32,000 nucleotides of DNA from NCBI RefSeq assembly GCF_001457595.1, contig NZ_LN831039.1:5190001-5222000 (forward strand). The letters run 5' to 3'. The translations under genes and the position numbers were made by a program. How positions within the stretch are numbered: position 1 is the first letter of the stretch; each line of letters begins with the position of its first letter. This document shows positions 1-32,000 of the stretch, piece after piece. This stretch comes from Mycolicibacterium smegmatis. Its GTDB lineage: Bacteria; Actinomycetota; Actinomycetes; Mycobacteriales; Mycobacteriaceae. The notes below the pieces were generated by a model. It did no database searches and had not been told where the DNA came from. It saw only the letters and a list, made by a program, of their open reading frames with translations.

Positions 1-3
1 CGT

Positions 4-402
4 CTAGGTCGCGTCGGGGTCGAACACCGGCCCGGCGGGCTTGTCCGGCTTCTCTTCGGGCTTGTCCTGCGCGGCCGGGGTCTGCGGCTGCTGCTTGGGA
101 CGCTCGTCGTCGAACTTGCCGGTGAGGAACGAATCGTCGCCGTCGAGCAAATGTTTGGTGATCGCCGCGCGGGGCGTCATGCCGCGCAGCTTCTGCAGTT
201 CCTGCAGCGGCTCACGCAGATCGTCGAACTCGGGCCCCAGATCCTGACGCAGCTGGCTGGTGGCGCCGCTGACGTAGTCACGGGCCTGGCGCAGCGCGCC
301 CGACGTCCACCGGATCGCACCGGGCAGGCGTTCGGGGCCGAGGATCACCAGACCCGCGATGACCAGCACGAGCATCTCGCCCCATCCGATGTTGGCGAAC
401 AT
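4..402 (-). CDS. tatB: Sec-independent (Tat) protein translocase subunit TatB
   Basis: 132-aa ORF. The N-terminus [27 protein letters not shown] is the canonical TatA/B transmembrane helix plus hinge, followed by an amphipathic region and a Pro/Glu/Lys-rich tail. It lies 2 nt downstream of htrA, as in the mycobacterial sigE-rseA-htrA-tatB cluster (Rv1224 position). Confidence 0.9.
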
Positions 403-404
403 CG

Positions 405-1949
<1,545 letters not shown>

Positions 1950-2348
1950 CTACCGGCGCTTACGCCGGCCCCGCGTCGGGTCATCGGCGAACTTGGCCTG
2001 CTCAGACACGTCCGGCGTCACCTCTGGGGTGCGGTGCGGGATCTGCGACAACATCCCCAACAACGAGTTCGGGATCGCGATGGGACACGACTCCCGCAGC
2101 GCCGTACGCGCCTGGCTCTGCGCGTCGACCTCGGCCGCGCATTCCGGACACAGCGACAGGTGGTGGGCGGCGCGCAGGTGCGCCGACATCCGCAGCTCAC
2201 CGTCGACGAACGCCGCGATCGCCTCGACCGACAGGTGCTCGGTCGAACCGAACTGCCGCGGGGCGCCGACAGGTGCGTCGCTCTGAGAGGCGAACTGCGA
2301 CGGCAGCCAGGAGAACGCCCGACGGAACACATGTCCCGGGTCCGCCAT
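1950..2348 (-). CDS. rseA: anti-sigma-E factor RseA (zinc-binding ZAS type)
   Basis: Same frame as track ORF 1950-2387. I place the start at ATG 2348 (MADPGHVFRRAFSWLPSQFASQSDAPVGAPRQF...) because GAGAGGAG lies 7 nt upstream and this N-terminus matches mycobacterial RseA as I recall it. HxxxCxxC motif present (HLSLCPEC). Located immediately downstream of sigE. Confidence 0.9.
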   Translation of the reverse strand: MADPGHVFRRAFSWLPSQFASQSDAPVGAPRQFGSTEHLSVEAIAAFVDGELRMSAHLRAAHHLSLCPECAAEVDAQSQARTALRESCPIAIPNSLLGMLSQIPHRTPEVTPDVSEQAKFADDPTRGRRKRR

Positions 2349-2436
2349 CACCCAGCTCCTCTCGGTTCGCACAAGCCTTTGCCTCACCTGTTCTCAGTCC
2401 TGAATGTAGCGCGCGAAGCTGTGATCGACATCCAGC

Positions 2437-3210
2437 TCAGGCGGACTGTGCGGTTTCCGACGAATGCTTGGCGAGGTAATCGCGAAGCTGCTGCCTGCCG
2501 CGGTGGATGCGGCTGCGCACAGTTCCGAGCTTGACGCCCAGCGTGGCGCCGATCTCCTCGTAGGACAGACCCTCGATGTCGCACAGGACCACCGCGGCGC
2601 GGAACTCCGGAGGCAGCGAGTCGAGGGCGGCCTGCAGATCCGCACCCAGGCGCGAATCGTGGTAGATCTGCTCGGGGTTCGGATCCTCGGCGGGCACGCG
2701 GTCGTAGTCCTCGGGCAGCGCCTCCATGCGGATACGCCCGCGGCGGCGCACCATGTCGAGGAAAAGGTTGGTGGTGATGCGGTGCAGCCAGCCCTCGAAG
2801 GTGCCCGGCTGGTAGTTCTGCACCGAGCGGAACACGCGGATGAACGTCTCCTGCGTCAGGTCCTCGGCGTCGTGCTGATTGCCCGACAAGCGGTAGGCGA
2901 GCCGGTAGACCCGGTCGGCGTGCTGACGCACCAATTCGTCCCAGGACGGCATGGCCGCCTGGTCACCGGTGGCATCGAATACCGCGGTGCCGGTCGGCTC
3001 GTCGGACGGCTCCACCCAGTCACTGTCGGTGAACTGTTCGAGGTGGGCCATCGAGACGGGGGCGGCGTGGGTCGCGGTGACGGGCTGCGATGCGATGGTG
3101 GTTGAACCCTCCTGCTCGTGAACTGCGTTGTTCTCGATTTGCTCAACACGAATTACAACGTGGTTGTTCCCGGCACGCACTTGGCTGGCGCGACGGTCGT
3201 CGTGTTCCAT
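2437..3210 (-). CDS. sigE: ECF RNA polymerase sigma factor SigE
   Basis: 257-aa ORF. Region 2 ([39 protein letters not shown]) and region 4 HTH ([32 protein letters not shown]) are near-identical to M. tuberculosis SigE as I recall it. The N-terminal ~55 aa are poorly conserved, so shorter isoforms from internal starts (e.g. Met54, MAHLEQ) are possible. Confidence 0.93.
3144..3171 (-). promoter_or_regulatory. candidate ECF (SigH/SigE-type) promoter inside the 5' part of the annotated sigE ORF: GGGAACA-N17-GTTG
   Basis: Minus strand reads GGGAACA (3171-3165), a 17-nt spacer, then GTTG (3147-3144). This fits the GGAAC...GTT architecture of mycobacterial group-4 sigma promoters. An AGGAGGG and Met54 lie downstream. 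Motif match only. Confidence 0.35.
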
Positions 3211-3386
3211 GCGGGATACAGTTCCCCATGCCGGTGTGGCAGGTATATGAGCAAACTGAACTTTCGCTGAGAAACCCGACCATACGGCTTTTCACCTGCG
3301 AAAACCAGTGAGATTTTCACGACGCGCGCCTTAGCACGTCGGTGTGTCGCAGTACGGACGCAAGGCTGTCGCCTACGCTGCGGAAC

Positions 3387-4019
3387 ATGGCCAGCTCAGC
3401 CGAGGCGATCGTCACGCACGCAGAACGGTCGATCTCCGAGGACGCGATCGTCGCGGCGGCCCGCGAGCGCGCCGATGACATCGGCGCCGGAGCCGTCACC
3501 CCCGCGGTCGGTGCGCTGCTGAGCGTGCTGGCGCGCCTCACCGGCGGTCGCGCCGTGGTCGAGGTCGGCACCGGCGCGGGCGTGAGCGGCCTGTGGTTGC
3601 TGTCGGGGATGCGCGACGACGGCGTGCTGACCACGATCGACGTCGAACCCGAGCACCAGCGCATCGCCAAGCAGGGCTTCTCCGAGGCCGGCGTCGGGCC
3701 GGGGCGCACCCGGCTGATCAGCGGACGCGCGCAGGAAGTACTCACGCGCCTGGCCGACGAGTCCTACGACCTGGTGTTCATCGACGCCGACCCGGTCGAC
3801 CAGCCGCAGTTCGTGGTCGAGGGTGTGCGTCTGTTGCGTTCGGGCGGCGCGATCGTCGTGCACCGCGCCGCGCTGGGCGGACGCGCAGGCGACGCCAGCG
3901 CGCGCGACGCCGAGGTCACCGCGGTGCGCGAGGCCGCGCGCCTGATAGCCGAGGACGAGCGGCTCACCCCGGTGCTGATCCCCCTCGGCGACGGCCTTCT
4001 CGCCGCCGTCCGCGACTGA
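3387..4019 (+). CDS. class I SAM-dependent O-methyltransferase (caffeoyl-CoA OMT-like, Rv1220c-like)
   Basis: SAM motif [16 protein letters not shown] and DLVFIDAD. Strong similarity to Rv1220c from ...[34 protein letters not shown] onward. Start uncertain: ATG 3387 (MASSAEA) is preferred and GTG 3342 is the longest alternative. Confidence 0.85.
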
Positions 4020-4076
4020 CTTTTCTCTCCGCGACTTTTCACGAAATCGTGCCGCGCCAGCCCCTTCCCTTTGGGC

Positions 4077-4111
4077 TGAACATGCGTTTAGCATGTTGAA
4101 CATGCGTTTAG
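4077..4111. promoter_or_regulatory. putative TetR operator: 15-bp perfect direct repeat containing back-to-back palindromes
   Basis: TGAACATGCGTTTAG occurs at 4077-4091 and again at 4097-4111, a 20-bp phase. AACATGC (4079-4085) / GCATGTT (4091-4097) / AACATGC (4099-4105) form two overlapping inverted repeats. The element abuts or overlaps the candidate start codons of the TetR gene. Confidence 0.5.
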
Positions 4112-4761
4112 TGGACGATCGAACCGCGATGGCCCGGATCCGTGACACCGCGATCGAGCAGTTCGGGCAGCACGGGTTCAACGTGGGCCTGCGCAGCATC
4201 GCCGAGGCCGCGGGGGTCAGCGCGGCACTCGTGATCCACCACTTCGGTTCCAAGGAGGGCCTGCGCAAGGCATGTGACGACCACGTCGCCGAGGTCATCC
4301 TCGAGCTCAAGACCGAATCCATGCACGCATCCGATCCGGCGACCTGGCTGGCCTACGTGGCCGAGATCGAGTCGTACGCGCCGCTGATGGCCTATCTCGT
4401 GCGCAGCATGCAGTCCGGCAGCGAACTGGCGAAGAAGTTCTGGCGCCGGATGGTCGACAACGCCGAGCAGTACCTCGAAGAAGGCGTCCGCACCGGCATG
4501 CTCAAGCCCAGCCGTGACCCGCGGGCACGTGCCCGGTTCCTCGCGATCTGCGGCGGTGGCGGGTTCCTGCTCTACCTGCAGATGCACGACAACCCGACGG
4601 ATCTGCGTGCCGTACTGCGCGATTACGGCGAGGACATGATGCTGCCCGCCCTCGAGATCTACAGCCACGGCCTGATGGCCGACACCACGATGTACGAGAC
4701 CTTCCTGCACCAACGCGAAGCCGGCGTCCCGTTCACCGGCACCTCGGAGGAGGCGACATGA
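4111..4761 (+). CDS. TetR-family transcriptional regulator (Rv1219c/RaaS-like) of the downstream ABC efflux pair
   Basis: HTH segment GLRSIAEAAGVSAALVIHHFGSKEGLRKACDDHV. Its stop overlaps the ABC ATPase start (ATGA at 4758-4761). Start ambiguous among ATG 4093, ATG 4102, GTG 4111 and ATG 4129. GTG 4111 gives an N-terminal length closest to Rv1219c as I recall it. Confidence 0.88.
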   Translation: MDDRTAMARIRDTAIEQFGQHGFNVGLRSIAEAAGVSAALVIHHFGSKEGLRKACDDHVAEVILELKTESMHASDPATWLAYVAEIESYAPLMAYLVRSMQSGSELAKKFWRRMVDNAEQYLEEGVRTGMLKPSRDPRARARFLAICGGGGFLLYLQMHDNPTDLRAVLRDYGEDMMLPALEIYSHGLMADTTMYETFLHQREAGVPFTGTSEEAT

Positions 4762-5660
4762 CACGCTCATCGGTCGCGGTCGAGATCCACGGACTGACAA
4801 AGTCTTTCGGGCGCACCAGGGCGCTCGACGGTCTCGACATGACAGTGCCGTACGGCCACATCGTGGGTTTTCTCGGCCCCAACGGCGCGGGGAAGTCCAC
4901 CACGATCCGCGTGCTGCTGGGACTGTTGCGTGCCGAACGCGGCACGGTGCGCCTGCTCGGCGGCGACCCTTGGCACGACGCCGTGGAACTGCACCGCCGC
5001 ATCGCCTACGTACCGGGCGATGTCATGTTGTGGCCCAACCTCACCGGGATGCAGGCCATCGATTTCCTGTGCGGCCTGCGCGGCGACGGCGTCGATGTGC
5101 GCAGACGCAATCAGTTGATCGACCGGTTCGAACTGGATCCCCACAAAAAGGCGCGCACGTACTCGAAGGGCAACCGGCAGAAGGTCGCGATCATCGCGGC
5201 GTTCTCGTGCGAGGCCGATCTCTACATCCTCGACGAGCCGACCTCAGGCCTGGACCCCTTGATGGAACAGGCCTTTCAGCAGTGCGTCACCGAGGTGGCC
5301 GGGCGCGGCGCCGCGGTGCTGCTGTCGAGTCACATCCTCGCCGAGGTCGAGAAACTGTGTGACGACGTGACGATCATCCGCTCGGGGCGCACCGTGCGTT
5401 CCGGGACACTGGCCGAACTGCGGCACCTGATGCGCACCACGGTGACGGTGCGCACACACTCGGACGGCCGCGTTCTGCGCGATGTGCCCTATGTCCACGA
5501 CTTCGATTGCCGCGACGGGCAATTGCGCTTCTCGGTGGACCGCACCGACCTGGAGTTCGTCATGGAACACCTGATCGACCTGGGTATCGACGACCTGACC
5601 GTCACGCCCGCCTCGCTGGAGGACATGTTCCTGCGGGAGTATCAGGGAGCCGTCCCGTGA
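4758..5660 (+). CDS. ABC transporter ATP-binding protein (Rv1218c-like, ABC-2/DrrA type)
   Basis: Walker A GPNGAGKST, signature-like YSKGNRQKV, Walker B LYILDEPTSGLD. GGAGGAGG lies 5 nt upstream of ATG 4758. Shows 4-nt overlaps with both neighbouring genes. Confidence 0.93.
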   Translation: MTRSSVAVEIHGLTKSFGRTRALDGLDMTVPYGHIVGFLGPNGAGKSTTIRVLLGLLRAERGTVRLLGGDPWHDAVELHRRIAYVPGDVMLWPNLTGMQAIDFLCGLRGDGVDVRRRNQLIDRFELDPHKKARTYSKGNRQKVAIIAAFSCEADLYILDEPTSGLDPLMEQAFQQCVTEVAGRGAAVLLSSHILAEVEKLCDDVTIIRSGRTVRSGTLAELRHLMRTTVTVRTHSDGRVLRDVPYVHDFDCRDGQLRFSVDRTDLEFVMEHLIDLGIDDLTVTPASLEDMFLREYQGAVP

Positions 5661-7219
5661 TCACCGGCGCAGGCGCCCTGGTACGTCTGGCGCTGCGGCG
5701 CGACCGGGTGCGCCTGGCCGTCTGGATCGCGGTGCTGACGTCGACGATGGTGTACGCACCCAACACCATCCGTATGACGTATCCCGATGAGGCGCAAAGG
5801 CAGTCACGGGTCGAGCTGCTCAAGACCCCGGCCGGCATGATGCTGGGTGGCCCGATGTTCGGCGTCAACGAGACCGACCTCGGGGCCATGATGGCCAACG
5901 AGTTGATGCTGACGCTCATGGTCGCGGCGTCGATCCTGTCGATTCTCACCGTGATCCGCCACACGCGCGCCGAGGAAGAGAGCGGCGCGGCCGAACTCGT
6001 GCTGTCCTCGGTCGTGGGCCGCCATGCCCGCACCACCGCGGCGCTGGTCCTGGTGGCGGGTGTCAATGTCGTTCTCGCCGTGGCCATGACGCTGGCGATG
6101 ACGGTCAGCGGTTTCGCACCGGCCGACAGCGCCGCGATGTCTTTCGGTGTGTCGGGCGTGGCCATGGTGTTCGGTGCGCTCGCCGCGCTCACCGCGCAGA
6201 TGTGGCGCCAGGCGCGCGCGGCCACCGGCGCCGCGATGGCGGCCCTCGGTGTCGCCGCGCTGGTCCGCGGGGCCGGCGACGTGATCGACAACTCGGGCAG
6301 CCTCCTCAGTTGGTTCTCCCCGATCGCCTGGGCGCAGCAGATGCGCCCGTTCGTCGCGCTGCGCTGGTGGCCGTTCGCGTTGCTCGTGCTGCTCGCCGTG
6401 GCGCTCATCGCGCTGGCCGCCGTGGCCGAGGCGCGGCGCCAGTACGACGACGGCACCATTCCCGCGACCGGTGACCGGCCCGACGCGGCGCCGATCACCG
6501 GGGTCCTCGCTCTGCATGTGCGGCTGCACCGCGGGCAGACGATCGCCTGGGGCGTCGGATTGTTCGTGGCAGGCCTGGCTTTCGGGTCGATGACCAAGTC
6601 GCTGATGGACGCGGCTCACACCAACGAGTTGATCGCGCAGGTGCTGGCCGCACAGGGCCCTGACGGGGCGTACACCACCATGACGCAGTTCCTGGCGGCC
6701 GCGGCGGCGGCGTACACCGTGTCCGGGGTGCTGCGGTTGCACGACGACGAGCAGAACGGCCTGGCCGAGGCGGTGCTCGCCGGGCCGGTGTCGCGCTGGC
6801 GCTGGCTGCTCGGTGCGACCGCGGCCGCCGTGCTCGGTTCCGCGATGGTGTTGTTGTGTGCGGGTGTGGGCAACGGCCTTGGCGCGGGGCTCACGCTCGG
6901 CGACCTGCCGACCGTGGGACGCCTGGCGCTCGCCGCGCTGGCGTACCTTCCCGCGCTGGCGGTCATGGCCGCGGTCGCGACGCTGGCCGTCGCGCTGCGG
7001 ACGCCCTGGATCGCCTGGCTGGCAGTGACATTCGTGATCGTCGCGCTCTATCTCGGTGCGCTGTTGCGGCTGCCGCGCTGGCTTCTCGACCTGTCGCCGG
7101 TGGGTAGGACGACCGCCCCGATGGACTATCCGGTGACAGCTCTGGCCGTGATGACGGTTGTGGCAGTGCTTCTGGCGTGTGCGGCGGGCGGAATCTACCG
7201 CCGCCGCGACGCCGTCTGA
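5657..7219 (+). CDS. ABC transporter permease (Rv1217c-like, multi-pass)
   Basis: Track ORF 5507-7219. I start it at GTG 5657 (VITGAGALVRLALRRDRVRLAVWIAVL...), which overlaps the ATPase stop as GTGA. The upstream 50 codons lie inside the ATPase gene. The protein has many hydrophobic helices. Confidence 0.88.
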   Translation: MITGAGALVRLALRRDRVRLAVWIAVLTSTMVYAPNTIRMTYPDEAQRQSRVELLKTPAGMMLGGPMFGVNETDLGAMMANELMLTLMVAASILSILTVIRHTRAEEESGAAELVLSSVVGRHARTTAALVLVAGVNVVLAVAMTLAMTVSGFAPADSAAMSFGVSGVAMVFGALAALTAQMWRQARAATGAAMAALGVAALVRGAGDVIDNSGSLLSWFSPIAWAQQMRPFVALRWWPFALLVLLAVALIALAAVAEARRQYDDGTIPATGDRPDAAPITGVLALHVRLHRGQTIAWGVGLFVAGLAFGSMTKSLMDAAHTNELIAQVLAAQGPDGAYTTMTQFLAAAAAAYTVSGVLRLHDDEQNGLAEAVLAGPVSRWRWLLGATAAAVLGSAMVLLCAGVGNGLGAGLTLGDLPTVGRLALAALAYLPALAVMAAVATLAVALRTPWIAWLAVTFVIVALYLGALLRLPRWLLDLSPVGRTTAPMDYPVTALAVMTVVAVLLACAAGGIYRRRDAV

Positions 7220-7238
7220 TCTCGGACAGGAGGTTCCC

Positions 7239-7913
7239 GTGAAACTGTTACTTCAGGCCGTGGCGTCCGGAGTCTTGGGGCTGGCGTTCTTCGCGGTCGC
7301 GCTGTTCTGGCCCGCGGGCACGTTCGACTATTGGCAGGCATGGGTTTTCATCGCGGTGTTCCTCGCGGGCACGCTGATCCCGAGTTTCTATCTCGCGGTC
7401 ACCGATCCCGTCACGCTGCAGCGCCGCCTGCATGCCGGCCCGACCGCCGAGACGCGGAGCGCGCAGAAGGTGGCCGCGGTCGCGCTCGTGGTGGCCGTGC
7501 TCGCCGTGCTGATCGTCAGCGCGCTGGACCGTCGCTTCGGGTGGTCGTCGGTGCCCGCATGGCTCGCCCTGGCGGCCGATGTCGTGGTGGTGGTGAGCCT
7601 GGTGCTGTCGCAGGTGGTCATCTTCCAGAACCGCTTCGCCGCGGCCACCATCCGCGTCGAGGCCGAACAGCAGGTGATCTCGACCGGCATGTACGGCTGG
7701 GTGCGTCATCCCATGTACTCCTGGGCCCTGGTCATGATTCTCGCGTCGCCCGTGGCGCTCGGCTCGTTCTGGGCGTTGCTGGTCGCCACGGCAGGCCTGC
7801 CGGTGCTGGTTTTCCGCATCCTCGACGAGGAGAAGATGCTGGTCGCCGAACTGCGCGGCTACGACGAGTACCGGCAGAAGATCCGGTACCGGCTCGTGCC
7901 CGGCCTGTGGTGA
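7239..7913 (+). CDS. isoprenylcysteine carboxyl methyltransferase (ICMT/PEMT)-family membrane protein
   Basis: Motif GMYGWVRHPMYSWALVMILASPVALGS (RHPxY signature) and about 5 TM helices. Start at GTG 7239 preceded by GGACAGGAGG (7225-7234). The longer track ORF from 7158 would overlap the permease. Confidence 0.85.
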   Translation: MKLLLQAVASGVLGLAFFAVALFWPAGTFDYWQAWVFIAVFLAGTLIPSFYLAVTDPVTLQRRLHAGPTAETRSAQKVAAVALVVAVLAVLIVSALDRRFGWSSVPAWLALAADVVVVVSLVLSQVVIFQNRFAAATIRVEAEQQVISTGMYGWVRHPMYSWALVMILASPVALGSFWALLVATAGLPVLVFRILDEEKMLVAELRGYDEYRQKIRYRLVPGLW

Positions 7914-7926
7914 CGATAATGACGCT

Positions 7927-8544
7927 GTGGAGTTGCTGACCGGGTTCGGACTGGCCACCGCCGCAGGCCTGAACGCCTATATCCCGTTGCTGGCGCTGGG
8001 GTTGCTGTCGCGGTTCACCGACCTGGTCGCGCTGCCCGCCGGATGGGCCTGGCTGGAGAACGGTTGGGTGATGGCGATCGTCGCGGTGCTGCTCGTGGTC
8101 GAGATCGTCGCCGACAAGATTCCCGCGCTCGACACCGTCAACGACACCATCCAGACGTTCGTGCGGCCCACCGCCGGCGGAATCGTCTTCGGCTCGGGCA
8201 CCGCCGCCGAGACGGCCGCGGTCACCGATCCGGGAGCGTTCGCGCAGTCCGGTCAGTGGATCCCGGTCGCGATCGGGGTGGTGACGGCACTCGTCGTCTC
8301 GTTGACCAAGACCGCGGTGCGCCCTGCCGCGAACGTGGCCTCGGCGGGCGTGGCGGCGCCCGTGCTGTCGACGGTCGAGGACGTCACGAGCGTGGGTCTG
8401 GTGATCGTCGCGATCCTGCTGCCGGTCCTGGTGCTGGTGGCGTTGGCGCTGATGGCGTGGGGCGCTTTCCGGTTGTGGCGTTGGCGCAGACGACGCGCTA
8501 AATCCACACACCCTTCCCCACCGCAACCACTCCCCCCGCGCTGA
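7927..8544 (+). CDS. DUF4126-family integral membrane protein
   Basis: N-terminus [30 protein letters not shown] and ...[17 protein letters not shown]... are typical of DUF4126. GTG start. The Arg/Trp/Pro-rich C-tail overlaps the 3' end of convergent glgC by 47 nt. Confidence 0.8.
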
Positions 8545-9712
8545 TCGCGAAGCGCTCGCGGTCCTTGTCGAGATCGACGCCGACCATCTCGCCGGGGCCG
8601 ACGACGACGTTCTTGTCGAGGATCGCGTGGCGCACCACCGCGCCGCGTCCGATGCGCACACCCGGCATCAGCACGCTGCCCTCCACGATCGCGCCGTCGT
8701 CGACCACCACGTTCGACGACAGCACCGAGTTGCGCACCGATGCGGCCGAGATGATGCTGCCGGCGCCGACCACCGACTCCTGAGCCGAGCCGCCGTTGAC
8801 GAACTTGGCCGGGGCGAGGTTCTCGGACTCGCCGCGGATGGGCCAGCGCTTGTTGTACAGGTTGAACACCGGGTGCACCGACACCAGATCCATGTGGGCG
8901 TCGTAGAACGCATCGAGCGTTCCGACGTCGCGCCAATATCCGTGGTCGCGCTCGGTGGCCCCGGGCACCTCGTTGTTCTTGAAGTCGTAGACCGCGGCCA
9001 TACCGTCGGAGACGAGACGCGGGATGATGTCGCCGCCCATGTCGTGGTCGGAATGGTCGTCGTCGGCGTCGGCGCGGATCGCGTCGATGAGCACCTTCGT
9101 GGTGAAGATGTAGTTGCCCATCGAGACGAACGTCTGCTCGGGGTCGTCGGGCGTGCCGGGCGGGTCGGCGGGCTTCTCGATGAATTCACGGATGCGGCCC
9201 GACTCGTCGGCGTCGATGCACCCGAACGCGCTGGCCTCCGAGCGCGGCACCCGGATGCCCGCGACGGTGGCGCCCGCGCCGCTCTCGATGTGGAACTGCA
9301 TCATCTGCTCGGGGTCCATGCGGTACACGTGGTCGGCGCCGAAGATGATGATGTAGTCGGGATCCTCGTCGTAGATGAGGTTGAGCGACTGGTAGATGGC
9401 GTCGGCCGAACCGGTGTACCAGCGCGGGCCGAGGCGTTGCTGGGCGGGCACGGGCGTGATGTACTCACCGGCCAGACCGCTCAACCGCCAGTTCTGGCTG
9501 ATGTGCCGGTCGAGGGAGTGCGACTTGTATTGCGTGAGAACGCAAATTCGGAGATATCGGGCGTTGACCAGATTCGACAGCACGAAGTCGATCAGCCGGT
9601 ACGCACCCCCGAAGGGAACCGCTGGCTTGGCTCGGTCGGCCGTCAACGGATACAGCCGCTTGCCCTCTCCGCCGGCCAGGACAATGCCCAGCACATGTGG
9701 CAACTCCCTCAT
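8498..9712 (-). CDS. glgC: glucose-1-phosphate adenylyltransferase
   Basis: 404 aa. N-terminal nucleotide-binding motif [28 protein letters not shown] and a C-terminal left-handed beta-helix region. Rv1213 position, divergent from glgM. Confidence 0.96.
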
Positions 9713-9906
9713 GGCTCAAACCTATCCGTCTGCCTGCCGTGCGGCATGCCAATGACACGATTCATCAACGCGATCCGGGTCGGCACGAGTTCGGTTTAAC
9801 CAAAATCAGCGCGCTACAAACGTCGAACAGAACACCGCTCGGTTCTCTGTCACGATCTCGGTGATCGCCTATGCGTGGGGGCCCGCTCACCATTACCGTT
9901 CCAGAT

Positions 9907-11070
9907 ATGCGGGTGGCCATGATGACTCGGGAGTATCCACCCGAGGTGTACGGCGGAGCAGGCGTTCACGTGACCGAGCTGGTCGCTCAACTCCGAAAAT
10001 TGTGCGACGTCGACGTGCACTGCATGGGCGCCCCGCGCGACGGGGCATACGTGGCGCATCCAGACCCGGCGCTGCGCGGCGCCAATGCCGCGCTGACAAC
10101 GTTGTCGGCGGACCTGAACATGGTGAACAACGCCGAGGCGGCGACCGTGGTGCATTCCCACACCTGGTACACCGGCCTGGCGGGCCATCTCGCGTCGCTG
10201 CTGTACGGCGTCCCGCACGTGCTCACGGCGCACTCGCTTGAGCCCTTGCGGCCGTGGAAGGCCGAACAGTTGGGCGGCGGTTACCGCGTGTCCTCGTGGG
10301 TCGAGCACACGGCCGTCGAGGCCGCCGACGCGGTCATCGCGGTGAGCTCGGGCATGCGCGACGACGTGCTGCGCACGTACCCCGCGCTGGATCCCGACCG
10401 GGTGCACGTGGTGCGCAACGGCATCGACACCACCGTCTGGTATCCCGCGGAGCCCACTCCCGACGAGTCGGTGCTCGCCGAACTCGGGGTGGACCTCAAC
10501 CGGCCGATCGTCGCGTTCGTCGGACGCATCACGCGCCAGAAGGGTGTCGCGCACCTGGTGGCCGCCGCGCACCGGTTCGCGCCCGAGGTGCAGCTGGTGT
10601 TGTGCGCGGGCGCCCCGGACACGCCGCAGATCGCCGAGGAGGTGTCGTCAGCGGTGCAGCAGCTCGCGCAGGCGCGCACCGGGGTGTTCTGGGTGCGCGA
10701 GATGCTGCCGACGCACAAGATCCGGGAGATTCTCTCGGCAGCAACTGTTTTCGTATGCCCGTCGGTGTACGAACCACTGGGCATCGTGAACCTGGAAGCG
10801 ATGGCGTGCGCCACGGCCGTGGTGGCCTCCGACGTCGGGGGCATCCCCGAGGTCGTCGCCGACGGGCGCACCGGCCTTCTGGTGCACTACGACGCGAACG
10901 ACACCGAGGCCTACGAGGCGCGTCTGGCCGAAGCGGTGAACTCGCTGGTGGCCGATCCGGACAGAGCCCGCGAGTACGGCATCGCAGGCCGCGAGCGGTG
11001 CATCGACGAATTCTCGTGGGCACACATCGCCGAGCAGACGTTGGAGATCTACCGCAAGGTGTCTGCCTGA
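9907..11070 (+). CDS. glgM: GT4 glycosyltransferase, alpha-maltose-1-phosphate synthase GlgM (annotated glgA in older annotations; Rv1212c-like)
   Basis: MRVAMMTREYPPEVYGGAGVHVTELV... matches the Rv1212c N-terminus as I recall it, so the start is ATG 9907 rather than the track start 9871. E-x7-E region EPLGIVNLEAMACATAVVASDVGGIPEVV. Confidence 0.93.
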   Translation: MRVAMMTREYPPEVYGGAGVHVTELVAQLRKLCDVDVHCMGAPRDGAYVAHPDPALRGANAALTTLSADLNMVNNAEAATVVHSHTWYTGLAGHLASLLYGVPHVLTAHSLEPLRPWKAEQLGGGYRVSSWVEHTAVEAADAVIAVSSGMRDDVLRTYPALDPDRVHVVRNGIDTTVWYPAEPTPDESVLAELGVDLNRPIVAFVGRITRQKGVAHLVAAAHRFAPEVQLVLCAGAPDTPQIAEEVSSAVQQLAQARTGVFWVREMLPTHKIREILSAATVFVCPSVYEPLGIVNLEAMACATAVVASDVGGIPEVVADGRTGLLVHYDANDTEAYEARLAEAVNSLVADPDRAREYGIAGRERCIDEFSWAHIAEQTLEIYRKVSA

Positions 11071-11078
11071 GCCGAATC

Positions 11079-11116
11079 CGGCGCGGCCCGCGTGCAGTGC
11101 ACGCGTGACCGCGCCG
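11079..11116. terminator. GC-rich interrupted hairpin between convergent glgM and DUF3117 genes (candidate bidirectional terminator)
   Basis: CGGCGCGG (11079-11086) pairs with CCGCGCCG (11109-11116). The inner arm CGCGTGCA (11089-11096) pairs with TGCACGCG (11098-11105). There is no U-tract, which is common for mycobacterial terminators. It is flanked by direct GCCGAATC copies. Confidence 0.45.
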
Positions 11117-11124
11117 AATCTCGT

Positions 11125-11292
11125 CTAGCTGGTGACGCCCTTGAGCTCGTCGCCCAGGGCGGCTGCCTCGTCCGGGGTGAGCTCGACGACGAGGCGCCCT
11201 CCGCCCTCAAGCGGTACCCGCATCACGATCCCTCGCCCCTCTTTGGTTGCTTCCAGTGGACCGTCGCCAGTCCGGGGCTTCATCGCCGCCAT
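11125..11292 (-). CDS. DUF3117 small conserved actinobacterial protein (Rv1211-like)
   Basis: 55-aa product MAAMKPRTGDGPLEATKEGRGIVMRVPLEGGGRLVVELTPDEAAALGDELKGVTS. ATG 11292 is preceded by GGAGGGAG, whereas the longer track ORF (to 11376) has no such signal. Confidence 0.85.
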   Translation of the reverse strand: MAAMKPRTGDGPLEATKEGRGIVMRVPLEGGGRLVVELTPDEAAALGDELKGVTS

Positions 11293-11374
11293 CGAGTGCT
11301 CCCTCCAACTGAGCCGGTCCGCCTCGGCGGGCCAGGTCGGGGCCGACGCCGCCCACTCGTTGACGGCACCCGGC

Positions 11375-11393
11375 ACTGAACTGCTACTGAACT
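11375..11393 (-). repeat. perfect 8-3-8 direct repeat AGTTCAGT-AGC-AGTTCAGT (minus-strand reading)
   Basis: Plus strand has actgaact at 11375-11382 and at 11386-11393, an 11-bp phase. It lies 83-101 nt upstream of the DUF3117 start and just downstream of the tag stop. Confidence 0.6.
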
Positions 11394-11407
11394 ACTCCTA
11401 TTGTTCC

Positions 11408-12037
11408 CTATCCGGGGCGCAGGGTGTGCGAAGACCCTGCCTTGGCCTGCGCGTGGCGCGGATCTTGACGATGTTCGAGCGGCGGAACCCAGCATGTCGC
11501 GACGTGATCGTCGACCATCCCGGTGGCCTGCATCAACGCATATGCCGTCGTCGGCCCGACGAACCGGAACCTGCGACGCTTGAGTTCCTTGGCCATCGCG
11601 GTGGATTCCGGCGTCACCGCGGGCACCTGCGACATGTCGGCGGGCCGTGGACGCGCCGGCGGCGCGAACGACCACAGCAGCTCCCCGAAGTCCACATCGA
11701 GCTCCTCGACGGCCCTGGCATTGGCGATCGTGGCCTCGATCTTGGCGCGGTTGCGCACGATCCCCGCATCGCCCATGAGCCGCTCGATGTCTTTCTCCGT
11801 GTAGCGGGCCACCCGCTCGGGATCGAAGCCGTGGAACGCGCGCCGGAAGTTCTCGCGCTTGCGCAGGATGGTCAGCCAGCTCAGCCCGCTCTGGAACGCC
11901 TCGAGGCTCACGCGCTCGAACAGCGCATCGCCGTCGCGCAGCGGCCGGCCCCATTCGGTGTCGTGGTAGTCGAGATAGAGCGTCGACCCGTCGGAGCCTG
12001 GGGTCGCCCAGCCGCACCGGACACGTCCGTCGGTCAC
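11408..12037 (-). CDS. tag: DNA-3-methyladenine glycosylase I
   Basis: Motifs DYHDTEWGRP, FERVSLEAFQSGLSWLTILRKRENFR and a C-terminal His/Cys zinc ligand region. GTG start overlaps the upstream stop (GTGA at 12034-12037). Confidence 0.93.
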   Translation of the reverse strand: MTDGRVRCGWATPGSDGSTLYLDYHDTEWGRPLRDGDALFERVSLEAFQSGLSWLTILRKRENFRRAFHGFDPERVARYTEKDIERLMGDAGIVRNRAKIEATIANARAVEELDVDFGELLWSFAPPARPRPADMSQVPAVTPESTAMAKELKRRRFRFVGPTTAYALMQATGMVDDHVATCWVPPLEHRQDPRHAQAKAGSSHTLRPG

Positions 12038-12417
12038 GACGTGCCTTCCTCCCCGCGCAGCTGCCCCGCGGTGGCCGAGACCTCGACGTCGTCGTCCTCG
12101 ATGTCTTCCGGGGTGTCCTCCGGGACGCCGTAGGCGACCCGCAGCGCGGCGAGTTCCCCGCGCAGTGAGTCGAGTTCATAGCCAAGGCGCTCCAGCACCC
12201 AGTCCACCTCGCTGGTCTTGTAACCGCGCAGCGACTGCGTGAACCGCACCGATTCGACGTCGGCGCCGGTGACCCCTGAGGCAGGCAACACCGTCGCGGT
12301 GGTGCCCCGCGGCAGCGGGGGCAGCGTCTCACCGCGACCGAAGATCACGCTGCCCAGGGCGAACAGCACCGTGGCGACCAGAACGAGCACCACGAGATAC
12401 AGCAGTATCAACGTCAC
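12034..12417 (-). CDS. DivIVA-domain membrane protein (Rv1209-like)
   Basis: N-terminal TM helix LILLYLVVLVLVATVLFALGSVIF, then FTQSLRGYKTSEVDWVLERLGYELDSLRGELAAL, typical of the DivIVA N-terminal domain. Acidic tail. GTG start at 12417. Confidence 0.8.
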   Translation of the reverse strand: MTLILLYLVVLVLVATVLFALGSVIFGRGETLPPLPRGTTATVLPASGVTGADVESVRFTQSLRGYKTSEVDWVLERLGYELDSLRGELAALRVAYGVPEDTPEDIEDDDVEVSATAGQLRGEEGTS

Positions 12418-12456
12418 GCTTCCGATACTGCCTCACGTGTCCGACAGCGGACGCAC

Positions 12457-13416
12457 CTAGCGCGGACGCAGCGTGGTCATCGGCGGGCGGTCGGCCAGGG
12501 ACACCGAGGACACCCGAGGGGTGAAGTCGTCGCCGTCGGCGAAGAACTGCGTGAGCCCGACGCCCGAGTCGGAGATGCCGCAGCGCGACAGCAGCGTCGC
12601 GATGACCTGGCGACTCATCGAGGCCAACTCGGTCAGCGGCCGGTTGCGATGGGCCCGCACACCCAGGTTGACCTGCGCGATGCCGTCCAGGCCCAGCCGG
12701 TCGTAGGTGTCGACCAGCAGGCCGATCTCGACGCCGTAGCCGGGTGCGAACGGCACCGACGTGAGCAGTTCGCGGGTGCCCGCGTACTCGCCACCCAGCG
12801 GCTGCAGCACGCAGTTGAGTTCGGGACGCAGCGACGCCAACAGCGGACGGGCGACGAGTTCGGTGACGCGCCCGCCACCGTTGGCGTCCTCGGCACCGCT
12901 GACCTTGAGCGGCCTGCGGTAGAAACCCTTGACCAGGTGCACACCGTCGCACGTCAGCAGCGGTCCCAGCAGCTTCGGGACGAACATCGGGTCCGGGTCG
13001 ATCAGATCGGAGTCGACGAACGCGATGATGTCGCCCGTCGTGGCGGCCAGCGAGCGCCACAACACCTCGCCCTTGCCGGGCTGCGGCGGCACCTCGGGCA
13101 GCGCGGCCTCGCGGCTGACCACCTTGGCCCCCGCGGCGACAGCGCGGATCTCGGTCTCGTCGGTGGAACCGGAATCGAGCACGATCAGCTCGTCGACCAG
13201 GCCGCCGAGCAGCGGTTTGATGGTCTCCACCACCGAGCCGACGGTTTCTTCCTCGTTGAGCGCGGGCAACACGACCGACACGGTGCGACCGGCTTTCGCG
13301 GCCTCCAGGTCGGCGACCGTCCACGACGGCCGGTTCCAGCTGTGGTCGGTCAGCCAACGGTGCCCCACAACCCCGTCCTGAACCAGATCTGCGACGGTCA
13401 GAGGTATCGCTGTCAT
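12457..13416 (-). CDS. gpgS: glucosyl-3-phosphoglycerate synthase (GT81)
   Basis: MTAIPLTVADL...WNRPSWTVADLEAAKAGRTVSVVLPALNEEETVG...LIVLDSGSTDETE...FVDSDL matches Rv1208. Start ATG 13416 overlaps the folP2 stop (ATGA). The 75-codon upstream extension of the track ORF lies inside folP2. Confidence 0.93.
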   Translation of the reverse strand: MTAIPLTVADLVQDGVVGHRWLTDHSWNRPSWTVADLEAAKAGRTVSVVLPALNEEETVGSVVETIKPLLGGLVDELIVLDSGSTDETEIRAVAAGAKVVSREAALPEVPPQPGKGEVLWRSLAATTGDIIAFVDSDLIDPDPMFVPKLLGPLLTCDGVHLVKGFYRRPLKVSGAEDANGGGRVTELVARPLLASLRPELNCVLQPLGGEYAGTRELLTSVPFAPGYGVEIGLLVDTYDRLGLDGIAQVNLGVRAHRNRPLTELASMSRQVIATLLSRCGISDSGVGLTQFFADGDDFTPRVSSVSLADRPPMTTLRPR

Positions 13417-14288
13417 GCCAGTCCCCTCACTGTTCGTGCGGGCTTCCGCACTCCCTGAATCGACGCGACCATTTCGAGCACGCGCCGAGTGGGCCCCACC
13501 TCGTGTACCCGGAACATGGCTGCTCCATCCGCGGCGGCAAGCGCTGTTGCGGCGAGCGTCCCTTCCAGGCGTTCGGTCAGGTCCACACCGAGAGTCTCCC
13601 CGACAAAATCCTTGTTGCTCAGCGCCATCAGGACCGGCCATCCGGTATTAACAAGATCTTTTACGTGGCGCAACAAACTAAGACCGTGATAAGTGTTTTT
13701 GCCGAAATCATGGGTCGGATCGATGAGGATCCGGTCGCGCTGCACACCCGTTGCCACGGCCCGCTCGGCGGCAGCGGTCACCTCCGCGATCACGTCGTCG
13801 ACCACACCGCGCTCGCTGATGCCGTAGTTCACCCGGAACGGCCGCGTGCGCGGCGTCGCGCCGCCCGTGTGTGAGCACACCAGGCCCGCGCCGAACTCGG
13901 CGGCCACCTCGGCCAGACCTGGGTCGGCGCCGGCCCAGGTGTCGTTGATGATGTCCGCGCCCGCCGCGCACGCCTGCTTGGCGACGGCCGCGCGCCACGT
14001 GTCGACGCTGATCAACCGGTCGGGGAAGGTGCTGCGCAGCCACTCGATGAACGGGACGACGCGCGTGATCTCCTCTTCGGCGTCGACGTTGCTGCCGGGG
14101 CCCGCCTTGACGCCGCCGACGTCGATGACGTCGGCACCTTCGTCGATCACACGGTGCGCGGCGGCCTTGGCTGCCTCGTCGGTGAAGGTGGCGCCGCGGT
14201 CGTAGAACGAATCGGGTGTCCGGTTGACGATCGCCATGATGAGGGCACGGTCGTGCGCCACCGGACGACCGCAGAACGTCGAGAACAC
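13413..14288 (-). CDS. folP2: dihydropteroate synthase paralogue FolP2
   Basis: Pterin-binding domain motifs IMAIVNRTPDSFYDRG, DVIDVGGVKAGPG and INDTWAG. GTG 14288 is preceded by GGAGG. Rv1207 position, upstream of and overlapping gpgS. Confidence 0.9.
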   Translation of the reverse strand: MFSTFCGRPVAHDRALIMAIVNRTPDSFYDRGATFTDEAAKAAAHRVIDEGADVIDVGGVKAGPGSNVDAEEEITRVVPFIEWLRSTFPDRLISVDTWRAAVAKQACAAGADIINDTWAGADPGLAEVAAEFGAGLVCSHTGGATPRTRPFRVNYGISERGVVDDVIAEVTAAAERAVATGVQRDRILIDPTHDFGKNTYHGLSLLRHVKDLVNTGWPVLMALSNKDFVGETLGVDLTERLEGTLAATALAAADGAAMFRVHEVGPTRRVLEMVASIQGVRKPARTVRGLA

Positions 14289-14306
14289 GCCTCCATAGTG
14301 CCTGGA

Positions 14307-16085
14307 CTAGTTCTTGGGGCGTTTACCCGCCGTGACTTCCTCGGGGTACTCGTCGTAGAACGGCACGTAGCCCTCGTCGCGGCCGGCGAGCACGTAGACC
14401 GGGTCGGTGACGTCCGGGCCGTATCCCTGTTTGCGCAGGTCCACCTTCTGGCTCTTGAACGTCGAGGTGTGCGCCAGTTCGGGTACGACGCGCACGAACA
14501 GCGGTACGGCGTAGGCGGGCAGGTGCCCGTAGAACGCGTCGGCGAGCGCCTTGCCGTCGAACTCCTCGCCGTCCTTGAGCTGGACGGCGGCCATGCCCGC
14601 CCGTCCCCCGGCGCCGGGGACCTCGACGCCGAAGACCGTGCACTCCTCGATCTTGTGGTGGCTCGCGACGGCGGCCTCCACCTCGGTGGTCGCGACGTTC
14701 TCGCCCTTCCAGCGGAACGTGTCGCCCAGCCGGTCGGCGAACGCCGCGTGGCCGAAGCCCTGCGAACGCATCAGGTCGCCCGTGTTGAACCACACGTCGC
14801 CGTCCTTGAATGCGTTGCGCACCAACTTCTTCTCGGTCGCCGACGAGTCGGTGTAGCCGTCGAACGGCTGGAACGAACTGACCTTCGACAGCAGCAGGCC
14901 GGGCTCCCCCGACTTGACCTTGCGCAGCTTGCCGTCGGCGCCGCGCACCGGTTCACCCGTGTCGGGGTCGTATTCGACGAACGCCACCGGACTCGGGCAG
15001 ATGCCGGTGGACTTCGACACGTTGAACACGTTGACGAACGCCGTGTTGCCCTCACTGGCGGCGTAGAACTCGCAGACCCGGGAGATGCCGAACCGCTCGA
15101 TGAACTCGTCCCAGATGGCCGGCCGCAGCCCGTTTCCGACGATCACGCGCACCTTGTGCGCGCGGTCGGTCGGCTTGGGCGGCTGGTTGAGCAGGTATCC
15201 GCAGATCTCGCCGATGTAGACGAACGCGGTGGCGCCGTAGTCGATGACCTCGTCCCAGAACCTCGAGGCCGAGAACGATTTGCCAAGTGCCAGAGACGCA
15301 CCCGAGTTCAGCACCGATCCGACCGAGACCGTCAGCGCGTTGTTGTGGTACAGCGGCAGGCAGCAGTACAGGGTGTCGTTGCTGCGCAGACGCAGCCCGA
15401 GACCGCCGAAGCCGGCCAGCGCGCGCAGCCACCGGTAGTGCGTCATCACGCTGGCCTTGGGCAGGCCCGTGGTGCCCGAGGTGAAGATGTAGAACGCCTT
15501 GTCCTTGGCCAGTACGGCCGACGCGCTCGCCGGGTTGGTCGTCGGGGCTGTGGTCGCGAGCCGCCGCAGCTCCTCGACGGTCATCAAACCGGTTGTGTCG
15601 GCGCCACTTTCGACGATGTGGTCGACGAAGTCCGGTTCGGCCACCACCGCGGTGGCACTGAGCAGGCCGATGCTGTGCTTGAGCACATCGCCACGCTGGT
15701 GATAGTTCAGCATCCCCGCGATCGCGCCGCACTTGACGATCGCGAGCATCAGCAGCACCGCGTCGGGCGAGTTGCGCAGCATGACCCCCACGACGTCGCC
15801 GTGGCCCACACCCCGGGCGGCGAGCACCGCGGCGTAGCGGTTGACCGTCTCGTTGGCCGTCTTGTACGTCAGGCGCTCGTCACCGAACTTGATGAAAACA
15901 CGGTCGGCGTACTGCGCGGCACGGTCCTGGAAGACCTTGCCGATCGAGGTCTTGGCGCTGGGCCGGGCCGTGAAACCCGTGGCGACGCCGCGCAGGATGA
16001 CCGGCGCGTCCATCAGGAAACCCGGTAGCCGCGTCGCGAGGTCGAGCAGGCCGACGGAGTTCCTGGTGGCTTTCTGGTCGGTCAT
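14307..16085 (-). CDS. fadD6: long-chain/very-long-chain fatty-acid--CoA ligase FadD6
   Basis: AMP-binding motif YIFTSGTTGLPKA. Extensive similarity to Rv1206 (LLDLATRLP...VFQDRAAQYADRVFIKFGD...FRWKGENVATTEVE). I prefer ATG 16085 (MTDQKA..., GGAGGG 10 nt upstream). GTG 16103 is the alternative. Confidence 0.93.
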   Translation of the reverse strand: MTDQKATRNSVGLLDLATRLPGFLMDAPVILRGVATGFTARPSAKTSIGKVFQDRAAQYADRVFIKFGDERLTYKTANETVNRYAAVLAARGVGHGDVVGVMLRNSPDAVLLMLAIVKCGAIAGMLNYHQRGDVLKHSIGLLSATAVVAEPDFVDHIVESGADTTGLMTVEELRRLATTAPTTNPASASAVLAKDKAFYIFTSGTTGLPKASVMTHYRWLRALAGFGGLGLRLRSNDTLYCCLPLYHNNALTVSVGSVLNSGASLALGKSFSASRFWDEVIDYGATAFVYIGEICGYLLNQPPKPTDRAHKVRVIVGNGLRPAIWDEFIERFGISRVCEFYAASEGNTAFVNVFNVSKSTGICPSPVAFVEYDPDTGEPVRGADGKLRKVKSGEPGLLLSKVSSFQPFDGYTDSSATEKKLVRNAFKDGDVWFNTGDLMRSQGFGHAAFADRLGDTFRWKGENVATTEVEAAVASHHKIEECTVFGVEVPGAGGRAGMAAVQLKDGEEFDGKALADAFYGHLPAYAVPLFVRVVPELAHTSTFKSQKVDLRKQGYGPDVTDPVYVLAGRDEGYVPFYDEYPEEVTAGKRPKN

Positions 16086-16140
16086 GCGCGCTGTACCCTC
16101 CACAGTTTTCGGACGCCGGTGGCCAACACCTTAACCACGG

Positions 16141-16190
16141 CCGCCGGTTCGCGTTACCGCCGGTTCCGGGCCGGACTACAGCCGGACTAC
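16141..16190. repeat. two pairs of perfect 10-bp direct repeats upstream of fadD6
   Basis: CCGCCGGTTC at 16141-16150 and 16157-16166 (16-bp phase). GCCGGACTAC at 16170-16179 and 16181-16190 (11-bp phase). The last copy overlaps the LOG gene stop codon (16187-16189). Confidence 0.6.
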
Positions 16191-16771
16191 TCGGGCGCGC
16201 ACGCCTCGAGCGCGGCCTCGACGTTGTCGACCACCACCAGGCTGTCCATGGCCCGTTGCGAGACGTAACCCGTCGGGACCAGCCCCCGCAACCACGTCAA
16301 GAGCCCGTCGTAGTGGCCGAACGGATCGAGCAGGATCAGCGGCTTGTCGTGCATGCCCAGATAGCCCGCAGTCCAGGCCTCGAAGAACTCTTCGAGAGTG
16401 CCGATGCCGCCGGGCAGCGCGATGAACGCGTCCGAGCGGTGCTCCATCTCGCGCTTCCGCTCGCGCATCGTGTCGGTGACGATGAGTTCGGCCGCGTCGA
16501 CGTCGGCGAGCTCACGATGCACGAGCGCCTTGGGGATCACACCGACCGTGTGGCCGCCCTTGGCGCGGGCGGCCTGCGCGACGGCACCCATCGCCGACAC
16601 GTTGCCGCCACCGGACACCAGCGTCCACCCCCGCGCCGCGATCGACGAGCCGACCTCTGCTGCCAGCTCGAGCAGTTCGGGATGCGTCGGTCCCGACGCG
16701 CAGTACACACACACCGCCCACTGGCGGTCCTGTCCTTCTTTCACATCTCCAACGTAGACGCGCGCGACCAC
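16187..16771 (-). CDS. LOG-family (TIGR00730) nucleotide 5'-monophosphate nucleosidase, Rv1205-like
   Basis: RQWAVCVYCASGP..., VSGGGNVSAMGAV and the PGGIGTLEEFFEAWT (PGGxGTxxE) motif. Start uncertain: GTG 16771 or GTG 16744. The track start 16864 would overlap the divergent ATPase gene and adds non-conserved residues. Confidence 0.86.
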   Translation of the reverse strand: MVARVYVGDVKEGQDRQWAVCVYCASGPTHPELLELAAEVGSSIAARGWTLVSGGGNVSAMGAVAQAARAKGGHTVGVIPKALVHRELADVDAAELIVTDTMRERKREMEHRSDAFIALPGGIGTLEEFFEAWTAGYLGMHDKPLILLDPFGHYDGLLTWLRGLVPTGYVSQRAMDSLVVVDNVEAALEACAPE

Positions 16772-16824
16772 AGCGAACGAACCATTTACGGCTGACGGGC
16801 TGCGGTTCCCGTTACATTCGGGGC

Positions 16825-18915
16825 ATGCCAGTCGACTGGGTGATCGCTCCTCATGACCGCGCACTCGACGGCGTTGAGGCCGGCCTGCACGAACGCAGCG
16901 GTGCGGTGCTCATGGGCCCCGAAGGCGTCGGCAAGACCTCGCTGGCCCGCAGTGCCGCGGAATGGCTCGGGCCGGAGTTCCGCCGCATCGTGCGGGTGAC
17001 CGGCACCGAGTCCAACGCCGCCGTCCCGTTCGGGGCCGTCGCGAACCTGATCGACGTGTCGCCCTCGGGTCGCACCGCCGACGTGATGCGCGCGGCGCGC
17101 GAGTCCCTGGGTTCCGAGCTTCTTCTCGTGGTCGACGACGCGCATCTGCTCGATCGGTTGTCGGCGGCGCTCGTGTACCAGCTCACCGAGAGCGGCGCGG
17201 CCAAGCTGATCGCCACAGCGACCGTGGACCGCGCTGTGCCAGAAGAGGTCTCGGCGCTGTGGGATGAGGGCCTGCTGGCCCGCGTCGAGGTGTCACCCCC
17301 GGGTTACGACAGTGCGCGCCTGGCCGATCAGGTGGCGGCCTACATCGCCGATCTTCCGCCCGCGGCGATCCAGACGCTGCAGTATCTCGCGGTGCAGGAT
17401 CCGCTGCCGCTGACCGACGTGACAGCGCTGACCTCGGCCGACACCGTGGCCCAGGCGTGCGAGGCCGGTGCGGTGGTCCTCGACGAGGACGCCGAGCAGC
17501 CCATGGTGCACTGCCGTCATGTGCTGTTCCTCAACGCCGTTCGCGCCAACGTCGGCGGCCCCGGTCTCCGGCGCCTGCGCACGGCCGTCGTCGAACAGAT
17601 GGCCAAGACTCCGCGACGTGGTGTGGTGGACCGGTTGCGCCACGCCGTGCTCGCGCTGGACTCCGACGTGGCGGTGCCCACCGAGGACGTCGTCACCGCG
17701 GCCGCGGAGGCGCTGCGACTCGGCGACCTCGAACTCAGCGAGCGACTGGGCCGCGCCGCACTGCAGGTCGACGGCGGGTTCCAGGCACGGCTGACGCTGG
17801 CCTATGCGCTGGGCTGGCAGGGTCACGGACGCGAGGCCGAGGACGTGCTCGCCGAGGTCGATCCCGCGACGCTGGACGAGGCCTCGCTGATGGCGTGGGC
17901 GCTGCCGCGCGCGGCCAACCAGTTCTGGATGCGTTCGGAGCCCGAGCGTGCGGTGGCCTTCCTGCGCACCACGCGCAACCGCGTGCAGACCGCACACGCC
18001 CAGGTCACCCTCGACGCCCTGCTCGCGACGTTCACCATGAACTCTGGAACCCCGTCGCGCGCACTGGAACTCGCACACCAGGTGCTGGAGTCTCCCGACG
18101 CCGACGACACCGCCGTCGGTTGGGCCGCGTCGACCGCCGCGCTCAGTTCGGCGCGCATCGGCCGGTTCGACGACGTCGACGCGCTGGCCCAGCGCGCCAT
18201 CGATGCGGGCCATCCCGGATTGCTGCGGTTCACCAGCGGATTCGGCCAGACCACGTCGCGGCTGCTTCGCGGGTCTCTCGACGAGGCCGAGGTGCTGGCC
18301 CGCCAGCTCACCGATTTCGCGCAGCTGCTGCAACCCGGCCGCGCCATCGGCGAGGTGCTGCTGGCCGACGTCCTCATCGTCCGCGGACAGCTCGACGAGG
18401 CGGTTGCGTTGTTACGCAGGGCCACAGCCACTTTGGCGCCGACCGGGTACTCGTGGGGCCCGCTGGCGTGGATGTTGTTGGCGCAGGCGCTCGGTCAGCG
18501 CGGCATGCCCGTCGAGGCCGGAAAGGTGCTGTCCCGCGCGGAATCCCGGCACGGCCTCAAGTCCATGCTGTTCGCCCCCGAACTCGCACTCGCGCGAGCC
18601 TGGACCTGCTTTGCCCGCAAAGACCCCGTCACCGCCGTTGCCGGGGCCCGCGAGGCCGCGAAAGCCGCCGAGCGTGGCGGGCAGTCCGCAGTCGCGCTGC
18701 GCGCCCTTCACGACGCCGTGCGGCTCGGCGACACCCGCGCGGCCGATGCACTCGCCCGCATCGACCTGACCTGCACGTTCGCCGACGTCACGCGGGCCCA
18801 TGCCGCCGCGCTCACCGCCGGCGACGCTTCCGCGCTGAACGACGTCGCTGCCCGCTACCGCAACCTCGGCATGCACGCCGCCGCAGCCGATGCGCTGCGT
18901 CAGGCGGGTGGGTGA
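16825..18915 (+). CDS. P-loop (STAND/AAA-like) ATPase with long helical-repeat C-terminal region, Rv1204c-like; no LuxR-type HTH detected
   Basis: Walker A GPEGVGKTS and Walker B-like LLLVVDDAHLLD, then about 500 aa of Ala/Leu-rich helical repeats like the sensor arm of LAL/MalT regulators. The protein ends ...AARYRNLGMHAAAADALRQAGG without the usual C-terminal LuxR HTH. Confidence 0.8.
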   Translation: MPVDWVIAPHDRALDGVEAGLHERSGAVLMGPEGVGKTSLARSAAEWLGPEFRRIVRVTGTESNAAVPFGAVANLIDVSPSGRTADVMRAARESLGSELLLVVDDAHLLDRLSAALVYQLTESGAAKLIATATVDRAVPEEVSALWDEGLLARVEVSPPGYDSARLADQVAAYIADLPPAAIQTLQYLAVQDPLPLTDVTALTSADTVAQACEAGAVVLDEDAEQPMVHCRHVLFLNAVRANVGGPGLRRLRTAVVEQMAKTPRRGVVDRLRHAVLALDSDVAVPTEDVVTAAAEALRLGDLELSERLGRAALQVDGGFQARLTLAYALGWQGHGREAEDVLAEVDPATLDEASLMAWALPRAANQFWMRSEPERAVAFLRTTRNRVQTAHAQVTLDALLATFTMNSGTPSRALELAHQVLESPDADDTAVGWAASTAALSSARIGRFDDVDALAQRAIDAGHPGLLRFTSGFGQTTSRLLRGSLDEAEVLARQLTDFAQLLQPGRAIGEVLLADVLIVRGQLDEAVALLRRATATLAPTGYSWGPLAWMLLAQALGQRGMPVEAGKVLSRAESRHGLKSMLFAPELALARAWTCFARKDPVTAVAGAREAAKAAERGGQSAVALRALHDAVRLGDTRAADALARIDLTCTFADVTRAHAAALTAGDASALNDVAARYRNLGMHAAAADALRQAGG

Positions 18916-18987
18916 ATTCGCGCGTTTCGCGGCTTTTGCCCCGCTTTAGACTGATCGTGCCGTATGCGTTTGGGAGGGGGCGCTGCG

Positions 18988-21276
18988 ATGGGTGCGCTTG
19001 ACGGGTTCTATTCGACGTGGAACAAGGCCCGTGAAACCTTCGGGCAGGGAGCGCCGACCGATGGTTCGCAGTTCGACCAGAGCCGCAGCCTCACGCAGAT
19101 GAAGGCCAGCGTCGAGGCCGCCGCGCCCGACGACCGCTGGCAGGGCTCAGGCGCGAACGCCTACGCCGCAGCCAACAAAGAGCACGCGCAGGTCTATCAG
19201 AAGCTCGCCGACCTCGACCAGAAGATGGCCGCCGAGGTCAAGAACGCCGCCAACGTCGTCTCCGCCGGGCGCACGAACCTCGACAACGCCAAGAGCTGGG
19301 TCGAAGGCATGGCCAATTCCCTGCCCGCCACCAGCCAGCAAGACCGCGAACGCAAGCTCATCCCGATTGCCCGCGAAGGCATCAACCGCGTCGACAACAT
19401 CGTCAAGTCCGCGACTGCGGACATGATGGGGATCAAAGGCAACGTCGAAAAGCTCCGCGGCGAGTACGACACCATCAAGACCACGATGCGGTTCGGGCCG
19501 GAAAGTGAGAAGAAGCCCGGCGACAAAAAAGACGACGCTCAGATGCTTGGGAATGAGGAAAAGGACGACGACGGCATCCCCGAGATGCACGCGCCGAGTA
19601 CAGAAGACCAAGCTCGGATGGACGTCGAGCAGGTGCTGTCCGAGGGTGACGGTGGCGCCGCGGAACGTGTGGACGAGGTCCTCAGCTCGATCAAGCCGGG
19701 AGATGAGTTGACTCCCCAACAGGACGCTTATTTGAGCGAGATGCAGCGTCAGCAGAAGGGAATGAGCGTAGAGGATCTCAGAGCCGCCGAACAGCGCCTC
19801 GGTGACCACAAGAACGTCATCGCGGACTCGTGGCAGTTGATGAGTAACGACGATGTCGAATACTCCGCCGGCGCTGGTGACGACAAGAAGGGAGCCGCAT
19901 CTCAGCTGCCCGACAGCGTTCAGAAAGCACTCACGAATGCCGGTGACACATGGCCGATCGGCGACGGCATCGGCCAGCTCCGTTATGAGGGAGACCTCAA
20001 AGCCATCTCGGAGATCGTCAAGGACGGCAATCCGGGTTTCCAGACGGGCACGGAGCTCGACCGCCAGCTCATTGTCGCTGCGGACAAGGCCATGGATGCG
20101 CGCGACATCCCAGGCGGCCAGATCCTCGGTCGGGAATCAACTGTCCAGAGCTTGTTCGAAGCAGTCGACGATGACCACCAGATCATCAACGACCACTTGA
20201 TGGGCAGGAATGGTGTCGACGTTGACGATTTCCTACGCGATGTGAACACGACCGACTGGCCGGATAACGGGAAGGCAGCTGGCTATCTTTTCAGCTGGAC
20301 CAATGAGGCCAGTTCAGGACCTGAGGCTGAGATCGCGGCCCAAACAGCCGATAAATACGCGGAATTCATTGGAGCTCATACGCATGGGGAACCGACGCCT
20401 CAGCCTGACCTATTGAACATCAATGGCCAGACGTTAGGCCAGCTCAACCCTGAACTCGTCCAGCGGTACGCGCATGGACTAATCCCCTATGTGGACGACA
20501 TGGGTGGTATCGGTGACGCGGACAAGTTTGAGATCGACGGTGGTGATCTCCGACGGGACGGATTGATGCCCAATGCAAAGGGGGTCTTCGCAGTGTTAAA
20601 TACGGATCCCGTCGCCGCAACGGAGATCAACGCGCGGGCATACGAGATTGCGATGGAGAGAGAGACTAGCTTCGCGACGAACCCTAAGGATCCTTCGGCC
20701 CAGGCGCATCTTTATGCGGCAGCAACCATGCGAGGTCTGGTCGATGTGGGAGCACACGAGGCGTTCCAAGCCTTCAAAGAGAACGGGTATGACGCGGGAG
20801 TCGATCAGACAGCATGGAAGAAGGCGGGCTTCGATGCCGCTGTGACAGCCGTGAGCACCGGGGCGTCAGTGATTCCCGGGGTGGGTTTCGTTTCCGGCCC
20901 AACGGTTGCACAGATCGGCTCGATCTTCAGCAACGAAATGTTCGATAACGCTCCTCCGCCTGTAGATCGACCTCTTCCGGAAATGTCGACCACACGTGCC
21001 AGCCACCTGATCCTTGATGCGATGCTTGCCGCCGGCAATCCTTTGACCCTCCCCGAAGGATGGGTCGACTACACCGATCCAGAACGTCCTCGTGTCGTCC
21101 AGCCCCCAGGTGTGAACGACGACGTCTATGCCAGCACCATCAACGCACAGGTTGGCGAGCAAAGCGTTGCAGTCGATGCGAAGGGGCCTGACCAGTTCTA
21201 CGCGGACCGCTACAACAATGTCGCTCAAGATATAGACATCCAACACACCCCGCCCCAGGAGGAACGACACCAGTGA
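18988..21276 (+). CDS. 762-aa protein: EspA/EspE-like WxG helical-hairpin N-terminus + charged linker + ~550-aa C-terminal region of unknown function (putative type VII secretion substrate)
   Basis: ATG 18988 is preceded by GGGAGGGGG (18972-18980) at 7 nt; track start 18964 is the alternative. W-Q-G at aa 51-53 (19138-19146) sits in the context RWQGSGANAYAAANKEHAQVYQKLADLDQKMAAEV, which I recognise as EspA/EspE-like (recollection, needs HMM confirmation). K/D/E-rich linker GPESEKKPGDKKDDAQMLGNEEKDDDG. I found no catalytic motif in the remainder. The coding call is solid; the functional call is tentative. Confidence 0.75.
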   Translation: MGALDGFYSTWNKARETFGQGAPTDGSQFDQSRSLTQMKASVEAAAPDDRWQGSGANAYAAANKEHAQVYQKLADLDQKMAAEVKNAANVVSAGRTNLDNAKSWVEGMANSLPATSQQDRERKLIPIAREGINRVDNIVKSATADMMGIKGNVEKLRGEYDTIKTTMRFGPESEKKPGDKKDDAQMLGNEEKDDDGIPEMHAPSTEDQARMDVEQVLSEGDGGAAERVDEVLSSIKPGDELTPQQDAYLSEMQRQQKGMSVEDLRAAEQRLGDHKNVIADSWQLMSNDDVEYSAGAGDDKKGAASQLPDSVQKALTNAGDTWPIGDGIGQLRYEGDLKAISEIVKDGNPGFQTGTELDRQLIVAADKAMDARDIPGGQILGRESTVQSLFEAVDDDHQIINDHLMGRNGVDVDDFLRDVNTTDWPDNGKAAGYLFSWTNEASSGPEAEIAAQTADKYAEFIGAHTHGEPTPQPDLLNINGQTLGQLNPELVQRYAHGLIPYVDDMGGIGDADKFEIDGGDLRRDGLMPNAKGVFAVLNTDPVAATEINARAYEIAMERETSFATNPKDPSAQAHLYAAATMRGLVDVGAHEAFQAFKENGYDAGVDQTAWKKAGFDAAVTAVSTGASVIPGVGFVSGPTVAQIGSIFSNEMFDNAPPPVDRPLPEMSTTRASHLILDAMLAAGNPLTLPEGWVDYTDPERPRVVQPPGVNDDVYASTINAQVGEQSVAVDAKGPDQFYADRYNNVAQDIDIQHTPPQEERHQ

Positions 21277-21960
21277 TGCCACGACTTAGCAGAGGGCTGC
21301 TGGCGCTTTTCCTCCTGGGTTTGCTTGCCGCCTCCGCGTGTAGGGCAGAAGGCGCCGAACCGCCGGAATCACCGCCTGCAGGTTGGCCCGAGTCGTTGGA
21401 TGACTTCACCGTGACGTGGACCGCCGAACCGGGGATCGATTTGACCACTGGTCCAGCAGTTGCGGCGCGGGCTTATATGGAGTCCTACTACCTCGCATAC
21501 CTGACAACCGACGACAAGTACCTGTATCCGGGGTTTGCACAAGCCGTCGACTCCAATCAGGCCGACGGGCCTGATGGCACGGAGAAGCTCTGGCCAGAAC
21601 CTTATCGTCCGAAGACGTGGATTGGTACGGCACGCCATCACATACTGCGAATAGATCAGTCAGGTCGCGACGTCGCAGTTGTGGGTTGTGTGTATTCGTA
21701 CTCGAGCGCCGAGAAGACAGATGCGGGATTCGAAGCCAACATCGGTGGAACCGGACCGGACGCAGGAATTAGCGCGATCCGTATCGGTTTAGAGGCTCCC
21801 GAGAACAGTGCCGATCTTCCAGTACAAGAAGGACCGTCTCGGGCGCCGTTCGAGAATGTATTTGGTGGGTGGAGGGTGACCAATCATCAGGGCGGATTCC
21901 TTGCTACAGCTGAATGGCCGGACCACGCCAAAGACGTCGAACAATGTGTTGCTCAGGCGC
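19400..21960. other. lower-GC, rare-codon block covering the C-terminal ~2/3 of the EspA-like gene and most of the lipoprotein gene
   Basis: Hand counts of printed 60-nt lines inside the block: 19501 = 50%, 20281 = 58%, 20341 = 52%, 21601 = 50%, 21901 = 57% G+C. Outside the block: 18001 = 67%, 19141 = 65%, 22021 = 72%, 22441 = 75%. In-frame TTA/CTA/ATA codons occur here (e.g. cta ttg ... acg tta at 20410-20436; gat ata gac near 21231; cac ata ctg cga ata at ~21637-21651). Such codons are rare in the surrounding genes. Boundaries are approximate. Confidence 0.55.
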
Positions 21961-22085
21961 CAGAACCTCCGGAAGCCCGGACTTTCATCCCGACAAGCCC
22001 GTACCCTCGGTCTGCCTTCCCAGTGCTTCCCGCGACGCCAGGCTGGCCGGCAAAGCCAGATGCACCCACCGACCAGCCCGGCTGA
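21273..22085 (+). CDS. putative secreted lipoprotein of unknown function, translationally coupled to the EspA-like gene
   Basis: Signal peptide MMPRLSRGLLALFLLGLLAASAC with a lipobox-like ASAC (Cys23). GTG 21273 overlaps the upstream stop (GTGA), and ATG 21276 is the alternative. AGGAGGA lies at 21257-21263. Pro-rich C-terminal tail. I recognise no family. Confidence 0.75.
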   Translation: MMPRLSRGLLALFLLGLLAASACRAEGAEPPESPPAGWPESLDDFTVTWTAEPGIDLTTGPAVAARAYMESYYLAYLTTDDKYLYPGFAQAVDSNQADGPDGTEKLWPEPYRPKTWIGTARHHILRIDQSGRDVAVVGCVYSYSSAEKTDAGFEANIGGTGPDAGISAIRIGLEAPENSADLPVQEGPSRAPFENVFGGWRVTNHQGGFLATAEWPDHAKDVEQCVAQAPEPPEARTFIPTSPYPRSAFPVLPATPGWPAKPDAPTDQPG

Positions 22086-22165
22086 GCACGATCAAACTCC
22101 CGCACACCCCTCCCCCAACCCAGCCGTAAAATTGCACCTGGCATGCACGACCCGAGGGGACTCCG

Positions 22166-22981
22166 ATGAACCAGGTGATCGCCAATACCGGCGCCATGAA
22201 CAGCTGGCAGCAGCAGCTGGGTGAGGTCAGCTCGGGTGTCGGCAATCTGCTCAATGGTACTCCCGGCGTCTCCGATGTGATGAACACGCACGGCACCATC
22301 GGGTTCCCGATGCAGAGCGCGTTCGACGCCGCACATGCCGCCCGAGGTGGCGCGATGGGTGCGACGCAGGCCGCGTCGTCGAAGATTTCCGACTTGCTGC
22401 GCCAGGCTGCTCAGGCCTACGAGCGTGGCGACGTCGCCGCGGCCGACGACCTGAAGAAGCGGGCCGAGCAGCTGGAAGGCGCGGGTGCGTCGTCGGCGGC
22501 CGGTGGCAGTGCCGCAGGCAGCGCGGCCTCGGCCGCGAGCAGTGGTGGCCAGGCCGCGTCGCAGATGATGAGCCAATTCGGCCAGATGGCGGGTCAGATG
22601 GCGCAGTCGCTGACGCAACCCATCCAGGGCATGGCCCAGAGCCTCGGCCAGATGCCGCAGCAGATCTTCCAGGGTGTGCAGGGCATCGTGCAGTCCGCCA
22701 CCGAGGGCGCCGGGGGCGGGTTGGAAGCGGCGACGGCCGCCGCAGGTGGCGCCGAGGCCGAGAACGCCATCAAGACCGCCGCGACCGATGGTGCGGGTGG
22801 CGGCGAGGGTGAGCGTGCCCCGGTCGACGCCGCCGACAAAGACAAGACCGACGAGCGCGACAAGACGACCGATGCCGTGCAGGTCGGCGCCCGCGCCGAC
22901 ATCGGCGTGCCGGCCGAGGAGCAGCCGGGTGTCGGCGCGGTGTCGACGCAGATCCCGACGATCAGCCCACGGCCGCAGTAG
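22166..22981 (+). CDS. EspC-like (T7SS_ESX_EspC/DUF2580-type) protein with YxxxD motif and Ala/Gly/Gln/Met-rich low-complexity tail (putative type VII secretion substrate)
   Basis: ATG 22166 with GAGGGGA 5 nt upstream. The N-terminal ~100 aa (...VMNTHGTIGFPMQSAFDAAHAARGGAMGATQAASSKISDLLRQAAQAYERGD...) parallels EspC (...THGPY...LRIAAKIYSEAD...) as I recall it. Y85-E-R-G-D89 (22418-22432) fits YxxxD/E. The tail has QMAGQMAQSLTQPIQGMAQSLGQMPQQIFQG repeats and an acidic end GERAPVDAADKDKTDERDK. Confidence 0.75.
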   Translation: MNQVIANTGAMNSWQQQLGEVSSGVGNLLNGTPGVSDVMNTHGTIGFPMQSAFDAAHAARGGAMGATQAASSKISDLLRQAAQAYERGDVAAADDLKKRAEQLEGAGASSAAGGSAAGSAASAASSGGQAASQMMSQFGQMAGQMAQSLTQPIQGMAQSLGQMPQQIFQGVQGIVQSATEGAGGGLEAATAAAGGAEAENAIKTAATDGAGGGEGERAPVDAADKDKTDERDKTTDAVQVGARADIGVPAEEQPGVGAVSTQIPTISPRPQ

Positions 22982-25900
22982 CGGAGAGTGCGTCCAACGC
23001 GGCTGCGACCTTGCGACGGTAGCTCTCGACGTTGGCCATCTTGATCGACTCGTATCCGCGCACTTCCTGGGCGAGGCCGAGAATTTCGCGGATGGCATCG
23101 ATGTTGCCCTGCGTGGCGCGCGGCACCACCTCGCGGGTCAGCTTCGCGTAGTCGTCGACGAGTGACCGCTCGACCTGACGCACGTGGGCATAGCCGAACA
23201 CGTCCAGTCGGGTCCCCCGAACACGCCGTGCCGTCCGCAAGGCGTACAGCGCCGGCTTGAACCACGCCCCCAAGGTCAGCTTGTGGTCCAGGCCCATCGC
23301 CCGGAGCATCGGCGGGTGCAGTTTGTACGCGAAAGACGCGTCATCGCCGAAGGTTTCACGGACGGACTGTTCGAAGCCCGGATCGAGGAACAGCCGCGCG
23401 GTTTCGTATTCGTCCTTGTACGCCATCAACTTGTACATCGACTCCGCTGCTGTGACGGTGAGCGGCCCGACCGATCCGACGGCGTGGCGCTCCAGCTCGG
23501 CCGTGTCGGCGACGAAGTTCACGAACTGTAGCGCATAGGACTGGTTCTGATAGGCGACAAGGTCGGCGGCCAGAAAGCCGAGGCGGTCCCGGAAACCCTC
23601 GTCGACGCCGCGTAATTCGTGGACGGCGCGACGCACTCGCCGCGCCACTCGGACGTGGTTGGTGTACACCCCTTTCAGAGCGTTGACCGGTTGCGGATCG
23701 TGCACGTACGCGCGGCCGACGTGAAGCGCCCTGAGGTTCGCCGAAACCGCCACCCCGTTGAGTTCGACCGCTTTTTCGAGCGCCGACAGCGGGATGGGCA
23801 GTGATCCAACCTGCACGGCCATACCCACCAGAATCATGTTGGCCAACTGGTCGGATCCGAACTCCCGGTGTGCGAGTGCACGAACGTCGGCGTACAGCGA
23901 ATCGTGCGCCCTGGTGGACGGATCCAGCCGCTCGCGGACCTCGGCGGCCGAGGGGAACGCGGTCGACGGCTTCAGGATCATCGAACCCGTCGGCACCTGG
24001 GATGTCGAGATCACCGCGACGGTACGCGAATTCGACGCGACGGCAAGGCTCTTGGCGTCAGCTGCAACAAGAAGATCGCATCCCAGATACAGATCGCACT
24101 CGTCGGCTGCGAGTTTGTTGGTACCGGTGATGGGGCGTGTCGAGAACTTGAGATCTGACACCACGGCACCGCCCTTCTGGGCGAGGCCGAGCTGGTCGAG
24201 TCCGCGGACGTGGAACCCGGCCAAAGTACCTGCGGTGGCGACGATCTGAGAGGTGGTGACCACGCCGGTGCCGCCGACACCGGTGATGCGGACGTTGAAT
24301 GCGTCGGTGCCGACGATGGGTGTGGGCTCCGGGATGGGACGCGTGGCAGAAGTTTCACTCGATGCCGTACGCCCGGGTCGGACCGCGACGAACGACGGGC
24401 AGTCGCCGTCCAGGCAGGAGTAGTCCTTGTTGCACGAGGCCTGATCGATCCTGGTCTTGCGGCCGAACTCGGTGTCGACTGGCTGCACGGACATGCAGTT
24501 CGACTTCTGTCCGCAGTCACCACAGCCCTCACACAGGCGTTCGTTGATGAACGCGCGAGTGACGGGTTCGGGCGCGAGCCCGCGCTTGCGTTTGCGGCGC
24601 AGTTCGGTCGCGCATTCCTGGTCGTGGATGAGCACGGTGACCCCGGCGGTCGCTGCCAACTGTTCCTGCACCGCCATCAACTCGGACCTGTCGAGAACGG
24701 CGACGCCTTCCGGCAGCGACACCTTGCGGTACTTCTTCACATCGTCGGTGGTGATGACGACGCGGGCGACGCCTTCGGCCAGAAGCTCCTGAACGATCTG
24801 CGGCACCGACATTTTGCCCACGGCGCGTTGTCCACCGGTCATGGCGACCGCGTCGTTGTAGAGCAGTTTGTAGGTGATGTTCACCCCGGATGCGACGGCG
24901 GCCCGGATGGCCAGGCTGCCCGAATGATGGAATGTGCCGTCACCGAGATTCTGGAACAGGTGATTCTCGGACACGAACGGCGCCATGCCGATCCACGGGG
25001 CACCCTCGCCGCCCATCTGGCAGAGACTCACGATCTCCCCCACCCGCTCATGCGGCATCATGGTCGCGATTGCGTGACAACCGATTCCGGCGCCCACAAG
25101 GGACCCGTCGGGAACGACCGTGGACCGGTTGTGTGGGCAGCCGGAGCAGAAGTACGGCGTCCGTGTCAGCAGCGGCAGTTCGATACGCCCCGCGGGTGTT
25201 CTCTCGACCGATGACACGCTCTCGATCTGGTTGGCGGGGAGCACCTTTCGAATTCGCCGGCCGAGCTTCTCGGCGAGGATTTCGGGCGGCAGGTCGGCGT
25301 CGGCGCGCAGGAACCCGCGGCCGTGCTCGTCGCGTTTTCCCAGAACCCGCGGAACGGAGGCCCGTCCGTACAAGGCGTCTTTGACGGCCAACTCGATGAA
25401 CGCCCGTTTCTCTTCGACGACGACCACTTCGTCGAGCCCTTCACTGAACTCTTGGACGTGCCGTTGGTCCAGCGGGTTGATGACACCGAGCTTGAGGATG
25501 CGGATGCCGGAGTGGACCAGATCGGTCTCTGCGATGCCCAGACGCTGCAGCGCCTGCACGGTGTCCCGGAAACCTGTGCCCGCGGTGATGATTCCGAGCT
25601 TGGCGTCCGGGTCGCCGACGGTTCTGTTCAGATCGTTGGCGGCCGCGTACCGACGCGCGAGTTCCAGCCGCTCACCGAACATGCTTCGTTCGAGGTTGCC
25701 GAGCGTCGGTTGCACGAAGTGCGCCGAGACGGTGTGGCGGAATTCGGCGCCGTCGATCTCGCGGTCGGGACTCTGCACCGTGACCCGGCTGCGGTCGAAA
25801 CGAACGGTGGCCGACCCGTCCACGACGTTCGTCGCGAGTTTCATGCCTACCCACAGCCCGCTGAACCGGGACATGGCGATGCCGTGCAGGCCGAAGTCGA

Positions 25901-26447
25901 GTACTTCCTGCGGATCTGACGGGACGAGCACGGGAAGCCCGAGTTCGGCCATCGCGGCCTCGGAGCCGCTGGGCACAGTCGACGACTTGGCGATCGAGTC
26001 GTCACCCACGAGGACCAGTGCTCCACCCTTGGCGTCGGCACCACCGAGATTGGCGTGGCGCAGTGCGTCGGTGGCCCGATCCAGCCCGGGTGCCTTGCCG
26101 TACCAGATGCCGACGACGCCGTCGTATTCACAGCTCGGCGATGCCGAGGCGAGCTGGGAACCCTGGACCGCGTTCGCGGCGAGCTCCTCGTTCAGCCCGG
26201 GCTGGAACACGACCGAGTGCGAATCGAGCAATTCCCGTTGCCGCCCGAGCTCGAGGTCGTAACCCGCCAACGGTGAACCCTCGTAACCGCTGATGAGGAT
26301 GCCCACCCGCTGCCCGTCCGCGGAGTCACGGCGGCTCTGTTCGAAGGGAATTCGGACCAATGCCTGCAAACCGGTCAGGAACACCTCACCGTCGGCAAGG
26401 GTGTATCGGTCCGTGAGAGCGAACTCTCGTGAGTGCAATTCGGTCAC
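22962..26447 (-). CDS. fused indolepyruvate:ferredoxin oxidoreductase-family protein (IorA+IorB-like 2-oxoacid:ferredoxin oxidoreductase)
   Basis: About 1161 aa. TPP-binding motif GDGTFHHSG and two Cys clusters, CEGCGDCGQKSNC and CNKDYSCLDGDCPSF (4Fe-4S). IorB-like C-terminal half. I prefer GTG 26447 (VTELHSREFALTDRY, G-rich SD just upstream). The track start 26528 adds 27 non-conserved residues. Confidence 0.9.
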   Translation of the reverse strand: MTELHSREFALTDRYTLADGEVFLTGLQALVRIPFEQSRRDSADGQRVGILISGYEGSPLAGYDLELGRQRELLDSHSVVFQPGLNEELAANAVQGSQLASASPSCEYDGVVGIWYGKAPGLDRATDALRHANLGGADAKGGALVLVGDDSIAKSSTVPSGSEAAMAELGLPVLVPSDPQEVLDFGLHGIAMSRFSGLWVGMKLATNVVDGSATVRFDRSRVTVQSPDREIDGAEFRHTVSAHFVQPTLGNLERSMFGERLELARRYAAANDLNRTVGDPDAKLGIITAGTGFRDTVQALQRLGIAETDLVHSGIRILKLGVINPLDQRHVQEFSEGLDEVVVVEEKRAFIELAVKDALYGRASVPRVLGKRDEHGRGFLRADADLPPEILAEKLGRRIRKVLPANQIESVSSVERTPAGRIELPLLTRTPYFCSGCPHNRSTVVPDGSLVGAGIGCHAIATMMPHERVGEIVSLCQMGGEGAPWIGMAPFVSENHLFQNLGDGTFHHSGSLAIRAAVASGVNITYKLLYNDAVAMTGGQRAVGKMSVPQIVQELLAEGVARVVITTDDVKKYRKVSLPEGVAVLDRSELMAVQEQLAATAGVTVLIHDQECATELRRKRKRGLAPEPVTRAFINERLCEGCGDCGQKSNCMSVQPVDTEFGRKTRIDQASCNKDYSCLDGDCPSFVAVRPGRTASSETSATRPIPEPTPIVGTDAFNVRITGVGGTGVVTTSQIVATAGTLAGFHVRGLDQLGLAQKGGAVVSDLKFSTRPITGTNKLAADECDLYLGCDLLVAADAKSLAVASNSRTVAVISTSQVPTGSMILKPSTAFPSAAEVRERLDPSTRAHDSLYADVRALAHREFGSDQLANMILVGMAVQVGSLPIPLSALEKAVELNGVAVSANLRALHVGRAYVHDPQPVNALKGVYTNHVRVARRVRRAVHELRGVDEGFRDRLGFLAADLVAYQNQSYALQFVNFVADTAELERHAVGSVGPLTVTAAESMYKLMAYKDEYETARLFLDPGFEQSVRETFGDDASFAYKLHPPMLRAMGLDHKLTLGAWFKPALYALRTARRVRGTRLDVFGYAHVRQVERSLVDDYAKLTREVVPRATQGNIDAIREILGLAQEVRGYESIKMANVESYRRKVAAALDALSATAAVG

Positions 26448-26564
26448 TGTCCCCCCTTGAAGAGCCGTTATGTATATGAACGTGTCAGAGCCGCGGAAAC
26501 ACCGAAGTGGCTGAACCCAATTCTGCACGCAGCCGGTACGAGACCTCGGTGAAGCACCTGAGCC

Positions 26565-28187
26565 TCACCCCGCGGCCGCAGTGACCCGCAACCTGCCGTC
26601 CTCCAGGTGCCATCGGCGTTCGATGCCGATGGTGTCGAGGAACCGTTCGTCATGGCTGACGACAACGAACGCGCCCCGGTAGGCGTTGAGCGCCGATTCG
26701 AGTTGGCCCACGCTCACCAGGTCGAGGTTGTTGGTCGGTTCGTCGAGCAGCAGCAGTTGTGGGGCCGGTTCGGCGAACAGCACGCACGCAAGCGTCGCCC
26801 GCAGACGCTCCCCGCCGGACAGCGCACCCACCGGAAGGTGGATGCGGTCGCCGCGGAACAGGAACTGCGCCAACAGATGCATGCGCCGCGTGTGCGAGAG
26901 GCTCGGCGCTGAGGCGGCCAGACTCTCCGCGACGCTGCGGTCGAGGTCGAGCAGGTCGAGACGCTGCGACAGATACGCCACGCGCCCGTCGGCCTGCTGA
27001 CACGTGCCGCCGTCAGGTTTCAGTTGGCCGTCGATGATGCGCAGCAGCGTCGACTTGCCCGCACCGTTGGAGCCCGTCAGCGCGATGCGCTCGGGCCCGC
27101 GTATCGACACGTCGATACCGTTGTCGGCGAACAGGTTCCGTCCACCACGGCTGATCTGCAACCCGGTACCGGTGAACAACGTCCGGCCGGCGGGAACCTC
27201 GGTGTCGGGCAGGTCCAGCACGATCACCTTGTCGTCACGCAGCGCGCGCTCGGCATCCTCCAACCGCGCACGCGCGGCGTCGACACGTTTGGCGTGCACA
27301 TCGTCGGACTTCGCGGCCGACTCCTGCGCATCCCGTTTGAGCTTGCCTGCAACGATTTTCGGGAGCCCCGCGTCCTTGAGGTTGCGCGCGGCCGCGCTCG
27401 ATCGCCGTGCTGCACGCTCGCGGGCCTCCTGCATCTGCCGCTTCTCGCGCTTCAACTGCTGCTCGGCGTTGCGGATACTGCTCTCGGCGGCCCGCTGGTT
27501 CGCCTCGACAGTTTCCCGGTACGCCGTGAAGTTGCCGCCGTAGAAGACCACCTCGCCGCGGTACAGTTCGGCGATCTGATCCATGCGGTCCAGCAGTGCA
27601 CGGTCGTGGCTGACCACCAGCAGGCATCCCGAGTATCCGTCGAGGGCGTCGTAGAAGCGTTGGCGGGCAGCACTGTCCAAGTTGTTGGTGGGCTCGTCGA
27701 GCATCAGGACCTCAGGGCGCTTCAGCAGTTGCGCGGCCAGGCCCAAGGACACCACTTCCCCACCCGAGAGCGTGTCGAGGCGACGATCCAACGCCACGGT
27801 GTCCAGGCCGAGCCGGTCCAACTGGGCGCGCGAGCGTTCCTCGATGTCCCAGTCGTCGCCGATCGTGGTGAAGACGTCGTCGGAAACCTCACCGGCGGCG
27901 AGCGCCGCGAGCGCGTCGATCACCGGCGCAATGCCCAGCACCGCGGCCACCGTGAGGTCACCGGTGAACGGGAGCGTCTGAGGCAGGTAACCCACCGTCC
28001 CGTCGACGGAGACCGACCCCGCCGTGGGACGGTACTCACCGGCGATCAGCTTGAGCAGCGTGCTCTTGCCCGCGCCGTTGGGCGCGACGAGGCCCGTGCG
28101 ACCGGGGCCGACGGAGAAGGACAGGTCCGAGAACAAGACGGTGTCATCGGGCCAGGAGAAAGACAGATTCGAACAGACAACAGACAT
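26565..28187 (-). CDS. ABC-F family ATPase (two NBDs, no TMD; ARE/Uup-like with long inter-domain linker)
   Basis: Walker A APNGAGKSTL and GSNGAGKSTL. Signatures LSGGEVVSL and LSGGERLRA. Walker B LMLDEPTNNLD and LLLDEPTNNLD. Arg/Lys/Glu/Ala-rich linker of about 90 aa (..QQLKREKRQMQEARERAARRSSAAARNLKDAG..AKRVDAARARLEDAERAL..). GGAG lies 7 nt upstream of ATG 28187. Confidence 0.93.
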   Translation of the reverse strand: MSVVCSNLSFSWPDDTVLFSDLSFSVGPGRTGLVAPNGAGKSTLLKLIAGEYRPTAGSVSVDGTVGYLPQTLPFTGDLTVAAVLGIAPVIDALAALAAGEVSDDVFTTIGDDWDIEERSRAQLDRLGLDTVALDRRLDTLSGGEVVSLGLAAQLLKRPEVLMLDEPTNNLDSAARQRFYDALDGYSGCLLVVSHDRALLDRMDQIAELYRGEVVFYGGNFTAYRETVEANQRAAESSIRNAEQQLKREKRQMQEARERAARRSSAAARNLKDAGLPKIVAGKLKRDAQESAAKSDDVHAKRVDAARARLEDAERALRDDKVIVLDLPDTEVPAGRTLFTGTGLQISRGGRNLFADNGIDVSIRGPERIALTGSNGAGKSTLLRIIDGQLKPDGGTCQQADGRVAYLSQRLDLLDLDRSVAESLAASAPSLSHTRRMHLLAQFLFRGDRIHLPVGALSGGERLRATLACVLFAEPAPQLLLLDEPTNNLDLVSVGQLESALNAYRGAFVVVSHDERFLDTIGIERRWHLEDGRLRVTAAAG

Positions 28188-28286
28188 GCGGGAACTCCAG
28201 ACGACGAGAAGGACTTCCGGGCTGACCCGGCGGCATCGTCAAATTCCCAGCACGGTTCCCATGCTAGTGAGGGGCGCAACCGATTT

Positions 28287-29354
28287 TCAGGTCGTCAGAT
28301 ACGTGCGCAGCATGTCGGCTGCGGCGGTGATGGCCGCGACCTGGACGCGTTCGTCGACACGGTGGGCGAGATTCGGGTCGCCCGGCCCGTAGTTCACGGC
28401 CGGGATGCCGAGCGCGGCGAACCTCGCGACGTCGGTCCAGCCGTACTTGGCGCGCACCTGCCCGCCTGCGGCGGCCACGAGCGCCGCGGCCGCGGGTTGC
28501 GTGAGGCCCGGCAGCGCACCGGCGGCGGCGTCGGTCAGCTCGAGCGTGACGTCGAGTCCGTCGAACACCTCGTGGACGTGCGCAACGGCCTGGTCGACGT
28601 CGCGATCCGGCGCGAACCGGAAGTTGACGGTGACCGATGCCGCGTCGGGAATCACGTTGCCCGCGATGCCACCGTCGATACGCACCGCGGACAGCCCCTC
28701 GCGGTAGACACAGCCGTCGATGTCAACCGAGCGCGCCTGATACGACGCCAGCCGGTCGAGCACAGGTGCGAGTTTGTGAATCGCGTTGTCCCCCAACCAC
28801 GAACGGGCCGAGTGGGCGCGTGTGCCCTTCGCGGAGATCACGACGCGGATGGTGCCCTGGCAGCCCGCTTCGATGTAGCCACCCGACGGTTCGCCGAGGA
28901 TCGCGACGTCAGCGGTGAGCCAGTCGCGCAGCTCCCGTTCGATGCGCCCCAGGCCGTTGGCGCTCGATTCGATCTCCTCGCAGTCGTACATCACCAGCGT
29001 GATGTCGTGCGTGGGCTCGGTGATCGTGGCGGCCAGGTGCAAGAACACCGCGTCGCCCGCCTTCATGTCGGAGGTGCCGCAGCCGTACATCTCGCCGTCG
29101 ACGATCCGGCTGGGCAGGTTGTCGGCGATGGGCACGGTATCGATGTGACCCGCGAGCATCACGCGCGACGGCCGGCCCAGGTTGGTGCGGGCCAGCACGG
29201 CGTCGCCATTGCGGATCACCTCGAAGTGCGGCGCCTGGGCGCGCAACGCGGCCTCGATCTCGTCGGCGATGCGGCGTTCGTCGCGCGACACACTGGGGAT
29301 GTCCACCAGCGCGGCGGTCAATGCGATCGGATCAGCGCTCAGGTCTAGCCCCAT
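28287..29354 (-). CDS. dapE: succinyl-diaminopimelate desuccinylase (M20 peptidase)
   Basis: [40 protein letters not shown]...LAGHIDTVP matches Rv1202. The start is ATG 29354 or the ATG two codons upstream at 29360. Confidence 0.93.
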
Positions 29355-29388
29355 GGGCATAAACGGTAGTCCAGTAACCTAGGCCAAC

Positions 29389-30333
29389 GTGACTGCAGCA
29401 TCTGGCATCGGCCTGGCCACCATCACCGCCGACGGAACCGTTCTGGACACCTGGTTTCCCGCTCCCGAGCTGAGCGCATCCGGCCCCGCGGGCACCGCCC
29501 GGCTGACCGGGGACGACGTGCCCGCCGACCTGGCTGCCCTCACCGGCAAGGACGAGGACCGCGACGTCGAGGTCGTGGCCGTGCGCACCACCATCGCCGA
29601 CCTCAACGACAAGCCGGCCGACACGCACGACGTGTGGCTGCGGTTGCACCTGCTCTCACACCGCCTGACCAAGCCGCACGAGGCCAACCTCGATGGCATC
29701 TTCGGCCTGCTGAGCAATGTGGTGTGGACCAACTTCGGCCCCTGCGCGGTCGAGGGCTTCGAGACCACGCGTGCCCGGCTGCGTAAGCGCGGCGCCGTCG
29801 CGGTGTACGGCATCGACAAGTTCCCCCGCATGGTCGACTACGTGACGCCGTCAGGTGTGCGCATCGCCGACGCCGACCGCGTGCGGCTCGGCGCCCACCT
29901 GGCCTCCGGCACCACCGTCATGCACGAGGGCTTCGTCAACTTCAACGCCGGCACACTCGGCACCTCGATGGTCGAAGGCCGCATCTCGGCCGGTGTCGTG
30001 GTCGACGACGGGTCCGACATCGGCGGCGGCGCGTCGATCATGGGCACGCTCTCGGGTGGCGGCAAAGAGGTCATCAAGGTCGGCAAGCGTTGCCTGCTGG
30101 GCGCCAACTCGGGTCTGGGCATCTCACTGGGCGACGACTGCGTCGTCGAGGCGGGCCTTTACGTGACCGGCGGTACCAAGGTCACCACTGCCGACGGACA
30201 GGTCACCAAGGCCATCGAGCTGTCCGGCGCGAGCAACCTGCTGTTCCGTCGCAACTCGCTGTCGGGTGCGGTCGAGGTGGTCAAGCGCGACGGTACGGGC
30301 ATCACCCTCAACGAGGCCCTGCACGCCAACTGA
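29389..30333 (+). CDS. dapD: 2,3,4,5-tetrahydropyridine-2,6-dicarboxylate N-succinyltransferase
   Basis: [23 protein letters not shown]...[14 protein letters not shown]...hexapeptide-repeat region...[18 protein letters not shown] matches Rv1201c. GTG start at 29389. Confidence 0.95.
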
Positions 30334-30345
30334 CGTTGACCGCGG

Positions 30346-30807
30346 TCACTGCGTGAACGCGTGGGAGATGTGGATCTTCCAGCGCCCGTCGGGCTGACGC
30401 TGGAAGACGTCCACCCCGTCCTCGTGAACGGTTTCCAGAACCGCGCCTGCCGAGTCGCGCACCGTCAGCGTCCAGACCAGCCGCACCGTCGCCAAATCCC
30501 CGTCGACGAGAATCTCTTTGATGTCGGGCTCGTCGTAGTGCAGTGACTTCGACGGGTCGTTGAACCGGTCACGCATCTGATCGCAGAACCCATCCCGGTC
30601 GCGGTCGGCCGAGTCCGGATACGCGAGCACCGCGTCGTCGGCGAACAGTCCGCACACCGCGTCGATGTCACGATCGTTGAAGGCCTGGGGCCACTGTCGC
30701 AGTGCTTCTTCGATGGCCTGGCGATCCGCATCCCGGTCTGGGTTTCCGCACCCAGCAAGCACACTGACCGCTGCAACCACGAGAGCGAGCGCGCGCAACA
30801 CCGTCAC
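30346..30807 (-). CDS. NTF2-like (SnoaL/DUF4440-type) lipoprotein
   Basis: Signal peptide MTVLRALALVVAAVSVLAGC with a canonical lipobox LAGC (Cys20). The mature part (IEEALRQWPQAFNDRDIDAVCGLFADDAVL...DGRWKIHISHAF) has the SnoaL-like/DUF4440 pattern. GTG start. Confidence 0.8.
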   Translation of the reverse strand: MTVLRALALVVAAVSVLAGCGNPDRDADRQAIEEALRQWPQAFNDRDIDAVCGLFADDAVLAYPDSADRDRDGFCDQMRDRFNDPSKSLHYDEPDIKEILVDGDLATVRLVWTLTVRDSAGAVLETVHEDGVDVFQRQPDGRWKIHISHAFTQ

Positions 30808-30825
30808 ATTGTGACGGCACTGCCG

Positions 30826-32000
30826 TCAGAACGGTGGGGGTTTGTTGTGTTCGGCGACGAGGTCGTCGTTGAGTTTGCGTTCGGCGGCGATGGTGCGGGC
30901 GGTGTTCTGGGCGCGGGTGCGGCGTCGTTTGGGCATCTTGACCCCGCGCAGGTCGGGGTCGGCGGTAGGGATCGGGGTGGCCGGTAGGTCCAGTGCGCCG
31001 GTGGGTGCGGCCAGTTCGGTGATCGACAGGCGCCGGTGGCTTCCGGGCACAGTGGTGTACTCCCGCCCGGAAGGGGAGGTCCATACGATGGTGCCGTCGG
31101 GGTGTTGTCGGTCTGTCCAGCCGCGGGGGCCGGTCCAGAACGTTTTCAGAAGATGATGAAAACGACACAGACACTTCAGGTTTGAGGCATGCGTGGGCCC
31201 TGCGGGGTAGGGCACGGTGTGGTCGATGTCGCAGCGGTCGGCAGGTTTGTCACATCCGGGGAACCGGCAGGTCAAATCGCGGCAGCGCACATAGTCCGCG
31301 AGCGCGCGTGAGGGGATGTAGCGGTCTTCCGGTGGGGTGTCGCCGGGGTGGATCAGCGGGCGGATGGTGGCGTTGTTGATGATCTCGGCCAGCGCGTAGG
31401 CCGGCAGCACCCCGCCGCCGAACAGCACTGCCGGTGGCACCCGATCCAGGGGCTCCTCGTGCGGGGCGAGGAACGCCGACGGTGTGCCGCTGCTGGTTTC
31501 GGTGAACTCGGCGACAGTGAGGGATCCGGCGTCGCAAAAGGTTCCAGCGGACTCGGCGGTCTCGGTGGCGGTGTCGGTGTCGGCGGCGGGTGCGATACCG
31601 GGGTCGTTCTCGGTGCCCACGGTCTCGGTGTCGGCGGCGGTGTTGTCGGTGGCGGTGTTGCCGGTGTTGTCGGTGTCGGGTTCCCCGTCGGGGGTGGGTT
31701 CACCATAGGTGGGCGGTGCGCTGGTCTGCGCGGCGGCGTGTTGGGCGGCGGTGACGGTGTCTTCGCGGGCGATGACGTGCAAAACGAGGTGTCCGCGGGG
31801 GGATGTTTCGCGGCCGCGCGCACATTCGGGGTCGGCGCACTCACAGGCCAGGGTGGTGTGGTCGAGGATGGCGCCGAGGGCGTCGTGGCGCAGCTCGTTG
31901 AGGGTGCGCGGGTCTTCCGGGCACACCCCTTCGATGAGTTCGGCGATCCGGGCGTCGTAGGCGTTGCCGAGGTCGGCCTGCAGCCGCCCGTTGACCGACA
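30826..32000 (-). CDS. DUF222 + HNH endonuclease-domain protein (REP13E12-type), 5' end outside the window
   Basis: HNH region CRFPGCDKPADRCDIDHTVPYPAGPTHASNLKCLCRFHHLLKTF. The frame stays open upstream of the track start (…ADLGNAYDARIAELIEGVCPEDPRTLNELRHDALGAIL) to position 32000, so the N-terminus is truncated by the window. Thr/Asp/Ala/Asn-rich insert in the middle. Confidence 0.88.
   Translation of the reverse strand, partial: SVNGRLQADLGNAYDARIAELIEGVCPEDPRTLNELRHDALGAILDHTTLACECADPECARGRETSPRGHLVLHVIAREDTVTAAQHAAAQTSAPPTYGEPTPDGEPDTDNTGNTATDNTAADTETVGTENDPGIAPAADTDTATETAESAGTFCDAGSLTVAEFTETSSGTPSAFLAPHEEPLDRVPPAVLFGGGVLPAYALAEIINNATIRPLIHPGDTPPEDRYIPSRALADYVRCRDLTCRFPGCDKPADRCDIDHTVPYPAGPTHASNLKCLCRFHHLLKTFWTGPRGWTDRQHPDGTIVWTSPSGREYTTVPGSHRRLSITELAAPTGALDLPATPIPTADPDLRGVKMPKRRRTRAQNTARTIAAERKLNDDLVAEHNKPPPF

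Follow-up and report, generated by a model that had tools for sequence, protein, structure and literature searches.

A locus of three same-strand genes in Mycolicibacterium smegmatis, lying within the 32-kb stretch of DNA that was analysed (the window), probably represents a chromosomal, modular T7SS effector-immunity cassette, as judged by sequence comparison. The ORF listing recovers the three genes described in a first-pass annotation of this DNA at the same positions (see table below). They occupy a fixed chromosomal site between core genes rather than a prophage, and the window is syntenic with the M. tuberculosis htrA-sigE...fadD6...dapE/dapD region. The annotation had also placed the genes away from any ESX machinery, and this holds: the likely genes of the window include no ESX core component and no MycP, Esx or PE/PPE gene.

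Features of the cassette, with positions in the window
Feature	Position	Strand	Basis
Shine-Dalgarno-like GGGAGG	18972..18977	+	read from sequence; 10 nt before gene 1 ATG
Gene 1, 762-aa modular T7SS effector (putative)	18988..21276	+	ORF, Pfam, homologues
Constant N-terminal helical export domain (proposed), aa 1-170	18988..19497	+	Pfam, WxG, cross-strain identity
Asp/Glu/Lys-rich linker, aa ~171-228	19498..19671	+	composition; GC3 begins falling here
PF23275 TPR_23, aa 229-437	19672..20298	+	Pfam E=8.5e-52
Junction motif DWPDNGKAAGYLFSWTNE, aa 423-440	20254..20307	+	near-invariant W, D, G, A, L, W columns
Variable C-terminal payload domain (putative), aa 448-762	20329..21273	+	62% between alleles vs 100% upstream
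Exchangeable variable block (gene 1 C-domain and all of gene 2)	20290..22090	+	identity drop, low GC3
Gene 2, 270-aa lipoprotein	21273..22085	+	ORF, signal peptide, conserved lipobox Cys
Gene 3, 271-aa EspC-family partner	22166..22981	+	ORF, Pfam; constant 3' end of locus

The product of gene 1 is 100% identical to the M. smegmatis protein LTT02_27805, which carries the NCBI name 'EspA/EspE family T7SS effector'. An alternative ATG is located at 18964; the start at 18988 is preferred because homologues begin with MGALDG and a GGGAGG precedes it by 10 nt. The EspA/EspE-like character proposed for the N-terminus is confirmed by PF18879 (EspA_EspE; aa 18-100, E=4.4e-26, far over the Pfam threshold), and the W-Q-G (W51-Q-G, the sole WxG of the protein) and the K/D/E-rich linker (acidic and Lys-rich over aa ~166-230) that had been read from the sequence are both present. 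In contrast, the ~550 residues previously regarded as unassignable comprise TPR_23 at aa 229-437, a family described as 'EspA-like TPR repeats', and a conserved, family-specific C-domain of ~320 aa found solely in the protein family of gene 1. This C-domain is predicted to be all-alpha (AF2 model of aa 435-762, pLDDT 88.7). Searches of PDB and BFVD returned no fold match, the best Foldseek hit being ClyA at a non-significant E=0.55, and neither Pfam nor the structure searches linked the domain to a known toxin family. Invariance is confined to W, A, N, P, L, F, and G, and the alignment shows no conserved side chains of catalytic type, which counts against a conventional enzyme. A moderately hydrophobic, Gly/Ala-rich hairpin (aa 613-648) is not kept in remoter family members.

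The EspC-like domain and YxxxD motif attributed to gene 3 are likewise borne out by PF10824 (T7SS_ESX_EspC; aa 2-98, E=1.6e-24, far over the Pfam threshold) and by Y85-ERG-D89, and the tail proved to be as first described, rich in Ala, Gly, Gln, Ser, and Met and closing in an acidic stretch that contains ERAPV (aa 216). The protein has 271 aa compared with ~100 aa for canonical EspC. In other species, the partner genes on the same strand keep YxxxD/E. Carrying WxG on one protein and YxxxD on the other, genes 1 and 3 plausibly encode a co-secreted pair. M. tuberculosis EspA-EspC(-EspD) and EspE-EspF share PF18879 on the one partner and PF10824 on the other, with the same division of the two motifs, and espACD also lies far from any ESX locus. 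In contrast to EspA, however, gene 1 has roughly double the length and includes TPR_23 and a strain-variable C-domain, while the cassette lacks an EspD-like gene, has a co-varying lipoprotein in its place, and is polymorphic and modular.

Gene 2 starts within the stop of gene 1 (4-nt overlap, GTGA), an arrangement by which it is translationally coupled to gene 1, and its signal peptide ends in A-S-A-C23, with the lipobox cysteine at least 90% conserved in the family; the coupled lipoprotein of the first-pass annotation is therefore upheld. C139 and C225 are invariant. The AF2 model reaches a pLDDT of 91.7, and its matches to NTF2-like folds are weak. Gene 2 is 31% identical (E=3e-22) to gp34 of phage Aegeus, annotated as 'polymorphic toxin immunity protein', and is a candidate for the cognate immunity or neutralising partner of the putative gene 1 payload.

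Comparison of the window with the mc2155-type allele delineates the variable part of the locus. Gene 1 is 100% identical over aa 1-447 and ~62% identical over aa 448-762, with the drop falling at aa ~435-447, the gene 2 lipoprotein is 59% identical, and the EspC-like gene 3 protein 99.6%. DNA identity drops at ~20290 and recovers at ~22092, amounting to 0.43-0.77 per 100 nt (~60%) within the block, compared to ~1.0 upstream and 0.98-0.99 downstream, and GC3 of the block is 0.48-0.67 against a background of ~0.85. Identity falls straight after the junction motif DWPDNGKAAGYLFSWTNE, which directly precedes this second breakpoint and recurs at the N-terminus of 'TC-type' lipoproteins. In a third M. 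smegmatis strain, the switch occurs already at the first breakpoint, ~19493, to another TPR_23+C type with its own lipoprotein, while a gene 2-like lipoprotein (67% identity) persists as an orphan together with the same EspC-like gene. Across these three locus types with differing downstream parts, the gene 1 N-domain remains 92-100% identical, as does the gene 3 product (97.8-99.6%) among strains of differing effector and lipoprotein content. The C-domain and the lipoprotein gene behave as one exchangeable module with sharp recombination breakpoints; rather than being 'wedged' between two partners, as first described, the lipoprotein co-varies with the effector C-domain.

The isolated espACD-like arrangement originally envisaged gives way to a widespread family, with 201 tblastn-confirmed stretches in species-representative Mycobacteriaceae genomes and several paralogues per genome. 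Among 75 giant genes from the 79 family loci retrieved of these 201 stretches, the next gene encodes a lipoprotein in 62 (47 of the gene 2 family, 15 of another type), and only 24 have a detected EspC-like gene no more than 8 kb away; the effector-lipoprotein overlap is mostly 4 nt across family loci. In other strains and species, effectors occur in tandem and two to four lipoprotein genes, some of them orphan, stand in arrays, with IS elements inside the effector-lipoprotein arrays. In raw pairwise correlations that ignore kinship, lipoprotein identity across 51 effector-lipoprotein pairs follows the C-domain (Spearman 0.83) and the TPR region (0.77) and not the N-domain (0.04), with a partial correlation of 0.52 for the C-domain given TPR, while EspC-like partner identity tracks the effector N-domain (rho 0.38), not the payload (rho -0.02).

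Both halves of gene 1 also occur in other combinations. In M. wolinskyi, a 77%-identical N-domain is joined to Abhydrolase_8 (E=1e-61), an alpha/beta-hydrolase payload, followed by an unrelated lipoprotein gene and then by an EspC-like gene whose product is 67% identical to gene 3 over aa 1-175. Conversely, slow growers and phages join the TPR_23+C payload to other N-domains, either PF22905 (E=1.7e-71 in M. colombiense, 3.5e-67 in M. asiaticum) or unclassified WXG100-like ones, with the partner gene upstream of the payload gene (small DUF2563 in M. asiaticum, WXG100/EspC-like in phage cassettes). The lipoprotein encoded downstream is, in 15 loci, paralogous to the effector's own C-domain; this is unusual for an immunity protein and counts against the effector-immunity reading. 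So do the confinement of the C-domain to one protein family, with no exchange between unrelated trafficking systems, the lack of a match to known toxins or solved structures in the searches above, and the detection of a nearby EspC-like gene in only 24 of 75 cases.

The EspA_EspE and EspC Pfam families, the conservation of precisely the N-domain and the EspC-like partner, the low-complexity, ERAPV-bearing gene 3 tail that resembles Esp-substrate C-termini, and the NCBI name of gene 3, 'ESX-1 secretion-associated protein', would also suit mutually dependent ESX-1 substrates of the espACD kind. These would be structural or secretion-promoting (EspC-type filament, EspA-type gatekeeper), with the lipoprotein as envelope anchor or assembly factor and no delivery to other cells. 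We consider this unlikely, as a strain-variable, low-GC3 C-module co-varying with the next gene is unexpected of a housekeeping secretion factor, as are tandem paralogues, orphan lipoprotein arrays, and a C-terminus swapped for an alpha/beta hydrolase; moreover, homologues reside in accessory cassettes of prophages whose hosts lack ESX-1 (PMC8092301).

This phage homology of genes 1 and 2 had escaped the first-pass reading. Dedrick et al. (2021) described prophage PT-Imm cassettes with lipoprotein immunities and proposed that they help in vivo growth (PMC8092301). TPR_23 is found in the phage WXG100-family giant proteins Aegeus gp35 and prophiFSAT01-1 gp97 by Pfam and tblastn, gene 1 aa 230-592 matching them with E down to 8e-9, and the homologues of genes 1 and 2 are annotated as WXG100-family protein or polymorphic toxin and as its immunity protein, roles as putative there as in our cassette. 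Component sizes in Aegeus gp36-gp35-gp34 and prophiFSAT01-1 gp98-gp97-gp96 are similar: a ~750-aa protein with helical N-terminus, TPR_23, and variable C-terminus, a ~260-280-aa lipoprotein directly downstream, and a small EspC/WXG100-like helical partner. Unlike these, the cassette is chromosomal at a fixed core-gene site, its N-domain scores as EspA_EspE, which the phage proteins do not, and its 271-aa partner with a long low-complexity tail is encoded at the far downstream end, whereas the phage partner is ~110 aa and upstream.

A functional precedent is the ESX-4-dependent toxin EatA of M. abscessus with its Tap partners (TapA1 and TapA2) and lipoprotein inhibitor EatI, for which interbacterial competition has been demonstrated (Benedict et al., 2026; PMC13444075). 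In architecture, the EatA system resembles the cassette in combining a large effector, whose helical N-terminus targets it to the T7SS (as proposed for gene 1), with one or more small helical accessory proteins and a downstream lipoprotein that neutralises an envelope-acting payload (the role proposed for gene 2), and in lying away from an ESX locus. It differs in its payload (GH183 endo-D-arabinanase versus an all-helical domain without catalytic signature), its lipoprotein (16-kDa EatI with a new fold versus 270 aa with a weak NTF2-like signal), its upstream Tap genes, and an N-domain reported to cluster with T7SSb-type domains, compared to the ESX-1-associated EspA/EspC families here. The same study surveyed many T7SS-linked toxins of unknown function, in which lipoprotein immunities mark extracytoplasmic targets (PMC13444075). 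The earlier claim that the arrangement lacks a functional description is thus out of date for the class (PMC8092301, PMC13444075) and stands for the gene 1-3 family.

The same logic governs LXG toxin-Lap-immunity loci of Bacillota T7SSb (e.g., TelC/TipC, TelA-LapA3-LapA4), where immunity to cell-wall-acting toxins is extracytoplasmic (PMC10801868, PMC6193138). There, the secretion signal is a composite of a constant helical N-domain and small helical partners, as proposed for the cassette; a variable C-terminal payload and a downstream cognate immunity gene, for which gene 2 is the candidate, complete the locus. The cassette proteins, however, have no LXG match in Pfam, and the system concerned is the T7SSa of diderm mycobacteria, with an EspC-family partner. 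CDI (CdiA-CT/CdiI) and Rhs arrays likewise show a conserved junction motif with an abrupt switch to variable sequence, the swapping of CT region and downstream gene as a unit, and, in the cassette family, orphan modules, immunity genes piling up downstream, and IS elements in the array. Their proteins and secretion pathway are unrelated, and they draw on many unrelated toxin folds, whereas alternative C-domains in the cassette family fall for the most part into a single homologous family or a few.

The joint diversification of a putatively secreted domain and an envelope lipoprotein among alleles could alternatively reflect non-lethal self/non-self recognition or adhesion, with the two as a polymorphic ligand-receptor pair that marks strain identity in aggregation, biofilm sorting, or mate choice during conjugal transfer. 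A C-domain without catalytic-type conserved residues or toxin fold is compatible with this, and M. smegmatis ESX systems are tied to cell-contact responses, judging by a reference cited in PMC13444075. Nevertheless, we regard it as decidedly improbable, since lipoprotein genes without cognate effector and orphans kept after effector replacement typify immunity accumulation, the export module is also found with a hydrolase as its payload, and the phage homologues lie in accessory regions where toxin-immunity cargo is described (PMC8092301). An effector against eukaryotic predators or hosts such as amoebae or macrophages, e.g., membrane-acting, with a lipoprotein that protects the producer or chaperones the effector, would agree with the standing of EspA- and EspC-family proteins as virulence-associated ESX-1 substrates, with the all-helical C-domain and its hairpin, and with the in vivo growth role suggested for prophage PT cassettes (PMC8092301). 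It nevertheless appears very improbable, as interactions among conspecifics are indicated by the orphan lipoprotein arrays and by alleles that co-vary, within the species, with a lipoprotein encoded by the producer itself, the hairpin is lost in distant members, and the ClyA match is not significant.

For the effector-immunity cassette that we favour, we infer secretion, pairing of the N-domain with the EspC-like protein, payload-lipoprotein binding, toxicity, and target as follows. Gene 1 would be the effector, whose constant EspA/EspE-type N-domain (WxG) pairs with the gene 3 product (YxxxD) into a bipartite export signal read by an ESX system encoded elsewhere, with ESX-1 slightly favoured and ESX-4 possible. 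The exchangeable payload, a putative toxin, would comprise the TPR_23 region and above all the all-helical domain at the C-terminus, and gene 2 would encode a Sec-exported lipoprotein that binds and neutralises its cognate payload in the producer's own envelope. If an envelope lipoprotein neutralises it, the payload would act outside the cytoplasm, on the envelope of a neighbouring mycobacterium, and consequently strains with different alleles should antagonise one another. If this is true, the cassette adds to a class of systems only recently shown to mediate mycobacterial competition.

All three same-strand open reading frames of the cassette were found where the first-pass annotation had placed them, and Pfam profile searches confirmed the EspA/EspE-like start of gene 1 (PF18879 EspA_EspE, E = 4.4e-26) and the EspC-like start of gene 3 (PF10824 T7SS_ESX_EspC, E = 1.6e-24). 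Gene 1 most likely begins at 18988, where GGGAGG lies 10 nt upstream and homologues begin with MGALDG. The expected W-Q-G is present as W51QG, the single WxG of this protein, while gene 3 carries its YxxxD as Y85ERGD89, ERAPV at aa 216, and an Ala/Gly/Gln/Ser-rich tail. In contrast, the ~550 aa of gene 1 previously called unassignable are resolved in part, since the TPR_23 profile ("EspA-like TPR repeats") matches with E = 8.5e-52 and only aa ~440–762 are left without a family. Gene 2 overlaps the gene 1 stop with its start by 4 nt. Its signal peptide ends in A-S-A-C23, with the cysteine kept in at least 90% of 47 homologues, and two further invariant cysteines are compatible with an extracytoplasmic disulfide. 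For gene 1, NCBI lists an M. smegmatis protein of the same sequence (100% identity); genes 1–3 gave no match in NCBIfam and nothing in PHROGs, PADLOC, or PDB sequence-profile searches, and gene 2 also had no Pfam match.

The window, part of the M. smegmatis chromosome, shares synteny with the M. tuberculosis htrA–sigE … glgC … folP2–fadD6–Rv1205–Rv1204c … dapE–dapD region and, as noted before, contains no ESX machinery genes. Directly upstream of the cassette lies the Rv1204c-like STAND-type ATPase gene (AAA_22/TPR), whose product aligns weakly and over part of its length with the NCBIfam model of the LuxR-family regulator AbsR2; within this gene, DNA identity between M. smegmatis strains dips to 90–97%, with flanks at 99–100%. 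At the other side, the 3′ end of gene 3 overlaps by 20 nt that of a convergent gene for a 1188-aa POR/DUF6537 (indolepyruvate-ferredoxin-oxidoreductase-like) protein, with no terminator-like site between the two. An ORF with a DUF222 domain at the window edge is unrelated to the cassette; in mycobacteria, DUF222 often accompanies HNH endonuclease "13E12-type" repeat proteins. Scanning 18700–23200 returned no promoter-like sites and no terminator-like sites above shuffle expectation at a meaningful place, and a repeat search gave short chance-level repeats only. An inverted repeat pairing the Shine-Dalgarno/start region of gene 2 with its codons 10–16 was considered as a regulatory hairpin and rejected: its minimum free energy is −33.4 kcal/mol, but this is no significant gain over shuffled sequence (z = −1.5), and z is −0.6 in the mc2155 allele.

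Coordinates of features in the window and in retrieved comparison loci
Sequence	Position (strand)	Feature
Window	16825–18915	Rv1204c-like ATPase gene
Window	16900–17800	Identity dip within ATPase gene
Window	18988–21276 (+)	Gene 1, effector
Gene 1	aa 18–100	EspA_EspE (PF18879)
Gene 1	aa ~150–420	Intermediate GC3
Gene 1	aa 229–437	TPR_23
Gene 1	aa 613–648	Gly/Ala-rich hairpin
Window	~19493 (gene 1 aa ~168)	Payload switch in L086
Window	20290–22090	Variable block: C-domain and whole gene 2
Window	21254–21319	Inverted repeat (rejected hairpin)
Window	21273–22085 (+)	Gene 2, lipoprotein
Window	22092 onward	Identity high again across gene 3
Window	22166–22981 (+)	Gene 3, EspC family
Gene 3	aa 2–98	T7SS_ESX_EspC (PF10824)
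Window	22962–22981	Overlap of gene 3 and POR/DUF6537 gene
Window	30826–31926 (−)	DUF222 ORF
L001 (mc2155-type)	11212–12180	TC-type lipoprotein (effector C-region-like)
L001 (mc2155-type)	12582–16002	PRiA4_ORF3 gene, ISL3 and IS3 transposases
L013	10190–11116	TC-type lipoprotein
L015	10255–11187	TC-type lipoprotein
L029	10205–11131	TC-type lipoprotein
L070	10271–11218	TC-type lipoprotein
L026	15200–15937	Stand-alone or differently extended N-domain protein
L084	8001–9146	Stand-alone or differently extended N-domain protein

Comparison with another M. smegmatis version of the cassette, the mc2155-type allele (MSMEI_4963), reveals a sharp internal boundary in gene 1: aa 1–447 are 100% identical, aa 448–762 only ~62%. 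At the DNA level, identity is ~100% up to the variable block, ~60% throughout it, and 98–99% again behind it. Identity between the two lipoproteins is 59%, that between the two EspC-like proteins 99.6%. Over the variable block, GC3 drops from ~0.85–0.93 to 0.48–0.67 (neighbouring genes ~0.85), and it is intermediate (0.72–0.77) over the linker and most of TPR_23. This GC3 pattern suggests that recombination brought the module in from a lower-GC lineage.

Further arrangements occur at the same site. The mc2155-type locus (L001) encodes, in order, the effector, its cognate lipoprotein, a 322-aa lipoprotein resembling the effector C-region, a PRiA4_ORF3 gene, ISL3 and IS3 transposases, two more gene 2-family lipoproteins, and the EspC-like protein. 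A metagenomic contig (L004) carries two tandem effectors that have the N-terminal ~150 aa in common and unrelated TPR_23 and C-terminal parts, the second one being followed by three lipoprotein genes and the EspC-like gene. A third strain (L086) switches already at aa ~168 to the second payload type of L004 with its own lipoprotein; still in place are the EspC-like gene (97.8% identity) and, as an orphan, a gene 2-like lipoprotein (67% identity). Orphan lipoprotein genes or extra modules lie downstream in the mc2155-type locus, L004, L086, L062, L035, and others; the window has one lipoprotein gene only. Therefore, the comparison of the mc2155-type locus, L004, and L086 describes, at the level of sequence, a locus whose 5′ export domain and 3′ EspC-like gene stay constant, with exchangeable payload–lipoprotein modules between them. 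In the mc2155-type genomes (CP102342, CP009495), the PRiA4_ORF3-domain gene and the transposases interrupt the array; relative to L004, they appear to have taken the place of a second effector copy and to have shortened a lipoprotein gene (207 vs 259 aa).

Proteins of ~730–800 aa related to gene 1 make up a large family in Mycobacteriaceae, often with several paralogues per genome, which NCBI names "EspA/EspE family type VII secretion system effector" or "TPR repeat region-containing protein"; gene 2 has many, unannotated homologues. Searching 1.84 billion representatives with the C-domain gave 151 clusters at E ≤ 1e-3, almost exclusively at positions ~440–760 of gene 1-type proteins or in ~300-aa lipoproteins. 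When species-representative genomes were scanned, 79 loci with 75 giant genes were retrieved. The next gene encodes a gene 2-family lipoprotein in 47 of the 75, mostly with a 4-nt overlap, and a second lipoprotein type is adjacent in 15, so that 62 have a lipoprotein neighbour of any type. Tandem effectors and arrays of 2–4 lipoprotein genes recur among the 79 loci, and the window's order of effector, lipoprotein, and EspC-like gene is seen again in several species (L049, L054, L055, L060, L063). One gene 2 homologue (P0126, 62% identity) sits on a 5.4-Mb contig labelled "Arthrobacter sp. SLBN-53"; this record may be taxonomically mislabelled because all other organism-named matches come from Mycobacteriaceae.

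Lipoprotein and payload co-vary across the family. Over 51 effector–lipoprotein pairs, Spearman correlations of pairwise identities, which are descriptive and ignore shared ancestry, link the lipoprotein to the C-domain (rho 0.83) and to TPR_23 (rho 0.77), with a partial rho of 0.52 for the C-domain given TPR_23; for the EspA-like N-domain, rho is 0.04 (630 pairs). Many cross-species pairs have N-domains at least 90% identical, yet payload and lipoprotein are 20–40% identical. The EspC-like partner, whose YxxxD/E motif is conserved, correlates at 0.38 with the N-domain and at −0.02 with the C-domain (again descriptive, kinship ignored).

Export domain and payload are also found in other combinations. 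In M. wolinskyi, an N-domain 77% identical to that of the window is fused to Abhydrolase_8 (E = 1e-61), followed by an overlapping gene for an unrelated 205-aa lipoprotein and an EspC-like gene 67% identical to gene 3 (aa 1–175). Conversely, the TPR_23 and C-domain payload of slow growers, accompanied by a lipoprotein of the gene 2 type, follows another N-domain, PF22905 "Hydrolase N-terminal helical domain" (E = 1.7e-71 and 3.5e-67 for the two proteins searched), with a DUF2563 partner upstream of the effector in M. asiaticum. The same payload also stands behind phage WXG100-like N-domains. Fusions of the EspA-like N-domain emerged from the genome scan; a homologue search with the N-domain alone returned short stand-alone EspA/EspE proteins and no other fusions. 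Such N-domain proteins of 165–290 aa, stand-alone or differently extended, occur in many Mycolicibacterium genomes (P0430–P0443 and the loci listed in the table), one having a hydrophobic C-terminal tail and one a C-domain of 200 aa of unknown type; such proteins may represent additional variants of the payload or cassettes in decay.

A tblastn search of phage genomes with gene 1 identified ~750-aa "WXG100-family" proteins encoded by the Mycobacterium phages Aegeus and Baudelaire and by prophages of M. abscessus. Their cassettes have the same layout, with a small WXG100/EspC-like protein, a giant TPR_23 protein, and then a 262–276-aa lipoprotein. The Aegeus lipoprotein, to which gene 2 is 31% identical (E = 3e-22), is annotated "polymorphic toxin immunity protein". 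The EspA_EspE N-domain is absent from the homologues in phages of M. abscessus and M. chelonae, hosts without ESX-1 (PMC8092301). Dedrick et al (2021; PMC8092301) describe prophage cassettes of this sort as polymorphic toxin–immunity systems linked to T7SS, in several of which the immunity protein is a lipoprotein; one with a Tde-type DNase payload is described by Cushman et al (2021; PMC8191103). Only in 2026 did Benedict et al (PMC13444075) demonstrate that mycobacteria deliver a toxin to other bacteria by type VII secretion, and they did so for a single enzyme, the M. abscessus T7SS effector EatA. This GH183 arabinanase has helical Tap partners, depends on ESX-4 for delivery, and has the lipoprotein EatI as its neutralising protein. 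According to the same work, lipoprotein immunities mark extracytoplasmic targets, and no function is known for about half of the T7SS-linked toxins predicted in Mycobacteriales. The literature searched made no mention of the EspA_EspE/TPR_23 family or of this M. smegmatis locus.

The AF2 model of the C-domain (aa 435–762) is all-alpha (pLDDT 88.7) and matched no recognised toxin family or fold in Pfam, PDB fold, and BFVD fold searches. Its invariant residues are W, A, N, P, L, F, and G. Because none of these is of catalytic type, we infer that a binding or membrane/envelope-perturbing activity is favoured over an enzyme. A ClyA-type alpha-pore-forming toxin was the best PDB match, which was not significant (Foldseek E = 0.55, probability 0.09). 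The Gly/Ala-rich hairpin is moderately hydrophobic (KD19 maximum 1.56) and conserved among close relatives only, not family-wide, and effectors preceding TC-type lipoproteins have no hydrophobic segment; pore formation is thus no more than a weak lead. Gene 2 was modelled (pLDDT 91.7) as a long helix packed on a curved sheet, with best Foldseek matches mostly to NTF2/ketosteroid-isomerase-like folds, all weak (E 0.075–0.7, target-normalised TM-scores ≤ 0.48).

The TC-type lipoproteins (~310–330 aa), which directly follow the effector at 15 of 75 loci, are paralogues of the C-terminal region of their own effector (28–40% identity); those of L001, L013, L015, L029, and L070 in the table are examples. 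The similarity begins at a DWPDxG..LFxW junction motif, and an internal Gly-rich segment of 20–90 aa is missing. They might act as immunity proteins by mimicry or be Sec-exported paralogues.

The cassette combines modular architecture, effector–lipoprotein co-variation, a translational coupling geometry, and homology to phage polymorphic toxin–immunity cassettes. It shares with these and with Eat-like systems a WXG100-type helical targeting domain on a large protein, a predicted small helical partner with YxxxD/E whose identity tracks the N-domain and not the payload, a constant N- and variable C-terminus (breakpoints at aa 447 and, in another strain, aa ~168), a co-varying lipoprotein directly downstream, and, within its family, swapping of trafficking modules and payloads in both directions. 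It differs in that no recognised toxin family or fold was matched at the C-terminus. Like an espACD-type pair, it encodes EspA_EspE- and EspC-family proteins together. In M. tuberculosis, the EspA/EspC module is a known ESX-1 virulence determinant. Canonical espACD comprises EspA of ~390 aa, EspC of ~100 aa, and an EspD-like third gene, whereas here gene 1 is 762 aa long and contains TPR_23 plus a variable C-domain, gene 3 has 271 aa, and the middle gene encodes a lipoprotein. LXG polymorphic toxins (T7SSb) resemble the cassette in logic only, as the Pfam search of its proteins gave no LXG match. The first-pass annotation was right about EspA/EspC-type recognition but missed the essential feature, the polymorphic effector–immunity module. 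On the favoured reading, the cassette is a new, chromosomal, EspA/EspC-type member of this recently established effector–immunity kind.

Mechanistically, the N-domain and the gene 3 product would together provide a WxG/YxxxD export signal to an ESX system whose genes lie outside the window, the payload would act in the envelope of neighbouring mycobacteria, and the gene 2 product would shield the producer by allele-specific binding. The EspA/EspC families, together with the absence of the EspA_EspE-type N-domain from homologues in ESX-1-less hosts, hint at ESX-1 as exporter; ESX-4 is the only experimental precedent (PMC13444075).

A more far-reaching combination of ideas seems to us rather doubtful as a whole: that the EspA/EspC module is a generic adaptor in environmental mycobacteria delivering interchangeable anti-mycobacterial payloads; that gene 1 represents a new non-enzymatic envelope-targeting toxin fold, neutralised by an NTF2-like or, at other loci, a toxin-mimicking lipoprotein; and that ESX-1, not ESX-4 only, mediates strain-against-strain antagonism in M. 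smegmatis. If true, it would suggest that espACD descends from an interbacterial-competition cassette. The locus offers a genetically tractable case in a model species, with at least three natural locus types at one chromosomal site, clear-cut breakpoints, and cognate as well as orphan lipoproteins. These natural alleles make the question directly testable, the prediction being that mc2155 and window-type strains are mutually non-immune. The payload could reveal a new vulnerable target in the mycobacterial envelope, and the EspA/EspC-family export module ties the classic virulence operon of M. tuberculosis, espACD, to the toxin-delivery logic of Firmicutes.

Follow-up and report, generated by a model that had tools for sequence, protein, structure and literature searches.

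Organization of the locus

We analysed a window of 32,000 nucleotides (the whole stretch of DNA, to which all positions refer) from Mycolicibacterium smegmatis. The genes and features of interest are:

16825..18915, + strand: left-flank ATPase gene (696-aa P-loop ATPase with a TPR-like C-terminal region)
18988..21276, + strand: gene 1 (762-aa EspA/EspE-family ESX substrate-like protein)
18988..19430, + strand: putative N-terminal trafficking module, gene 1 aa 1-148, at host GC3 (0.86-0.94)
19039-19287, + strand: EspA_EspE domain within this module
19138-19146, + strand: WxG motif (W51-Q-G) of this module
19430..19490, unstranded: junction J1, boundary of shared N-terminal module and cargo, first GC3 step
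19672..20298, + strand: TPR_23 domain, EspA-like TPR repeats (PF23275), intermediate GC3 of ~0.75
20251..20328, unstranded: junction J2, within-species recombination breakpoint, second GC3 step
20311..21273, + strand: allele-specific cargo (mid and C-terminal domains), GC3 0.62, all-helical
20311-20787, + strand: mid domain of gene 1, part of this cargo
20791-21252, + strand: C-terminal domain of gene 1, part of this cargo
21273..22085, + strand: gene 2 (270-aa lipoprotein-like partner, candidate immunity)
22086..22091, unstranded: junction J3, right edge of the swapped module
22166..22981, + strand: gene 3 (271-aa EspC/EspF-like helical partner with an Ala/Gly/Gln-rich tail)
22418-22432, + strand: YxxxD secretion motif (Y85ERGD) of gene 3

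Gene 1 starts at the ATG at 18988 behind a GGGAGG Shine-Dalgarno sequence, which yields 762 aa, and its product is 100% identical to M. smegmatis protein P0001. It begins with a helical WxG domain and a linker, continues with TPR_23 and a mid domain, and ends in a C-terminal domain that is variable. Pfam matches were obtained to PF18879 (91.5 bits, cutoff 27) and to PF23275 (176.8 bits, cutoff 27), the latter over aa 237-445 and profile positions 7-234 of 234. The N-terminal module contains WxG, and a motif scan found no YxxxD/E in it. The AlphaFold2 model of the cargo is all-helical (pLDDT 92, pTM 0.91), with a Gly-rich hydrophobic hairpin at aa 617-647 (hydropathy peak 1.56).

Gene 2 is translationally coupled to gene 1, as its GTGATG start, preceded by AGGAGG, overlaps the TGA of gene 1. 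Its product has a signal peptide and a lipobox cysteine (Cys23); of 89 homologues, 90% or more keep this residue, and two cysteines are invariant among them. The protein is modelled with an alpha+beta fold (AlphaFold2, pLDDT 92.7), which gave weak NTF2-like matches only.

The locus is chromosomal, contains no phage genes and lies far from any esx cluster, amid dap, fol and fad housekeeping genes. Its conserved right flank is gene 3, whose product is 95-99.6% identical across haplotypes and matches PF10824 with 86.6 bits (cutoff 23.5); YxxxD is present in 23/23 EspC-like partners. The 696-aa ATPase gene is the conserved left flank. Every M. smegmatis haplotype has it at this site, as does M. 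wolinskyi (L043, L083) at the orthologous one, and in ~12 other loci a shorter relative precedes the gene 1 homologue. The ATPase is STAND/LuxR-N-terminal-like (Pfam AAA_22, AAA_16 and TPR_14; GC3 0.86); its NCBIfam match is limited to the AbsR2 N-terminus, and domain searches detected no HTH.

Composition of the exchanged block

An earlier note on this DNA had placed a compositional breakpoint inside gene 1, followed by a low-GC block from 19400 to 21960. All of its 11 quoted 60-nt GC values were reproduced (0.63-0.67 at 18001, 19021, 19141 and 19201; 0.50-0.58 at 19501, 20281, 20341, 21601 and 21901; 0.72 at 22021 and 0.75 at 22441). Among all 2.56-kb intervals of the 32 kb (mean GC 0.669, sd 0.024), 19401-21960 is the lowest, at 0.586. 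The 60-nt lines average 0.586 inside 19400-21960 vs 0.677 outside (Mann-Whitney p=6.5e-16). The rare codons TTA, CTA and ATA, which the note had remarked upon, make up 9 of 890 block codons (~10 per 1000) vs 1.6 per 1000 in the background. The GC, GC3 and CAI analysis that it had proposed shows that the block differs strongly in composition and codon usage from a background of 21 genes (8133 codons; GC3 0.858, CAI 0.61-0.80):

Gene 1 aa 1-150: GC3 0.86, CAI 0.69
Gene 1 aa 151-440: GC3 0.75, CAI 0.55
Gene 1 aa 441-770 (as tabulated): GC3 0.62, CAI 0.42
Gene 2: GC3 0.59, CAI 0.39
Gene 3: GC3 0.85, CAI 0.71

Hence, the breakpoint is present, but as two steps rather than a single drop, with GC3 falling from 0.86 to 0.75 at ~aa 150 and to 0.62 at ~aa 447. 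Likewise, the low-GC block is real but ends at 22091, 6 bases past the gene 2 stop, instead of at 21960.

The note had regarded this composition as foreign. The difference from the background holds; yet low GC3 characterises the pool of cargo and partner genes throughout the family. Across 55 homologous genes from other species, GC3 is 0.84 for the N-terminus, 0.72 for TPR, 0.675 for mid plus C-terminus and 0.65 for the partner, and in 100% of cases the N-terminus has a higher value than the partner. The low GC3 therefore does not necessarily imply that the block was imported once from a foreign donor. Probably, cargo and lipoprotein genes form an exchangeable pool with a lower GC3 of its own, which would explain the two-step break.

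Exchange between haplotypes

The GC3 steps coincide with recombination junctions that emerge from comparison with other M. smegmatis strains. At J1, nucleotide identity to the second cassette of haplotype L003 is 0.97-1.0 up to 19430 and 0.3-0.5 thereafter. The aa 1-148 module is 97-100% identical between the two, and past aa 150 amino acid identity falls to 13-33%. Because this cassette, in which three lipoprotein genes follow, has only aa 1-150 in common with gene 1, it places a junction at the linker, where the earlier note had drawn its upstream boundary. At J2, the window matches haplotype L001 perfectly over 18985-20234, with 4 mismatches in 20235-20250 and dense mismatches from 20329. 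The two gene 1 products are 100% identical to ~aa 447, including the entire TPR_23 region, and 36-77% identical from there through the C-terminus, while their gene 2 products are 59% identical. At J3, identity to both L001 and L003 returns at 22092, 6 nt past the gene 2 stop, at 97-99.7%. The window and L001 haplotypes sit at the same chromosomal site and are both common (at least 24 contigs each; 35 and 68 index blocks).

The back half of gene 1 and the lipoprotein gene are a unit that is swapped between strains by recombination. This is the pattern that the note had expected from alignments, with identity collapsing over the C-terminus and lipoprotein and recovering just upstream of gene 3. 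The locus is also rearranged in other ways: L001 carries an IS-bearing segment in place of the second effector of L003, with two orphan lipoprotein genes remaining, cassette arrays occur in L005, L031 and L047 as well, and L004 has partial duplications. At the block itself, a tRNA search and a repeat search found no nearby tRNA and no meaningful flanking repeat, and the neighbour genes include no integrase or transposase, in agreement with the note. Since the junctions lie in homologous sequence and bear no mobile-element signature, its preference for recombinational replacement over a mobile element is borne out.

An alternative explanation might be that there was no exchange at all and that a fast-evolving, weakly expressed block diverged in situ, its GC3 lowered by relaxed codon selection. 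The family-wide low GC3, which gives no proof of recent foreign import, would fit, as would the failure to find a near-identical donor (the best non-smegmatis relatives are 55-68% identical). However, divergence in place is contradicted by the step-like identity profile. Against L001, 1250 consecutive identical bases give way to ~55-70% identity within ~80 nt, the return to high identity takes place within 6 nt of the gene 2 stop, and a different junction, at aa 150, appears against another cassette. Moreover, the L004 duplications and the IS-mediated replacement in L001 indicate active rearrangement, and the N-terminus is uncoupled from the phylogeny of cargo and partner. We consider this explanation extremely improbable.

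Pairing and domain shuffling in relatives

Among about 80 related loci, a lipoprotein gene comes immediately after each of the large (~750-aa) proteins (67/67); it belongs to the gene 2 family in 53 cases and encodes a 'mid-like' lipoprotein in 14. When distance matrices are compared, the lipoproteins correlate with the C-terminus (r=0.90), mid domain (0.89), TPR (0.79) and N-terminus (0.27), and controlling for the C-terminus leaves a partial correlation of 0.01 with the N-terminus. Divergence of the lipoproteins thus follows the C-terminus, not the N-terminus.

The N-terminal module is 57-77% identical to N-termini on other cargos in at least 10 species. At the orthologous site of M. wolinskyi, the same domain (77% identical) carries an alpha/beta-hydrolase (Abhydrolase_8); a different lipoprotein gene and the same EspC-like gene lie downstream. 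This type of N-terminus is found on at least four other C-termini as well, with their own downstream lipoprotein or small membrane-protein gene where the contig continues. Conversely, other N-termini, namely Hydro_N_hd (PF22905) and phage WXG100-type ones, can precede the TPR_23-mid-C cargo. The 322-aa type in L001 is a Sec-exported lipoprotein paralogue of the mid domain, which would be unexpected if the mid domain alone were toxic in the periplasm.

Homologues in mycobacteriophage genomes lie close to lysis or integration modules. Phage Aegeus gp36, gp35 and gp34 are annotated as WXG100 protein, WxG100-family domain protein and polymorphic toxin immunity protein; gp35 is the large gene 1 homologue, and gene 2 is 31% identical to gp34. 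Similarly, prophiT37-1 gp104 is 36% identical to the second effector of L003, and the gp105 lipoprotein is 45% identical to the lipoproteins of that cassette. Both gp35 and gp104 contain TPR_23 and the mid domain.

The earlier note had pointed to polymorphic toxin/immunity systems, and the architecture does resemble them in its swapped C-terminus and lipoprotein, their covariation and the reuse of the N-terminus. The structure prediction and fold search that it had proposed for the C-terminus, however, matched no known toxin domain or fold: the cargo hit no toxin family in Pfam, NCBIfam, PHROGs, PDB sequences, PDB folds or BFVD, and the fold search of PDB and BFVD gave no match with E<0.6. Its sequence relatives are confined to this mycobacterial family.

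This raises the question of whether the locus might instead serve non-lethal self or kin identity, where an exported variable helical domain and a surface lipoprotein act as ligand and receptor, could gate conjugal transfer or cooperative behaviour, and retain allelic diversity by balancing selection. Pfam and fold searches found no catalytic toxin domain, and the C-terminus variants are mostly diverged versions of one homologous helical domain rather than unrelated folds, as in recognition proteins; this last point also runs counter to an effector, for which unrelated toxin domains might be expected. Furthermore, the mid-domain lipoprotein paralogues suggest homotypic interactions, covariation of C-terminus and lipoprotein suits any co-evolving binding pair equally well, and M. 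smegmatis already has a polymorphic ESX-1-linked identity gene, Msmeg0070 (PMC9040860). Yet the same N-terminal domain and locus frame carry a hydrolase with its own lipoprotein in a sister species, which follows an effector-immunity logic, not one of recognition. Orphan lipoprotein genes kept after effector loss, and their tandem arrays, are typical of immunity accumulation, and the phage homologues lie in cassettes annotated as polymorphic toxin-immunity, a class whose members, from other sequence families, are toxic without the immunity gene (PMC10654092). We regard a role in kin identity as unlikely.

Comparison with known systems

The locus is probably of the same kind as the prophage PEST cassettes (2021, 2023) and the Eat system (2026). 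Eat of M. abscessus (Benedict et al., Nat Commun 2026, PMC13444075), which is ESX-4 dependent, comprises the GH183 arabinanase toxin EatA, the lipoprotein inhibitor EatI and the helical partners TapA1/A2. Eat-like loci are numerous in Mycobacteriales, cargo function is unknown in 47% of them, and envelope-acting toxins are accompanied by lipoprotein or transmembrane immunities (PMC13444075). Each locus encodes a T7SS substrate of mycobacteria, predicted in our case, in which a helical N-terminal carrier is joined to a cargo of 400-1000 aa, together with a small helical partner and a lipoprotein directly downstream. They differ in that our locus has an EspA/EspE Pfam N-terminus, an all-helical TPR_23-mid-C module instead of a glycoside hydrolase, and a 270-aa gene 2 product with a possible NTF2-like alpha+beta fold instead of a 16-kDa EatI. 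ESX-4 dependence, toxicity and inhibition are described for Eat, whereas for our locus toxicity and inhibition are predictions. The Eat paper makes no mention of EspA, EspC or TPR (PMC13444075). The position of the small partner differs as well: the EspC-like gene lies downstream here, whereas the two Tap genes of Eat, and the small partners of PEST, lie upstream, which fits an effector less well.

The closest PEST examples are Aegeus gp36-gp35-gp34 and prophiT37-1 gp103-gp104-gp105, which follow the same three-gene scheme as our locus: a large protein whose N-terminus is of T7SS type and whose C-terminus varies is accompanied by a small helical partner and by a downstream partner that co-varies with this C-terminus. 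PEST toxins exert toxicity when their immunity genes are absent (PMC10654092), and the PEST papers describe recombination both within components and between them. Reports of PEST systems come almost exclusively from M. abscessus-chelonae prophages; our locus, in contrast, is chromosomal, lies between housekeeping genes and occurs in M. smegmatis and other Mycolicibacterium species, with an EspA/EspE-type N-terminal domain instead of PEST1-3 types. A tblastn search detected no homology to the experimentally tested PEST toxins (prophiGD43A-6, prophiGD17-1).

LXG toxins with their Lap partners and immunity arrays (Bacillota T7SSb; for example TelC/TipC, EsaD/EsaG, TspA/TsaI) likewise combine a helical N-terminal carrier, small helical partners, a variable C-terminal cargo and, for envelope-acting toxins, membrane or surface immunity; tandem non-identical immunity genes shaped by recombination are reported there too (PMC9484751). 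Our locus would belong to T7SSa (ESX) rather than T7SSb, and a diderm envelope makes a 'periplasmic' lipoprotein immunity expected here, unlike in LXG hosts. Membership of LXG, Rhs or CDI, which the note had named as models, is rejected; a Pfam search detected no LXG domain.

Msmeg0070, a mating-identity (kin recognition) gene of the esx1 locus, is also a highly polymorphic ESX-associated gene of M. smegmatis, a species with genomes that are mosaic from distributive conjugal transfer (PMC9040860). It differs in being a proline-rich single-pass membrane protein of unrelated sequence within esx1, and no effector-partner cassette structure has been described for it.

[quoted passage not shown] EspA/EspC (Rv3616c/Rv3615c) and EspE/EspF of M. 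tuberculosis and M. marinum are co-dependent ESX-1 substrates; EspA and EspE have a length of ~390-400 aa and are known for their link to virulence rather than as modular effectors. None of these ESX-1 substrates of pathogens is known to be antibacterial, which counts against an effector role here. The resemblance is close, as gene 1 aa 1-445 contains the complete domain pair PF18879 and PF23275, gene 3 has an EspC domain with YxxxD, and EspA-like and EspC-like genes share one locus. The differences are ~320 additional C-terminal residues, the intercalated lipoprotein gene, the lack of espD and the within-species polymorphism.

Hence, genes 1 and 3 might encode structural or accessory ESX substrates, EspA/EspC- or EspE/EspF-like, of an outer machinery or surface structure anchored in the envelope by gene 2, whose exposed C-terminus and lipoprotein diversify under phages or predators that use them as receptors. 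In line with this explanation, EspA_EspE, TPR_23 and EspC matches over gene 1 aa 1-445 and gene 3 aa 2-98 exceed curated thresholds, the Esp pairs are co-dependent substrates, and the phage homologues could also reflect superinfection exclusion at the receptor. It leaves unexplained, however, the fusions of the N-terminus to unrelated cargos such as Abhydrolase_8 with private downstream lipoproteins, the multi-copy cassettes and the orphan lipoproteins, and the locus is distant from the esx clusters. A structural role therefore seems doubtful to us.

A probable polymorphic effector-immunity locus

Genes 1-3 probably constitute a chromosomal polymorphic ESX (type VII) effector-immunity locus of M. 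smegmatis, in which toxicity is our interpretation; the labels 'toxin' and 'immunity' derive from the architecture and from the annotation of phage homologues. The EspA/EspE-type helical domain of gene 1 with its WxG and the gene 3 product with its YxxxD may together form a two-part ESX secretion signal. The rest of gene 1, i.e., TPR_23, mid domain and C-terminal domain, would be the cargo, a presumed toxin with a target in the cell envelope. The exported lipoprotein of gene 2 would be its cognate partner, most likely an immunity protein by which the producing cell neutralises the effector in its own periplasm or cell envelope. Cargo and lipoprotein are swapped as a unit between strains and cassettes via homologous recombination, anchored on the left by the conserved N-terminal and TPR-coding sequence and on the right by the region upstream of gene 3.

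Gene content of the locus

The genes of the locus and the gene directly upstream are as follows:

16825–18915, upstream gene: 696-aa P-loop ATPase with TPR-like repeats
18988–21276, gene 1: 762-aa EspA/EspE-like protein, its ATG preceded by a GGGAGG site
21273–22085, gene 2: 270-aa lipoprotein, its GTGATG start overlapping the gene 1 stop, with an AGGAGG site ahead
22166–22981, gene 3: EspC/EspF-like protein with an EspC domain

An M. smegmatis protein matched the gene 1 product at 100% identity. In the numbering of the 770-aa ORF, its Pfam scan returned only EspA_EspE (PF18879, aa 26–108; 91.5 bits against a cutoff of 27) and TPR_23 (aa 237–445; 176.8 against 27), both far over threshold, and a sub-threshold DUF4226. 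The ~320 residues past TPR_23 were assigned to no family. The EspC domain of gene 3 (PF10824) scored 86.6 bits against 23.5, and NCBIfam gave no match for genes 1–3. Gene 1 has a WxG motif without YxxxD/E, and YxxxD is present in gene 3, as in each of the 23 EspC-like relatives found. Such a division of the two motifs over two proteins is typical for paired type VII substrates, and ESX would export the products of genes 1 and 3 as a pair. The signal peptide and Cys23 lipobox of gene 2 were assigned by inspection and alignment; among 89 gene 2 homologues the lipobox cysteine is kept in at least 90%, together with two invariant cysteines.

The last part of gene 3 (aa 100–271, window 22460–22981) is an apparently disordered tail of ~170 residues rich in Ala, Gly, Gln and Ser. 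Classical EspC/EspF is 103 aa long and lacks a long tail of this kind. Partners of 250–310 aa at other loci suggest that the tail is conserved across the subfamily. Gene 3 and a convergent ORF (22962–26528, minus strand; 1188 aa, ferredoxin-oxidoreductase-like) overlap at their 3' ends by 20 nt (22962–22981), leaving no terminator space between the two. The neighbourhood further contains dapD/dapE, ABC-F protein, ferredoxin oxidoreductase, fadD6-like, folP-like and glycosyltransferase genes, a content that resembles the Rv1201c–Rv1212c region of M. tuberculosis (dapD/dapE, fadD6-like, folP-like, glycosyltransferase). A literature search by the presumed locus tags MSMEG_5088–5099 returned nothing relevant.

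A two-step break in composition

The earlier note described a compositionally foreign block at 19400–21960, comprising the C-terminus of gene 1 and the lipoprotein gene. All of its hand-counted GC values were reproduced. The mean GC of 60-nt lines was 0.586 within the block and 0.677 outside it (Mann-Whitney p = 6.5e-16), the overall GC of the window being 67%, and 19401–21960 is the lowest-GC 2.56-kb window in all 32 kb. The in-frame TTA, CTA and ATA codons that the note had pointed to are enriched ~6-fold. Amino-acid composition can be ruled out as the source of the drop, which sits in GC3, that is, at synonymous positions (see table). The codon-adaptation index, built from the same background genes as the GC3 baseline, changed in parallel along the block, from 0.69 to 0.42 and 0.39, and went back up to 0.71.

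GC3 along the locus (baseline 0.858 over 21 background genes)
Gene 1, aa 1–150: 0.86
Gene 1, aa 151–440: 0.75
Gene 1, aa 441–770: 0.62
Gene 2: 0.59
Gene 3: 0.85

Because GC3 steps from 0.86 to 0.75 and then to 0.62 inside gene 1, the compositional break is a two-step one. The block is thus low in GC as claimed, but it does not end at 21960, since the break runs to the gene 2 stop. The same gradient was found in 55 homologous genes, with a GC3 of 0.84 in the N-terminus, 0.72 in the TPR region, 0.675 in the mid plus C-terminal domains and 0.65 in the partner gene; the N-terminus exceeded the partner in 55 of 55. Hence, the ‘foreign’ composition is a standing trait of the exchangeable gene pool and not the sign of a single recent import. 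The deviation from background codon usage was rightly noted.

Among the background genes, the only stretch with a GC3 as low as the block (0.55) was the first 100 codons of the family-2 glycosyltransferase ORF at 12457–13641 (minus strand). This mechanically called ORF is too long at its 5' end (window 13400–13641), where it is probably non-coding; other assemblies annotate a gene of 303–319 aa.

Exchange of cargo and lipoprotein within M. smegmatis

Copies of the chromosomal site in other strains were reached via P0002, an M. smegmatis homologue with 83% identity. All M. smegmatis strains found share a common frame of ATPase gene, variable segment, EspC-like gene and convergent oxidoreductase gene, and the contents of the segment between the ATPase and EspC-like genes vary from strain to strain. 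Compared with the locus L001 (CP102342.1), the window is identical in nucleotides over 18985–20234, falls to ~45–70% identity from 20329 through gene 2, and is back at 97–99.7% from 22092, six bases past the gene 2 stop. At the protein level, aa 1–447 of gene 1 are 100% identical and the remainder only 36–77%, and the two lipoproteins share 59% identity. The second cassette of locus L003 shares with the window only the upstream 127 nt and aa 1–150 (97–100%), the remainder being 13–33% identical. In line with what the earlier note anticipated, identity to L001 collapses in the C-terminus and lipoprotein gene and is kept in the N-terminus and on the gene 3 side, and the comparison with L003 places the N-terminal boundary near aa 150. 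The step-like identity profile rules out divergence in place.

Both junctions inside gene 1 (J1, ~19430–19490; J2, 20251–20328) coincide with its two GC3 steps, so that the composition break falls on recombination junctions. With the right-hand junction J3 at 22086–22091, the lipoprotein gene is exchanged as a unit with the cargo, by which we mean gene 1 beyond its N-terminal module (TPR_23, mid domain and C-terminal domain; TPR_23-mid-C).

The window haplotype, represented for example by CP089233.1, is a single cassette. Like the L001 haplotype, it is common in public assemblies, and neither of the two has the lipoprotein type of the other. L003 contains a second cassette, and L001 contains orphan lipoprotein genes. 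In L001 (14437–18054), an IS-bearing segment that contains PRiA4_ORF3, ISL3 transposase and IS3-family transposase genes stands where L003 (14434–17501) has the second effector gene and the first of its lipoprotein genes; one 5'-truncated and one intact lipoprotein gene are left as orphans. These ISL3 and IS3 transposases in other haplotypes are secondary insertions inside the locus. The absence of an integrase, transposase, tRNA target or flanking direct repeats, reported in the earlier note, was upheld for the window. A mobile-element island is ruled out, as there is no tRNA, repeat or integrase.

Another M. smegmatis locus, L004 (UGQO01000002.1), carries at 8313–9928 a frameshifted, truncated window-type gene 1, 99% identical as far as window nt 19890. 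Next come a duplicated ATPase 3' end, starting at window nt 18224, and after it the other allele; this arrangement represents a tandem-duplication stage on the way to allele replacement. The middle of the ATPase gene itself (window 17000–17800) shows a dip in identity to L001, to 91–97% between flanks of 99–100%. This separate mosaic patch suggests further recombination tracts at the locus.

Covariation and domain shuffling across the family

Relatives of gene 1 number more than 200 at full length (720–820 aa), nearly all from Mycolicibacterium or Mycobacterium, and gene 2 has 160 relatives, without a Pfam domain. We scanned one genome per species, which gave 79 loci, and annotated these with HMMs built from the two families. 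A partner gene lies directly 3' of every large TPR plus mid protein (67/67), encoding a gene 2-family lipoprotein in 53 cases and a lipoprotein of a second class in 14. The second class consists of lipoproteins of ~310–340 aa that are paralogous to the mid domain of the effector itself, with ~30% identity to gene 1 aa 400–589 and with the W-x-D-x-G and N-P motifs kept. They were found at the following loci, some loci holding both types:

L001, 13212–14180: second-class (mid-like) lipoprotein
L011, L013, L017, L020, L027–L029, L040, L045, L051, L053–L055, L059 and L082: second-class (mid-like) lipoproteins

These mid-like lipoproteins may be decoy-type immunity proteins or homotypic interaction partners. 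Arrays of lipoprotein genes occur at L005, L031 and L047. The EspC-like partner lies on the 3' side at the window locus and upstream in L008, L009, L015, L017, L024 and L031.

Apart from this strict adjacency, lipoprotein and cargo covary. Across 42 pairs, lipoprotein distances correlated with those of the C-terminus (r=0.90), the mid domain (r=0.89) and the TPR region (r=0.79), and far less with those of the N-terminus (r=0.27). When controlled for the C-terminus, the partial r of the N-terminus was 0.01, which indicates that the N-terminal domain is uncoupled from the co-inherited unit of cargo and lipoprotein.

N-termini and cargos are also shuffled combinatorially. The N-terminal domain (57–77% identical) is joined elsewhere to Abhydrolase_8 (PF06259, an alpha/beta-hydrolase) and to at least four other C-terminal types, and each of these fusions has a private lipoprotein or small membrane-protein gene downstream wherever the contig continues. 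The hydrolase fusion occupies the orthologous site in M. wolinskyi (L043, 9971–13078), flanked by the same ATPase and EspC-like genes, and in Mycolicibacterium sp. 050232 (L083, 10001–13201). In L043 it is followed by a gene for a 205-aa lipoprotein (IGGC lipobox) and then by the EspC-like gene; L083 has the EspC-like gene as well, and between it and the fusion the ORF filter kept no ORF. Conversely, TPR_23-mid-C cargo is also joined to other N-termini, namely PF22905 in species of the M. gastri group and WXG100-type ones in phages. The plasmid collection gave a single distant match, in Mycobacterium sp. JS623.

The 2.3-kb contig L067 (DATDLP010000332.1), labelled as a Croceibacterium sp. MAG, contains the ATPase gene plus codons 1–117 of gene 1 with 97% identity. 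Although binned as alphaproteobacterial, it is almost certainly an M. smegmatis fragment placed in the wrong bin. A comparable case is the gene 2 homologue P0126, whose label reads Arthrobacter sp. SLBN-53.

Two observations bear on what the pair does: siblings with a hydrolase cargo occupy the same locus frame, and orphan lipoproteins are retained. A non-lethal kin-recognition pair would have a precedent in the same species, Msmeg0070 (PMC9040860), but both observations speak against it. They also disfavour an EspA/EspC-like structural complex at the cell surface, diversifying under pressure from phages. The locus is best read as a polymorphic effector-immunity locus of ESX, chromosomal in location and belonging to a kind established only recently, in which the cargo would be a toxin, the lipoprotein its immunity protein, and the target would lie in the envelope.

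Predicted structure and possible mode of action

AlphaFold2 predicted gene 1 aa 400–770 to be all-helical (90-sequence alignment; pLDDT 92, pTM 0.91), and Foldseek of this model against PDB and BFVD gave no match under E=0.6. Sequence searches of PDB with the gene 1 N-terminus, the gene 1 C-terminus, gene 2 and gene 3 returned no real relatives, and PHROGs gave no match for genes 1–3 or the 322-aa mid-like lipoprotein of L001. A phmmer search with the gene 1 C-terminus against 1.84 billion representatives recovered only the same mycobacterial family and, besides it, two long repeat proteins. The latter, P0275 (1833 aa) and P0308 (1597 aa), matched the query in 11 separate stretches each, and may consist of repeats of a sub-motif of the domain or be low-complexity artefacts.

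Hence, Pfam, NCBIfam, PHROGs, PDB (sequence and fold), BFVD and phmmer gave no toxin domain or fold for the gene 1 cargo. With no recognizable fold, the cargo may have an envelope target that is as yet unexplored. A Gly-rich hydrophobic helix-hairpin-helix at aa 617–647, kept in the sister allele, is compatible with membrane insertion. The gene 2 model is alpha+beta (pLDDT 92.7); its matches to NTF2-like/SnoaL folds in PDB were weak and non-significant (E 0.07–0.7), at most a hint of resemblance. That the partner is an exported lipoprotein with disulfide bonds suggests a site of action beyond the cytoplasmic membrane.

Relation to known systems

EspA/EspE proteins are ~390–400 aa long. Up to the end of TPR_23, gene 1 has the complete EspA/EspE domain set, and with the EspC domain of gene 3, all above gathering thresholds, the two genes resemble the EspA/EspE plus EspC/EspF pair of ESX-1. 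Unlike EspA/EspE, which ends after the TPR region, gene 1 continues for ~320 aa.

The locus has several features of the polymorphic toxin-immunity systems of Zhang et al. (2012; PMC3482391): a conserved N-terminal trafficking domain with variable C-termini; an adjacent 3' partner that covaries with the C-terminus, making gene 2 the candidate immunity gene; exchange of the C-terminus together with this candidate immunity gene (J1–J3); and orphan cassettes or arrays (L001, L003, L005, L031, L047). As to a toxin domain or fold, the gene 1 cargo had no match; sibling fusions carry Abhydrolase_8. The earlier note's comparison with LXG, Rhs and CDI was sound in its logic but not as to membership, since the Pfam scan of gene 1 showed no LXG domain, Rhs/YD repeats, or CdiA FHA repeats with VENN and CdiB.

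Distant homologues were found by tblastn in two phage groups, Aegeus and prophiT37-1. Aegeus encodes gp36 (WXG100), gp35 (759 aa, TPR_23) and the lipoprotein gp34, which is annotated ‘polymorphic toxin immunity protein’ and has 31% identity to gene 2. In prophiT37-1, gp104 has 36% identity to the second effector of L003, and the lipoprotein gp105 has 45% identity to the lipoproteins of that same second cassette. Here as well, effector type and lipoprotein type travel together. Prophage cassettes of this sort were described by Dedrick et al. (2021; PMC8092301) and, as PEST systems, by Abad et al. (2023; PMC10654092), who found two members, of other sequence families, to be toxic in M. smegmatis once the immunity gene was removed. 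PEST cassettes lie at a prophage site near the attachment junction (PMC10654092); the M. smegmatis locus has homologous cassettes in Aegeus and prophiT37-1 but differs in its housekeeping neighbours and in lacking an integrase and tRNA.

The first inter-mycobacterial T7SS toxin, EatA, is ESX-4-dependent and has a lipoprotein inhibitor (Benedict et al., 2026; PMC13444075). That study describes many comparable loci whose cargos have no known function, and reports that toxins acting on the envelope come with lipoprotein immunities; it does not mention EspA, EspC or TPR proteins. By domains and motifs, genes 1 and 3 resemble the helical N-terminal carrier and small helical T7SS-motif partner of these Eat-like loci. 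The lipoprotein signal of gene 2, assigned by inspection and alignment, agrees with the downstream lipoprotein or transmembrane immunity that they encode for envelope-acting toxins.

Implications

T7SS-mediated competition among mycobacteria was shown only in 2026, for one effector. The present locus is of interest for its unrecognized cargo fold, for its second, decoy-like lipoprotein class and for its direct architectural link to EspA/EspE and EspC. It is conceivable, though we consider it rather unlikely, that TPR_23-mid-C is a new, fold-unrecognized, envelope-acting antibacterial effector, possibly membrane-inserting via its Gly-rich hydrophobic hairpin; that two unrelated lipoprotein classes neutralize it, one being a decoy paralogue of the mid domain; and that EspA/EspE, the virulence substrates in M. 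tuberculosis and M. marinum, descend from this interbacterial weapon family by truncation of the cargo. The family-wide GC3 gradient is a simple signature that could locate carrier-cargo junctions in other ESX effectors.

The locus resides in a tractable, standard laboratory species with at least two common, naturally incompatible haplotypes. Since neither has the lipoprotein type of the other, reciprocal killing and protection experiments are simple to design. The locus thereby offers a tractable, non-pathogenic entry to the old question of the role of EspA/EspC-type ESX substrates.
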